A DNA stretch of 64,000 nt from Squalus acanthias (Eukaryota), in assembly GCA_030390025.1 (NCBI GenBank), contig CM059431.1, positions 112,408,001 to 112,472,000 of the forward strand. Direction: 5' to 3'. The notes under the pieces were generated by a model. That model was given only the letters and a program-made list of their open reading frames with translations, made no database searches and was not told the origin of the DNA. Both the position numbers and the translations under genes were made by a program. Shown one piece after another: positions 1 through 64,000 of the stretch. Within the stretch, counting starts at the first letter, position 1. Each line of letters begins with the position of its first letter.

Positions 1-803
1 AGCATCCGCAGTATTTTGCTATCGTACATGCGATTTTCTGACGATTTAAATTAATGGTCAGAAAATTATGCACCGCATGTACCCGAATTTTCAGTATCTG
101 CTCCCAAAGGATGAGACTCCCATTGCGAATACAAATTTGGAAAACTATCTCAATATTCAACATGTATATGAACACATTTTAATATATTTCATATATCTCA
201 TTTAATTTATTTTATTTAACTTCCATTCCCTTTATTCATAAATCTCTAGCATTATATTAAAATCTTCCACTGTACAATTTCATCTTATTTTCCCATTAAT
301 TAAATTTATTTGATTTGATATTTCCAATATAGCTTTTCTCCATCACACACGTTATTTTGCATCCATGTCTTCATTTTTAACCAACGTTACATTGTCTCTC
401 ATCAACACCTAAAATATAATTGCTCAATAATACATTCTCCAGTAATCTATATGATCCTCCTTGCCTTATCAAATAACACATTAGGGATAATTTGCCTACT
501 TTGTGCAGATGATAAGGTGCCTTCCCTGCTGGCAGTGCATATCGGAAATTCAGGACATACACTGCGCATGAATTATGGACCACATCTGAATGTTGGATAT
601 GCATGACTGATAGGCTAAACTTCCCGCCATTAGTGCAGTCAGAAAACCACCGCTATTGTGTACAGATATGCACACAATCACACACACGATCATGGAATTT
701 GAACTTGAAAGTAAGACTTCTCCTCCTGTAATTCTCTGTAACAAAAATACATTTTTACTTATTCAATCGCCGTAAGTCAGTGGTTCTCATAGTATATTAC
801 AAT

Positions 804-1435
804 GGCCCGGATTATCCGGGGCCTATGACCGCTTGCTCGCTGCGTACGTGGTCGTAAGTGGCCCTCGAGTTCCAGGTTTCCACATGCGATGCGCATGCGC
901 GAAAACCCGATCTTGCGATCTGTCATCCCCAGGAAATGGACATCCGCGGGCAGAGAGTTGGGCTATTTGCCCAGCTACTGCCCAGCGAATGCCCGTGAAA
1001 CTCTTACGCCTGGTAAAAGCAGGCGTAGGGCCTTCTTTTACCAGCCTAAGGGTTTAAATAAATCTTAAAATATTTTTTTACTTATTTAAACATAAAAAAA
1101 ACCTTTAAAATTAGTTTAGGTTATTTTTAGCACCTTTAAAACGTTTAAGTTTATTTTTCAAAAAATTAAATTTTTGTTTTAATTGTTTAATTAAATTATA
1201 TTTTAATTAATTTTGAACATGTAATGATTTATTTATATTTAACTGGTGTGTAATTGTGTTTTTTGGGGAATTCCTATTCCTGCTTATGGGGATTCCGTAC
1301 GTTTTGCGTATGCGTACGCGAGGAGGCCCAGGAGCGCGAGTGTTCGAACCTCCGGGACCATCAGGTAGGTTCGTACTTTTCTTGCGGTTCAGGGGCATTC
1401 ACCTGCGGGAAGCCTCCGACCGCAAATTCAGGCCC
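804..1435. mobile_element. Probable PIF/Harbinger-type MITE (GGCCCGG-terminated family)
   Basis: Imperfect terminal inverted repeats GGCCCGGATT... / ...GCAAATTCAGGCCC, GC-rich ends around an AT-rich core; the internal segment resembles 50773-51150. TSD not clean. Confidence 0.45.
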
Positions 1436-1504
1436 GATATATATGGGAAGGTCTTCAGTTTAGTATGTAACCATCACAGCCGAATATCACACTTTGTTAC
1501 TGAT

Positions 1505-1797
1505 ACAAAACAGAAGGTTTAAAATCATTGGCAACAGATCTAGAGGGGAGATGAGGAGAAATGTTTTCACTCAGAGTAGTTGGGATCTGGGACACTATAC
1601 CTGGAAAGGTGGTGGAAGCTGATTCCATAAATAATTTTAAAAGAGAGTTGGACAGGTTCTTGAGGATGAGGAACTTACAGGATTATGGACAAAAAGCGGG
1701 GATGTGGGACTAAACACGTCTGCTCTTTCAAAGAGCCAGCACAGGCACGACAGGCTGAATGGCCTCCTTCTGTGCTGTATGTTTCTATGATTCTCTG
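1505..1797 (+). mobile_element. CR1-type LINE 3' end fragment
   Basis: Typical CR1 ORF2 end and 3' UTR (...gagccagcacaggcacgacaggctgaatggcctccttctgtgctgtatgtttctatgattct), similar to 7455-7620. Confidence 0.7.
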
Positions 1798-2940
1798 AAA
1801 AGAGAAAAAGAAAGTTAATTATTGACTTGGAGCCTGAAATTTCAGATGAATTTAACGATCTCTAACTGATTTGAGAAATTTGCAAGCAACTCCAATTACC
1901 TAAGGGGCGATTTTAACCCTACTCGCTCGGCGAAACCGCACGAATGGGCAGTTAAAATCGCCGGGGGGATTCACCCACCGACACCCGCTCTCTACCCGCG
2001 GGCTACGATTTTAACTTGCTCTTCTGAGCAGGTGAGAAGGGCACCACTGGAAACCGGTGGGGTCCTTCTTTAAATATGTAGATCGGGTTCCAATGGCGTT
2101 ATCGGCCCGACTGGTATCTTATCCGTGGGCTTGAGTTGGTTGTGGCTTTCCTGCCCGGTCAACCCAGCAGGAAAAGGAGCTGGGGCCAGAAGAGGCGCAA
2201 AGAGGTAAATTTTCTTCTCTGTCCTTGTGGGGCCCGGAGGAGGTTTAAGCCTCCCCTCGCTCTGATTACCGGTGGGCGTTCATTTGGTCTCCCTGCCACC
2301 CGACATTGAGCTCCTGCCCGCCGGCTCATTGCCCCTTCCCTCCGGTTTCGGGTGGGAAGCTGACCAGGAGAAGGCAGATATGACCCGGAAGTTACAATCT
2401 CCCGGGCCACACGCTGCCGAGGTCAGGAGGGTTTGACTTCGGACCCTACCCGCTTGATTCCTGCCCCAAGGTAAAATATGGGCTCTAGATTTCAATGGGA
2501 GTACTTGAGGAGTGGCCTTAAAGAGATAAGGCAGCTTAGCAGCTGAACATAACCATCATGGTCCGGATTACCCATGAGCAATGACGTGGGAGATCCTCTA
2601 GAATTTATAAACTGCGCTTAGTTCCTAATGCAATTATGTCCTTTCTCTGGGGCACTAAGGCAGTGCTGCCAACATTGGACAGTCACCCACAGGCCAGAGG
2701 CACAGTTTGTTCTCCCATATGGTGCCCAAAAGAATTGGTCTGATACTTACTGCACCTTTATTTTCAAGATTAGAATCCAATCAATAACAGTATCGCGCAA
2801 TGAAACAATTTAAGTAAATATTTATGTCCCATATCATTTTAATATAATTGCTATGTAATCAAAGGATTTCTGCCTCTCAAACTACAGTCTTTTCTTGATA
2901 ATTTAAAGCAATTTTTTTGCACTGGAAAAAATGAATTATC

Positions 2941-3684
2941 GGCCCGGAATTTGCGGTGGGTAATAACAGCGAACAAACAGCGTTCTCTGTTATTTCCTCT
3001 TTGAAACTGACCACAACTTCAGGATTTAGCCCATGCGCATCCTAACACGGAAATCCTGAAGTTGCGGTCAGTCATTCACTGCTCCGACAGTGTGGCCCCA
3101 CCCAATCAGTGAAAGCAGTGAAACTGACAAAAAGTTAAAAAGTTGGGCTTTTCCGCGGTAATATCACTGTTAAATACCCCATTAAATGTTAGGCCTTGTT
3201 GGATTAGGTGTAACTGGGGTTGTATCAGCGTATTGATAAACGTTATGGCCCTGAAAAACTAATCTTAATCTTGTGGAGTATCAAATTTATCCATTTTAAT
3301 AAAAATTACAAGTTTTAAGAATTTTTTTAAATACATTTTTTTAAAGTTTGTTCATATTCATTTTAGGTTTACCTTTTCTCCATGTGAGAGCCCCTATCTT
3401 TGTTTTTCTTTCTCCAACATTTTTAAAAACGTCAAAGTAAAAGCAACTTCTTCACTTCCTGGTTCTCGGTCTATGAGAATTCTGCGCGGTGATTGGCTCC
3501 TTAGACAGCTTGTTGACATCACAGCAGCTCGCGCTATGGGATTCCCACTACACTACACTGATCTCAATTGCACGTCGAAAAAGGCAAACTTCTCGCCACA
3601 GAGATCGCAAACTCTTTGTGGGCAGCTTTCTTTGAGGCCAACGGCAAGCGCCTTTGCTTCGCCGCTGACTGCAAATTCCGGGCC
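2941..3684. mobile_element. PIF/Harbinger-type MITE
   Basis: TIR GGCCCGGAATTTGC ... GCAAATTCCGGGCC, flanked by a 3-bp direct repeat ATC/ATC; a second copy lies at 55028-55800. Confidence 0.8.
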
Positions 3685-4181
3685 ATCCAGTTATTTGAAT
3701 TAAGCAATATAAATAACATAGGAAAGTAGGGATTTAATGCTTAAAAAAAAATGGAATATCAGATCTTTTGAATTAAATGCCTTGAACTAATGGGAATAGG
3801 CTATATTGTAGTATGTATTGTAGTCTTTCATTTTTTATGTATCAGTATAATTAGATCATGTCAAATTAAGGAATACTTTATGTCACTCTTTGCATTGGCT
3901 TTAATTAAAGATATAAAAAGCATTAATAAAAGCAGAAAATGCAGGAGTTACACAATATGTATGTCAGCATCTGAAAAAGAAAGAGTGAGTAGGTGTTTTA
4001 GCGATAGAACATGCCTATGTCTATAGGCATGTATGTTTATAGCCATGCATGTTATAAGAAAATTTGACCTGCTTTAAATCTTCAAGGATCCAAGTCATGA
4101 TCCAGCCTGGACTACCAGGTGAGGCCTACAACTACCATTCAGTGGTCGAACTGGTGCCAATGAGCTGTCAGGTATTTGAGA

Positions 4182-4382
4182 TGATGTGGAGATGCCGGTG
4201 TTGGACTGGGGTGGACAAATGTGAGAAGTCGCACAACACCAGGTTATAGTCCAACAGTTTTATTTGAAATCACAAGCTTTCGGAGCGCTGCTCCTTCACC
4301 TGATGAAGTAGCAGCGCTCCGAAAGCTTGTGATTTCAAATAAAACTGTTGGACTATAACCTGGTGTTGTGCGACTTCTCACA
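4182..4382. mobile_element. Short Penelope-like element insertion (inverted pLTR structure)
   Basis: Inverted arms 4220-4298 / 4304-4382, flanked by a 13-bp TSD CAGGTATTTGAGA (4169-4181, 4381-4393); same terminal sequence as the GIY-YIG-bearing element at 12715-13669. Confidence 0.8.
4296..4332 (+). ncRNA. Minimal type I hammerhead ribozyme motif (Penelope pLTR)
   Basis: TCAC-CTGATGA-A-GtAGC agc GCTCC-GAAA-GCTT-GTGA: core CUGANGA/GAAA, stem I TCAC/GTGA, palindromic AAGCTT stem III, one mismatch in stem II. Confidence 0.7.
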
Positions 4383-5479
4383 GGTATTTGAGAGGCTAGA
4401 ACATGGGAGCACCCAGCATTGGAAGTTCCTGCTCCCCTTCTTTGCAACAGGTAGAGGCTCTACTCTAACAAGGCCCTGTGCTTTTCCTAATGTAACGTCA
4501 GCACCTAACGTATCTGGGTCCCAGCCTAGATTTTGACCCTTCTAGCAGACTTCCACTGAAGCTACAGAGGAAGTATATCAGAAGGACCATAGGTATTGAG
4601 GGACCAGACGCTGTATGAGATGCTCACTATTAACTTCTGATCTTTCCAAAAGGTAGGAAAACAACACATCTTGGACTATACATTTCAGGCTAAAACTAGC
4701 AATCAATATTTTTCTATGAAATACATTTATACAGAACTAAAATAAACCATCAGATAACAGTAATACAATTTACACTGATACTTTAAACTGTTTCCAAAAC
4801 CAAAATAACAAAACGTTCAAATTCTTAGTGTGATTTTTACAGTCCTTTAACTAAGTCCTTTGATGATCTTTTACATGGAGCATGTCTTTGTACCTACAGA
4901 GTTCAGTCTCAATACTATGATCTGGAATACAGTTGAACTAATGAACTATTTTCTTTGAAGTGGCGCCCATTCTCCTTGAAGGACACCCTTTGTTCTTTCT
5001 CAGTAGGCCGCTAATTATAACATCAGTTATTTCTGTTACATAAGTAGATGGGAATTTGGCTAATAGCCCCTTGACTATCTAGAGCAACGTTTACAAGGTC
5101 AGGCCTGAAACAAAACTTGTTGGGATATCTATCTAACATAACACCTTCTTAATGGTTGTGATTGTTCACATGCAATGAGTTCCACTTCCTTGCACAGTGT
5201 CAAACTTATCTTTGTTATCATTTCACAGACCAGATTAAGCAGCAAGACAACATCTCCTGATTAGGTTTTGATTTTTGCAACAACATAAATGTAGGTTAGT
5301 TGCTTCCCTCTAATCATCTGGAGCTAGCAACTACTCCCTAGACAGTATTGTGTATTGCTTTACCCTCAGTGAGAAGGATATCTTTTCAAAGTGCAGCTCA
5401 AAGAGTTACATTTCATATGCATTGGTCTGGTGAAAATTCATACGATGAGATATAATACAGAAATATTTTATACTATGAT

Positions 5480-5950
5480 CAGCCGTGACTCAGTGGGTAG
5501 CACTCTCGCCTCTGAGTCAGAAGGTTGTGGGTTCAAGTCCCACCCCAGGGACTTGAGCACAAAAATCTAGGCTGACACTCCAGTGCAGTGCTGAGGGAGT
5601 GCTGCACTGTGGGAGGTGCCGTCTTTCAGATGAGACGTTAAACCCTGTCTGCTCTCTCAGGTGGACAGAAAAAGAATCCCATGGCACTATTTCGAAGAAG
5701 AGCAGGGGAGTTATCCCCGGTGTCCTGGCCAATATTTATCCCTCTATCAACATCACTAAATCAGATTATCTGGTCATTATCGCATTGCTGTTTGTGGGAG
5801 CTTGCTGTGTGCAAATTCACTGCCACGTTTCCTACATCACAACAGTGACTACACTTCAAAAAGTACTTCATTGGCTGTAAAGCAGTTTGGGATGTCCTGA
5901 GGTTGTGAAAGGCGCTATATAAATGCAAGCCTTTCTTTCTTTTCTTTCTT
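5480..5950 (+). mobile_element. tRNA-headed Deu-domain SINE (SacSINE1-like), full length
   Basis: A/B-box head (gtgactcagtgggtagc...ggttcaagtccc), central gaagagcaggggagttatccccggtgtcctggccaatatt, L2-like tail gaaaggcgctatataaatgcaag(ctttct)n; several copies in the window. Confidence 0.85.
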
Positions 5951-6174
5951 TGATGCTAGATGGAGTCTTGCAGCCATCACAAGGGGTAATTGTTAGTTCC
6001 ATGCCATATTATTCCACTTATGATATTCACAAAGGTGAAGGTTTCTCTTTCTAGAAGATTGTCTGCATAAGGAATCTGTATTTCTGCTGTGAGAACTAGT
6101 TAAAAATATTGGGAGAAATCCTGAAGCATAACACACAGGATAGAAAAATATGTATAGCCTCTAAAAATGCTCAA

Positions 6175-7620
6175 CTGTATATTGCATTCAATAATTGAAA
6201 ACCATGGAATTAAAGAGGTAGTGGCAGCATGGACACAAAATTGGCTATGAGACAGAAAGCAGAGAGTAGTGGTAAACGGTTGATTTTCAGACTGGAGAAA
6301 GTTATACAGTTTTGTTCCCCAGGTGTCGGTATTAGGAGCGCTGCTATTTTTAATATATATTAATGACCTAGAATTGGATATAAAGGGCATAATTTTGAAG
6401 TTTGCAGATGACACAAAACTTGGAAATATATTAAACAGTGAGGAAGATAGTAGCAGACTTCAGGAGGACACAGACAGACTGGTGAAATGGGCAGACACAT
6501 GGCAGATGAAATTTAACACCGAGAAGTGTGAAGTGATTCATTTTGGTAGGAAGAATGAGGAGAGGCAATGTAAACCAAATGGTACAATTTTAAAGGGGGT
6601 GCAGGAACAGAGAGACCTGGGGGTGTACGGACACAAGTCTTTGAAGGTGGCAGGACAAGTTGATAAGGCTGCTAAAAAAACATATGGGAATCCTTGGTTT
6701 TATAAATAGCGGCATAGAGTACAAAAGCAAGGAAGTTATTCTAAACCTATATAAATCACTGGTTAGGCCTCAGCTGGAGTATTGTGTTCAATTCTGGACA
6801 CCGCACTTTAGGAAGGATGTCAAGGCCTTGGAGAGGGTGCAGAGGAGATTTACTAGAATGTTGCCAGGGATGTGGAGAGACTGGAGAAACTGGGATTGTT
6901 CTCTTCAGAGCAGAGAAGGTTAAGGGGAGATTTAATAGAGATGTTCAAAATCATAAAGGGTTTTGATAGAGTAGATATGGAGAAACTGTTTCCAATGGCA
7001 GGAGGGTTGGTAACCAGAGGACACAGATTTAAGGTAATTGATAAAAGTACCAGGGGGGGGGGGGGAGAATTTTTTTTAACGCACCAGTTGTTGTATTCTG
7101 GAAGGCACTGCCTGAAAGGGTGGTGGAAGCAGATTCAACAGGAACTTTCAACAACAACAACTTGTATTTATATAGCGCCTTTTATGTAGTTAAATGACCC
7201 AAGGTGCTCCACAGGAGTTTTATAAGATAAAAAATTTGACACCGAGCCACATAAGAAGAAATTAGGGCAGCTGACCAAATGCTTGGTGAAAGAGGTAGGT
7301 TTTAAGGAGCGTCTCAAAGGAGGAAAGAGAGGTAGCGAGGCGGAGAGGTTTAGGCAGGGAATTCCAGAGCTTCGGGCCGAGGCAACAGAAGGCACAGCCA
7401 CCAATGGTTGAGCGATTATAATCAGGGATGCTCAAGAGGGCAGAATTTGAGGGAATTGGATAAATTTCAAAAGGGAATTGGATAAATAATTGAAAAGGAA
7501 TAAAATGCAGGACTATGGGGAAATAGCTGGGGAGTGGGACTAATTGGAGAGCTCTTTCAAAGAGCCAGCACAGGCACAATGAGCCGAATGGCCTCCCTCT
7601 GTGCTGTATGATTCTATGAA
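6175..7620 (+). mobile_element. 5'-truncated CR1 LINE (RT C-terminal half and 3' UTR), frameshifted
   Basis: ORF fragments LFLIYINDL, KFADDTKL, WQMKFNTEKC, LVRPQLEYCVQFW, RRLRGDLIE; interrupted by an L2 tail at about 7150-7455. Confidence 0.9.
7150..7455 (-). mobile_element. L2 LINE 3' tail inserted in CR1
   Basis: Minus-strand GGCAFCCLGPKLWNSLPKPLRLATSLSSFETLLKTYLF followed by the aaaggcgctatataaatacaag(ttg)n tail. Confidence 0.75.
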
Positions 7621-8399
7621 TTGTAAATTACAATTACACTTCACGATTCTGAATCAGTCCAGGCTCACACCTCATTAGTTCATGCCAACTGTGATAATAT
7701 GCATGTTAGCATCTGAAAAGAGAAAAGGTCAATTCATATGCTTTATTACACTTGACTAAGCTACAAATAGCCTCAGGAAAGTACTCATGCGGTGTTACTA
7801 TAATTCTTTTTAAAAGAGCTACTGACAAAATAGCAAACAAACCTAATGCACCTAAATTCTGGTCATTGTAAGAAAACAAGTGAAGCTTCAAGTAATTTTA
7901 ATGCATACATAATAGGGTATACAAAAAATATATAAACGTTCAAGAATTTTGCACTGTACGCAGAACTGCTTCAAGCAGAGTACTTTGTGATGTGGAATTA
8001 TACCTATTTCCATTGCAGCAGGGATTCTACAGTATTGGCGGCAAATGAATTGAGACAGCCTGTGGGCTGAAGCGTGTTTGTAGAGGTGAGCAAACAGAAA
8101 ATCAAATTGCTGGGTTGTGCCAGTCAGAAAAATGACGGGGATGCTATTTATATTTTCAGCCGCCGGTATTGCTGGAAGCTCACCAAAGCCGATGGTGTCA
8201 GTGGCAGCAGTGCCGTAGGAGCCCTCAACCAATGCTTGGTGTGTAATTGCAATGGACATGAACATCACAGAGTGCCTGCCTTTGAATTTCCCGATATGCA
8301 ATCGCCACGTACAAAAAGGTTGGTAAAGTATTGTGTGATATGCCTCATGGCCACTGTGGTCTCCAGGAACGCGTTCAGCCACCTTCAGTCACAGCCACG

Positions 8400-8800
8400 A
8401 ACTCATCCAGCTCCCGCTTGAAGACTTGTGGAGAATTGCAGTCATTGCATGAGCTGGCAACTCGTTCCAAAGGTTGATAGCCTCTGCGAAGAGAAAATCC
8501 TCCTGACATCTCATCTAGCTCTATGTTTGCATAACTTATATACACGTTAGCTGGTTAACCCTAATCTACCTAATTCAAATAGTCTGTCCACATAGACACA
8601 TTCTAGACCCTCCATTATTTTAAAGGTCTCAAATCTCCCCAAAGTCTATGCTTTTCTAGAGTAAAAAGACTCCACTCTATAAGCCTACTGTGGTAAATAA
8701 GGGCTTTTAAGCTAGGTATCAAACTAATTTCCTTCCTCTGAACCTTTTCCAAGGCCTTTATATCACCCACCATATGAGAGGACCAAAACTGGGAAAGCCC
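8400..8800 (-). mobile_element. Old CR1-like LINE 3' fragment
   Basis: Minus-strand QFWSSHMVGDIKALEKVQR...LFTLEKHRLWGDL. Confidence 0.65.
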
Positions 8801-10801
8801 TGTTGTAAAATTTCTGCGAGGCAGTGGAATTGATGAAGGATTGTAGCCTTCATTCTCCTTCACTACCCTTCACCCCTATCCTACCACAAATCATCCAGAG
8901 CACTTCCCTCTTCGCCACTGCTCCTACTGCCTCTCAACACTTCCATCCCAACAAGCATGCCTGCCAACCCACCCGGATCAGGTCATGGGAACCAGTTTAA
9001 CATTTTTGAAGCACTTCGTTTGCTTTTAGTAAGATAATAAATGTGCAGTTATATGCTTTAAAGAACTTATAGTCAGCTCCCAGTCACAGTCGAGAACAGG
9101 ACCATTCTCAGCAATACTTCTCAACCTCCTCCTCACTCCCCAGTATTCCCATACCCGTCAACCCCTCTACCCAGTGCTGTCATACCTGAAGACCGCCCTC
9201 TGCCTGGTGCCACACTTCAGCAATCCCCTCCCACCACTTCCCAAGTTCCCAAAACACCACTCGCAGTGCTCCCAGACTTCAGACCCACTCTCGCTGCTTT
9301 GAAACCCAAGGAACTACCCTCACCAATACTCCCACACCCCAACATCCCCTCCCACTTCACCCATGCCCCTACACCCCATCCCAATACTACCCAACCACAG
9401 CGTTCCCTTCCTCAGCACTTCTACATTCTTCCTACCTACTTATGGCCAGGGAGTTCGTCCCCGCCTTCTTCCTGTGAATTCTGAACTTTAAAAAGACAAA
9501 AGATTGAGTATATAGGTAAACAGACATCATAATAATTATTATTAAAACTGATTTACAATTTCCATGAAAATATGGACACAATCACATAACAAAAATACAG
9601 CTAACATTTCCAGAATACTTTGTAATAAAATGCAATTTCACTTATTCAGTCACCATAAATCAATGACCCTGATAAGATATTGCACATTATATGGCATGAA
9701 CAAATAGTTAACAAGCCCTTAATAAGTATTTTTCTTTAGTTTTTGTTATTATCCTCTCATTATTTTATCCATTGGAGAAAAGCACATGTAGATGAGAAAA
9801 TGCATTTTCTAACAAATTTATGAAAACTACTCTCATTCTTCACCAGTTTGCTTCTTTTTTTGTAACGATTTACACCAGGAGAAAAATATATCCTCTTATG
9901 CTTATCCTTAACAGCTACATTGTTCAATCTAAACAGCTCAAATGGATATTATACATAACTCGGTCATTTCAGGGCTGGCTTCTACTTTTTTCCCCTGGCT
10001 CAGACTGATTTGCAGGACTCAAAGGGCAAAAACAGGCATCGGCAGGGCAACTGTATAAGACATGGCCCTAAAATAATCTGGGGCAAAATATTGTTGCCTG
10101 TTAGTACTCCAGAACAATTTCTCTCAGTCTTCCTGTGATCCTGACAAGCACCACAGTTAGATTCACGAGCCATCTGGATGTATTTGTTATTTTCCTTTTT
10201 AAAAAATCAACAGAAGTAAGCAAACAGCACTTCACTGCACTAAAGGTTACCTCACTCAAAATGACAATTGGATGGCTTGCTATCACCTTAACATCACTTC
10301 CCACTATTCTGGTTGATGAATAAGTAATTGCAAGGCATTGAAATATTTGGAAGTAAGACAAATGATGGTACCTGCTATTTAGCAGGCATGTGTAGCACTT
10401 TAGAAAGACATTTTTTTTGTAATAAAACAGAAAAGTAAATGTACAAAGGGCCTGAGATACTTTTTACAGCATAGGTAAGTGATGTTTATTTTCATTTTAA
10501 CTGCAGTCTGGAATGTTCCTTTAACGGCAGCAAAATTTCCCAAACCTGAAGGGCCGATTTTAACTCCTGGCAGGAAACTAGCAGGGTTGGACGGGAATCC
10601 TTCCGGGAGTCTTCGTTGGAGGCTCGGAAGATTTTAACTGATTACTGCCAGTCAGCTACTCGCCCATTTCGGGCAGAAAATGGCGGTTGGCTGGTGGGGG
10701 GAGGGGGGGAGAAATGAAGATCGGGAGTCTAATCTTCCGCCAAAACGGCATTAAAATGGGGAACTAGTGGAACAGGAAAGGGAAATGGAGCCATAGAGTC
10801 A

Positions 10802-11444
10802 GGGGGAAAAATTCGGTTGCTTTGCGCCTCCTGTTAGCGCCCTAAGAGGGCGCTAACGGGGTTCAAAGCAACTAGCGCCCGGGCACGGTGCCGCCAACGT
10901 CTCCCACGAAATTCAGCAGGAGGTTAGCGGCGGCAGTAACCGTTAGTGCCCCACGGTGCTGTGCCGCCGGCGATGATGTCATCGCCGTGCGCAGCGCCCC
11001 GCTTGCCCCCAATCTTTGGTAGCGCCCCCTGACTTACCGCCAGACGCTATGTCCGACGGGGTCAGGGGGGCCTACCTGTGGCCGGGGTGGCGCTATTTAA
11101 ATGCGTGGTGCCGGGTGGCCATTTTTATTGCTGGCCACCTGCCAGCACCTGCCTCCGCTGCCGTCCCCGGCCTCCGGCTGCGCTCCACTTCTCTTGAGTG
11201 CCGGGCTCTTTTGCCGGCACTCCGATCCCAGGTGGTCCAGCTGGGCCCCGGGTTGCGCTGCGCAAGGCCCCTCGCCTTTAAGAAGGGGAGGAAGGCCTGC
11301 AAAACCGCGGCGCGACTTGCCTCTTCCCTCTTGGGGCGCTACCACTCAATTTCAGCCATGGGGGCACTAATTTTTCCGGGGCGCTAAAAGTAGCGCCCTG
11401 GCGAAGTTAGCACCCCAAAGGGGGCGCGACTCAATTTTTCCCCC
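10802..11444. mobile_element. Harbinger-type MITE (GGGGGAAAAATT family)
   Basis: TIR GGGGGAAAAATT ... AATTTTTCCCCC, GC-rich interior; related copy in opposite orientation at 36969-37863. Confidence 0.7.
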
Positions 11445-11955
11445 ATAGAGCCATAGAGTCATAACAACACAGAAGGAGGCCATTCGGCCCATCGAGTCCG
11501 TGCCGGCTCTCTGTAGAGCAATCCAGTCAGTCCCATTCCCCCGCTCTATCCCCGCAGCCCTGCAAGTTTATTTCCCTCAAGTGCCTATCCAGTCTCCCCT
11601 TGAAAACATTGAGTGTCTCCGCTTCCACCACTTCCGTCGGCAGTGAGTTCCAGGTCCTCACCACTCACTGCGTAAAATAGTTTTTCCTCCCATCTCCCCT
11701 GTATCTCTTGCCCAAAAACTTAAATCTGTGTCCCCTAGTCCTTGTACCATCAACTAGTGGGAACAGCCTTTCCCCGTCGAGCCTATTCAAACCCGTCATA
11801 ATCTTGTACACCTCTATCAAATCACCCTGCAACCTCCTTTGCTCTAATGAAAACAAATCCAGCTTTGGCAACCTGTCCTTGTAGCTAAGATTCCTCCCAT
11901 CTGGTAAATCTCCTCTGCACCCTCTCAAGTGCCTTCACATCCTTGCTAAAGCTGC
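11445..11955 (-). mobile_element. CR1 LINE 3' fragment
   Basis: LSYKDRLPKLDLFSLEQRRLQGDLIEVYKIM...TRGHRFK on the minus strand, with a (ctctatg)n-type tail. Confidence 0.8.
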
Positions 11956-12808
11956 TCCATTTTAACTGCTCCCCCGCTCCTTTTCTGCCAATTGGGGAGA
12001 GTTAAATTCCCCCTTTAGTGTCAGAAAAATCATAGAGCCTTGCAGCACAGAAGGAGGTCACTGGGCCCATTGTGTCTGTGCCGGATGTAATTACTATGTC
12101 CTAGCCTTAACCCTAAAGGTTTGAATATATCTTCACGATAGTTCTGAAAATATAATAGGAATAGCTTCATTTTATTGTGACTATGCTTTACAAATCAAGC
12201 CCTTGAGATTTAATCATACTACACACTATGAAGCATTAATTTCTCCTTGCTCTCCTAACAAGCGAATATTGTTGTTTAAATGACATACATGACCGATGGA
12301 ATTGTTAATCAGTTCTTGTCCCATCATACTTCAAGTCAAAATTATAGTGCTGTTTTGTTCTGATGTGCACTTAGCTCCAAATGGAAATTGAATTCACAAG
12401 ATCCCAAGATAATTACAAATGAGGAAGGCCAGTTGGCCCATCTTAATATATCCATCCAGAAACAACCTATACTCCCTCATTGCTGCATCTAACGGATTCT
12501 TAAATAATTCCAGGGTTTTGTGCCTCCACCACTCTGCTCGGAAGTCCATTCCAAGTGACTCTTTGCGTGAAGAAGAGTCTCCTGATATCAGTTCACTAAC
12601 TTGAACCTGTGTCTGCTTGTCCTACTTCCACGGTTTAATTTAAAGTAGCATTCTTGATTAACCTTTTCCATTATTTACTCTCTTATATATCTCTCATTTG
12701 TTTAACTCATTCTAGGTCATGATGTGGAGATGCCGGCGTTGGACTGGGGTGGACAAAAATGAGAAGTCACACAACACCAGGTTATAGTCCAACAGATTTA
12801 TTTAATTT

Positions 12809-12845
12809 TACAAGCTTTCGGAGCGGTTCGCTCCTTCCTCAGGTA
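12809..12845 (-). ncRNA. Minimal type I hammerhead ribozyme motif (left arm copy)
   Basis: Reverse complement of the motif at 13579-13615. Confidence 0.7.
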
Positions 12846-13578
12846 GGGTAGCAGTGAGAGAATCTCCCAGAATTCACAATATAAACACAGAGAAAATCTA
12901 TTCAAATCTTTCCCTACATCAAAGACACACTTAGAGCACAGCCAAGACAATGAGATGTGTCCCAGGGGGTCCAACGTGTCAAAACACCTGCTGGCTGCAT
13001 ATCCTGTCAATTTGTGTTGGTTCTTGTGTTAGTCTTTTTTAAAAAAAAACACCTGGAAAGACCGGCCATGATGTCAAGTCACGTTCTGTATCGTGACATG
13101 AACCCGATATCGCGATTGAGGCCATCCTCATGAGTGCAGAACTTGGCTATCAGTTTCTGCTCTATGATTTTGCGCTGTCGTGTATCCCGAAGGCCGCCTT
13201 GGAGAATGCTTACCCGCAGATCCAAGGCGGCCTTCGGGATACACGACAGCGCAAAATCATAGAGCAGAAACTGATAGCCAAGTTCCGCACTCATGAGGAT
13301 GGCCTCAATCGCGATATCGGGTTCATGTCACGATACAGAACGTGACTTGGCATCATGGCCGGTCTTTCCAGGTGTTTTTTTAAAAAAAAGACTAACACAA
13401 GAACCAACACAAATTGACAGGATATGCAGCCAGCAGGTGTTTTGACACGTTGGACCCCCTGGGACACATCTCATTGTCTTGGCTGTGCTCTTAGTGTGTC
13501 TTTGATGTAGGGAAAGATATGAATAGATTTTCTCTGTGTTTATATTGTGAATTCTGGGAGATTCTCTCACTGCTACCC

Positions 13579-13615
13579 TACCTGAGGAAGGAGCGAACCG
13601 CTCCGAAAGCTTGTA
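13579..13615 (+). ncRNA. Minimal type I hammerhead ribozyme motif (right arm copy)
   Basis: TAC-CTGAGGA-A-GGAGCG aac CGCTCC-GAAA-GCTT-GTA: perfect 6-bp stem II, stem I TAC/GTA. Confidence 0.75.
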
Positions 13616-13684
13616 AAATTAAATAAATCTGTTGGACTATAACCTGGTGTTGTGCGACTTCTCATTTTTAACTCATTCTATATT

Positions 13685-16370
13685 GAGGTTTAGGGAAGGA
13701 ATTCCAGAGCTCGAGTGCCTAGGCAGCTGAAGGCCGTTAATGGTGGAACGATGAAAATCGGGGATGCGCAAGAGGCCAGAATTTGAGGAGTGCAGAGATC
13801 TCGGAGGGTTGTAGGGCTGGAGGAGGCTGCAGAGATAGGGAGTGGCGAGGCTATGGAGGGATTTGGAAAACTATTGTGAGAATTTTAAAATCGAGGCGTT
13901 GCTGGACTGGGAGCCAGTGTAGGTCAGCAAGCACTGAGGTGATGGGTGAATGGGATTTGGTGTGAGTCAGGATGAACTGAAGTTTATGGAGGGTGCAAAG
14001 TGGGAGGCCGGCGAGGAGCGCATTAGAATAGTCGAGTCTAGTGGTAACAACATGCAGCAGAACTTCACACATGCAGGATGTGGACCCCTCCACACTTGTG
14101 ACGATGGTGTGGAAGGTGCTGAGCACATCATCCAGTCACTGCAACAGTCTATCATGCTCTCAAAACATTTCACCAAAGAATGCGATCTTAGGTGGGGTAA
14201 TGAAAAGCTTGATCAAAGAGATAGGTTTTAAGGAGAGTTTTAAAGGAGGAGAGAAAAGTGGAAAGGCAGTGGGCTTTAGGAAGGGATTTCCGGACTTTCA
14301 GGCCTAGGCGGGAGAAGGGATTGCTGCCAACGATGGGTGAAGGAGGTGCGGGGGAGAATGCACAGTGTGTTTTGGGAGAAGTGGTAACGCTGAAGGTGGT
14401 TAAAGAGATAAAGAATGGCAAGGTCATGGAGGGATTTAAAATGATGATGAGAATGTAAATTTGAGGTATTGGAGGGCTGGGAGCCATTGTAAGTCAGCAA
14501 GGACAGGGGTAATGGGTGACGGTGCAGGATAGGATGTGGGCAGCAGAATTTTGGATGAGCTGACGTTTACGGAGGATGAAGGCTTTCTAGCAGAGCATTG
14601 AAGTAATCGAGTCTGAGGGTAACAAAAACATGGATGAAGGTTTCAATGATCAGCTGAGGTTGGGGCAGAGGCAGGTGGTATTACGAAGGTGGAAGTATGC
14701 AAACTTTGTGATGGAAGAATACGGGGTCGGAAGCTCAGCTCAATGTCAATAGGATGCTGAGGTTGTGAACGGTCTGGGGAGGGGGACGGAATTTGTATCA
14801 AAATTACAGAGTTTGTGGCGGGGGCCAAAAACAATTATGCTGGCTCTACCAATGTTTAGCTAGAGAAAATGGTTGTCATCAGTGTATAAATGGAAGCTGT
14901 CCTCATGTCTGTGGATGTTGTCACCAAATGGAAGAATGTAGATGAGGAAAAGAGGCCAAGGATGGATCCTTGGCACACTTCTAAGGTGATGGTGTGAGAA
15001 TGGGAGAAGGAGCCATTGCTAGAGATCCTCTGGCTGTAATCAGATAGATAAGAATGGAACCAATTGAGGGCAGTCCCACTGAGCTGCACAACGGAGGAGA
15101 GGTATTGGAGGAGGATGCTGTAGTGAATTGTGTCGAAGGCTGCAGAGAGGTCAAGGAGGACTAGGAAGGTTAATGTACCTTAGTCACAGTCACAGATAAT
15201 GTCATTCATGATTTTGGTTAGGTTGGTTCAGTGCTGTGGGAAGGGTGAAAACCTGTTTGTAGAGATTCAAATGGGGAGTTACAGAAGAGATCTGGGAGGC
15301 AACAACACATTCAAGGACTTTGAAGGCGAAGGGCAGGTTGGAGATGGGTGGTAGTTTGCAAGAACAGAGGGGTTCAGGGTGGGCTTTTTGAGAAAGGGGA
15401 TGATGTTGGCAGTTTTGAAAGGGAAGGGAACAATGCTTTTGGAGATGGAACCTTGTATAATGTTAGCTAGCAAGGAGGCCAGGAAGGGAAGTCGGGAATT
15501 CAGCAGTTCAGTGGGAATGGGGTCAAGGGAGCATGAGGTGGTTCTCGTGGACAAGATGATCTCAGAGAGGGCATTGGAGATGGGAGAGAAACTAGAGACA
15601 GATTGGGTTCAGCGCAAGGGTAGAGGGAACTTGTCGGAGTTTAGGCTTGGTGGGCAAGGTGAACAGGGGAGAAGAGGAGGGAACTGAATCCGTGGTCTTT
15701 ATCTTGATGACAAAGCTCCTTTATGAGCTCCTTACACTCGTTGTTAGAGGTGATGGTGGAGGGAGCAGGGGAGAGATGTTTATGGTGGAGGTTGGTGGTG
15801 AATAAAAGGAACCTGGTGTTATCTTTGGCCTTCAGGATGATCCTAAAGTCGTGTGTGGCTTTTGCAGAGTTGGGCGATGTCTGATAGAGGTTGATATGGT
15901 CCAACGAGACTGGGCGATGGATAGCTAAGCCAGTTGTGTGCCAAGTACACTCAAGATTGTGGCCCTTGGGCTTAACAGAATGGAGATGGGGACCATACCA
16001 GGAGAGCCAACCATACCAGGGAGACAATGAAGGCTTTCTTGGAGATGAGGGCATTGAAGGTGGTGGTGAGCAACAGCTGCCAAGGTATCATGGCAAATAA
16101 GCAATTTTGGGGAATTATTGTTTCCGGGGATGGATGCAGAAGAGTTGAAAGAAGGTGAGGGATGTGGATAGTGAGGAATGCAAGGAAGAGGTTAGGGATT
16201 GCTTTGCTGGGGCTTAGGAGCACAGGAATAGAGAGGCCATAGAAGATGGTGAGGTTGGGGGAATGGCTGTGAATATGCCGGAGGGTTTATGTGAGAGGTT
16301 TAGGGAGGACAGGAGGGAGTAGAGAGGGCAAGGGGAGTTAAGATGAAGGTTGAAATCCCTGAGGATGAAT
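13685..16370 (-). mobile_element. Decayed L2 LINE fragments (endonuclease end and RT; at least two nested pieces)
   Basis: Fragments TTSCSLDPIPTELL, KTANIIPFLKKPTLNPSVLANYHP, GTALNWFHSYLSD, VTTRLDYSNALLAGLP, LHWLPVQQRLDFKIL, SSFKTLLKTYLFDQAF. Confidence 0.85.
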
Positions 16371-18639
16371 TCACTGCGTAATGTACATTTTGTTCAAAAC
16401 TAAGCATAGGTTTATGGCACTTGAGGAGTTAATGGTCTTTAATACCATGTTAATGATAAACTTATTGAAGACTGTGGGAGAATGTCAGCAACAAAGCTAA
16501 CAATATCAATGTTGTTTGAAGAGCAGTGTGAATGTGGGAAGGCTGTGTGAATTCTATACAGGCACTGTTCCAAAACCCTTGAACCAGCTCGGGATATTTA
16601 CGGACTATCACCTCTACAAGAAAGAAAGCGGTGTGCATTTTGAAGCCAGAAAGAAAGTTTAGGTTCTATTCCAATTAAAGGAAAACGACTTTCTTACCAG
16701 TTTACATGGACTGAGTTTCCAAGATGGGCTACAGTCACAGTGCTTTGCTCCTGTATACTTGTCTGAGTTAATATTCATCTTGCAGTGATGCAAAAGCAAC
16801 AGTACAACTGTGGAGTTAGATCTGACCCCACTCTGGAGGGAAGGGTTGTGAAAGCCCCTCCTCTCCCAACCCTCTCCGTAGAGGAGTCAGTCTCATATTG
16901 ACACCGCACAGAGTATAACTACAGTCTGGTGCCCCTAGTTTGGTAATTGTTCAGGCATCGGAGGGAATTTTAAACTTGCAGAACTATTTAAATGTTTGGA
17001 GAGTGCAGGCCCACCTCATATACCAAGCCCAGTAGGATTTGTGGTTTAGACTACTGAGATATAATCGTAACCCCCAGAGGCAGCTCACTGGTCGTTGGGG
17101 GGGAGGGAAGGAACAAGATCGGCGGGCTCAGACACCAGCCGAGGACCTAAGGTCAGTCCGTGATGGGTGGAGGTATTCGGGAGGGGGAAGCAGCGGTGGC
17201 CAACAGCAGCCCGCGCGCGGTTTTATTGTGGAGCCGGGAAGCACTCCATATTCAGGTAAATATTTCTTTCAAAATACCTTTTTCTTGGCAGCCTCCAGCA
17301 GTCCTCTTAAGCACCATATGTGGACCTGGTAATCCTGAATGCAGCAGGCCCAACACCTTTAGTGAAAACCAATTCCCAGGTTGGGTCCTAAAAGAGCCGC
17401 TGGGACCCTTATTAGCATATTAAAGGGACCTGCCGGGGATGCTGCCACACGCTGGACCCAATATGGCGTAGGACGTGTTTCTGACGCTATTTGGGCGCGG
17501 GAGGGTGACATCCTAAACTGGACCTCTTTGCACCTGTTTGACAGCCAGAAAATGGGCGCAACGAGGTCCTATTTCACCCGCTGTGTTTCAACTTGGCAGA
17601 TCTTGATCAAGAGATCCATTATTGATTGGTTGGAATTGTCCTCGCTGGGAGTGTAGCCAATTAGTCCAATTTTAGACTGGCTATCAAGGCTGTTGGGAGG
17701 GATTGGAAGGCAACAAGCTGGTGAAGTCATTTTCGTGCGTTTGATTTATGTCTATTGCTACTGGGACAGTGTTTGAACTTGAATGTAAACCTCCACATTC
17801 TTTCATCCTTACACCACCACTTAGTAGGTGCAGTTTATCACATGTCTGAGCTTGAACAGGCATTTACAAATGGCTTTGTGAATCCACTGACATATTGTGG
17901 AAAATGTTACATTTCAGTTTTTTTTACGATTTAAACAAAATTATGATTTGCCAATTATAGGTATCATTTATTTTATGAGGCATGAAAGGGTATTTATATC
18001 AATTTCCTATACCGAGCAATAAAAGGTACATCTTATGTTATCTTCAGCAGCACAGCCCCTCACTTCAGACTACAGCCTATCTTAAAACAGGCCAAATTAT
18101 TATTGTTTATGATAAGTTCACGTCTCCAGTTATTTTCTTAATAACAAACTGGCTATGATAAATTGACCCTTAGTGTTAGGGGGGGATTAAATATGTGGGG
18201 TTATGGGGATAGGATGGGATATGTTAGGGGGAATTAAATACGTGGGGTTATGGGGGGATATGTGTACTGTGGGGATTAAAGCAGGGACAGGGTACTGGAC
18301 TTGGATGATCAGCCATGATCGTATTGAATGGTGGAGCAGGCTCGATGGGCCGAATGGCCTACTCCTGCTCCTAGATTCTATGTTTCTATGTTTCTATGTC
18401 CTTGCAGTTAATGTACATTAAAGTTAATAAGCTGTTTTGGACTATTACCAAAATTGGGTTCCAGTTTTATTTCAGCAATCCATTGCATATTCCTGTGTTG
18501 CAAGCCTCAATTTAGTGTCTTAGTTACAAGGTTCCCCAGGGAGACAAAGGCCCAGAGGTTGCTCGGAGCTGCTCCTGCTCTGCCATCGTAACAAGGCTAA
18601 AGTGTAGAAAGAGCCTGTTTATACGCCGCCTAGAGCACC

Positions 18640-19090
18640 CCCACCCCCTCTCTTCACACTGCAGTCTTTTCCTCCACCTCTTCAGCTCAACTGGGCACTC
18701 TCCCTCTCCTCTCAGTTCAGGCTGGTACTATTCCTCATTTTCCCCTTGGTTCATGCTGGTACTTTACCCCCCAGTTTACATTGCGACTCATCCCTATCCC
18801 TATTCCCCCCCCCCTCCCCCCACCCACACTGGCACTCTTCTCCCACCCCACCGCCCCCTAGTTCATGCTAGTATTCTTCTTTCCCCTCCCAGTTCATGCT
18901 GGAGCCCTTAACTCTTTCTCCCACTAGCTCAAACTGGCACTCTGCTTGCCCTCTTCTCAGTTTATGCTGGTATGCTCTGTGCCATCCCCATCAGTTCATG
19001 TTGGCACTCTCCTTCCTCTACCCACTTCCAGTTGAGACTGGCAACCATCTTCCCTTCCGCCTCATACCGTGCCTCAAAACAACTTAGTTC
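18640..19090. repeat. Degenerate pyrimidine-rich minisatellite (~30-bp unit, cAGTTCATGCTGGcactcttccc-like)
   Basis: About a dozen recurrences of agttca(t/g)gctgg(c/t)actc separated by C/T runs. Confidence 0.6.
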
Positions 19091-19308
19091 ATTTGTTAAT
19101 TTTTTCCACCATTCATTCATTACCCCCATCTCTCTGGGGAGATGTCTGACCGGTGCTCACTGATTCCTACAGGCTCCGACCTCCTACCTGATGCTGCTGG
19201 GATGGAACTCAGCTGTGGGGTGGCAAGTTATACGCTTGTAAAACTATTGTGAGAATTTCCCATCTACAGCAGCAGGCCATAAAGGTGAAGGCTCGAGCAA
19301 ACTGAGTC

Positions 19309-19536
19309 GTGAGCTGAGTCCATTGCAAAGTCCAAGCTTACATAAGATGATCATTAAAATCTTAAACTGAAAAGAGCAATAATGTGAAGGCAGCTAAGAG
19401 AAATTAATTGGCTTCCAATTAAGCAGGAAGCAAGAAAAAAAATTCCCTTAGCTGCCTTCACTTTGTTGCTCTTTTCAGTTGAAGATTTTAATGATCATCT
19501 TATGTAAGCTAGGGCTTTGCAATATGCTCAGCTCAC
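19309..19536. repeat. Palindromic element, ~95-bp arms and ~35-bp loop
   Basis: 19309-19405 is the reverse complement of 19441-19536 with scattered mismatches. Confidence 0.85.
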
Positions 19537-20269
19537 TACTGAGGTTCCTGGGGGTGGGCTCATTTTGACCCTCACTGCTTGGCTGGTAAGCTGATGAAGC
19601 GCATCGCCCGCCTGTTATAGAACTCGCCCGATTTTCAATTCCATTGATTTCAGGAAAAATTACAATCAGGTGGGTTCTATAACTAATGAGAGAGCTGCTC
19701 CACCGGTTTACCGCCCAAGCAATAATGGTGATAGTTATCCCCCATCCTCCAGGAGTTTTCATCCTCAACACATGTGGTTGGATGGTCTGCCAGACAGGTA
19801 CATGGACTGGAGATCGCATGTACAGGGTTTATCTAGACATTAAACAACAAATAAAAGACTCATCCATGATTTGCATTTAAATTCATGAACTCTAAAGGAT
19901 TATTCCAAGATAAGACATTCTGTGTCTTTCCGCAGCGTGAGGTACATGTGATTGTCAAAAGATCTTCTTGAGTTCACTCCCACTTATAGCAGTAGATATC
20001 TAAAATGATATTTAAAGCTTGAGTTTTCATCAGATCGCAGGTGAAGAAGTCTTCCATTCTACCCTCCAAATGGATCCTGTGTGGTGTAAAAAAGGTACAA
20101 GGATAGAAGAAAATACATCCCAGCCACTGTTAAAATGGCAAATGAAGTGATGCAGAAACAAAAATCCAACACAGAAAAATTGACCTGATTTTTCCTTTCT
20201 ATTCAAGATTTTTGCAATGATACTACCTGACACCTAAAGATTGTTATACACCATGAAAAAATGATGATT

Positions 20270-21165
20270 GATGATTGCACAGTGTTCAGTTCCATTTGCA
20301 ACTCCTCAGATAATGAAGCAGTCTATGCCCACATGCAGCAAGATCTGGACAACATTCAGGCTTGGGCTGATAAGTGGTAGGTAACATTCGCGCCACACAA
20401 TTACCAGGCAATGACCATCTCCAACAAGCGAGAGTCTAGCCACCTCTCCTTGACATTCAACGGCATTACCATCGCCGAATCCCCCACCATCAACATCCTG
20501 GGGGGGTCACCATTGACCAGAAACTTAACTGGACCAGCCACATAAATACTGTGGCAACAAGAGCAGGTCAGAGGCTAGGTATTCTGCAGTGAGTGACTCA
20601 CCTCCTGACTCCCCAAAGCCTTTCCACCATCTACAAGGCACAAGTCAGGAGTGTGATGGAATACTCTCCACTTGCCTGGATGAGTGCAGCTGCAACAACA
20701 CTCAAGAAGCTCGACACCATCCAGCACCAAGCAGCCCGCTTGATTGGCACCCCATCCACCACCTTAAACATTCACTCCCTCCACCACCGGCGTACCGTGG
20801 CTGCAGTGTGTACCATCTACAAGATGTACTGCAGTAACTTGACAGGGCTTCTTCGACAGCACCTCCTAAACCCGCGACCTCTTCCACCTAGAAGGACAAG
20901 GGCAGCAGGTGCATGGGAACGCCACCACCTCCAAGTTCCCCTCCAAGTCACACATCATCCTGACTTAGAAGTATATCGCTGTTCCTTCATCATCGCTGGG
21001 TCAAAATCCTGGAACTCCCTCCCTAACAGCACTGTGGGAGTACCTTCACCACACGGACTGCAGCGGTTTAAGAAGGCGGCTCACCACCACCTTCTCAAGG
21101 GCAATTAGGGATGGGCAATAAATGATGGCCTTGCCGGTGACGCCCACATCCCATGAATGAATAAT
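20270..21165 (+). mobile_element. 5'-truncated CR1/L2-group LINE (RT C-terminus)
   Basis: DDCTVF...MQQDLDNIQAWADKW*VTFAPH...IYKAQVRSVMEYSPLAW...SWNSLP; near-identical copy at 57180-58040. Confidence 0.85.
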
Positions 21166-21300
21166 AAAAACCAAGGTGTTGAGATAATTAATGTTTACTT
21201 TAAAGCAAATCATATTTGACATTCCAGAAGGTTGCAACTGGTAACGAAGAAAAAATAAACCTAATCAAAGCATTGCGAGCAATTTTATACAGCTCTCTAC

Positions 21301-22987
21301 TGTAAGGGGTTGTGTCGTGCTTGTATCGCAAGCGGTGCTGGTACGGGGTTAGGCCTTCGTTGCCTAATACTATTGCTTGCTCTGGTCTCCGGCCAGCCTT
21401 GTTGCAATAAGCACCTGTGAGTGGTTCGACCCACTCGCCCTTACGGTTCTAACACTGGACTTAGGTGCGAGAGCAGTAATGCAGAGAAAAACTCAAATAG
21501 ACGCGGTTGAATAGTACGAAATGGAAATCTTTATTGCATAGCGTCCAAGATCATGAAGTACATGTCATAGGCGCAAATTAACGAGAGTACAAGTATACAT
21601 ACATTCATAAAGCTTGTCTATGGTAATGAAGAACGCACGGCACATCGTAAAAAGGGGAACACATTATACTTTATCCTTAATAAAACCACCCTCCCTTATC
21701 AATACCTACACTACATCTAGATTTGTAGGATCGGGAAACATGCTCACCACTCGTGATACTTCGGAGAATTTTAAAGTGAGGCACTCGGCTCGTTTCGCTG
21801 CAGCGCCTGACTGTCACGTGTTTGGAGGGGTCTCTGTACCCCACTTGTTTATCTTCGCTGCTGCGACAAGCAGGCTGGGCTCCCCGTTGTCATGAAGAAC
21901 TCGACAGCACTCGGGCCCGGCTGTAGAACTCAAAGAAAAGTCTTCCTGTACCGACACCAGTTGTCGATAGAATTCGAAGAAGAGTCTTTGACCAGTTCGT
22001 GCAGTAACCTGTAGAGTTCAAGAAATGGGTTGTATATTTTCGGGCGCGGTCGGGGTTTACTGACCGCGGCGGCACGTGGATTCTTCTCCTCTTCTTCTCG
22101 TCTCGTCTCGTCTCTTCTCTTCGGGCCTTCGGGTCCAGACACCGTTTACCGACCCTCGGGATGGTGCACCCGGTCACCGGCCTTCGTCGAGGCGGCTCGT
22201 TCCGTTTGAGCTCCACCCAACATTCGAATAACCGTCCAGTGCGGCTAAAAGTCCAGAGTCAACAGAGTCCAGAGAAACACAGAAGGCTGCTCGTCCAGCA
22301 GAGTTCAGCCCCAGTCAAGAGTCCGCAGAGATAAGAGAAAATAAAGAGGGCGATGGACATTTGTTGTCTATAGTTATAGTGCTGTGTTCCCTTATCTCCC
22401 GCCCAAATCTTAATGTTTGTCCTTTGTGAAATATTGGCGCTCAAAACTCCCAGCATGGGGTGATTCTTGTCTTTAACGGGTTTCGGTAGCACCTGAGACT
22501 GGCCAACTACCCGTTAATGTTTCCCCCATTGTCGAACCGGCTAGGAGCCTCCCTGGCTGGGTTTTGGGGGCCCCCGAATACTTGCTTAATCACCCGAGAA
22601 TGGCTCTCTCATTGTAGAGCCGTGGGGGTATTTGCGTATTGATGTGTCTGGATGGGCCTTCGATTGCCCAGTACAATGGTCCTTACTTGTGCATGGAAAA
22701 CGATTCCAGCACTCATATCTTTTGCTATTGTCACAAATGCAAACAGGTTGCATCCTGTCTTTATCAGTGCTTATCGAGTATGACCCCGTCTTATATTGAA
22801 AATGTTTATTCGAACGCCATCTTGTCTGCCCACTGTACTTCTGGAAACTTCTGCCACGATGCGCGGCGGCCATTTTACAGGCTTCTGTGTCCTGTTTAAT
22901 CATGACAGCATTTCGTTTAAATAAACTGATCAAACGAATCTGCTTCTATCTCGTTATTTCGAATCGCGATAATTGCGAAACTTTACA
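21301..22987 (-). repeat. 3' LTR of provirus A (1687 bp)
   Basis: Direct repeat of 32297-33984; I counted about 4 substitutions and 1 indel; termini TGTAA...TTACA. Confidence 0.97.
21530..21535 (-). terminator. Probable polyadenylation signal of provirus A
   Basis: AATAAA on the minus strand ~230 nt from the LTR end, followed by a U-rich tract; another AATAAA lies at 22805-22810, so the assignment is not unique. Confidence 0.55.
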
Positions 22988-22999
22988 GTCCCTCCTGTT
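22988..22999 (-). promoter_or_regulatory. Polypurine tract of provirus A
   Basis: AACAGGAGGGAC immediately precedes the TG of the 3' LTR. Confidence 0.75.
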
Positions 23000-23385
23000 G
23001 ATGCGAATAACTCCGCTTATCGTATCAATTAAAAGTGGTGGTGAGCAAAATTATCCCGATTCTCCACATCCAAACACTCCCTTAACTTAAAACAATCTAT
23101 GGTCTCCATGCCGTCCTCATTTCCCAGGGAAATTACATTGTTTAAAACTTGGACCAACCGTAGGCAGTATTGCCTTTAAACTTACACTGCGTATACGCCT
23201 TCCTGGTGCAACAGGCCGATGCCTCTCGCACCACCTGTATATGCATGTTTTTATTATACAAGGAATAAAATAATCAAAACCACTCTTTAAAAATACAAAG
23301 TTCCAAACTTAGTTACACATCTTCATAACTAACAATCAATTACAAAAACACACATGGTAAAATGGAGCGGCGTCATCCTGGCCGT

Positions 23386-25709
23386 TTACGCGGTACTTTC
23401 CTCGTTCACGCGCATGTAACGTTCTCTCCACTCTCCTGTGTTCTCCTGCTTTGTGAGGCACTTGCCTCTTTTGCAGTGCACGACCAATAGGTACACTACC
23501 AAAATGTGGGAGGCTATCCTGATCCATGAAGGAACTTCAATATTCGTGAACAGGTCCCACCACGGTGGGATTACTACGTCCAAAATTTCTGTCCCTATTT
23601 CTACTGTTTTCTGTTCCAGGGTGTAAAAATGTTTTTGTGATACCACGACGGCTTTCAAAAGCTTGGTGAGGTGTTCAGGGAGAGGGGGAATGATGTAGCC
23701 GAAATGCGCGACGAATCGTTGCAAGTCGGTGAAATTCTCTTTTACTGTGAGATGAACAGTGGATGGTTCAGGGATCGGGACAATTCGCTGTTGTGCCACT
23801 TGAACTTCAGCCCTGGGTTTAAAACAGAAACTGCTGTCACTCACCGGCTGTGGTTTCCATGCTGGTAGTGTTGCGCTGCAGTGGTAATGCAATATGTTCC
23901 ACCCCCTATGTATGCCACCTGCGGAGGCACATGATCTTGTGTCATTGCCTCCATGGTGCAATTCATGAGCTTGGCGCCAGCCGTTCTGAACCCGCATTGT
24001 GGTGTTAAAAAGGCATTCAAGTGCTGGGGACACAGGATGATGTGTGCTCCCCGGCCACGACAACCCGATAGGTCGGTACCTGTCATCGTTTGCTCCCAGC
24101 GGATGACGTAAGGTGGGACCGCTGCATAGCGAATGTGGGCTCCCCCCTGAATGACACCAATGTTCTCTACCCGATACACCGGGGCGGGCTTTGCTGTGTC
24201 GCCCAAAACCGGCATACGTAGTACTATACCCATGATGGTATGGTTTGACCGTCCGCAGTCCACGGGGACTGGGTATGCCTCTGAGGCTAGCCTGAGCTGG
24301 CACGGGCTTAATGCGTTCTGAAAAGGGTGGAGCGCCTGCAGGTGTTTGTTACTTATCCAGGACGGGACCAAACCTTGTTTTAAATCCTCCAAATTACTGC
24401 GGCCCTCGCCCAGTAACCACGCCCCGTATAGTACGCACACCTCGTTCTGCGCAGCTTGATCGGATGCGTTCCGATCTTCCCTGATCAGGGCATTTACCGT
24501 TCTTGCATGCTTCTCCAGCTCTGCTATAATCTCTTTTAAGTGTAGTGTCATGGCCTGGTCCTCATGTAACTCAGACCCTACTACCTTGTTTTCGCTTGTG
24601 AGGATGCTTTTTAATTGTGTTTTTAAACCGTTGATCTGGGTCTGCAGCTCCACGTTGTCTAGAGCGTTGACCACAGATGTTCCTGTATTAAAGGCGGTGA
24701 ACATATCGTTCACAATACCCCTTCTTTGTCTCCCCACCTGACCCAAAACTTCGTGTGGTGTGGTGTACAAGCTTGTTTTGTCAATCTCTGCAAAATCAAA
24801 CTCGTAGAATTGTCTGAACATGTTTGTCAACAGGACCTGGTACAATTGTTCCGTCTCTTTGGGGCACCACTCTGGTAAACGCACCTCGGTGAGATTTAGA
24901 ATCACCGAGGCCACCGCGTAATGTACCCCCTGAAATAGTATCTGGTCTGTTGGGACCAGTACCAAACCATTCCCGGGCCCCTTAGTGGTTTTAGGGCACC
25001 CTTCCTTTTGAGCCAAAACCACCGGAATCGTGGGCGGAGCCTTGCGTGGGCGCGTGATGAGTTCAGTGGCGTTTACCGGGATCGGGGAGAATGGAGCTCC
25101 GCACCCCTTTGTGCTGACATCCCACCTCATCCCTTTCCCGTTATCCTGCCACTGGTGTACGAAAAATATGGATATACCCTTGGGGCAAACGTATTTCGAT
25201 CCCCACATACAAACATATATTCCCTCATCCGGTTCCCACCATTTGTCCCAACAGACTTTCAATTGTCCGTTAGTCCCCGTAATTGTCCGATGGGTATTGT
25301 TACCCAATCGCTCCCACTCAACCGAGGAATTTCTCATAGTCTTGCTTAACTTCCGTAACCACCACCATCGGCTCAATGGGACCTTCCCATTGCATGTCAA
25401 ACAAATCCTTTTGCCGACGGTGACGCTGATTCTGGGTGCAATGATCCTCACTCTGTGGCACAGTAAAGAAGTCTCTTTGTAGGCAAATCCGGATGCGCTG
25501 GAGTATTCCGTTGAATTCGTTCCCAGCCATCCCGGCCACCTTCCCTTGTGGAAATAAGTGGCGGTCTCCTCAGCCTTTCGCTCCCCGGTCCCATCCGTCG
25601 CGATGGGGCCCGTGTCCCCGGAGCAACCAAACACAACGACATCCTTGGTGAGGCCTCGATAGGCCAATCCATATCCGATCGTTGCGAGCACTATCAGAAT
25701 CCGTTCCAT
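23386..25709 (-). pseudogene. env: Envelope glycoprotein (signal peptide, Ig-like domain, furin site, F-type fusion subunit, TM); one frameshift near 23847
   Basis: 622-aa ORF 25709-23841 continues in another frame (PVSDSSFCF...PPWWDLF...WIRIASHILVVYLLVVHC) to 23386; RQRR|GIVNDMFTAFNTGTSVVN at 24731-24720, heptad repeat, Cys-rich region, multiple N-x-S/T sequons. Confidence 0.9.
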
Positions 25710-25721
25710 CTTTCCTGGTTC

Positions 25722-25740
25722 CTGTGATCAGATAAAATGA
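25722..25740 (-). promoter_or_regulatory. Putative env splice acceptor (provirus A)
   Basis: TCATTTTATCTGATCACAG|G lies 12 nt before the env ATG; provirus B has a stronger acceptor at the equivalent position. Confidence 0.5.
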
Positions 25741-25976
25741 TGTAGCCAGCCTCCCAAGAGTCTCTGGCTTTTGTGAAGGGTGAGCGGGTCCCTTGACCTC
25801 GTCTCACGTAAAAAGACATGTATGCTGGATAGACTTTAACTATTCCTATCACTAAAACTCCCATCACTTTACCATTTACTTTTAAAATTAAACTACAAAC
25901 TTACCAAACTTACAAACTTAAACTTAAACTTATAAACTTATACTGTACAGCGCCGCCCGTTCCCAGGGCGGCCTAC

Positions 25977-26810
25977 CTAAATTCTGCGAAGGCTGCCACG
26001 AGCTTTTCCCAGTGGCGGGGGGGCACTGACCCCTTCCTTTGATCTGCCGCAGCCTGTCGCCGCTGCGCTGGGACTGGGATCTCCCTGGGCTGCCTTGACC
26101 TTGAACTTACGCCTGGGGGCGTACGGGGGACTTGACCACGGCTTCCTGGGCTGGGGTGTCCGACTTGACCTACGGAGGGCTACATTGGGCAAGATTTCCA
26201 GGGCCGACGGACCAGGAACCAAGACTTCCACCGTCACGGCTTGTGGTCCCACCACAGCCGCTGGCTCCGTCTCCCCTGGCTCCGCCTCCCTGAACTCGGG
26301 ATTTGCAGCTTCTGGTTCCACCCTACTTGGCCCAGTATGTGGTCCTCCACTCGCAATCCCTACCTCCCCCAAGGGCAAGACTTCCAGGGCCGACGGACCG
26401 GGTATCGAGACTTCCACCGTCACGACCTGTGGTCCTACCACAGCCGCTGGCTCCGTCTCCCCTAGCTCCGCCCCCCTGGGCTCGGGATCTGCAGTTTCTG
26501 ATTCCACCCTGTGTGGATCTCCACTCGCAGCCCCTATCTCCCCTGAGCTTGAGTCGAGGACGAAACTTCCGTCCTCCGACCCCAGCACCTCTCCGATCGG
26601 GTCACTACCTTGGTCGAGCTCCTCGAGCTCTTCCTCATCTGAATCCCAACACCAAGAAAAGATCCTACACTTTTCTAGAATGTCCTCTCCCCTCACGCAG
26701 GCTGCTTTACTGGTCTGTGTGCCCTGCAGTTCTACCCGGGGCTGCGAGTCCCCACTCGCAGGTTTGGCCCCTGTGGTTGGCCCCTGTGCACCCGGCTTAT
26801 ACAGCTTGCA
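25977..26810 (-). pseudogene. Integrase C-terminal low-complexity extension, cut off by a CAG>TAG stop
   Basis: In frame with pol after WFHIN*CKLYKPG (provirus B reads WFHINQCELYDPG); contains a ~60-aa duplication and LRRSSRTPQPRKPW. Confidence 0.8.
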
Positions 26811-29800
26811 CTAGTTAATGTGGAACCATTTTGTGCGCCGAGGTACCTTTACGGCGTACACCATGGGACTCGCTTTATCTACAATACTGTAGGGCCCCAT
26901 ATACAGTGGTTCCAAACTCCCTACTCTGGCATAGTTCCTAACCATGACCTGATCTCCGACTTCCCACTCCTGCTTCTTACGGGGTTCCAGCAACAGGCGA
27001 TTGCCCTGATGCTGTCTTCCCATGTTCCCAGCTGCCTGCTCGTAAACCTGCTTCAGGCGCTCCAAGAGGGTCTGGACAAACTTGTCCCCTTTCACCTCTT
27101 GGAGCTGACCCTCAGTGAGCACCGGGGCTAGTACATGGGTGGGGGTTCGCATGATCCTCCCAGTCATCACCTCGTACGGGGAATACCCCGTACTTTTCGA
27201 CTGACTGGCCCGGATCCACATGAGGACTAGAGGCAGAACCTCCGCCCATTTTTGGGGCGAGTTCATAGTCTCTTTCCTCAGCTTCTCCTTCAGGGTCCGG
27301 TTCATGCGTTCAACAATCCCTGATGACTGGGGATTGTGCGCTACGTGCCACTTCCCTTCAATGCCCAAAAGCATGAGGGTGTTCTGCATCACCTGGCCGG
27401 TGAAATGACTCCCTTGGTCTGACTCCACGAAACGGGGGAGTCCCCACCGCGAGAACACTTCCCGGACCAAGATCTTGGCAGTACCCAGCGCCGCAGCTGT
27501 TCTACAGGGGAAGGCTTCTACCCATTTGGAAAACACATCCACCAAGACGAGGCAGTATTTGTAGCCTCCCTGGGTGGTGGGCAGGGGCCCTATGTAATCG
27601 ATCTGTATCGACTGCCATGGTCCCTCCACCCTCCTGATGTGCCCCATGTGCACTTTCCTTTTCTGGGGGTCTGGGTTGTTTGCAGCGCACACAAGACAGC
27701 TTGCACAGAACTCGCGGACCTGCTCCCTGAGTCCCGGCCACCATCCCGCCTGCTCTACCCGTTGCCAGGTAACCTCGGGCCCGGGGTGCCCTGCCCCCGG
27801 CCCCTCATGAGCCAACTGGAGGAATTCCCTCCTGTGCTGCTGCGGCACAACCCACTGTTCCTCGCGGAACAGCATGCCTTCTTTAACGGAGAGGGTTGCC
27901 GTACTGTACGGGCCCTCTACCTGCTTGCCCTCAGTAATCGTTCTGAGAACTGTTTTTAGGGCGGGATCCTGGTTCTGGACGGTCTTAAGGTCTAGGGGCA
28001 GTGCTACCCTGGTGTTCCCGGGATTCCCTTCCCTGCCTTGGATCGCTGCCACGGGTCCGGGTCCATAGGGGTCCCAGAAAATGCCGTTACGGGCACCCTC
28101 CCTGGCTAGCGCATCCGCCTGCTGGTTGCCCTCCCCGCGGGGCTCTGTGGAGGAGTGAGCCTTCACCTTATGGTTGAAAATCTCCCCTTCCTCCCCTACT
28201 GCTGCTAGGATCTTTTCCAGCAAGGGCTTCACTGTTAAAGGTCGCCCGTCCGCGGAGGTGTATCCACGGCGGGACCAAATGGCCAGGTATTCCGTACACG
28301 AATTGCACGTAAACATACTGTCCGAACAAATCGTGTATGGGGTTGGGAAAATTTCTGGGTGGGTAACGACGTACGCCACCGCAGACAGCTCAGCCTGCTG
28401 CGCGCTCATGGTGCTGGGGAGTTTAATTGCCAGGGCAAGGTCTGCCGCAGGGTCATAAACTCCACACCCTGTGAGTCGTTCGCCAGCGGACACTGTGCTG
28501 GAACCATCAACATAAATCTCGCGACCTGTGGGATGTATCCCGGCCCGTAAACCTATGTTGACCTCCCACACCCCTTCCACCGAACACCAGTGGGCTGTTC
28601 CGGGGTATACCAAGTTGGCCGCAAGCCTGGGCTCGCAAAGACCTTTAACTCTAAGATCCATCTGGGAAAGGAGAAGGGTCCAGCGCGCAATTCGAGCGCT
28701 GCTTACGGTCCCATCCTTAATCCTCCCATCTAGAAGCATCTTAGTTGGTGTGTGATGGGTGAGGAGAGTGATGGGAGAGAGCCCTGTGAAGATCGCTGAT
28801 CTTTTCACAGCCCAATGCGTGGCTAAAAGATGCCTTTCGCAATTGGAGAAACTCCTCTCCACATCCGTTAACACCCTGGACGAATAGACAACCGGCCTCA
28901 GCTTGCCGTGACGCTCTTGGAGCAGCACGGCGCTCAAGCTGTCTCCGCTGGCAGCTACCTCCAGGAAAAACTCCTTCCTCCCATCTATGGCCCCTAAAGC
29001 TGGCGCGCTCTGCAGATCCCTTTTTAACTTCTCGAATGCTGCCTGGCAACCCTCGTCCCAAGACCACTCCACTCCCTTATGGAGGAGTCGGAGCAGCGGA
29101 GCTGCTGTGGCCGCATAGTCCTCGATGAAGTCTCTACAGTAACCGGTCAGTCCCAGAAAGGACCTCACCCCCGTTATGGTGTTGGGAATCGGTAACTCCT
29201 GCACCGACTCCCTCCTAGCCTTATCTATGGCTCTTTCCCCAGCGCGAATGGTCAGACCTAGGAATTTTACTTCCTGCTGACCGATACGTGCTTTCTTAGG
29301 GTTCACTTTAAAACCCTTTCTCGCTAGCAGCTCCAATAACTTGGCTAGCAGTGGTCCATGCTCCTCCCTTGAGTCCGTGAACAGGAGCAAATCATCCACG
29401 TACTGCACTATCTGATTGGGCTGACTAAACTCCTTTAAACTTCCTGCCATACACTGATGGAAAATACTGGGGCTGTTGTGGAAACCCTGTGGCAAATAGT
29501 TCCATGTGTACTGTTGTCCTTTGAAAGTAAAGGCAAACTTGTACTGGTCCTCTCGCCGCAGCGGGATGGACCAAAAACCGTTCGAGATATCCAGTACCGT
29601 GAACGTGGTCGCGGACGCTGGGATACTCCCTATTAGGTCAGCAACTGCTGCTACTGTGGGCGCGCAGGCGGGGATGTTACTGTTAAGGACTCTGTAGTCC
29701 ACCGTGGCCCTCCACGAATTATCCGGCTTCCTTACCGGCCATAATGGGGAGTTCACGTGTGTGGCTATCGGCCTCAACACGCCCTGCTGCACCAATGAGG

Positions 29801-30467
29801 ACATTGCTGTCTCCATATCGGGTTCTGCTTCTTTGGGGAAGTTATACTGCTTTTGGGGCCGGGTCATGGGGTCCCCGTCTACGCTGACCTCAAACCCGGT
29901 AACCCTCCCACAATCGTGCTTGTGGGTTGCAAACGCGTGCATATTATCTGACACGTACGCTTGCATGTCCGTTGGGACATCCGCGACCATAAGCCCGAGG
30001 TCGTAACCTCCGGATGGCTTCATGGTACACAGGGCCCCTTTACCTTCCTTCCCCGGGATTACAACTACCTTGCCTTTCCCACCCTTGGCTCCCCAGAGAC
30101 AGTGATTCCTAAGGTCCACGAGAATCCCGTGTTCCGATAGGAGATCCGATCCGAGGATACCTCTGCCACCCCCCTCTTGCCATTTCATCAGTATGCACTT
30201 CCATGTGGTGTGGAGTGCTCCTAAATGAATGGAGAGCGGAATGGAGAAGGCGCCAGCCTGCTCTTTTCCCGTGAACCCCGCTAATGTGTATGGGACCTTG
30301 GTAGACAGTGGTGAGTCAAAGGGGCTATCCGTATGAATCACGGTGCATGAAGCTCCCGTGTCCAACAAATAACTACCCTTCTGCTTCTCTACCTCCATCT
30401 CAACCAGGGGTCTTTTCCACGCATCATAGCTGAGCGGACACAGGTAAACGGGCTGCGCGGGCTCTAG
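26811..30467 (-). CDS. pol: Pol: protease, RT, degenerate RNase H tether, RNase H, integrase
   Basis: Open from the gag stop: LLDTGA, LPQGFHNSP, QYVDDLL, tether FFLEVAAS...RPVVYSSR, RNase H IYVDGS/QQAELSA/SDS/GNQQADALA, IN H-H-CxxC, IQIDYIGP, SDQGSHF, GIVERMN, GPY. Confidence 0.96.
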   Translation of the reverse strand, partial: LEPAQPVYLCPLSYDAWKRPLVEMEVEKQKGSYLLDTGASCTVIHTDSPFDSPLSTKVPYTLAGFTGKEQAGAFSIPLSIHLGALHTTWKCILMKWQEGGGRGILGSDLLSEHGILVDLRNHCLWGAKGGKGKVVVIPGKEGKGALCTMKPSGGYDLGLMVADVPTDMQAYVSDNMHAFATHKHDCGRVTGFEVSVDGDPMTRPQKQYNFPKEAEPDMETAMSSLVQQGVLRPIATHVNSPLWPVRKPDNSWRATVDYRVLNSNIPACAPTVAAVADLIGSIPASATTFTVLDISNGFWSIPLRREDQYKFAFTFKGQQYTWNYLPQGFHNSPSIFHQCMAGSLKEFSQPNQIVQYVDDLLLFTDSREEHGPLLAKLLELLARKGFKVNPKKARIGQQEVKFLGLTIRAGERAIDKARRESVQELPIPNTITGVRSFLGLTGYCRDFIEDYAATAAPLLRLLHKGVEWSWDEGCQAAFEKLKRDLQSAPALGAIDGRKEFFLEVAASGDSLSAVLLQERHGKLRPVVYSSRVLTDVERSFSNCERHLLATHWAVKRSAIFTGLSPITLLTHHTPTKMLLDGRIKDGTVSSARIARWTLLLSQMDLRVKGLCEPRLAANLVYPGTAHWCSVEGVWEVNIGLRAGIHPTGREIYVDGSSTVSAGERLTGCGVYDPAADLALAIKLPSTMSAQQAELSAVAYVVTHPEIFPTPYTICSDSMFTCNSCTEYLAIWSRRGYTSADGRPLTVKPLLEKILAAVGEEGEIFNHKVKAHSSTEPRGEGNQQADALAREGARNGIFWDPYGPGPVAAIQGREGNPGNTRVALPLDLKTVQNQDPALKTVLRTITEGKQVEGPYSTATLSVKEGMLFREEQWVVPQQHRREFLQLAHEGPGAGHPGPEVTWQRVEQAGWWPGLREQVREFCASCLVCAANNPDPQKRKVHMGHIRRVEGPWQSIQIDYIGPLPTTQGGYKYCLVLVDVFSKWVEAFPCRTAAALGTAKILVREVFSRWGLPRFVESDQGSHFTGQVMQNTLMLLGIEGKWHVAHNPQSSGIVERMNRTLKEKLRKETMNSPQKWAEVLPLVLMWIRASQSKSTGYSPYEVMTGRIMRTPTHVLAPVLTEGQLQEVKGDKFVQTLLERLKQVYEQAAGNMGRQHQGNRLLLEPRKKQEWEVGDQVMVRNYARVGSLEPLYMGPYSIVDKASPMVYAVKVPRRTKWFHIN

Positions 30468-32219
30468 TCATTGGGTACCGGTGGACGGGGTTGCGGCATC
30501 TGTGAGGCCGGTAGCGACTGCCACCCTTCCTTGCGAAATCATAAGGGACCGCATAGCTCCCAACATTGATTCTGTCGCATCGGGATGGATAGGCACACCA
30601 GCTCCTCTCTCAGAGACAGGCGCTTGGGTTCGGGCTGCGGGATTTTTATCCATGGGGTCCTTCCAGGGGTTCCTACAGTTCTTACGCCAGTGACCTGTCT
30701 TCCCACACCCGTAACAAGCACCACTGGCTTGTGGGGCGCGGTTTCCCTCCTGATGCCACTCCTTTTGAGCCGGGGCTGCGGGCCGTGCCTCATGCACCTT
30801 TCCCTTAAGGGGACGCGCTCCCGTGCTCCTAGTGATACGATACCCTATGGTGAGTCGATTTAGGACCGACTCCTCTGTTGTGGCGGGGTTAGTGGGATCA
30901 AACCACGCTTTGGCCTGCTCCCTGACGGCTGGCAAACTGTTGGCTACTAAACACCTGAGCCAGTGAGTTAAACCGGCACCGTTCAGGTAATCGCGCCCTG
31001 GCGCACCTGGGCAGCTACGCTGGTATACTGGCCACAGCCTGTCGGCGAAAACCTTCGGGGGTTCTCCCTCCATCTGTATGGTTTGACTCAATCTGACGAA
31101 CGGACCTTCGTCATCCGCCCCTAACACTTCTAGGACCTCGTCCCGTAACTCCTCATAGGTTTTATTCCCCTTCTTACTCTCGTCTGAGAGACACTGAAGG
31201 ATCGAGCTATCTAACGAGAACAGCAACATTTTGGTCTTTTCCTCATCGTCGCAGCCATTAATTGCTGCGGTCTGTTCTACCTCCCTAAAGTGTACGGAAG
31301 GGTCGTCTGACTCGGACAGCTTCCGTACATGGCTAATCATTGCTCTCAGCTGGTGTGAGCTGTGAGGCAATACGAGCTGGTTCAGGACATCCCCCTCTGC
31401 CCCATTTGCCCCACCCGGGCCTCTCTTGTGACCTCGGAGCGGACACATCGGTCCCGGTCTCGGCTCTACCTCCGGGGACTGTCCTACCTCGGGAACCTCC
31501 TTCTCTATTTCCACCACTTCCTCCCTTTCCCAGGTTGCCGAATAGCTGGGTGGCGCGGAGGGCGCAGTGGCAAATACCTCCTCTGCTTTGTCTGGTAGGG
31601 ATTTTGGGAATTCCCTACCCACCTGTGACTGGTTTGCTGATGGGCTGATGAGGCACACCAAGCCGTTTGCCTTATTCAGGGCCTCTCTTAGGTTCCCTAA
31701 CTCCTTCTGGCAAACACTGTGGTCGGCTCCCTCATGCCTATCCTCGAGGGCCATCTTATATGCCGCCCTAACTCCCTTCAAGCTTTCTTCCTGGGCTTTT
31801 ATCTGGTTAGCTAGGCGGGCACACCGTTCTCTAATCCTACCCTCGTTTAATTTCGCTTCCGTGATCTGACACTCTAGGTAATCAATTTTAGCCTCATGGT
31901 GGTTGGCTACTATCTGGCGTTCCTGATGTAAAGCATTCAAGGATGCAATGAGTTTCTGTCCTCCCGTGATCTTTTCCTCCATCTCAACTTCCAAATCCCT
32001 GATCTGAGCTGCCTGTGCTACAATGACCTGGTCCGAAAGTTGGACTTGCTTCTTGTAGCACATCAGCCAGACCGCTTTCTCTACCGACTTCTTATGCTCT
32101 TTACTGCCTGTCCATTTGATGGCTGCGTCTAGCGGACGCTTATCCATCAGTAGGTCACTTATCCACCTTTTGGTTAAGTTAACCTTCCCAAACACATAGT
32201 CGGCTACCCTCTCATCCAT
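30468..32219 (-). CDS. gag: Gag: coiled-coil N-terminus, PSAPPSY late domain, capsid, single CCHC zinc knuckle
   Basis: Intact ORF; ATG at 32219 (MDERVADYVFGK) aligns with MEDRISSYVFGK of provirus B; CYGCGKTGHWRKNC. Confidence 0.92.
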   Translation of the reverse strand: MDERVADYVFGKVNLTKRWISDLLMDKRPLDAAIKWTGSKEHKKSVEKAVWLMCYKKQVQLSDQVIVAQAAQIRDLEVEMEEKITGGQKLIASLNALHQERQIVANHHEAKIDYLECQITEAKLNEGRIRERCARLANQIKAQEESLKGVRAAYKMALEDRHEGADHSVCQKELGNLREALNKANGLVCLISPSANQSQVGREFPKSLPDKAEEVFATAPSAPPSYSATWEREEVVEIEKEVPEVGQSPEVEPRPGPMCPLRGHKRGPGGANGAEGDVLNQLVLPHSSHQLRAMISHVRKLSESDDPSVHFREVEQTAAINGCDDEEKTKMLLFSLDSSILQCLSDESKKGNKTYEELRDEVLEVLGADDEGPFVRLSQTIQMEGEPPKVFADRLWPVYQRSCPGAPGRDYLNGAGLTHWLRCLVANSLPAVREQAKAWFDPTNPATTEESVLNRLTIGYRITRSTGARPLKGKVHEARPAAPAQKEWHQEGNRAPQASGACYGCGKTGHWRKNCRNPWKDPMDKNPAARTQAPVSERGAGVPIHPDATESMLGAMRSLMISQGRVAVATGLTDAATPSTGTQ

Positions 32220-32273
32220 CACATTTCGCCTATTCACACCAGGGTCTAAAACATTACTCTCTCGCTGCCAGAG

Positions 32274-32291
32274 TCCTGCCGCGGTCAGCCA
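32274..32291 (-). promoter_or_regulatory. Primer-binding site of provirus A (tRNA-Ser-like)
   Basis: TGGCTGACCGCGGCAGGA 5 nt after the 5' LTR; the TGGC...GCAGGA pattern resembles the complement of tRNA-Ser 3' ends, exact tRNA uncertain. Confidence 0.7.
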
Positions 32292-32296
32292 TTTTC

Positions 32297-33984
32297 TGTA
32301 AGGGGTTGTGTCGTGCTTGTATCGCAGGCGGTGCTGGTACGGGGTTAGGCCTTCGTTGCCTAATACTATTGCTTGCTCTGGTCTCCGGCCAGCCTTGTTG
32401 CAATAAGCACCTGTGAGTGGTTCGACCCACTCGCCCTTACGGTTCTAACACTGGACTTAGGTGCGAGAGCAGTAATGCAGAGAAAAACTCAAATAGACGC
32501 GGTTGAATAGTACGAAATGGAAATCTTTATTGCATAGCGTCCAAGATCATGAAGTACATGTCATAGGCGCAAATTAACGAGAGTACAAGTATACATACAT
32601 TCATAAAGCTTGGTCTATGGTAATGAAGAACGCACGGCACATCGTAAAAAGGGGAACACATTATACTTTATCCTTAATAAAACCACCCTCCCTTATCAAT
32701 ACCTACACTACATCTAGATTTGTAGGATCGGGAAACATGCTCACCACTCGTGATACTTCGGAGAATTTTAAAGTGAGGCACTCGGCTCGTTTCGCTGCAG
32801 CGCCTGACTGTCACGTGTTTGGAGGGGTCTCTGTACCCCACTTGTTTATCTTCGCTGCTGCGACAAGCAGGCTGGGCTCCCCGTTGTCATGAAGAACTCG
32901 ACAGCACTCGGGCCCGGCTGTAGAACTCAAAGAAAAGTCTTCCTGTACCGACACCAGTTGTCGATAGAATTCGAAGAAGAGTCTTTGACCAGTTCGTGCA
33001 GTAACCTGTAGAGTTCAAGAAATGGGTTGTATATTTTCGGGCGCGGTCGGGGTTTACTGACCGCGGCGGCACGTGGATTCTTCTCCTCTTCTTCTCGTCT
33101 CGTCTCGTCTCTTCTCTTCGGGCCTTCGGGTCCAGACACCGTTTACCGACCCTCGGGATGGTGCACCCGGTCACCGGCCTTCGTCGAGGCGGCTCGTTCC
33201 GTTTGAGCTCCACCCAACATTCGAATAACCGTCCAGTGCGGCTAAAAGTCCAGAGTCAACAGAGTCCAGAGAAACACAGAAGGCTGCTCGTCCAGCAGAG
33301 TTCAGCCCCAGTCAAGAGTCCGCAGAGATAAGAGAAAATAAAGAGGGCGATGGACATTTGTTGTCTATAGTTATAGTGCTGTGTTCCCTTATCTCCCGCC
33401 CAAATCTTAATGTTTGTCCTTTGTGAAATATTGGCGCTCAAAACTCCCAGCATGGGGTGATTCTTGTCTTTAACGGGTTTCGGTAGCACCTGAGACTGGC
33501 CAACTACCCGTTAATGTTTCCCCCATTGTCGAACCGGCTAGGAGCCTCCCTGGCTGGGTTTTGGGGGCCCCCGAATACTTGTTTAATCACCCGAGAATGG
33601 CTCTCTCATTGTAGAGCCGTGGGGGTATTTGCGTATTGATGTGTCTGGATGGGCCTTCGATTGCCCAGTACAATGGTCCTTACTTGTGCATGGAAAACGA
33701 TTCCAGCACTCATATCTTTTGCTATTGTCACAAATGCAAACAGGTTGCATCCTGTCTTTATCAGTGCTTATCGAGTATGATCCCGTCTTATATTGAAAAT
33801 GTTTATTCGAACGCCATCTTGTCTGCCCACTGTACTTCTGGAAACTTCTGCCACGATGCGCGGCGGCCATTTTACAGGCTTCTGTGTCCTGTTTAATCAT
33901 GACAGCATTTTGTTTAAATAAACTGATCAAACGAATCTGCTTCTATCTCGTTATTTCGAATCGCGATAATTGCGAAACTTTACA
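32297..33984 (-). repeat. 5' LTR of provirus A (1688 bp)
   Basis: Direct repeat of 21301-22987, adjacent to the PBS. Confidence 0.97.
33366..33434 (-). promoter_or_regulatory. Putative LTR promoter of provirus A (CCAAT, GC-rich box, TATAA)
   Basis: Minus-strand CCAAT 33434-33430, GGCGGGAGA 33400-33392 and TATAA 33375-33371 in canonical order and spacing. Confidence 0.5.
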
Positions 33985-34039
33985 GTACCTCAAAAACAAA
34001 TGATTTAAATCATCACTTTGATTGAAAGAAAATATTGAG

Positions 34040-34365
34040 TGGCTGAGTTATACAGACTAGAAAGGGCCCAGGTTTGATCTCTGACCTGTGCCAGAGTTAG
34101 CTCACCTCAGCCAGGGTGGCACTACAGTTGGCCTCAGTGTCCCTGGGCCAGGAAGGGTAACATTGGCCAGTGATCTCCCTCTTGATGATTATAAAGGCGA
34201 GCCCTGCCAGAAATGTGTGGGTGCACATTGGGTGAGGACGTGAATAGGCTCAGCTCTGATTTTCTCCTGTGTGTGAATATAGCCAAAACTCACTGACAAG
34301 GCTCACAGATGAGTAATGGCCACTTGGTCAAGGGATCAAGATGCCCAGCACCCACGGAACAATGT
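34040..34365 (+). mobile_element. Diverged SINE-like repeat (second family)
   Basis: Similar to 51930-52300 (caattggc...ctagggaggg...ggtgag...ggctcagctgt...ctcaca...cacttgg). Confidence 0.5.
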
Positions 34366-34818
34366 CAAAAAGAAGGGAGATAAATTAGAGAATAAATTTG
34401 TGTGGAACACCCCCAAAATATTGATTCTATTATAAGCTTAAACAAGTAATTTAATATCTTGCTTATTACCATCCCAAAAAGCAAATCTCAGTAATATTTG
34501 TACTGCATAAAGAATTGGAAAGGCCATAGGAGTTTGCCAACAGAAAAAAAATGCGCAGAATTCATAAAACAGGTGCAGTATCTTGAGGCTAAATGATGTT
34601 TCTATCATTACATTGATGTGCATGTTGTGTGTGATGCAGGTTTCATGTGCCATTGTGTTTGCAGCTGTTTCACAACACATTTTTCAACACCCCATTTTGG
34701 CATACTTTGTATGAGGCTTTTTATGTTTGCCAGTCATGTGGGGATTCAAATGGATGCATTTAACTTTATGCAAAAAATTGTGAATTAAGAAAATGCTTGT
34801 TCTGTCAGCAGACTTTGT

Positions 34819-35005
34819 GGCTTAGAAATTCGTCAGGGGCGGTGGCGCAAAAACGGGCGTTATCGGATCGGCCGCCCGTTATACGCAGCACCTGATATTC
34901 AGTTCCGTTGACTGCAACAGAACTGCATATCAGGCACTGCATATAACTGGCGGCCGGTCCAATACCGCCAGTTTTGCACCACTGCCTGAGATGAATTTCT
35001 AGGCC
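34819..35005. mobile_element. Hairpin MITE (Harbinger-type)
   Basis: Whole element is an imperfect palindrome GGCTTAGAAATTC...GAATTTCTAGGCC, with TSD TGT/TGT; related copy at 38276-38455. Confidence 0.75.
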
Positions 35006-35229
35006 TGTAAATTTGTCTTATCGTGGATAATACCCTAGTTTTTTCATCTACTTGTTGAGCTGACTAACCACAGGTAAAATTCCCAAGAAGGTAAAATGCT
35101 CTGATATTTCTCCCTGACCCCCAAATTAATCTTACATCACAATCTGCATCATTAAATCCTGATCAGCTGCATTTCGCCATCCCAACAGCACAGAAACAAT
35201 TGTTTTTTTTTTACGCATTTGGCCAAGTG

Positions 35230-35518
35230 CTCCAGAGACTTCAGCACATAAAGCTAGGCTGACACTCCAGTGCGGTGCTGAGGGAGTGCTGCACTGTCGG
35301 AGGTGCCGTCTTTCGGATGAGACGTTAAATGGAGGCCCCATCTGTTCTCTCAGCTGAACATAAAAGATCCCATGGCACTATTTCGAAGAAGGGCAGGAGA
35401 GTTATCCCTGGTGTCCTGGCCAATATTTATCTCTCAATCAACATCACTAAAACAGATTATCTGGGTCATTATCACATTGCTGTTTGTGGGAGCTTGCTGT
35501 GCGCAAATTGGCTGCTCC
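35230..35518 (+). mobile_element. Deu-domain SINE, partial
   Basis: Matches the body of 5480-5950. Confidence 0.8.
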
Positions 35519-36916
35519 TCAAAAGAGGTGCTTCCTTTTCGCTCCCAATGCTTTCATCCCTCTCCTTTAAGGTGCTGCGGCAGGCCTTTCAAAATTCGCT
35601 GCCACACATTTCTAGTCCCCATATTGGCAAGCTGCCCATAGGGAGCCTGTTCTGCACAGGCAACTTGCTGAACGAATGTAAATGAGGCCCGGCCGCAAAA
35701 ATAGCGCACGCCCTACGCCAACTCTTTCTGGTGGGCACAGCTCACGCCCCGCCCACCTGATATGTGTTCCACATCAAAATAGATGCAGAGTAAAGCTCCC
35801 TCTGCTTTTCTGCAATCCCAACCTCGGTAACACCTTTATCCAGGTGTTCTGTGTGAACATTGAATGAGTTTCTTCATAACTCATGCGTTATTGACCGCTA
35901 TGCATGTTATAGATTCCTGAGGCAACTTGATTGGATCCAGAATTTGTCCACTGTGTTCAAAGATTGGTGTGTGAAATACACTCAGAACATCTAGAATTTG
36001 TGGATACCCATATTAGGGCGATTATAGACAGAGAATCATGGGGAGTGAGCCTTCATTTCCAATATGCGCTCCCAGTGAGCAAGGCTTCCCAATAGCAGTG
36101 CACGTTTTGAAAATCGATCCAATCATTTCAATCTAACATCTTTTAAAGAGCTTACCTGGTCATTACCACTCTGCTACTTAAATAGCTCAAATCTTCAGTG
36201 GCTGCTTTGGACTGCTGTCTAGAATCAGCCTTTCCACAGTTTTCTTGCCATTTTAAAATACTGGATAATTTGAATTTTTTTTAGCAGTGTATAAAACCTC
36301 CCATACTGTGTTATTCCGATTGCTTAATTCAAATCATTGGATAATTCTAATTTTTCAGTCCAAAAATGACGTAGAATTATTTTTATGATTGTTATTCCTG
36401 ACTACGTTTTGTTTCATTATATCTTTTAAAATATTGTATGCAAATGACCTACCTAAAGTTAGAAACAAATTGCCTCGCGCCTATAAGTGTGATGCAATCA
36501 TCCAAATTGAACTATTTTACCTTTTTACTGCACTCCTGATTTCAGACTTGCAAATAACTCTTTAAAAAGTGAATCAACATGCATAGACGGTGAATGTCCC
36601 TGACAGGCTGGTTGGATTCTCAGTGGGTGCTGTCTGTAATTGGAGCCATACTAACGAAGCTTGTTTCTTTTGGAAAGTTGCGTAGTTTTAGAAATACTTG
36701 TATATTAAGATCATCAACAAAAGAATGAGAGGGATTCTATGCAGAGGAATGTTAGGACGTGGGACCCCTACAAGGAACAGTAGCTTTTAAAAGAGAAGTG
36801 GACAAATATTTGAAAAAGAAAAAATTGAAGGGGTGTGGGAAAACAGCAAGGAAATGAGATGAAATGGATAAATCTTTCACAGAGCCAGCACAGGCTCAAT
36901 GGGGCAGATAGTCTGG

Positions 36917-38255
36917 TGTCAGCTGTGGCTCAGTTGGTAGCACACTTGCTTCCAAGTCCAAAGGTTATGGGGGAAAAATTCAGTATCGCCCCGTTTGGGG
37001 CGCAATTATCGGCCGGGCGCAAAGATTAACGCCTGACGCTAATTTTCACCTCCGACTGCAAACTTGACTTTTATCGCCCCTGGAGGTGATTGGAGCGCTA
37101 AATCAGGCGCTATACATCTGTCTTAAGACGCAAAGGCCGAGGAGCGAGGCGCTAACTCAGAGCGCTGGTGAAGCTCATGTGATGTCAGTCAGCAATGGAA
37201 CACAGACACAATGGCGCCGGCCAGTTCTTAAAGGGGAGGGTTGATCTTGCTTTCCATCCACATCTTGCTCATTGCAGCCTTGAATCTCGGCCTGGAGAGA
37301 CCTGTACATCAAATCTGCTGGAAAGAACAATGGAGAGAACCAGGGAAAGAGCTCAGAGTGCAACACCCACCGTCTCTTCTAAATCGATACAAGGAAGGGC
37401 AAATCAAAATGAACCTGCAAAGTGCTGCTCAGTACCCAAAACTCCTTCACACAGCATTGAATCTCTCCAGAAGTCTCTCTCTCTCTCTCTCTCAGAATGC
37501 GTGGTTCAAAAATGTCACAAACAAAAAAATGCAGGATGCGGTCACCTTTAAATAGCGCTCCCCCAGTCCCTTCCTGACTGCAAAACACTCCCCTCAACCT
37601 GTCGTTGCTAGCGGCAGGCGGTAAGGCAGGGGGCGCCACTCAATATCCGCTCCGGGGCGCTACCGGGGCGTTGCGCACTCGACTGACGTCACGATCTGCC
37701 GGCTCAGGAGATCGTGGCGGTAGTGTTTAGTGCCGCTGCAAAATGTCTAGTTAATTTCGCAAGCGGTGCAAACATCGCCGCGCCCGGGCGCTAGTTGCTT
37801 TGCGCCCCATTAGCGCCCTCTTAAGGCGCTAACAAGAGGCGCAACCAACTGAATTTTTCCCCCTATGGGTTCAAGCTCCCACTCCAGAGACTGGAGCACC
37901 CCAGTGCAGTACTGATGTTGGAAGTGCTGTCTTTTGGATGAGACGTTAAGCCAAAGCCCCATCTTCCCTCTTAGTTTGACGTAAAAGATCCCATGGTACT
38001 ATTTCTAAGAAGAGCAGGGGAGATCCCCCAGTATCCAAGCAAACAGTTATCCCTCAACCAGCATTACTAAAATAGATTATCTGGTCATTATCTCATTGCT
38101 GTTTCTGAGATCTTGCTGCACATAAATTGACAGCTGTGTTTCCTATATTGCAACAGTGACTAAACTTCAATAAGTACTTCATTGACCGTAAAGTACTTTA
38201 GGATGTCCTGAAGTCATGAAAGGGGCTATATAAATGCAAGTCTTTTTTTCTTTTT
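36917..38255 (+). mobile_element. Deu-domain SINE interrupted by a MITE
   Basis: Head at 36917-36968 resumes at 37864 (aaggtTAT|gggttcaag) and ends in ctatataaatgcaagtc. Confidence 0.8.
36969..37863. mobile_element. Harbinger-type MITE inserted in a SINE
   Basis: TIR GGGGGAAAAATTCAGT...ACTGAATTTTTCCCCC, 3-bp TSD TAT/TAT. Confidence 0.85.
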
Positions 38256-38275
38256 CTATGCTGTAAAATTCTTAA

Positions 38276-38455
38276 GGGGTAGAAATTCATCTTGGGCACA
38301 AAATGGGCGGTATTGCATCGGTCGCCCGTTATAACACCCGCCCAATATTCAGCTCTATTGACTTCAATGAAACTGAATATCAGGCGGGGCGTATAACTGG
38401 CAGACAAAGCGATTCTGCCCATTTTGCACTACCGCCCAAGAATAACTTCTACCCC
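38276..38455. mobile_element. Hairpin MITE, same family as 34819-35005
   Basis: GGGGTAGAA...TTCTACCCC termini and internal palindrome. Confidence 0.65.
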
Positions 38456-39401
38456 ATGACTCTCCTAGTTGGATGGTGCTTTTGATTCTTGAAACTCTAA
38501 TATTTGTCTATGTTCTTTGGTTGGCTGTGTAAGTATATCAGCTTTTGAGGGTATTTTGAGGGATCGGGCGTTGCAAGAGTTAAATGACCCCAAGCTTTTT
38601 GTTCGAACTGCTAGTCTGCAGAGTCCACAGCTTTCAGACTGCAGGTGCTGAGTGCACCATGGATGGCCTTTTTTATAGCTGAATTGCCCTTGTCTATGCT
38701 CGAAAGGCTAGGGAAGAGAACTAGGGAGACTCCTAGCTGTCTCAGTCTTATCCCTTATCCGGTTCTTGTATGTGGGAAAGTGAAGCACCGAAACATAACC
38801 AGCTAAATTCTTTTTACTAATTTTCAGTATTCAGCTTTGCTAGACCATAGTTTAATACTAAGATTGCCAGCTTATAGTTTTTATTAAGTTAGTATCGGTT
38901 TATTAATTTAGTCTTCCTGTTAGAATTAGGTTAAAGCATATTAAAAACCAGACTCTAATTAAAACCCATTGTCACCAAGGTCCTTGGTTACATCATCACC
39001 ATGGAAACAGAAAAAGCTTGTGCTAAGGCTCAGATAAGGGAGGCCCAAGGACTGTGCTGGCCACAGATCTTACCAGGCCCCTGATTGGGTAGAATGGGGA
39101 TTTGGAAGATACATGATTGCACAGATCTTTCTCTAGTTCCGGTTCTTGGGGTATATCCTAGTGGGCTTGGGTCATTCTCAGTGTAGCAGGGTCAGAAAGG
39201 GCACCGACCCCGGACTGGTGCAAACACATATGTGCGTAGAAGGAATGAGGAATGGGCCATGCCTACTATCCAAAGGACAGTTATAACGGGTAATATGATT
39301 CATAATTGTACTTTGTAAACTGCTGCTCAAATACTGTAATGTATTAAATCTCACTTATGCTTAAATAAAATTATAATTGTTACCAATATGGAGTCAGCTT
39401 C

Positions 39402-40386
39402 TGTAGGATCTGTTCCTCCCCCTCAACGGTAAAAATTGGACTATGAAATATAAAAACCCAGAACTGCACAGCCCGCAAAAAGAGATGGGCAATAAAGGGT
39501 TAATTCAACATTGCAGCCGAAACTACAAACCATCAAGAGACTGGATCACAGACAACCTAAAATACGAATGCTTCTGAACAAGAACATTTGCATATTCATT
39601 TGCATATTCATTTACATTGTTAAAGAAGACCATGGCCCCAGAATAACTAGTATCAGTGCAGGCCTAGACAATGGGCCGGGCCTTGAACTATTTGAATACG
39701 AATGCTAACAGAAACCAACAACTAGCATATGCAGTCACCTTGGGAAGGTTGCATTCTCAGAAAGGTATCTCTAATCAATGGACAATACGAGGGACAATTA
39801 GCCATCAAGAGTTCTCTGCTAGAGACATTCACACATTTTGCACAGGAAGGGCAGGAAATGTGTTTCAAGATTGCAAGTTGGTTTTGCTTTAAAGGAAGAG
39901 TCACTTCGAAGAGAGTGTTGTGGTGGGAAGCTAACGGAAGAACAGCGAGCAGAAAAATTCAGGGCCTACAATCAACTCCAGGAGACAGCCGACCGGGAGT
40001 GGTGATTGTATGTTTCAGTCAAATCATAGAGGGGGCTTTTGTGATTGAGTCTGAGTAAGTTGTAAGTTTCAGTCAGATCACAATAAGGGTTTTTGTGATT
40101 GAGTCTGGGTAACTTTATATGTAACAGCCAAATCGCGGACGGGTTTAACTGTGTCATATTATGCCAATGCAAATGACCCTTGCGTAGAGGTTTGTATTTT
40201 GGGGTTGTTAGTCTAATATAAATCATAGGGATTTATACTGGGAAGGTAACTGTGTGTGTGTTTAATAAATGAACGAATCAAAGGTTGAGCCAAAACCTTG
40301 TGCCGTGTGTATTTTGTTCTTATAAATCCTGACGTCCAAGAACTGTGTGTGTAACGGGGGACCAGTAACGGAGAAAACCCCTTACA
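39402..40386 (+). repeat. 5' LTR of provirus B (985 bp)
   Basis: TGTAGGATC...CCCCTTACA; direct repeat of 47576-48563, roughly 95% identical by eye. Confidence 0.95.
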
Positions 40387-40391
40387 GAACC

Positions 40392-40408
40392 TGGCGACCG
40401 CAGCAGGA
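40392..40408 (+). promoter_or_regulatory. Primer-binding site of provirus B (tRNA-Ser-like)
   Basis: TGGCGACCGCAGCAGGA, 5 nt after the LTR, nearly identical to the provirus A PBS. Confidence 0.75.
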
Positions 40409-40461
40409 CATTCAAGGTTTAGAACAAAATTATGGACAGGGTTAAGTGCAAGAAACCCGTG

Positions 40462-42113
40462 ATGGAGGATAGGATATCCTCGTATGTGTTTGGGAAAGTA
40501 AACATTCCCGAGCACTGGATGCGGGAAATGTTACACTCTGACAGTCCATATGAGAAAGCGGGAGCGTGGACGGGTAGTAGCGTACATAAGAAATCGAAGG
40601 AAAAGGCGATTTGGCTAATATGTATGCAGAAACAAATTCAGATGCTCACAGAGAAAGTTGAGCGTTTGGGAAAAGAGAAACAGGAATCAGAATGTAGGGC
40701 AGGAGGGAGAGAGGCCGTAGTGAACTGGCTGACAGAAGATTTGAGCTTTGAAAGGCAGAAGAGAAAAGCGCAGGAAGAAACAGCTAGAAACACGTTAGAG
40801 TACCTGCAATGTCAGGTCACCGAAAGTAGAAGGCAGTGTCAGGCTCAGCGTGAGGAAGGTAATAGGAACTCAGAGAGAGCTGACAAGGCTGAGGAGCAGT
40901 TAAAAGATATAAAGGTGGTCTACAGGGTAGCCAAAAACCTGGTACATGAAGAGGCCGATCACAGGCTCTGTAATGAAAAAATCCATAAGTTGACCCTAGC
41001 ATTATCCCGGGCGAGGGGTATGGTTTGTCTCATGGCACCAAGGGAAGTTGGGGTAGACTGGGATGAGGAGGAAAAGGAGCCCGATGATGGGATCCAGTAT
41101 AGAGAGGTTCGACCGGCTCCCGAAGCACAGGGACCGCCGGGACCGATGTGTCCCCTGTGACAGCAAAAGTTCGGTCCACCCCCACAAGGCGGCAGTCAGG
41201 GGCCATTGCAGAGTGATTATGTGCTTCCCTATATGTCCCTTCAGTTGCAGGAAATGCTGGCCAGTGTGCCGAAACTGAAGCACGGAGTGGTTGCCTCTGT
41301 TCATTTTGCCAATGTAGAGCAGATAGGGGGGATCAATAATTGTGACGACGACGAACGGAAAAAGCTGGTATTGTTCTCTCTAGATGAGAAGCTGTACCAG
41401 GTTTTGTTGGCAGCCATTAAGTTAGGAGGGGGTACCCTGGACGGGGTAAAAGACAAAATTTTAATGGCGCTGGGACATAGCCAGGGCAGCCCATACTTGC
41501 AGGTCGAGCAGACCAGACAATTGGTTGGCGAGGCACCGGATGCATTCGCAGACAGGTTGTGGCCCGTGTATCTGAAAGCGATGGGGAGAAATCTAGCCCG
41601 AGCACAGTTGTTAGGGGCTCCCAGGAATCATTGGTTGAGGACCCTAGTGGCTAACAGCCTGCCACGGATCAGGGCTAGGGCGGAATCATGGTTCGACTCC
41701 GAGGATGTTAATAATACAGAGCCAGGCGTGTTAAGGAAACTGACTCTGGCTTTTAAATCCGACTGAGGGGAGGAGAATAAACAAAAGGAAAAAGTACACA
41801 AGATGAAGGGAAGCGTGGATGGTAGAAAAGAATGGAAGCAGGAGGGGGGTAAGGTGGACAGATCCCAGGCGTGCTTTAACTGTGGGAGAATGGGACACTG
41901 GAACAGGGAGTGCAAGTTCCCAAAAAGGGAAAAACCAGGATACGGGGGTCCCTCAGGGTCAAAACCGCGGGTAGTAGAGGCAGAGAAGGAGAGGGTAGAA
42001 GACCCGGTGGAACTTCTAGTGACCGCGTTATGGCAGTTATGGGCAAAGACCAGGGAAAGCTGGACGCTGCCGTATGCAGTGAAAAGCCCAGCGCGCCCCC
42101 ACTTCTCCCATGA
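40462..42113 (+). pseudogene. gag: gag of provirus B, disrupted
   Basis: Homologous to provirus A Gag (AIWLICMQKQ, GPMCPL, FADRLWPVY, HWLRTLVANSLP, CFNCGRMGHWNREC); stops at 41158 and 41764 and a late frameshift. Confidence 0.9.
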
Positions 42114-45100
42114 CTAGGACGCACCCAGCCTGAGTACCTGTGCCCGCTCACCTACGATGAGTGGGGCAGACCTTGTGTAGAGATCAGGGTAGAGGCCTGT
42201 TCAGGGAAAGTATCTAGTGGACACCAGAGCTTCCAGTACAGTGGATCACTCACCAAACCCGACCACTTCTCCATGGTCAAGCAGAGTCCCGTTTAAGTTA
42301 GTGGGTTTCACAGGGAGCAAGGAAACTGGGGCGGTATCGAAACCTTTGTCTATAAGGTTAGGACCCCTTGTCACTAAGTGGGAATGCGTACTGATGCAAT
42401 GGAATCAGCCCGGCGCGGGGGTCCTCGGAGCTGATTTTATGCTGGCCCACTATGTGATCTTGGATATGAGAAACCACTGTCTATGGGGGGTGGTTGGTTC
42501 AGATAAACCTGAGGAAGTTCTAGTTATCCCCAAGGTGGAGAAAGTGAAAGGTAGCGCCTGTACTATGAAACCGAAGGGTGGCTATGACTTGGAACAATTG
42601 GTCCGTAGCACCCCGGAAAGGTATCGGGGATATGTGAAAAATAATCTCGCAGTGTTCGCCACTCACTGACATGACTGTGGTAGGGTAACAGGGGTAGAGG
42701 TGGAGGTACACGGGGACCCAATGTCACGACCTCAGAAACAGTATAGTTTTCCCCGGGAGGCAGAGAAGGACATGGAAACTGCACTGAGCTCCCTCGTGGA
42801 ACAAGTGGGTACTGAGACCGATAGCGACCCACGTAAATTCACCCCATGGCCAGTTAAGAAGCCCAATCAGTCATGGAGAGCCATGGTAGACTACCGGGTT
42901 CTTAATAAAGGTATTCCAGCATGCGCGCCCACGGTAGCAGCAGTAGCCGATCTAATAGGGAATATCCCTGCGGAGGCAACGACATTCACTGTATTGGACA
43001 TAGCTAACGGGTCCTGGTCTCTCCCAGTAAGACGGGAGGATCAGTATAAATTTGCCTTTACATTCAAAGGGCAACAGTATACGTGGTCATGCCTCCCGCA
43101 AGGGTTTCATAACAGTCCCTGAATTTTCCATCAGTGTATGGCTAATGCTTTAAAGAATTTCAGTCAGCCTAGCCAGTTGATCCAGTACATGGATGACCTA
43201 TTATTATTCTCAGAAATTGCAGAGGACCACAGGCCACTACTGGACGAGTTACTAAAGCTGTTGGGGGAGGCAGGGTTTAAGGCAAACCCCAAGAAAGCCC
43301 AAATAGGACAGGAGGAGGTGAAATTCTTAGGATTGACGATTAGGGCAGGGGAAAAGGCTATAGACGAGGCGAAGAGGAGGGCAATACAGGAACTACCCGC
43401 TCCAAAGAGCAACTGGGGTGAGATCTTTTCTTAGTATGACAGGGTATTGCAGGGATTTTATTGAAGGCTATGCAGCCACAGCAGCCCCTTTGCTTAGACT
43501 CCTTAGGAAAGGAGTAGGATGGGAATGGGATGAGAGTTGTAAGGAGGCATTTACTCGCCGAAAGGAAAATTTACAAACGGCACCCGCACTAGGAGCAATA
43601 AACGGGAACGAAGATTTTTATCTGGAGGTAGCAGATACTGGGGATAGTTTGAGTGCAGTGTTGCTCCAAGAACGGCCTGACAAGTTGAGGCCAGTAGCTT
43701 ATGCCTCCCGAGTCCTGACAGATGTAGAGAGGGGTTACTCGAACTGCGAAAGACACCTTCTGGCGAGCTATTGGGCCGTCAAACGTTTCCAATTATTTAT
43801 GGGGTTATCTTTAATAACCTTACTGACATGTCATACCCCGACACAGATGCTATTGGATGGGAGGTTAAAAGATGGGACAGTGAGTAGCAGTCGTATTGCC
43901 CGCTGGACATTGCTACTCTCCCAGATGAACCTGAGGGTGGAAAGATTGGCGGAACCTAAGCTGGCCTCGAACATGAGTTATCTAGGGACGAATCACATGT
44001 GCACAGTAGAAGGGGTATGGGATGTAGACGTGGGATTCCGGGCCGGGCAACATCCGACAGGGAGCGATATATATGTGGATGGGTCCAGCTCGGTGATAAA
44101 CGGAGAGCGTAGGGCAGGGTGTGGAATTTATGACCCAGGGGCTGGAATAGAGTAAGCCATCAAACTCCCCAGCACACTGAGTGCACAGCAGGCCGAGCTG
44201 GCGGCTGTAGCTTATGTGGTCACGCATCCCGAGGAATTCCCAACCCCCTGCACAATATGCTCAGACTCGATGTTCACGTGCAATTCTTGCACTGAATATC
44301 TGGCAATATGGGCTAGACGAGGATTCAAGTCCGCCGACGGGAAACCGTCAGTAATCGTCCCACTGCTGAACACAATCCTGGGCGTAACGGGCAATAAAGG
44401 GGAGTATTACATTCAAAAAGTAAAGGCGCACTCAAAAACCGAGCCTAAGTGGAAAGGTAACCGGAAGGCCGACGAGTTGGCAAAAAAGGGGGCCAGGGTG
44501 GGAGTACTTTGGGACCCGTAGCGATCTGGACAGATCGCGGCCATAAGGGATATGGAGGGCCCACCGGAGGTGACGTTGCCCCCAGACCTGACCCAGGTTC
44601 AAGCACAAGATACGGTTTTAAAAACCGTGATTAAGAAAAGGGTAGAAGAGGAATCAATTGAGATATAGTGGTCAAAGAGGGGATGCTGTTTAAAGGGGAA
44701 AGGCGGATCATGCCCACACAGTACCGGGAGGAATTTATGCAGCTAGCTCACGGGGGTCCGGGAGCTGGACATCCAGGGCTGGAAACTACCTGGAAGAAAG
44801 TGGAGGAGGTGGCTTGGTGGCCTCATCTCAGGGAAGAGGTGAAGGAATATTGCAGGGAGTGCCTAGTGTGCGCTGTGAACAATCCAGACCCCCACCGTAG
44901 AAAGGCACCATTGGGACACGTTAGGAGGGTAGAGGGACCATGGCATTCTATACAAATAGACTTCATTGGGCCCCTGCCCACCACAAAAGCAGGCAACAAG
45001 TATTGTCTGGTGTTGGTGGACGTTTTCTCTAAGTGGGTTGAGGCCTTCCTTTGTTGAACAGCCACAGCATTAAACACGGCTAAGATCCTAGTAAGGGGCG

Positions 45101-45990
45101 TGTTCTCCCGATGGAGATTGCCCCAGGTAGTGGAATCAGATCAGGGGAGCTATTTCACAGGACAAGTCATGCAGACCACCCTGAAACTTTTAGGGATACA
45201 GGGAAAATGGCATGTGGCCCACAACCCCCAATCATCGGGAATAGTGGAAAGGATGAACCGGACCTTAAAGGAAAGGCTTAGGAAGGAGATAGGGGGGTAC
45301 CCAAAGAAATGGGACGAGGTCCTGCCTCTAGTTCTCATGAATATCAGGGCCAGCCTCTCCAAAAGCGCAGGACACTCTCCGTATGAGCTGATGACCGGTA
45401 GGGCGATGAGGACCCCAACTCATGTGTTGGTACCGGTCCTGACCGAAGCTCAAATGAGGGAGGTCAACCAGGACAGGTTCATAAAAGACTTGTATGAGAC
45501 CTTGAGGAAAGTACAATGGGAAGCCGCAAATAACATGGGCAGCCTGCACCAGAAGAATAGAATGCTGTTAGAGCCACAGAAAGTACAAGAGTGGAAGGTA
45601 GGGGACCAGGTCATGGTGAGAAATTATGCCCGGGTAGGGGCTTTCGAGCCACTGTATGTGGGGCCGTACAGTATAGTGGACAAGGCAAGCCCTATGGTTT
45701 ACGCAGTGCAGCTGCCAAAACAGACAAAGTGGTTCCACATTAATCAATGTGAACTCTATGACCCCGGGAAGAGGGGAATAAAACAAACCAGAGCCCAGGG
45801 AACGATCACGAGTTTCACCAATGGAAGTTTTCCTCCCATATTGTGGGATGATGACGAAAACCCAGAGAGTGGAGCGGTGAGAAGGAGTAGTCGAACACCC
45901 CGACCTAGGGTGCCTTGGACGCCTCATCGCACACCGACCCCGAGCCACAAGAGGTCCCAACCGAACAGTCAGGAAAAAGGGACGCGGTGA
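42114..45990 (+). pseudogene. pol: pol of provirus B, multiple stops and frameshifts
   Basis: Fragments LVDTRA, LPQGFHNSP, YMDDLL, IYVDGS, IQIDFIGP, SDQG, GIVERMN, collinear with provirus A Pol. Confidence 0.93.
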
Positions 45991-46070
45991 TTGTAGAAAT
46001 CACAGCATGTATAATATCTATATAACTTAAGTTTGACCTGTGGAGGGAAGGCCTCTCACAGAGCGTTGCT

Positions 46071-46094
46071 ATTTTCCTTTTCTTTTATTTGCAG
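46071..46094 (+). promoter_or_regulatory. Putative env splice acceptor (provirus B)
   Basis: ATTTTCCTTTTCTTTTATTTGCAG, 25 nt upstream of ATGGATCAGATC (46120). Confidence 0.65.
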
Positions 46095-46119
46095 AGGTGA
46101 GTCGAACGGAGGACGCAGG

Positions 46120-47446
46120 ATGGATCAGATCAGGACAGATGGGGCGAGGCGACATCGAGATGTCGTTTACTTACGGGTGTATGGGAGGAGCCGGGCCCAC
46201 CGTAACACAGGGAGGTAGAGCACGGGGCACTGACGGGATAGCTACATACTTCCATGAGGGAAAATGGCTGGGCTGGTTGGGGTCAAATTCCACTAAATAT
46301 TCCAATTACACTGGTTACAAATTCGGTGAAGCATCAGTGCCCTGCCCCAAATTAAATAGCACCACCAAAAAGGTACTGGTGAACGAGGGAAGGCAAGTGT
46401 GCCTAGAATGCTGGGGAAGTATCTCCGTGGGATGGTGGTGGTGGCTTTGGAAAACAGACAAGGCAAAGGGTAATGAATCCACGGATTGGGAAAGATTGGG
46501 GAACGACTCGTACAGATCAATTGTGGGGACAAAGGGGGGTGTGAAATTATGTTGGGACAAGTGGTGGAAGGAGGAACAAGGGGTTTATGTGTGTGTGGGA
46601 GGATCGGAACGTAAATGCCAGAAGGGGGTGTCCATCGCTTTTAAACGGCAGTGGCAAGATTCCGGGTCTGGAATAGGCTGGACTCAGAGTTTCGATTTGT
46701 GTGTGGTCCCAGATCCTCCAAACGCAGTCAATGCTACCGAACTAGTAGCGCACGATAAGAAGCCCCTACCATCAGCCCCAAAGACACGGGATAAAGAGGT
46801 TAAGTGCCCCATAATGACACCCGGACCTAGGAATGGGTTAGTACTGATTCCAACAGGGAAGGTGTTGTACCATGACGTGCATTACGAGGTAGCATCTGTT
46901 ATCCTTAATTTGACAAAGGTACAGCTACCCCGGTGGTGCCCAGCTGAAACGGAAAAATTGTACGAGAAACTATTAAAAGAAATGTTCTGGCAATTCTACG
47001 AGTTGAACTATGGGGATGAAAGTCGGAAGGATTTGTATAAATGAGCTGACAACAGTCACACCGGTTTGGGGAGACGGAAGAGGGGATTGATCAATGACGC
47101 GGCCACGGTGTTTAATACAGGGACATCACTGGTCAATAGTATAGATGATGCCCAGCTGCAAACGCAGGTCAATACCTTACGGGATCAGCTAAAGAGGATA
47201 CTGGGGGAGGGTAATGAGATTGAGGGACAGGAATTAAGAGATCAGATCAGGGAAATGACCACCCCACCTTGGTGGGACATTGGGTTTAATATTGAAATTC
47301 CTCCCTGGATCCGAATTGCCTCACATGTATTGATAATTGTGCAATTAATTATGGTGTTGTATCTATTTGGGTTATCGTGTAAAACAAAACGAAGGGTAAA
47401 AATGGAAAAACAGGAAAGACTGTATAAAGGGGATTTGGGATTATAG
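46120..47446 (+). pseudogene. env: env of provirus B, disrupted and internally deleted
   Basis: Ig-like domain, stop at 47042, RRKR|GLINDAATVFNTGTSLVN (47072-47083), ~320-codon in-frame deletion near 47236, TM WIRIASHVLIIVQLIMVLYLFGLSC. Confidence 0.88.
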
Positions 47447-47563
47447 AATCAAATGTATAGAATGTGTAAAAAAAAAAGGAATGTGAGATTTGGCTGGGAC
47501 CGACAATGGACTCTCCACGGCAAAAGAATGGACGGGAGTAATATCTCTAATGTAAGAGATATT

Positions 47564-47575
47564 AAAGGGGGGAGA
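47564..47575 (+). promoter_or_regulatory. Polypurine tract of provirus B
   Basis: AAAGGGGGGAGA abuts the TG of the 3' LTR. Confidence 0.85.
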
Positions 47576-48563
47576 TGTAGGATCCGTTCCTCCCCCTCAA
47601 CGGTAAAAATTGGACTATGAAATATAAAAACCCAGAACTGCACAGCCCGCAAAAAGAGATGGGCAATAAAGGGTTAATTCAAACATTGCAGCTGAAACTA
47701 CGAACCATCAAGAGACTGGATCACAGACAACCTAAAATACGAATGCTTCTGAACAAGAACATTCGCATATTCATTTACCTTAAGGGGTTACATTGTTAAA
47801 GAAGACCATGGCCTCAGAATAACGAGTATCAGTGCAGGCCTAGACAATGAGCCGGGCCTTAAACCATTTGAATACGAATGCTAACAGAAACCAACAACTA
47901 GCATATGCAGTCACCTTGGGAAGGTTGCAATCTCAGAAAGGTATCTCTAATCAATGGACAATACGAGGGACAATTAGCCATCAAGAGTTCTCTGCTAGAG
48001 ACATTCACACATTTTGCACAGGAAGGGCAGGAAATGTGTTTCAAGATTGCAAGTTGGTTTTGGTTTAAAGGAAGAGTCACTTCGAAGAGAGTGTCGTGGT
48101 GGGAAGCTAATGGAAGAACAGCGAGCAGAAAGATTCGGGCCTACAATCAACTTCAGGAGACAGCCGACCGGGAGTGGTGATTGTATGTTTCAGTCAAATC
48201 ATAGAGGGGGCTTTTGTGATTGAGTCTGAGTAAGTTGTAAGTTTCAGTCAGATCACAATAAGGGTTTTTGTGATTGAGTCTGGGTAACTTTATATGTAAC
48301 AGCCAAATCGCGGACGGGTTTAACTGCGTCATATTGTGTCGATGCAAATGACCCTTGCGTAGGCGTTTGTATATTGGGTTTGTTAGTCTAATATAAATCG
48401 TAAGGATTTATACTGGGAAGGTAATTGTGTGTGTGTGTTCAATAAACGAACGAATCAAAGGTTGAGCCAAAACCCTGTGCCGAGTGTATTTTGTTCTTAT
48501 AAATCCTGATGTCCAAGAACTGTATGTGTAACGGGGGACCAGAATCGGAAAAAACCCCTTACA
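47576..48563 (+). repeat. 3' LTR of provirus B (988 bp)
   Basis: Direct repeat of 39402-40386, followed by TSD CTTC. Confidence 0.95.
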
Positions 48564-49637
48564 CTTCAGACCATTGAACAGACAGTCCTAAGGGACTCCA
48601 ATTTTTTTCTTACAGCTGGTGGGGGGAATATGATCCTGAATAGCCTTGTAATAAAAATATATATCTGCTTTGTCCAAGATCTATTGGTGGCCTGCAGTTG
48701 AGTCTGTCGTGCATGGTGATGTTGATAGGAGAAAGCATCTGTGTCTGATCATGGGTAACACAGGTATCCTTTTTCTGTGGTGAGATATTGCACAAGGAAT
48801 GTATCCATGGTTTCTGGTGATCTAAGGGTGCTCTAATGTTGGCTTTTGGGATTCGAATAATTTCTCTGAGTTTGGCAAATTATCTGAATTCCCTCTGAAG
48901 CGGAATTCAACATTGAATCCTAAAGAAAACTGAAAATAACATTTTCACTATTGGGGTAAAGTGCTGGGGGTGGGTGGGGGTTGGGGTGGTGAATCTAAGT
49001 GGAATAAAATAGAATGTTACTACCTCGGACGTCATATTATCACATAAGTTTTTGAAAAGGCTTTTGTTTTTCTTCTCTGCTATTTGAACTGAAATATATC
49101 CAGCTCTCCAGCTCCCTGAATGCGTAGAAGAGTGTCTGTTGTATCTGGTAATCATGGAAATCATCAAAGTAGCCACAGACTTTATCTCCCTATCTTCAGA
49201 AGTTCTGCCAGGATTGTGTTGTGCTTTGATCATGATTCTCAGAACAAAATCAGTCTCTGGGAAACCTGGCATAATTCTGTTGGATCTGATCTGTCATCCC
49301 ATGAGACTGTAAGATTGACATAAAAATAAAATATATGTTGCACAAAAATATTCACTCCAAGTACAAACTGTAAAGGAATTCCTTGTGTTCATGGTTTTGG
49401 TATCTCAGGGTGTAATCTGAATGTGTGCTACAGGGTTCTGTGAACTTGTCATAACTGAGGAATACAGATACTCTTGCCTTTGATATAACTGAGCTCAAAG
49501 ATTTAGCTGACTTCTACTTAATTTTGTATATTGAACAGCACACAAAGCCACTTCACAATACTGATTAAATATTAATGGGTTCATTTGAATGTGCTCTGTT
49601 CGTGTGCTGAAATGTCATTGAGCTATCTTGGTAAAGA

Positions 49638-50345
49638 TGTTGTTGTTTCGTATAACGGGAAAAGCTTATCATGGGATGCCTAGTTTCGCTATCCATTCCA
49701 TGGCCTCCTGAGATGCCGAGTGGAGAATTGAGGTGCCTCCCGCAACAGATCTCAGTGGGCAGGTTGATGTGATGTGTTCCATGGTCTGGGACTCACGGCC
49801 ACAGTCGCACTTCGGGTCGTCCCTCATCTTCCACTTGTGGAGCAGTTGGCCGCATCGCCCGAGCCCTGTGCGGATTGGATTGAGCCTGTCCACTGTCTTC
49901 AAGGGAGGTCGAAGTCAGGGTCCTCTGTTGTTGGATCAGAGATGAGGCATTGGGTCTTTATGTTGCATGCATCCCACGATTCCATCCATCTCGATAGTGG
50001 GTCGATACCAGCTGTGTGAATATTGGCTGCTGTTTCCCAGAATGGCCGGCGCGACTTTAAGCGCTTTCGTGGCAGGTTTTCAAGTCTTTGTGAATGGGAA
50101 GGTCGATGTTGCTCATGACTTTTTCCATCTCATGGAGCACGGTGGCGTTGCAGCAAGTGGCAGGCGGGGCAATGTGGGACAGCACTGGGAGCCACTCAGT
50201 TGGAGTGGACATGAGCGTCCCTGACACCGTCCTCATGGCAGCGTTTAGCTGCACATCCGCGATCTTCGTGTGGTGGCTGCAGGACCAGGAGGCAGAGCAG
50301 CATTCTGCAGCAGAGTAGACTAGGGCCACTGTTGCGGTGGAGTTG
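49638..50345 (-). mobile_element. Vingi/Ingi-clade LINE 3' fragment
   Basis: ALVYSAAECCSASW...LNAAMRTVSGTLMSTPTEWLPVLSHIAPP and C-terminal LNPIRTGLGRC...CDCG...QTMEHI...CP; (caa)n tail. Confidence 0.7.
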
Positions 50346-50620
50346 GTGATGATGACCTCACATAATGCACAAAATATGGAGGCCATTTATAGTTTAAGAT
50401 GCATTTTTTATATTTTTTACTTTGGACCATTTTGAACACCTAACCTATTAAAGTTAGTGTTAAGTAAGTGAACGTAATGCCAGGATTTGAGGTAAGACAA
50501 AATGTGTCATCTATCCATCTTTGTGGCACAGCAGAAATGAACAGAATTTAGAAACAGTAATGACTTTTAAGTCACTCCCTAAGATAGTACATATCCATTA
50601 AACTTAATTATACATAGGAG

Positions 50621-51702
50621 AGGGCAGGACTTTCCACTAGGTTATGCTGGTATTTCCAGTGCATTTTGCCCAAAATCGGCCAAACTAGCAGAAAAGATCG
50701 AGGAATTTCGAGTGCAAATTACGTCCAGTGTAAATCAAGCATCCGTGATCTTTGCGCTAGTTTAAAAAACATTGGCCCGTATTTTCCGATCCCTACGTGT
50801 GTGTACGGGCTGTGTATACACCCGTAGGGACATCGGAAATGCCAGTTTCAGGCATGCGAAGCGCATGCGCTGAAAACCGGCATTTCCGATCTGTCAAGAA
50901 TCCTCGACAGATCGGACGCCTGCCCGGGAGAAGGGCCTCTGCGGGGTGGAGAGTTCCGCTTTCTGCAGAACCTCCGCCCGCTGAAAACACTTAAAAATCT
51001 TACACCTGGTAAAAGCAGGCATAAGGCCTGCGTTTACCAGCATAAGAGTTGAAAAAAAGTTTTGAAAAAAAATTTCACTTATTTATAATTTTAAAATACT
51101 TTAAAAAAAAGTATGTTTATTTTTAGCTCCGTAAAAAACTTTAATTATTTATGAATCAGCATGGCGAGTTTCCGCTAATTGTGCCCATTTGCGGGCCTTC
51201 GAGGAGGCTCTAAAATTAAGCATTTTTTTGGGCACAAGGACACTAATAGGCACCTTTCAAAAGCTTTTAAACATTATTTTAATTTTTAATTTACTAAGAA
51301 ACTGAGTACTGTACATCAATGTAACTAGTAAATGGTTCTCTTTAGTTTTTAAAATGAATTTTCAGTTAGAAAAAATCGGGTTACTCACTAATCGGGTGGA
51401 CTAGACACTCTGATGAAAAACGCTTATTTTTTGTGATAAGCCCACTTTCAGCTGTATTAATAAAACTGCACCAAGTTACCACACTTAAATATATCAAGGA
51501 ATAATTTAATGCAAACTTTATTTATATTACATTATAAAACGCTGCCCAATTGCGCTGGTTCACGGCAGATTTTACGTTCAGCGACATGCAAATGAGTTTG
51601 AGCAGAAACTTACGCATAAAAAAATCTTCTGAAAACTAGCGCAATTCTGAGCGCAATTTATGGCCAGAGCGCCGATTGCGCCCAAAGGGGAAACTCTAGG
51701 CC
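50621..51702. mobile_element. Probable nested Harbinger-type MITEs
   Basis: GGGCAGGACTTTCC...GGAAACTCTAGGCC imperfect termini; inner segment from 50773 resembles 804-1435. Confidence 0.4.
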
Positions 51703-51929
51703 AGATATTTTTGCCTTTATACTTAAAAAGTTTGTATCTTCGTTGACTTGGTAGGATACATTGATTTCTTGGGGCCTTGTGTGGTGGTCTCAGTGAGTGC
51801 AAGGTGAAACCTTTGTGTCATAGGTTAATGTAAGATCACATGAGCAGTGAATCATTCTGCAATATGACAGGATTATTTTCTCCAATAAGATACCTTGTTG
51901 TCCAGTCATGGATACTGAAGTTCCCTCAT

Positions 51930-52300
51930 GCCTCAATGGCCAAATGCTTGTGTGACGCAATTACTGAGCCATATAGAACAGCAAGATTCCAGCTTTGATG
52001 TCTCGTCTGTGCTGAGGTACCCAGTCTCGGCCAGAATAATGTAGGGGCTCTGCAATTGGCTACTGGTCTAGGGAGGGAAAATATTGGTCCGGTTTTCTGC
52101 CCCTGATATCTGTTCAGTAAACGCTGCTGGAATAAGCACATGTGGATGGTGGGTGAGAACTGGATTGGGCTTAGCTGTAGTGTGCCCATAGTAGACACTG
52201 ACTATCAAGTCTCACATAAAGGATAGTCACTTGGACAGTGCACCAGAGGGCTACTGTCACTTGTGCTACCAGTCTGTGTCCTTGCCTTCAGGAGAGGTAG
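51930..52300 (+). mobile_element. Diverged SINE-like repeat (second family)
   Basis: Similar to 34040-34365. Confidence 0.5.
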
Positions 52301-52557
52301 GGAAGGAGTGAAAAAACAGAAACAAACGCAAAACTTATGAATCCAATAAAATTCTTGTGTGAAAACAAGCAGCAGCTGTAATGCTTACAGTGTACTTTGT
52401 TGTCATGATAACCATTTACAGATACTTGGAATGAACCTCATAGTTTGTCAATAGCCAAATGGTCCAGGTTTTCAGACTTTAGATATGGGTACAAATTTTG
52501 ATCTGGTCTGAAGTTATACAAATGCTTACCTCTTAAAAGATTTTTTGGTCTTAAATA

Positions 52558-52995
52558 AAGAAAGAAAGACTTGCATTTATATAGCGCCTTTCACGACCTC
52601 AGGACGTCTCAAAGCGCTTTACAGCCAATGAAGTACTTTTTGAAGTGGAGTCACTGTTGTAATGTGGCTAACGCGGCAGCCAATTTGCGCACAGCAAGCT
52701 CCCACAAACAGCAATGTGATAATGACCAGATAATCTGTTTTTGTGATGTTGGTTGAGGGATAAATATTGGCCAGGACACCGGGGATAACTCCCCCACTCT
52801 TCTTTGAAATAGTGCCATGGGATCTTTTACATCAAGCTGAGAGTGCAGACGGGACCTCGATTTAACGTCTCATCCGAAAGACAGCACCTCTGACAGTGCA
52901 GCACTCCCTCAGCACTGCACTGGAGTGTCAGCCTAGCTTTATGTGCTCAAGTCCCTGGAGTGGGACTTGAACCCACAACCTTCTGACTTAGAGGC
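52558..52995 (-). mobile_element. Deu-domain SINE
   Basis: Reverse complement of the 5480-5950 family. Confidence 0.85.
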
Positions 52996-55027
52996 CTCAG
53001 ACCTATTTAAAATATTTTAAATAGATTATTCACAAACACAGACCTTTACTCAGTGTTCGAAACGACGTACAGCTGTGTTCTGCAGCAATCCAGCTTCTAA
53101 TGTTGTATTTTATTCTGCATGCCTCCTGAACTTTGGATGGATTCCTAGCAAAATGGTCCCAGGTGTGAAAGATTATTTCCAGGCAGACATGGTATTTCAG
53201 CGAGTTATCTTTTGGTGGAAAATGTTCGTCTCTGCTTCCTTGCTCCATAGTCTGGAAGATCTTCACATTTTTAATAAAATCTCAAAATGGACAAGACACA
53301 TTTGTGAATTTGGGAAATGTTATGCAAATAAAAATCATTCTACTTCTTGAAGGAAGTGGTGACATTGGCCATACAATCACCTATTAAAGGAAGCTTTGTT
53401 GCATTTGATAAAACAGATGTCGAGCATTACTTTTTTCCATACTGTACTGATGGTTTTCACAGATTAAGGGTATTTATAACATGTAAATGAACCCTAAACC
53501 GTGGACTTTGTAAGTTTTGTGTTATGATGTAAACTTGAAGGCTATTGGCACATCTGTAACACATCTGCATTCCACACCACTTTTCACTGCTTAAAGTGAA
53601 GCTGTATAGTCTGGTGTGGCATTCCAGCCCTTAGAAAGTACAGCATTGATTTACATGCAAGCGTGGAATTTTGCAGTCCTCACACACAGTGAGGTACTTT
53701 GCATGGCACAACTGCATATCAGAAAATCGCAAGCAGTGGGCCCACGATTTTCCAATGTGTGCGAGCGCCATGCGAGATACCTCAATATGTGCGAGGCCTC
53801 AGAAAATCTATCCTATACATTTCACCTTTTAAAGCAAATAAAAAATCACTTTAAGTTGAGGCTGCGGCCTGTTTATGAGTTAATCATTTTTGTCGGGGGT
53901 GGGGTGGAACTCAAGGTTGGGTTGCAGTCTATATTCAGGAGCGCCCTCTATGCACATCAATATTGTACAGCTGACTCAGTTCCACCTCGATTCCTGATGT
54001 GCTGCTTCTCTCCCTGCCTGCCCGTCAAGTCTTGTCCTTCCTTCCCTGTACAAGTCCCCAATGTTGTGCCGCTGCAGTTATTTGTTTTTTTAACAGGGGG
54101 GAAAGTTGCCCCTTTTAGTAGGCAAAGCATTTACTGTAACACTATTCCGCCTCCGTTATTTGGCGCATGGGGATAGTTTAGAAGCTATTGCTGTGTTTTC
54201 CGCAGTCTCAATTCTGTCTGCAATTTGAAAGCCTCTTCTTCTGAGGAGAATTGTTTGACAGATCTGAGCAAGTATCTTGTCTGTACATGAAAAGTTGTTA
54301 CAGTTGGGGTAGCTGCCAAGACTGTCTGTAAAGGTTTTCCATGCATGGGTGTCAGACGTTACTAAAGTTACAATGTGTGAACTTTAGGATAGATTTTCTG
54401 CATCCTTTCATGTGGCCAGGTACCTCACACGCCATGTGTCTGATTTTCCTATTCCCGTTCTTGGCTCGCAAGGTACCTTACTACATGCAAGGACTTCGAA
54501 AAGTCTGCCATTTTATTTTGTCAAAGAAAAGTGAAGTAGAAAAAGTAATGCAGAAGAAGATTAGAGATTTGAAGTGGAAAAAGTAGACATCAATTAACCC
54601 AGGCCTGCTGTCCAAAGCTTCACCATATTTGATTTTGGATTGATCAAAAAATGACAATGTTGATGTATCCTTTTGTAACTATTTCCACTTTAATCATTGT
54701 TGCCTGTTACTTCTGCATTTCCTCCACTGAGCTCCCCTCTCTCTAAGAAAAAGTCAAAGGGAAGGGACATGAAGACTTGCAAGATAATTCACCAGTCCCC
54801 TTGTTCATTAATGGAGGGATATGTAATGATACAATCTGTGAGGCCATGATGTCATTGAACTATGATCAATAACTGAAGATTTCATAAAGTTCACCTGGAA
54901 CTTGTGCACTGTAGCAGTCGGACTGGCCACAAACGTTCCACACCCTTTAACCAATCACAGTAGCAGAAAGTTTACATCAGGCCATTCCTGATTGGGTGAC
55001 AAACTGAAAACAAACTGAGGTGATAAT

Positions 55028-55800
55028 GGCCCGGAATCTGCGGTCAGGACGACGGCAAACTGATAGCGTTCACCGCCATTCCGCCTTTGACACTGACCGC
55101 AACTTTGGGATTTGGCGCATGCACAGCCTAATGCGGAACTCCCAAAGTTGCGGTCTGTCAACGACAGCTCCGAAACTGACTGCGCTGCACCCCCCCGCTC
55201 CCACCCCACCACTCCACCAACCCCACCCACAGAGCCAGCAAACTCTGAAATCTCGTAAATCAGGGAAACTGATGATAAACTTCAACTCTTCCGAATCAAG
55301 TACGCTGTTAAATTCCCCACTAATAGTTAGACCCAAAGGGATTAGCTGTAACTGGGGTTTTAACAGGGGATTGACTGCTAAACAAATGTTAAGGGCCTGG
55401 AAAACTAATTTTAATTTTGTGCAGTGTGAAATGTATCCATTTTAATAAAAATTTAATTTTTAAGAAACTTTTTAAAAAATCGGCCATCTTCATTTTAGAT
55501 TTGGGTTTTCTCCATGTGAGAACCCCAAACTTTCTTCTGCTCTCTCTAACTATTTTAAAAATTTAGAATTTTAAGGGCTTACTCACTTCCTTGTTCGCTG
55601 TCTGTGAGAATTCTGCCTTTTGATTGGCTGCTTAGACAGCCTGTTGACGTCACAGCAGCTCGCACTAGGGGATCCCCATTAAGTTCCGTTGAATTGAATT
55701 GTAGGTCGGAAAACCTGACACAGGGATCGTGAGATCCTTGTGCGGAACGCACTTCGGGGCCAGCAGCCTTCGCTTCGCTGCTGACCGCAAATTCTGGGCC
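55028..55800. mobile_element. PIF/Harbinger-type MITE
   Basis: TIR GGCCCGGAATCTGCGGTCAG...CTGACCGCAAATTCTGGGCC, TSD AAT/AAT; same family as 2941-3684. Confidence 0.85.
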
Positions 55801-56460
55801 AATGATCCTTTATTATGAGTTCCATCTGATAATGATCTTTTATCTTGAGTTCCAGCCTACATAAACTACAAGTTGTCCAAAACTGTACCTCCCACATTTT
55901 GCTTACAAAAAAGAACCAGCTGTAATTATACCCAGAATGGAAGTAGGCTCAGTGCTGTGGAAAAGCAAAGGGATCTGGAGCTATAGGTTCACAGGACATC
56001 AAAGGCAGCAGCTCAGTTTGAGAAGGCTGTAAAATAAAAAGCTAATGGGATTCTAGACTTTATCGCTAGAGGTATAGAATTTAAAAGCCAAGAGATAATG
56101 ATGAGCCTATATAAAACCTTAATAAGACCTCAGTTAGAGTACTGTGTGATGTATTGGGCTCCACCCTATTGGAAGAATATTGAGGCTTTACAGAGGGTGC
56201 AATGCAGATTCACTAGGCTGCTAATGCCTGTTATGACGAAATACAAGTATGAAGACTTGAAAAACTGAGTCCTTTTTCGTTAGAACAATGCAGATTATGG
56301 AGAGATATGATAGGATTGTGTCAAATTCCGAAAGGGTGGGACAAGGTAAATCGAAGCAGACAGTTTGTAGAACTTGAGGGGTCAAGAACAAAGGACCATA
56401 GATGCAAGATAAATGTAAGATGTAAAACAGAAGGCCGGAGACACTTCCTTACACACACAG

Positions 56461-59107
56461 GCCGCGATTTTGCCAGCCAGCGCGTCCGGTGCGGCCGGAG
56501 CAGACAGCGGCCTCAAATTCTGCACCTGTCTTCATCCCGCCTCCTCCAAGTGATTTTGCCCTGTTGGGCTTGTTAAGCCCGCCCTGTGAGGTTCCCGGCC
56601 AATTAAAAGGAAGCGGGTCTGATGATGTCATCTGATGACGCGTCATCAGCTGGTTTCCTTAAAGGGGCCATGTCCACATTCATTTTGATAGTTGTGCTGT
56701 CAGTGTTCTACAGCATTGAGGTGCTGCAAACACTGACAAGCACTGCACAAAGGTGCACGGCTACACCCAGGCTCTCCCATGACTCCCTCCATATGCTTAT
56801 GGAAGGAGTCACAGCACGCAGGGAGGTTCTCTTCTCTTCCAATGGGAAGAAGAGACCTCCCCAGGAGACCAATGCAGCCTGGTTGCACATTGCACAGGAG
56901 GGCACAAGCAGGGATGTCGTCAGGAGGACCAGGCTGCAGTGGCGCAAACCTTTCAATGATCTCAGTAGATCATGAAATGTTACTGCCAAGCCACACTCAA
57001 CCTCATCCTACTGTGCCACTCAGCACATCCCCATCACTCTGCCTTCCCTACCATACTCCTGCACATCTTTACTCACACCAACTTACCTTGCACCTCCACC
57101 CATCCCTCTCTATCTACATTATCATTTCTCCATCTCACTAGCCACCTCTCACACTCACCCTCTTCTTACTGCAAGCATACCAACAACTCCTCAGATAATG
57201 AAGCAGTCCATGTCCACATGCAACAAGACCTGGACGATGTTCAGGCTTGGGCTAATAAGTGGCAGGTAACATTCGCGCCACACAAGTGCCAGGCAATGAC
57301 TATCTCCAACAAGCGAGAGTCCAACCACCACCCCTTGACATTCAACGGCATTACCATTGCCGAATCCCCCACCATCAACATCCTGGGGGTCATCATTGAC
57401 CAGAAACCTAACTGGGCCAGCCACATAAATACTGTGGCAACAAGAGCAGGTCAGAGGCTAGGTATTCTGCGGCGAGTGTCTCACCTCCTGACTCCCCAAA
57501 GCCTTTCCACCATCTACAAGGCAGAAGTAAGGAGTGTGATGGAATACTCTCCACTTGCTTGGATGAGTGCAGCTCCAACAACACTCAAGAAGCTCGACAC
57601 CATCCAGGACAAAGCAGCCCGCTTGATGGGCACCCCATCCACCACCTTAAACATTCACTCCCTCCACCACCGGCATACCGTGGCTGCAGTGTGTACTATC
57701 TACAAGATGCACTGCAGCAACTCGCCAAGGCTTCTTCGGCAGCACCTCCCAAACCCGCGACCTCTTCCACCTAGAAGGACAAGGGCAGCAGGCGCATGGG
57801 AACTCCACCACCTCCAAGTTCCCCTCCGAGTCACAAACCATCCTGACTTGGAAATATATCGCCGATCCTTCATCGTCGCTGGGTCAAAATCCTGGAACTC
57901 CCTACCTAACAGCACTGTGGGAGTACCTTCACCACACGGACTGCAGCGGTTCAAGAAGGCGGCTCACCACCACCTTCTCAAGGGCAATTAGGGATGGGCA
58001 ATAAATGCTGGCCTTGCCAGCGATGCCCACATCCCATAAACAAATAATTTTTTTTTAAAAGAACACACAAGGGTAGGCACTTGGGTGGTTTAGCCAATAT
58101 TCATGTGAAGCTTCTGGTAATGTGCTGTCAAACATTGAAATCTTTATTTTGAACACTTTGAATTCTTGGACAGATTTGTGTGCACCTTTGAAAGTGTCTT
58201 CATGAGTTGCAGTGAATGGTGCGACATAATGTCCTCCCGCAATGGTGATGAGTGTGAAAGGAATGGCTTGGGCATTGTTGGGTTGCTTTATGGTGCTGGT
58301 GTGGGGTGTTGCCAACCTGGTGCATCATGTGGCAGCCAGGGTGTTCGGTATTATGTGAAGCAAATCAGGACATGGTGAGGCCATTGCTGGCGTCCCGGGC
58401 AGCAATGTACACGGGTGATGTTGTCATGTGTCCTGTGCAGCATCAGTTAATTGCGGAGAAGGTTGGTGTGGATGTTGGTGCTGCTGGTGTGCTCGGTGAT
58501 GCTGGTGTTGGGGCTGATCGTGTTGGGATTGTGAGGACCAAGGTGAGATTTTTTCAAGTGCTGAAGGAATAGATGGCAGGTGAGGTTGAGATGACAGAAG
58601 TTATCTGCCACTGTTGAGACAGTTTGTTCCAAGGAGGTGACAGTGGATAGAGAGAATACTCCAAACACTTCAAAAGTGCATAAAGCTCAAAAGTGGGTTC
58701 CAAATCATTAATGCTGCAGCTTCTGAGAGTGGAAACTGACCAGCTGTAAAATGGTAGGTTTTAAACCACTTTTGCAGCTGTCACCTAGTGAAAGAAATGG
58801 AGAGTTATTCAGAACACGACATACTTACCTGGCCTGATCCCCGAGCGACGGGAACCTCATGGAAAACTTGGGAAAACGCTTTTACCTGGTAAAATGGTGA
58901 TTAAATTACTTTAAACACCCTCCTAACAAGCACAATTGAATGACCCGCCACTTAGTGCCGTGTCTGCAAAGCGCAGGCAGAGCCGGCACTTGGGAAACTG
59001 ACAAGGAGGCGGGTTTAGAGCGGGATACCGCCCCGCTGTCCATCATTTGGATTTTGACAGCGGACCCGCCTTCGAACCCGCCCTCTGAGCGCCGGCAAAA
59101 TTCAGCC
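56461..59107 (+). mobile_element. Non-autonomous Harbinger transposon with Myb/SANT-like ORF remnant
   Basis: Imperfect TIRs (..ATTTTGCC / GGCAAAAT..), TSD CAG; 56750-56970 encodes TPRLSHDSLHMLMEGVTARREVLF...AWLHIAQ...RRTRLQWRKPFNDL, typical of the Harbinger Myb-like protein. Confidence 0.7.
57180..58040 (+). mobile_element. 5'-truncated CR1/L2-group LINE inside the Harbinger element
   Basis: Open RT C-terminus MQQDLDDVQAWANKWQVTFAPHKC...HHHLLKGN; same family as 20270-21165. Confidence 0.88.
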
Positions 59108-59579
59108 CAGAGTTGCGAGGAGGTGGAATTCACTTCCAGGGTTAATGGCTGAGGAAGAAACAATGTCAAGATTAGACTGGATAGCTGGATGATGGAAAAG
59201 GGGTTGAAGGGATATGGAATCAGGATGGATAAATGTAACTAGCACTGTTTGCTTGTGTGGAAGGTAAGCACCGCCAAGGACTGTTTGAGCTGAATGGCCT
59301 GTTTCCGTGTTGTAACTTCTATCTACGTATCTCTATATATTTATCCGGCACTAAGCTCCACTCAACAATCATCCTTGACCTTGCCGACCTTCACTGGCTC
59401 CCCGTCCTCAATGCATCAATTTCAGCTCCATCCGAGTGTACTTCTTCCCCTTCCATCTTCTTCACGACCCACGGCAGGACCTTCAGCCACCATGACTCTA
59501 CGTTTAGGGAATCTCTTCCTAAACCTTTCTCCCAGCTACATCTCTCTGCTTCTTGGAAAAGCTGCTCAAAATCTACCTC

Positions 59580-61048
59580 TTAGAATCAGAGAATCAGAGA
59601 AATTTACCGCACAGAAGGAGGCCATTCGGCCTGTGCTGGCTCTTTAAAACAGCAGTAGTGCCTATTCCCTCATCCCCGCTTTTTGTCCGTAACCCTGTAA
59701 GATCCTGATCCTCAAGTGCCTGTCCAACTCCCTTTTAAAATTATCTATGGAATCAGCGTCTACCACCTTTTCCGGGAGATCGTTCCAGATCCCGACAACT
59801 CTCTGAGTGAAAACATTTCTCCTCATTTCCCCTCTAGATCTTTTGCAAATGATTTTGAATCCATGACTTCTAGTTATTGACTCACTCGCCAGAGGGAATA
59901 ATTTTTCTCTACTCTATCAAAACATCTCATCATTTTGAAAAGCTCTATTAGTTCACCTCTTAGCCTTCTCTGTTCCAACCTCTCCTCATAACTAAAGTCC
60001 CTCATCCCCGATAACATCCTGGTAAACCTCCTCTGTACCCTTTCTTAGACCTTTACATCTTTCCTGAAGTGTGGTGCCCAGAATTGTCCACAATACTCCA
60101 GCTGAGGCCTAACCAGTGATTTATGAAGATCTAGCATGATCTCTTTGCTTTTATATTCTATTCCTCTATTTATAAACCCCATGAGCTCTTTTTAACCACC
60201 TTATCAACTTGCCGTGCCACCTTTAAGGATTTGGGTATATGGACACCAAGGTCTCTCAGCTCTTTGACACTTTTCAAAATCGTGCCATTTATAGTATACT
60301 GTCTTTCTATATTAGTCCATTGAACTTCATCTGCCATGCTTCTGCCCATTTCACCATCTTGTCTATGTCATCCTGAAGCCTATAACTATCCTCATCACTA
60401 TCTACTCTTTGCTAAGTTTTGTATCATCTGTAAACTTTATAATGCTGCTTCCTACACCCAAGTCTAGGTCATTTATAAAAATTGAAAAGAGTAATGGACC
60501 AAAACTGACCCTTGGGGAACACCACTGCAAACCACCTCCCAGTCTGAAAAACATCCATCCACCACCACCCTCTGCTTCCTGTCGTTGAGCCAATTTTGCA
60601 CCCATACCACCACTTTCCCCTTAATTCCATGGGCTTCCATCTTCTTAATAAGCATCCTGTGTGGCACTTTGTCGAATGCCTTCCGAAAGTCCATATATAC
60701 AACATCTACTACACTACCTTGGTCAACCTTCTCTATTATCTCATCAAAGAATTCAATCAAGTTAGTCAGACATGATTTGCCATTAACAAATCCATACTGG
60801 CTCTCCTTGATTAACCCATGCCTTTCCAAATGAAAGTTTATTTTATCCCTGATAATGGTTTCCAATAACTTCCCCTCCACCAATGTTAGGATGACTGGTT
60901 GGTAGTTTCCTGGTTTATCTCTCTCCCCTTTCTTGAATAGTGGTATAACTTTAGCAACCCTCCAGTCCTCCGAAACTACTCCTGTATCCAATGAGGATTG
61001 AAAGATTGTGACCAATGCCTTTGCTATTTCTACCTTTGCTTCAATCAT
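59580..61048 (-). mobile_element. CR1 LINE, RT region to 3' end
   Basis: DWRVAKVIPLFKKG, SCLTNLIEFF, YMDFRKAFDKVPH, SGVPQGSV, IFINDL, KFTDDTKL; (ttctga)n tail. Confidence 0.9.
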
Positions 61049-62027
61049 TTCTCTTCCTCCTCCCCTTAACTCCTACTTGGTGTCAATTCTGTGCCCTACA
61101 CACACTTTTGTTTGTGAAGCCTTGGGACATTTAGCTACATTAAAGGTGCTATATTAGTTAAAGCTCCTGTGGCACCGGAAGAGTAGGGAGCTCTTTCAGT
61201 GTCCTGGCCAAGATTCCTCCCTCAACCAATATCACCCAAATTAACTAGCTGCTCATCTCATTGGTATTTGGGTCCTTGTTGGTGTAGGATGGCTACTGCT
61301 TTTGCCTATGTTAATGCACTCCAAAATTAATTTGTTTTATGAAATACTTTGAGATGTTTCAATAATTGGCACGGCACTATATAAAGGCAAATATTTATGT
61401 TCTTAAATCAACCTTTATAGAAAAGGAATGATATCATGTAATTCCTTCCCTTCCTCCTCACATGAATGAACTAACTGATAATGCCTGGACGCTAGTTTTC
61501 TCTGTTTGCTTGATTTGAAGTTAACCTAACGTTATCTGTCAACCAGCTCGTCACCTACACAATTTCAGCAATGTTGGGCTTACGTAAAGGATATTGGAGA
61601 TTGTGAATTAAAAGCACATAAGTTTAATTGCATTTTATGGAGTGATATGGCTTTGATGAATAGATACTATAAGTTATATAAATATTGTTTATACCCAGAG
61701 GCTACAATAAAAAAAGCTAGCAGAACATTTCCTTAGGTTTAGGAAAAGCACATTAAAGAGTAGTACCATCGTTCATGTCAACTTATATTTTGTTTGCTCA
61801 TTCTCTCCCTCACATTCATTTAACTATTGATTTGAGATTGTTCAGTGATAAATCTCATTCAGCAATACTTCCCAGAATAATTTACTTATTTATTATGTCT
61901 ACTGTTATATTAACTCCCTAATAATAATAATAAGAGTTTAACTTTGAAAATTTTCAATTGTAGAAGTAGTGAAATGGGATTAGAGTAGATGGTTCCAGCT
62001 CAATGGTATTGGCACAATGGTCCAAAT

Positions 62028-62455
62028 GAAAGAAAGAAAGACTTGCGTTTATATAGCACCTTTCACGACCACCGGACGTCTCAAAGCGCTTTACAGCCAA
62101 TGAAGTACTTTTTTGAAGTGTAGTCACTGTTGTAATGTGGAAAACACGGCAGGCAATTTGCGCACAGCAAGCTCTCACAAACGGCAATGTGATAATAACC
62201 AGATAATCTGTTTCTGTGATGTTGATTGAGGGATAAATATTGGCCAGGACACTGGGGATAACCTCTGCTCTTCTTCAAAATAGTGCCATGGGATCTTTTA
62301 CATCCACCTGAGAAACAGGGCCTTGACAGCACTACCTCAGCACCGCACTGGAGTGTCAGCCTAGATTTATGTGCACAAGTCCCTTGGAGTGGGACTTGAA
62401 CCCACAACCTTCTGACTCAGAAGCGAGTGTGCTGCCCACTGAGCCACAGCTGACA
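62028..62455 (-). mobile_element. Deu-domain SINE
   Basis: Reverse complement of the 5480-5950 family, including the tRNA-like head. Confidence 0.85.
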
Positions 62456-64000
62456 TAGTTTCCTTCTGTGCTGTAATTTCTATGATTTTACAGATAGTAT
62501 CAAAGGAAAACAGTCAACAGAATTTGCATTTAAAGGGTCGTGACATACACTTACACCCAGACATACCGCTATTTTTGTTTTTCCTAATTATTTTTTGTGA
62601 ATAAGCATAATTACAGGGCTCCACAACACTGTCCTGCATCCATCCATCCGTTTTAATGAAAGGGATGCACCAGGATAACTTTGATTCCCTTATAGTGTGT
62701 CTGCATCACATCATTGAGAACAATAGGGACCATTTTCATCTCCAATGTAAATTGGGCGGGAGGAGGGCAGAGCATGCTCTTGAAAGAATCAGCATGGGGC
62801 CAGTTCCATTTTCATGGTTTAGCTTAATTTGAATTAAATCAGTGCAAACTTTATCGGCAGCTCGCTACTTAAAGGCATCCTGCAGCATCTTAAAGGGGAA
62901 GTACTTTTTTCAGTAGTGGATACGGACAGCCATATTGTGCAGCAGCAGGCAAGGTGACTTCGATCAGGGTCCCCCTGGTTCTCTGACGCAGTGGTGGAGT
63001 GGCTCATTAACTACGTGAACAGCAGGAGGCGGGATTGACTGATGCCACACACCCTGACGTTTGTCATCAGTCTCTTATGTGGCATCTTATCAAAGGCCTT
63101 CTGAAAGTCCATGCATACCACATCCACTACATTGCCTCTACTCTTTCTATTACTTCTTCAAAGAATTCAATAAGATTGGTTAAACATAACGGCCTGGAGC
63201 TTCCTCCTTGGTCGCAACCCGGAAGTTGCACTCGAAATGGAAGTAAAATCCAGGAGAGATGTAAAACGGGCTGCCAGCTCACTATCACCCATTTTACACT
63301 ATCGCACAAAGTCAAGATCTACCCCAACCACACTGCTTTTCCTAATTGGTAGATATAATTACATTTGAATTTTAGTTACATGATCAGACCCTTCTGACTG
63401 TCCAACTAATTCTTCGCGGGTGGGTGTCTGCTGGTGCTTTGACAAGTAAGATGCCAGGATAGAGTTGGTGAGGACATGACAACAGCAGTGGATCTGGAAG
63501 TGCCCAGGCTGTTATTTGAGTGGCTGGCTTCTTTCTCCAAGACACCCCTATGATGTGAAAGACCGAAAAGTGACATTTGCCCTTGAAGAAATAACGAGTG
63601 AGAATAAGGGCATTGTAATACTTTGAGAAAGCATATAAAGCTGAATCTACATACGACGAGCCTTGCTCAGCCTTTATCGACCTTCTCCTGTCCGCTCACT
63701 TCCATCCTCACTCTCTCCTATGTGCTGTCCTGTATATCTGCCTATTAAATCTAATCCTTCCTCTTCTTGTGGACTCGGGGCTTTCAGTGATGGTGGTTGT
63801 CCACCGATTGTCCTTCTGTTGCACCAGCAGTTTTTCCTTTGGAGGGAGAGAAGCTAATGTTACAGGGCAGTGAGTGTAATGGAGACTTCCCCCATATGGT
63901 CATGCATGCCCTGATGATGAGACATGAAGGTGCTTTGTCTCTTTAAATGAAATTAAGTTTCTTCCAGGCTTGGGCAGGGCTAAGCAAGCTCTGTGCTGGA

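Follow-up and report, generated by a model that had tools for sequence, protein, structure and literature searches.

A defective elasmobranch provirus, likely of SnRV grade, with a predicted F-type envelope protein

To which retroviral lineage belongs the provirus found on the minus strand, at 21301-33984, of the 64,000-nucleotide stretch of DNA analysed here (the window), and what does its envelope protein imply for the ancestry of retroviral Env? A sequence-only reading assigned the element to the lokiretroviruses, taking dual RNase H and an Env resembling the fusion proteins of Mononegavirales as the defining traits. According to the present analysis, it is very probably a canonical retrovirus that persists as a defective copy in the germ line of a likely shark or ray; its grade is likely that of snakehead retrovirus (SnRV)/class III, its Env has a predicted F-type fold, and a UGA-CUAG stop likely serves as a readthrough signal.

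The provirus has the canonical retroviral layout, complete from LTR through PBS, gag, pol, env and polypurine tract to LTR, with a target-site duplication (Table 1), so that the anatomy described in the earlier reading was borne out. Between the two LTRs there are 4 transitions and a single 1-nt indel (0.24% divergence), in keeping with the earlier count of about 5 of 1688 nt, and both gag and the protease-RT-RNase H-integrase core are open as claimed, with Pfam matches to RVP, RVT_1, RT_RNaseH, RNase_H, Integrase_H2C2 and rve and with the catalytic motifs in place. The tRNA that matches the PBS is one that we take to be tRNA-Arg. The earlier list of lesions (a stop after the integrase core, an env frameshift and a shortened TM segment) stands except for its claim to be exhaustive: a one-base PBS indel near 32287, which in 3 of 4 runs distinguishes this copy from the majority of the family's contigs, has to be added. 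The env frame switch lies between ~23865 and 23847, as located by tblastn of the homologues P0121, P0123 and P0127; the TM segment is ~7 residues shorter than in all three homologues compared; and no single reading frame of the window copy encodes a complete Env. Two LTR ORFs of ~120 codons each gave no credible Pfam match. The ERV family is very abundant by summed contig depth, a qualitative measure that does not equal copy number. As a broken member of so numerous a family, the window copy is less singular than previously held.

Table 1. Features of the two proviruses in the window
Feature	Coordinates	Strand	Details or basis
Target-site duplication, right copy	33985..33988	+	GTAC, one mismatch
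5' LTR	32297..33984	-	1688 nt, TG...CA
PBS, presumed tRNA-Arg type	32273..32291	-	5 nt inside 5' LTR
gag	30471..32219	-	ATG 32219; 583 aa, coiled-coil region, single CCHC zinc knuckle
gag stop, likely readthrough signal	30464..30470	-	UGA-CUAG context, in frame with pol; stop codon 30470-30468
pol: protease, RT, degenerate RNase H (tether), catalytic RNase H, integrase	26814..30467	-	1218 aa; Pfam, catalytic motifs
In-frame stop near end of integrase C-terminal domain	26811..26813	-	lesion of window copy; second provirus reads through equivalent place
In-frame tail after pol stop	25977..26810	-	277 codons, acidic
env main ORF: signal peptide, N-terminal extension, predicted F-type fusion core	23844..25709	-	ATG 25709
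Probable Ig-like domain in Env N-terminal extension	25190..25435	-	ESM Atlas
Furin-type RQRR site in env	~24720-24731	-	within main ORF
env C-terminal piece: membrane-proximal region, shortened TM, tail	23386..23847	-	second frame; tblastn of P0121, P0123, P0127
Polypurine tract	22988..22999	-	abuts 3' LTR; sequence
3' LTR	21301..22987	-	1687 nt, TG...CA
Target-site duplication, left copy	21297..21300	+	CTAC
Second, older provirus, same lineage	39402..48563	+	in-window comparison

The pol gene shares the gag frame, and a single stop separates the two. The same UGA-CUAG 7-mer ends gag in both proviruses of the window (at 42111 in the second), each time in frame with pol, and Gag-Pol is likely made by readthrough of this stop. 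The context, UGA with CUA(G) directly after it, is that of the alphavirus-type (type II) signal, of which Sindbis and o'nyong-nyong viruses are examples (PMC13517186). The retroviral contexts given in the available text of this readthrough review are UAGGGA, UAGGAU, UAGGGC, UGAAGA, UGACGA and UGAAGU; UGACUA is absent among them, so that the window family adds a likely readthrough context to those given there for retroviruses (PMC13517186). Downstream of the gag stop, no stimulatory RNA fold reached significance (z from +1.1 to -1.3). The differences between the Pol genes of the two proviruses are distributed 24/17/59% by codon position, which fits the expectation under purifying selection. Behind the pol stop, the tail carries an internally duplicated segment (138 nt, 89%), together with a basic motif that also occurs in the second provirus.

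To place the element, RT trees were built from 63/117 rows (first) and 77/220 rows (second); for the third, 17 near-duplicates were dropped and 12 viral loci added. The sampling comprised six foamy rows, with no fish foamy-like rows and no Odin row, and three near-identical eel rows as loki anchors, which represent one lineage and match Loki-Aro by eye. The window RT falls inside canonical Retroviridae (the clade of ortho- plus spumaretroviruses) with 100/99 support in both the 77-row and the 72-row trees, and the loki anchors form the branch sister to canonical retroviruses (100/100). Within Retroviridae, the foamy and gamma/epsilon clades exclude the window RT, which groups with NYNRIN-like elements of frog and coelacanth (96/95 and 80/92 in two trees); the top Pol matches carry NYNRIN-like names. 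SnRV is the best RT match among 22 viral loci (44-46%), with 46% identity to the window RT compared to 37-38% for the three loki anchors. A grouping of the window clade with SnRV is not rejected by the AU test (p=0.40), and the two form an open fork in both trees. Taken by its sequence, the window provirus is likely an SnRV-grade/class III elasmobranch ERV with an RT of the canonical Retroviridae.

The genome organization resembles that of SnRV in several respects. An in-frame gag-pol with one stop is shared with SnRV and with clade Huo/class III, as far as the excerpted text of Xu et al. 2018 (PMC6001957) goes; both Gag proteins combine a coiled coil with one CCHC knuckle; and the PBS of SnRV resembles that of the window family. 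The two differ in the gag stop context (UGA-CUAG in the window, UAG-GGC in SnRV) and in the gap between LTR and PBS (5 nt and 1 nt, respectively); in contrast to SnRV, moreover, the window provirus has no long ORF in the interval from env to the LTR. A cartilaginous-fish ERV reported to cluster with SnRV, CmiERV lineage I of the elephant shark, is described in the accessible part of Han 2015 (PMC4422223); its LTR divergence is 3.3% compared to 0.24% in the window provirus treated here.

The previously claimed likeness of Env to the fusion proteins of Mononegavirales held at the level of predicted fold. In a Foldseek search of the PDB with the Env model, all 40 of the 40 listed rows were paramyxovirus or pneumovirus F proteins (best E 7.7e-9); the top nine VIA rows were eight F proteins and the foamy Env (8rm0: Z 8.3, rmsd 4.6, 225 aligned), and an ESM Atlas search agreed. 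The model is of modest quality (mean pLDDT 56.5; TM-scores ~0.3). No match to PF00523 was found in the window Env or in 23 homologues, nor did Pfam find any Env family, and in a profile search of PDB sequences F0 came up at no better than E 0.5. On its predicted fold, Env would be a fusogen of the paramyxovirus F type. The foamy Env shares the F-like (subclass Ib) core and differs in the position of its extra module, the receptor-binding domain being inserted between the subunits rather than N-terminal as in the window Env, to judge from the available text of Fernandez et al. 2024 (PMC11468914).

The N-terminal arm of the window Env probably holds an Ig-like domain: 9 of the 10 best family matches in the ESM Atlas belong to the Ig clan (0.91-0.93), and Ig_3 was hit on the homologue P0129 at E 0.0085, below the cut-off. 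The model of the arm is of low confidence (pLDDT 45), gave no Foldseek match at E 0.001 and reached a best VIA Z of 4.4. If these predictions hold, the tRNA-Arg-primed genome of the founding virus would have been translated into Gag and, through readthrough, Gag-Pol; a furin-type protease would cut Env at RQRR, and cell binding would fall to the Ig-like arm and membrane fusion to the F-type core as it refolds. Integrase inserted the window copy with a 4-bp duplication; in the host lineage the family multiplied to a very large number of copies, and this copy has since decayed.

The Env of exogenous SnRV is homologous to the core of the window Env by profile comparison (HHalign against the Env family profile: 94%, E 1.4e-7, 288 columns); it scored 15.8 bits with the Env family HMM compared to at most 6.2 bits in 300 shuffles. 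A tblastn search of SnRV with the window Env returned nothing, so that this link is visible only by profile, and with Gag it returned the zinc knuckle alone. The N-terminal arms of the family and of SnRV did not align (1.8%), and a V-set domain matched SnRV at E 0.16. The Env family spans elasmobranchs, frog, coelacanth and eel at 20-77% identity; among the 22 of its 38 matches whose origin was followed up, 17 were elasmobranch and 3 came from other vertebrates, which supports an elasmobranch host for the provirus.

These predicted folds and profile matches suggest a greater age and a wider distribution of F-type Env among retroviruses than is currently assumed, and they argue for an ancestral retroviral Env of this type. 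Evenly poised, in our judgement, is the broader proposal that the F-type Env of the SnRV grade, SnRV included, is homologous to the Envs of lokiretroviruses and foamy viruses; that the retroviral ancestor had a paramyxovirus-like fusogen, for which the orthoretroviral Env was a later replacement; and that the window lineage captured an Ig-like arm and uses alphavirus-type UGA-CUAG readthrough. If true, an ancestral F-type Env would contradict the published preference of Wang and Han (2022; PMC7947760, PMC9040795) for independent env acquisitions in lokiretroviruses and canonical retroviruses, which they favored because the Envs showed no detectable similarity. The foamy Env structures (2024, PMC11468914) already weakened this preference. 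Now that F-type Env is predicted for a third RT lineage, with SnRV, a virus that grows in fish cell culture, among its carriers, the idea of an F-type ancestral Env becomes directly testable by structure and through Env trees.

Env would be uninformative on the ancestor if a canonical retrovirus had swapped its F-type env, and perhaps its integrase, with lokiretroviruses by recombination. We consider this unlikely but worth serious attention, given that frequent domain replacement in retroviruses has been reported (PMC7947760) and that, in the integrase tree (65/77 rows), the loki rows nest with the frog and coelacanth relatives of the window lineage (100/95), the window integrase itself being without supported placement. 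Against such a swap stand the deep divergence of the Env family and its wide distribution, as well as the presence of the same Env type in SnRV and, by the available text of PMC11468914, in foamy viruses, so that three RT lineages would need the exchange.

The insertion appears to be young in relative terms. A contig of the related organism C has a single CTAC, next to which stand the opening two letters of the right flank, so that the site looks empty, and the flank equals that of the window at 121/121 letters; this suggests an insertion no earlier than about the time at which the organism C lineage split off. The estimated age is roughly 0.5-14 My, depending on the clock, with ~5 My (range 1.5-14) at the shark rate. 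Thus, the earlier claim of a recent integration retains its relative youth, given the low LTR divergence and the empty-looking site, and calls for caution over the word 'recent' at the shark-rate estimate. A much older insertion with LTRs homogenized by gene conversion would accommodate the mismatch in the target-site duplication and the presence of the junction in two samples of organism A, the likely host, among which no empty allele was listed and no insertion polymorphism at this locus was seen. We hold this to be quite improbable: the LTR divergence predicts ~14 changes in the 9.3-kb interior, in keeping with the four visible lesions, and the site looks empty in organism C.

Having put the preferred SnRV-grade placement in these terms, we find it very improbable that the provirus is a lokiretrovirus, which would be the first in cartilaginous fishes. 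The affinities are real: as in lokiretroviruses/lokiorterviruses (Wang and Han, PMC7947760, PMC9040795), the window element has a tether plus a second RNase H, an F-type Env and an R-X-[KR]-R site; the integrases are of related type, with the best score against distant anchors going to a loki row (189 bits vs 129 for SnRV); and, compared by eye, the core of Env looks like that of the published rows Loki-Pma and Loki-Lch. Unlike loki Envs, that of the window provirus has an added N-terminal arm of ~220 residues, and no smc-like ORF was seen in the element. A lokiretroviral integrase would also be close to CGIN1/NYNRIN; on this point the top Pol matches are NYNRIN-like by name, and the integrase tree gives the window integrase no supported placement. 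All retroviruses have the dual RNase H, and foamy viruses too have an F-like Env, so neither trait defines lokiretroviruses, and annotators should not consider the pair sufficient to identify one. For the five top Pol matches, motif look-ups in the loki supplement found nothing, the first sign that these matches are not loki. The window RT falls outside the loki clade, inside Retroviridae in both trees, the outcome named beforehand as incompatible with the label; it carries PQG in place of the PFG motif present in 24/24 published loki RT rows. The AU test rejected the union of the window element with loki in the first of its two data sets (p=0.0125) and was not significant in the second (p=0.087). 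Furthermore, in the original screen neither Chiloscyllium punctatum nor Scyliorhinus torazame, both carriers of the Env family, was credited with a loki RT. The lokiretrovirus label is therefore not supported. An eel Env match (P0159/P0265) was considered as a loki anchor and discarded, as, compared by eye, it is unlike the Env row of Loki-Aro.

Foamy viruses typically have a Gag without zinc knuckle and express Pol apart from Gag. A foamy-like (spumaretroviral) element, to which the very long LTRs, the Env alignment and an AU test that does not reject the window element plus foamy (p=0.20) might point, is very improbable, since the window RT stays outside the long 100/100 branch that unites the six foamy RTs, and the gag-pol layout, with a CCHC knuckle in gag and pol in frame behind a single stop, is not of foamy type. 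Identity as a Ty3/gypsy (Metaviridae) element was rejected, the RT lying outside that group and the RNase H not being single, and so was an Odin retrotransposon, given that env is present.

The second provirus of the window was missing from the sequence-only reading. Its LTRs are ~4% apart and do not align with those of the first provirus; its pol is 68% identical to that of the first at the nucleotide level, the copy contains many stops, and its env has an internal deletion. The PBS agrees with that of SnRV at 12/18 letters, counted by eye, and the copy is flanked by a perfect 4-bp target-site duplication.

The minus-strand provirus of the window (provirus 1) comprises the LTRs, PBS, gag, pol and env described in the sequence-only reading, and the LTRs, which that reading put at about 5 differences in 1688 nt, are four transitions and one single-base indel apart. 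The PBS lies on the internal side of the 5' LTR; gag and pol are in the same frame and separated by a single stop, and the 1218 codons of pol contain Pfam matches to protease, RT, an RNase H-like tether, RNase H and integrase, with the acidic catalytic residues missing from the tether and present in the second RNase H. The lesions noted previously, namely a stop after the integrase core, an env frameshift and a shortened TM segment (about 7 residues short compared with three homologues), were all recovered, but these are not the only ones: the PBS also differs by a one-base indel near 32287 from most family contigs in three of the four runs. The long acidic Pol tail has 138 nt duplicated internally (89%, with a spacing of 186 nt) and carries the motif RRSSRTP, which recurs in provirus 2, a second, older provirus in the window.

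Coordinates of the features identified in the window
Feature	Position	Strand	Remarks
Inverted repeat, related shorter pieces	4181-4382		
Inverted repeat	12755-13669		449-nt arms, 98%; 17-nt spacer
LINE 3' end, first copy	20299-21165		
Provirus 1	21301-33984	-	
3' LTR	21301-22987	-	TG...CA
env frame switch	near 23865-23847	-	lesion
Acidic Pol tail	25977-26810	-	
Stop lesion	26813-26811	-	near integrase C-terminal domain end
gag	ATG 32219	-	583 aa, one CCHC knuckle
LTR-PBS gap, provirus 1	32292-32296	-	5 nt
5' LTR	32297-33984	-	TG...CA
Provirus 2	39402-48563	+	same lineage as provirus 1
LTR-PBS gap, provirus 2	40387-40391	+	5 nt
LINE 3' end, second copy	57184-58048		
LINE RT fragment	60476-61072	-	

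The gag stop of provirus 1 has the context UGA-CUAG, in frame with pol, and the identical seven letters close gag in provirus 2 despite 32% divergence; the string occurs once in the minus-strand interior of provirus 1. According to the available text of a 2026 review (PMC13517186), UGA-CUA is an alphavirus-type readthrough signal, with six other contexts given for retroviruses, and the context in snakehead retrovirus (SnRV) is UAGGGC, which we confirmed in the SnRV genome (L001). Given the conserved stop and its match to the alphavirus-type signal, Gag-Pol is likely to be produced by readthrough of UGA-CUAG. No RNA structure stood out downstream of the gag stop.

The sequence-only reading labeled provirus 1 a lokiretrovirus (loki) and proposed an RT phylogeny as the check; the trees argue against this label. 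SnRV was anchored by P0015, which agrees with the SnRV row in the stretch compared, and loki by three eel proteins (P0183, P0186 and P0196) that match the published Loki-Aro row by eye and come from one lineage only. In a 77-row tree, gypsy is followed by loki (100/100) beside Retroviridae (100/99), and the RT of provirus 1 falls within the latter, grouped with frog and coelacanth NYNRIN-like elements (96/95). This main result is unchanged in a 72-row tree that includes genomes of six foamy and six other viruses; here the RT belongs neither to the foamy clade (100/100) nor to the gamma/epsilon clade (99/96), and support for the group with the frog and coelacanth elements drops to 80/92. Furthermore, the RT has PQG, as do the SnRV, foamy, gamma and epsilon rows, at the position where PFG is found in all 24 published loki RT rows (available text of PMC7947760). 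Constraining the RT to group with loki costs 35 and 39 log-likelihood units in the two data sets (AU p=0.0125 and 0.087); for the 72-row set, neither grouping with foamy viruses (AU p=0.20) nor grouping with SnRV (AU p=0.40) is rejected. The RT is 46% identical to that of SnRV vs 37-38% for the loki anchors, and SnRV is the best match among 22 viral loci. Because the fork with SnRV is open and the loki anchors represent a single lineage, we assign provirus 1 to the SnRV grade (clade Huo/class III, as grouped in PMC6001957) rather than call it a sister of SnRV; the elephant shark is already known to carry SnRV-like ERVs (PMC4422223). In the integrase tree, provirus 1 is placed in no supported group, and the two loki rows fall among the frog and coelacanth relatives (100/95), so that the provirus 1 lineage may share an integrase type with loki; this hints that loki either took the integrase from this lineage or has it in common with it.

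The likeness of the Env to Mononegavirales fusion proteins proposed previously holds at the level of the predicted fold, which matches paramyxo- and pneumovirus fusion proteins (F), and the Env is accordingly termed F-type by prediction. The natural ORF was modeled from a 24-row alignment (mean pLDDT 56.5, with better values at residues 245-600). The model has 98 matches in the PDB at a cut-off of E 0.001; the 40 of these that were listed are without exception paramyxo- or pneumovirus F entries, the best being 1ztm (E 7.7e-9, TM about 0.3). In a separate structural alignment to 48,161 chains, a foamy virus Env and eight F proteins take the first nine places (3maw: Z 10.1, rmsd 19.2, 291 aligned; foamy virus Env 8rm0: Z 8.3, rmsd 4.6, 225 aligned), and BFVD and ESM Atlas agree with the F-type match. 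An F-like foamy virus Env was reportedly also described by Calcraft in 2024. Searches by sequence did not by themselves reveal the F-type relation: the Env and 23 homologues gave no PF00523 match, and a profile search of PDB sequences reached F0 only at E 0.5. The SnRV Env and the family profile align along 288 columns that include the cleavage site (HHalign 94%, E 1.4e-7), and the HMM score of the SnRV Env is 15.8 bits compared to at most 6.2 in 300 shuffles. Published Env rows of loki, compared by eye, have the same order of cysteines and motifs but lack the roughly 220-residue N-terminal arm of the provirus 1 Env. This arm probably contains an Ig-like domain: the Ig clan is common to nine of the ten best family matches in ESM Atlas, and one Env homologue has a sub-threshold Ig_3 match, but the predicted fold of the arm is of low confidence. 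Ig-fold binding domains are known in gamma-type Envs (bioRxiv 10.1101/2024.03.17.585361).

Among the 22 of the 38 Env matches that carry a name or were looked up, 17 are from elasmobranchs and one each from a frog, a coelacanth and an eel; an elasmobranch is the likely host. The nearest relatives are in a skate, Rhinoraja longicauda (74-77%), and a sawshark, Pristiophorus japonicus (53-74%). The skate copies (P0121 and P0122, 74-77%) are nearer than the named shark matches, bar one at 74%; either a batoid host or passage of the virus between sharks and skates would explain this closeness. P0121 has an internal env deletion, as does provirus 2. Annotated long ORFs of this family in distant hosts include P0133 (Chiloscyllium punctatum, 739 aa), P0149 (Pelodytes ibericus, 723 aa) and P0265 (Anguilla anguilla, 644 aa), the last without the N-terminal arm. 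In the original loki screen of six chondrichthyan genomes, two sharks, C. punctatum and Scyliorhinus torazame, were scored as lacking loki RT (available text of PMC7947760); the Env family of provirus 1 is present in both, in keeping with the pairing of an F-type Env with a non-loki RT.

Thus, provirus 1 is a relatively young but defective copy of an abundant SnRV/class III-grade retrovirus of elasmobranchs. It resembles loki and foamy viruses in entry, through the predicted F-type Env, and SnRV in layout and the putative mode of Gag-Pol expression, and differs from loki in the RT that defines them. F-like Envs have already been described, in PMC7947760 for loki and in PMC11468914 for foamy viruses, and Wang and Han 2022 (PMC9040795, available text) detected no similarity between canonical and loki Envs and preferred independent origins. 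In the literature searched, mostly outside subscription journals, we found no statement of an F-type Env in the SnRV grade. The interest of provirus 1 is in what it implies for the ancestral retroviral envelope more than in this single copy.

With four substitutions in 1687 LTR sites, the estimated age is 0.54 My (0.15-1.4) under the mammalian rate and 5.4 My (1.5-13.8) under the shark rate that PMC4422223 assumes; the epaulette shark rate (PMC10587355) gives about 1.7 million generations. The LTR divergence predicts approximately 14 interior changes, and the visible lesions are in line with this number, so LTR gene conversion is not needed. In X1 and X2, two samples of organism A (a coded label of sequencing runs), a contig joins the final 26 letters of the LTR, short of the 31-letter bridging rule, to the right flank; one of these samples could be related to the source of the window. 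In organism C, a single contig (depth 2) is identical to the left flank along 121 letters; next come 18 extra letters, the target site and, in place of the LTR, the two letters with which the right flank begins. This contig is consistent with an empty site, with two letters displayed past it, and shows which TSD copy is original. The apparent empty site and the junction in X1 and X2 indicate that the insertion is young relative to host speciation; no insertion polymorphism was observed at this locus in X1 and X2. Two indels, of 17 and about 33 letters (34416-34878 and 36591-36593), set both X1 and X2 apart from the window, which therefore probably represents a third haplotype.

Across twenty runs under seven coded organism labels, 14-63% of the sampled words are present. 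The provirus 1 family is plainly very abundant: in four runs the summed contig depth of the interior, which is no copy number, exceeds that of the unique flanks hundreds to thousands of times.

Provirus 2, with LTRs that differ in 41 of 984 columns, is flanked by a perfect 4-bp TSD, and its env is internally deleted. Its LTRs and those of provirus 1 do not align with each other; its pol DNA is 68% identical to that of provirus 1, and the differences are distributed over the codon positions as 24/17/59%, a third-position excess expected if both proviruses stem from replicating viruses. The LTR-PBS gap is the same in both, in contrast to 1 nt in SnRV. The near-perfect inverted repeat looks like a young palindromic DNA-transposon derivative. 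The two copies of the LINE 3' end are 93% alike, and provirus 1 lies about 135 nt past the first of these.

Follow-up and report, generated by a model that had tools for sequence, protein, structure and literature searches.

Class I envelope proteins combine a receptor-binding head with a fusion machine, and the origins of the heads are mostly obscure. In gammaretroviruses the surface subunit (SU) consists of an N-terminal beta-sandwich receptor-binding domain, a proline-rich region and a C-domain; to our knowledge the receptor-binding domain of MLV does not carry the Cys-Trp-Cys triad of the immunoglobulin superfamily (IgSF). Nor do we know of an N-terminal Ig module in the F proteins of paramyxo- and pneumoviruses, which are usually paired with a separate attachment protein. 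Virus-encoded Ig-like domains do occur in large DNA viruses (poxvirus hemagglutinin, herpesvirus vIgFam/UL8, adenovirus CR1), but there they are separate accessory proteins and not a domain of a retroelement fusogen. According to the available part of the published screen, lokiretroviruses are endogenous retroviruses (ERVs) of non-mammalian vertebrates whose pol has a second RNase H-like region. Their Env comprises a signal peptide, an RX(K/R)R site, a fusion peptide and a coiled coil as well as a membrane anchor, and resembles the F0 family PF00523 at E 2.2e-7 (Wang and Han 2020, PMC7947760). No N-terminal Ig module is described in that part of the paper, and the words "immunoglobulin", "receptor" and "surface" occur 0 times in its main text.

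The window, a 64,000-nucleotide stretch of the Squalus acanthias genome, contains two proviruses with env genes. Our reading, to which we assign a probability of roughly 0.6, is that an Ig V/I-set-like head serves as the attachment domain of a class I Env in an ERV family of sharks and skates. Provirus A (21300..33991, minus strand) measures 12.7 kb from LTR to LTR, with gag, pol and env ORFs between. Comparison of its two ends by blastn gave direct repeats, the 3′ LTR at 21300..22994 and the 5′ LTR at 32296..33991 (both minus strand), which are 99.65% identical over 1696 nt. The gag gene (30471..32444, minus strand; a stop-to-stop frame of 658 codons in the ORF list) and pol (26814..30467, minus strand) share one frame with a single stop codon between them, and the CCHC zinc knuckle PF00098 of gag falls just short of the cut-off at E 0.0021. 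Protease, reverse transcriptase (RT), a Ty3-type RNase H-like connection, RNase H and integrase are encoded in pol (Pfam: RVT_1 1.8e-35, RT_RNaseH_2 1e-21, RNase_H 2.3e-19, Integrase_H2C2 1.1e-17, rve 5.6e-15). Its best PDB matches are Ty3 (249 bits), XMRV/MLV-type RT (235) and foamy virus PR-RT (217), with PFV integrase also matched; by pairwise score it is about equally near to the Ty3, MLV-type and foamy RTs. Fragments in contigs of four sequencing runs, presumed to be RNA, cover the provirus wholly, and no gag-to-env joint was found among these contigs, which cannot show expression.

The sequence-only reading had placed the provirus among the lokiretroviruses. It does share the Env parts listed for them in the available text, and a tether and second RNase H are present (RT_RNaseH_2 and RT_RNaseH at pol residues 447-579, RNase_H at 627-769). 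These also occur in retroviruses and Odin elements, however, and therefore do not discriminate for lokiretroviruses. Further, the PF00523 likeness published for lokiretrovirus Env is absent from the shark Env at E<=10, and in the available part of Table S2 of PMC7947760 five cartilaginous-fish genomes lack the asterisk borne by Salmo trutta, a known host. The assignment was not supported by these comparisons.

The env ORF of provirus A (23841-25709, minus strand; 622 codons) loses its frame close to the 3′ end. Another frame (ORF 23386-23997) continues with the C-terminal heptad region, the membrane anchor and the tail, and a short indel at about 23841 separates the window copy from the contigs of three of the four sequencing runs. 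Residues 1-18 (25656..25709; this and the following Env segments are on the minus strand) form a hydrophobic N-terminus, MERILIVLATIGYGLAYR, and constitute a putative signal peptide. Residues 19-85 (25455..25655) precede the Ig core and contain Cys29, Cys84 and a WPGWLGSNST sequence, near-invariant in alignment A1, which is the most conserved motif of the N-terminal module. Residues 86-190 (25140..25454) are the Ig V/I-set-like core, with predicted strands A to G, and residues 191-237 (24999..25139) contain Cys203 and, on a predicted strand, the glycosylation sequon NATEL, which is invariant and is followed by a Pro-rich linker. The fusion core starts with residues 238-330 (24720..24998), which open with CPxxTKGPxNG..., common to all lineages, and close with the furin-type site RQRR (residues 327-330, 24720-24731), followed by GIVNDMFTAFNTGTSVVNAL. 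Sequence, alignment A5 and the low-confidence secondary structure of a relative's model place a fusion-peptide-like segment, a long heptad helix and a Cys-rich beta region in residues 331-622 (23844..24719). The sequons at N65 and N213 are conserved, and others lie in loops at N127 and N137. The layout that had been proposed is supported in both proviruses: a probable Ig-type module at the N-terminus of Env, a Pro-rich linker and a cleaved class I fusion subunit next.

That subunit, of about 450 residues, had been called an F-type fusogen. The Env is indeed arranged like an F protein: some 95 residues lead up to the furin-type site, and behind it come a fusion peptide, the long heptad repeat A, a beta-rich Cys region about 230 residues in length and heptad repeat B by the anchor; in the window copy the C-terminal heptad part is out of frame. 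There is, however, no detectable homology to paramyxovirus or pneumovirus F: PF00523 matched none of 10 fusion-core sequences (A4) at E<=10, nor any of the sequences (0/5 and 0/2) from further Env lineages, and profile searches A1, A3 and A5 of all PDB sequences returned no F protein. The full-length AF2 model of the relative with an uninterrupted env (770 residues) has a mean pLDDT of 39 and is confident only over about residues 10-205; its fusion part has a pLDDT of about 20-40, and in it one long helix and another at the C-terminus are predicted, together with the anchor. The likeness to F is therefore one of layout. A PF00523 search of the whole Squalus acanthias genome, made with a stricter first filter, gave 0 matches, but its controls were equally without match, so that this zero carries no information. 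With gammaretroviral SU, as generally described, the shark Env shares an N-terminal beta-sandwich head, a Pro-rich linker and cleavage as a class I Env, but it shows no sequence similarity to gammaretroviral Env, and its long fusion subunit with a Cys-rich beta region is not of the short CX6CC type. No match to TLV_coat or any other Env Pfam family was found in the Env of provirus A.

The Ig signature lies at 25155-25454 (minus strand), which encodes Env residues 86-185, reading RVRIIAPRISVTVGKRICLTC...WWWLRK...QLKVCW...DEGIYVC, with the B-strand motif GKRICLTC. Cysteines are present at 103, 106, 153 and 167. Cys106 and Cys167, 61 residues apart, are nearly invariant in A1 (at least 90% of 18 rows); Trp117, 11 residues past Cys106, is invariant there and pairs with the C-strand Trp of CD8alpha. 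In the model Cys106 falls on strand B, Trp117 on C and Cys167 on F, with a second pair formed by Cys103 (B) and Cys153 (E); Cys106-Cys167 and Cys103-Cys153 are putative disulfides. All 18 rows of A1, at 43-74% identity to the window copy, keep the motif. The signature was also written as a regular expression (G..h.h.C, then W after 8-18 residues, then [DE].[GAS].Y.C a further 30-70 residues on). In the six-frame translation of the window it was found twice, once in each env gene, and in 200 block shuffles it was found 0 times.

The second of these matches belongs to provirus B (39402..48563, plus strand; 9.2 kb), an older, degraded element with LTRs (39402-40386 and 47576-48563) that are 95.3% identical and with gag and pol broken into many ORFs. 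Its env N-terminal ORF (46139..47044, plus strand; 301 codons) encodes a module 43% identical to that of provirus A, with the signature at 46388-46594 (plus strand), the second Cys pair included and the strand-F motif reading EQGVYVC. Translation thus confirmed the signature and its Cys spacing as first read in provirus A, and its retention in provirus B. A mis-joined host exon was considered and rejected; the module sits in a single unbroken ORF of a provirus bounded by LTRs, and it recurs in at least 150 scored copies.

Profile searches reached Ig domains in register, every match being below significance or curated thresholds. With the A1 profile against all PDB sequences, CD8alpha V domains made up six of nine matches (E 0.049-0.09). 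In these alignments the Cys of strand B, the Trp of strand C and the YxC motif coincide, and DEGIYVC stands opposite ENEGYYFC. The full-length profile A3 gave seven matches that included CD8alpha and the V domain of CRTAM (E 0.083 and 0.2), whose DEGVYKC aligned with the strand-F motif, and the single window sequence gave three antibody light-chain V domains at E 0.7-1.6. In Pfam, Ig_3 (PF13927) matched 11 of the 23 members of A2 (best E 9.5e-4), and only zf-dskA_traR, in two members, was otherwise found in more than one. The relatives matched in register, at 14-17 bits, in the three proteins for which scores were given, against a cut-off of 30 bits, and the window copy's own module had no Pfam match. 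A look-up in the ESM Atlas gave no usable match to the module.

The AF2 model of Env residues 18-243 is all beta (pLDDT 67, pTM 0.69; 83-91 in the core strand blocks), the five models having pLDDT of 67, 51, 41, 36 and 34. Foldseek against the PDB found 34 matches at E<=1e-3, and among the matches listed all were antibody V-domain chains (TM by target 0.53-0.66). With VIA-align against 48,161 chains the best 50 rows were all Ig folds, headed by skate IgNAR V and chicken CD8aa (both Z 8.8) and including TCR V, titin and NCAM, with about 97 residues superposed at about 3 Å rmsd and 8-18% identity to solved Ig domains; by the tool's own account, Z values of 7-8.8 are common among models that match nothing clearly. 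The second model, made from a relative 58% identical, has the same strand order, and again its best 50 rows were all Ig folds (CD8aa Z 8.3, 94 residues, 2.3 Å). A Greek-key two-sheet beta-sandwich is present in these predicted models, although the motif itself may have steered AF2 towards the Ig fold. In both, the pre-Ig segment forms beta strands at pLDDT 70-89, structural alignments starting at about model residue 13-15, and WPGWLGSNST is modelled at low confidence. Residues of about 83-190 would be the V/I-set-like sandwich, with strands from about 21-57 and 212-219 that appear packed onto it. The structural check thus agrees with the sequence-only reading, and the outer end of both proviral Envs is very probably an immunoglobulin-type domain. 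Compared with IgSF V/I-set domains (CD8alpha, CRTAM, IgNAR V, TCR and antibody V), the module has the same B-strand Cys, C-strand Trp and D/ExGxYxC at canonical spacing, and about 94-98 residues of its predicted sandwich can be superposed at 2.3-3.2 Å; it differs in its low identity and sub-threshold scores, in its added Cys103-Cys153 pair and N- and C-terminal strands, and in its position inside a viral Env.

Across diverged subfamilies, purifying selection acts on the Ig domain. In this region pN was below pS in all 45 pairs of 10 env copies (pN 0.03-0.34, pS 0.07-0.91), with omega 0.10-0.42 in the four of 12 pairs that were unsaturated. Column entropy peaks in the FG, BC and C-D loops and is lowest in strands C, E and F (0.98 bits in strands and 1.27 bits in loops, p 0.04).

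The Env belongs to an endogenous retrovirus family of sharks and skates that is young and present in very many copies. Searches of the Squalus acanthias genome with the module gave 5,974 and 6,036 candidates, of which 150 were scored each time, and the list was filled by the module's own copies. Word-based homologue searches gave four hits with the N-terminal part, four with the C-terminal part and 14 with the core profile. The homologues named to species are all elasmobranch (Rhinoraja longicauda, Pristiophorus japonicus, Scyliorhinus torazame), and no Envs of bony fish, amphibians or reptiles were reached by these searches; the remaining core-profile homologues are metagenome or run contigs. 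The near-identity of the provirus A LTRs and the many long open env frames may point to a family young enough for recent infectivity. Other Env lineages (P0013, L059, L062, L065), this genome's among them, share the core from CPxxTxGPxNG onwards. Their N-terminal modules are unrelated, and behind each comes a Pro/Thr-rich linker.

Capture of a host IgSF exon is plausible, yet the host capture suggested from the sequence did not find its donor: a profile search of 1.84 billion representative proteins gave 12 hits, all env relatives and none a host IgSF gene. That a host V-type domain was acquired and serves as an interchangeable head for receptor binding, mounted on a conserved class I core that is F-like, with unrelated heads in the sister lineages, is on balance rather unlikely. 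Slightly better placed, though still tentative, is an old viral beta-sandwich that only resembles the IgSF, through convergence or extreme divergence, with no host capture within the lineage. Consistent with this are the outcome of the same search, the low identity to solved Ig domains and the presence of the module in all sampled subfamilies and four elasmobranch species. On the other hand, the full triad at canonical spacing and the in-register CD8alpha, CRTAM and Ig_3 alignments exceed what a generic sandwich would give, and the related Env lineages without the module suggest that it was gained and not ancestral.

As to function, we place the Ig fold in the surface subunit of a class I envelope glycoprotein, as its N-terminal module and farthest from the membrane. 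The chain would start with the signal peptide and an Ig module some 200 residues long, pass through the Pro-rich linker and the stretch up to RQRR, and then form a fusion subunit running from fusion peptide through long heptad helix, Cys-rich beta region and second heptad region to the membrane anchor. The module would be the receptor-binding (attachment) domain, and its BC, C-D and FG loops, equivalent to CDRs, would touch a molecule on the cell surface; through the linker, binding would then trigger the fusion core. Both roles proposed earlier, receptor binding and immune decoy, are inferences. A receptor-binding role is favoured by the different heads on a shared fusion core. Receptor-binding domains are often the fastest evolving, and it counts against such a role that divergence of the Ig region does not exceed that of the rest of the surface subunit in the 10 env copies. 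Our reading also has against it that the strongest conservation in the module, at WPGWLGSNST, falls outside the Ig core.

The same lack of excess divergence would suit a real Ig module that does not bind a receptor, acting instead as a glycan shield or cap or as an immune-modulating or decoy surface, with attachment elsewhere. The conserved and loop sequons fit this, as does a BFVD structural search in which the nearest viral matches were immune-modulating IgSF proteins of pox-, herpes- and adenoviruses. Those matches are weak, however (best E 1.6e-3, TM about 0.3), lineage-specific heads on one core fit target recognition better than a generic cap, and no separate attachment gene is evident from pol to the 3′ LTR of provirus A in the ORF list or by Pfam; we consider this alternative improbable. 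Least probable is that there is no Ig fold, only a chance motif likeness on which AlphaFold imposed a template-like solution, since, despite four low-confidence AF2 models out of five and uniformly sub-threshold sequence matches, the signature never arose in the shuffles, three independent profile searches reached V domains in register, two models agreed in strand order and matched Ig folds only, and the Cys and Trp positions are conserved under purifying selection.

No earlier description of an Ig domain in such a retroviral Env was found in the literature searched as full text, outside subscription journals. None is given in the available parts of PMC7947760, PMC9040795, PMC13709493, PMC12440569, PMC10699275, or of bioRxiv 10.1101/2023.10.26.564294 and 10.1101/2024.03.25.586437. 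If the reading of an acquired, exchangeable host domain is true, this would be the first retroelement fusogen known with a canonical IgSF domain and a natural case of head-swapping on one fusion machine. The family offers a testable case of modular head exchange, and possibly of the capture of a gene that serves immunity or adhesion in the host. In the cartilaginous fishes, none of which is marked as a host in the available part of the lokiretrovirus screen (PMC7947760), it documents a very abundant and recently active family of endogenous retroviruses.

The Ig-like stretch proposed in the sequence-only reading is borne out: positions 25155-25454 (minus strand) encode exactly residues 86-185 of the Env of provirus A, with the sequence that had been quoted, and the Ig-like signature is present in the Envs of both proviruses. 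The provirus A Env has cysteines at residues 103, 106, 153 and 167, tryptophans at 115-117 and the motif DEGIYVC at 161-167; provirus B keeps the same pattern at 46388-46594. These two env genes gave the only matches to the signature pattern in a six-frame translation of the window, and none was seen in 200 shuffles. The module is also conserved in every subfamily sampled from the same genome assembly (18 aligned rows, 43-74% identical to A). Conservation within the whole N-terminal module peaks outside the Ig core, at WPGWLGSNST (25509-25538, minus strand; Env residues 58-67), where several columns are invariant; both AF2 models give this stretch low confidence, and it may act as a functional loop or contact the fusion core. 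One genomic env copy (L058:304-1005) carries a (GT)n-type expansion reading CVCVCVCACVCV within the F strand to FG loop.

Provirus A (21300-33991, minus strand) is flanked by two 1,696-nt LTRs that are 99.65% identical. Its gag, 658 codons from stop to stop, gives a sub-threshold match to a CCHC knuckle, and its pol encodes protease, RT, a Ty3-type RNase H-like connection, RNase H and integrase. On the same strand, pol lies in the frame of gag with a single stop between them (30468-30470), an arrangement expressed by readthrough in gamma- and epsilonretroviruses. The env gene (23841-25709, minus strand, 622 codons) loses its frame near 23.84-23.86 kb (within 23841-23997), the second heptad region, membrane anchor and tail following in another frame; contigs from three of four sequencing runs have a short indel relative to the window copy at this site. 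After the in-frame stop ending pol there is a 277-codon ORF in the same frame (25977-26813, minus strand), acidic and Pro-rich and containing an internal ~60-residue repeat, for which no Pfam match was found; the equivalent junction of provirus B is open. Provirus B (39402-48563, plus strand; LTRs 95.3% identical) is far more degraded than A but keeps an N-terminal env ORF of 301 codons (46139-47044, plus strand).

That the module adopts an Ig fold is very probable (about 0.85-0.9), since sequence profiles, Pfam Ig_3, a model of the window copy and a model of a relative agree, no single one of these four lines being decisive. Searched against the PDB, the window sequence alone matched only three antibody light-chain V domains (E 0.7-1.6). 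With a profile of the N-terminal module, six of nine matches were CD8alpha V domains (E 0.049-0.09), and a full-length Env profile gave seven matches, among them the CRTAM V domain (E 0.083 and 0.2) and CD8alpha. The B-strand Cys, C-strand Trp and YxC motif were in register in each alignment, as was the G strand for CRTAM. In a further alignment of env relatives, 11 of the 23 members gave a Pfam Ig_3 match (best E 9.5e-4; under the 30-bit cut-off wherever scores were given), and there was no Ig_3 or other Pfam match in the window copy's own module.

The AF2 model of residues 18-243 of the window Env is all beta (pLDDT 67, pTM 0.69; the other four models reached 51, 41, 36 and 34). Foldseek returned 34 PDB matches to it at E<=1e-3, all those listed being antibody V-domain chains, and among 48,161 representative chains compared by VIA-align the top 50 were Ig folds only, superposing about 97 residues at about 3 Å. 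A skate IgNAR V domain and chicken CD8aa headed the list (both Z 8.8), with TCR V, titin, telokin and NCAM next; by the tool's own warning, Z values of 7-8 often occur when a model has no clear match, so the weight rests on the uniformity of the matches and the near-complete domain coverage. The model of a 58%-identical relative, confident only for its N-terminal 200 residues, likewise had only Ig folds among its structural matches (CD8aa, Z 8.3, 94 residues at 2.3 Å). V-set and I-set matches were tied. Since the structural alignments cover model residues of about 13 to 204 and not only 66-171, the modelled module is probably an Ig core with extra strands from residues ~21-57 and 212-219.

In ten env copies with uninterrupted frames, representing the subfamilies and drawn from 26 env-bearing sequences (A, B and genomic copies L032 to L058), pN was below pS across the Ig region in all 45 pairs (pN 0.03-0.34, pS 0.07-0.91), and omega was 0.10-0.42 in those 4 of 12 pairs whose dS was unsaturated. 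Conservation is highest in strands C, E and F, and variation falls mostly in the FG, BC and C-D loops and strand A, as in an Ig framework that bears variable CDR-like loops, although the contrast is modest (p 0.04) and the region overall is no more divergent than its neighbours.

Beyond the Ig core come Cys203 and the sequon NATEL, which is invariant and lies on a predicted strand, then a Pro-rich linker and CPxxTKGPxNG, which begins the part common to all other Env lineages. RQRR (residues 327-330) directly precedes a fusion-peptide-like stretch. In relatives the next parts are a long helix, a beta region rich in Cys (about 230 residues), another helical region and finally an anchor; the Env is a class I fusogen. 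Its proportions, with about 95 residues ahead of the cleavage site and about 450 behind it, are like those of paramyxovirus F, and yet homology to F, as claimed earlier, went undetected: PF00523 matched 0/10, 0/5 and 0/2 sequences at E<=10, and no F chain appeared among the PDB matches of three profile searches. The F-type reading stays a possibility, as do two further proposals. The lokiretrovirus label is unproven, since pol is not nearer to one group (Ty3, MLV-type and foamy enzymes are about equally close by pairwise score) and its double RNase H arrangement is not specific; in Table S2 of Wang and Han (PMC7947760) an asterisk stands on the host Salmo trutta and is absent for Callorhinchus, two Chiloscyllium species, Rhincodon and Leucoraja. 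Capture of a host domain is also unproven, because the 12 matches that a profile found among 1.84 billion representative proteins were without exception env relatives, with no IgSF protein of a host among them.

Named env relatives come from Rhinoraja longicauda, Pristiophorus japonicus, Rhincodon typus and Scyliorhinus torazame, which points to a cartilaginous fish as the host. In the 3.7-Gb S. acanthias genome there were 5,974 candidates for the A-type module, and at least 150 copies were scored, every one with 96-100% protein identity; by hand count, about 47 of these 150 listed copies lie within an open frame of 789 codons. B-type and other subfamilies show 57-95% identity. The provirus A family is extremely abundant and young. 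Some public gene models (P0004, P0005, P0024 and P0010) join its env fragments to host genes (zinc-finger, Niban-like, cadherin-related) and are probably annotation chimeras; the whale-shark model P0010 runs the element's coiled-coil 5' ORF straight into the start of env, as would be seen in a spliced env mRNA.

The searched parts of the full-text literature describe neither an Ig domain in an Env of this kind nor this family in cartilaginous fishes. In gammaretroviral SU, too, the N-terminus is a receptor-binding domain with a beta-sandwich fold, and a proline-rich region comes after it, so the general design is already known; what is new is that the fusogen of a retroelement bears a canonical IgSF signature. 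In a sawshark Env (P0013), homology to this family starts only at the CPxxTKGP motif (hhalign probability 97.9), its N-terminal 175 residues being different, and a search of the S. acanthias genome with it gave 104 scored matches, nearly all starting at query residues ~140-180. Three genomic copies of this lineage (L059, L062 and L065) have yet another N-terminal module, with no Ig signature or Ig Pfam match; the modules of these copies and of P0013 are unrelated and Cys-rich, and a Pro/Thr-rich linker comes after each. It is mainly because one fusion core carries swappable heads on flexible linkers, as would be expected of receptor-binding domains, that a receptor-binding function is preferred, and we infer that the Ig module is, on balance, likely to have this role.
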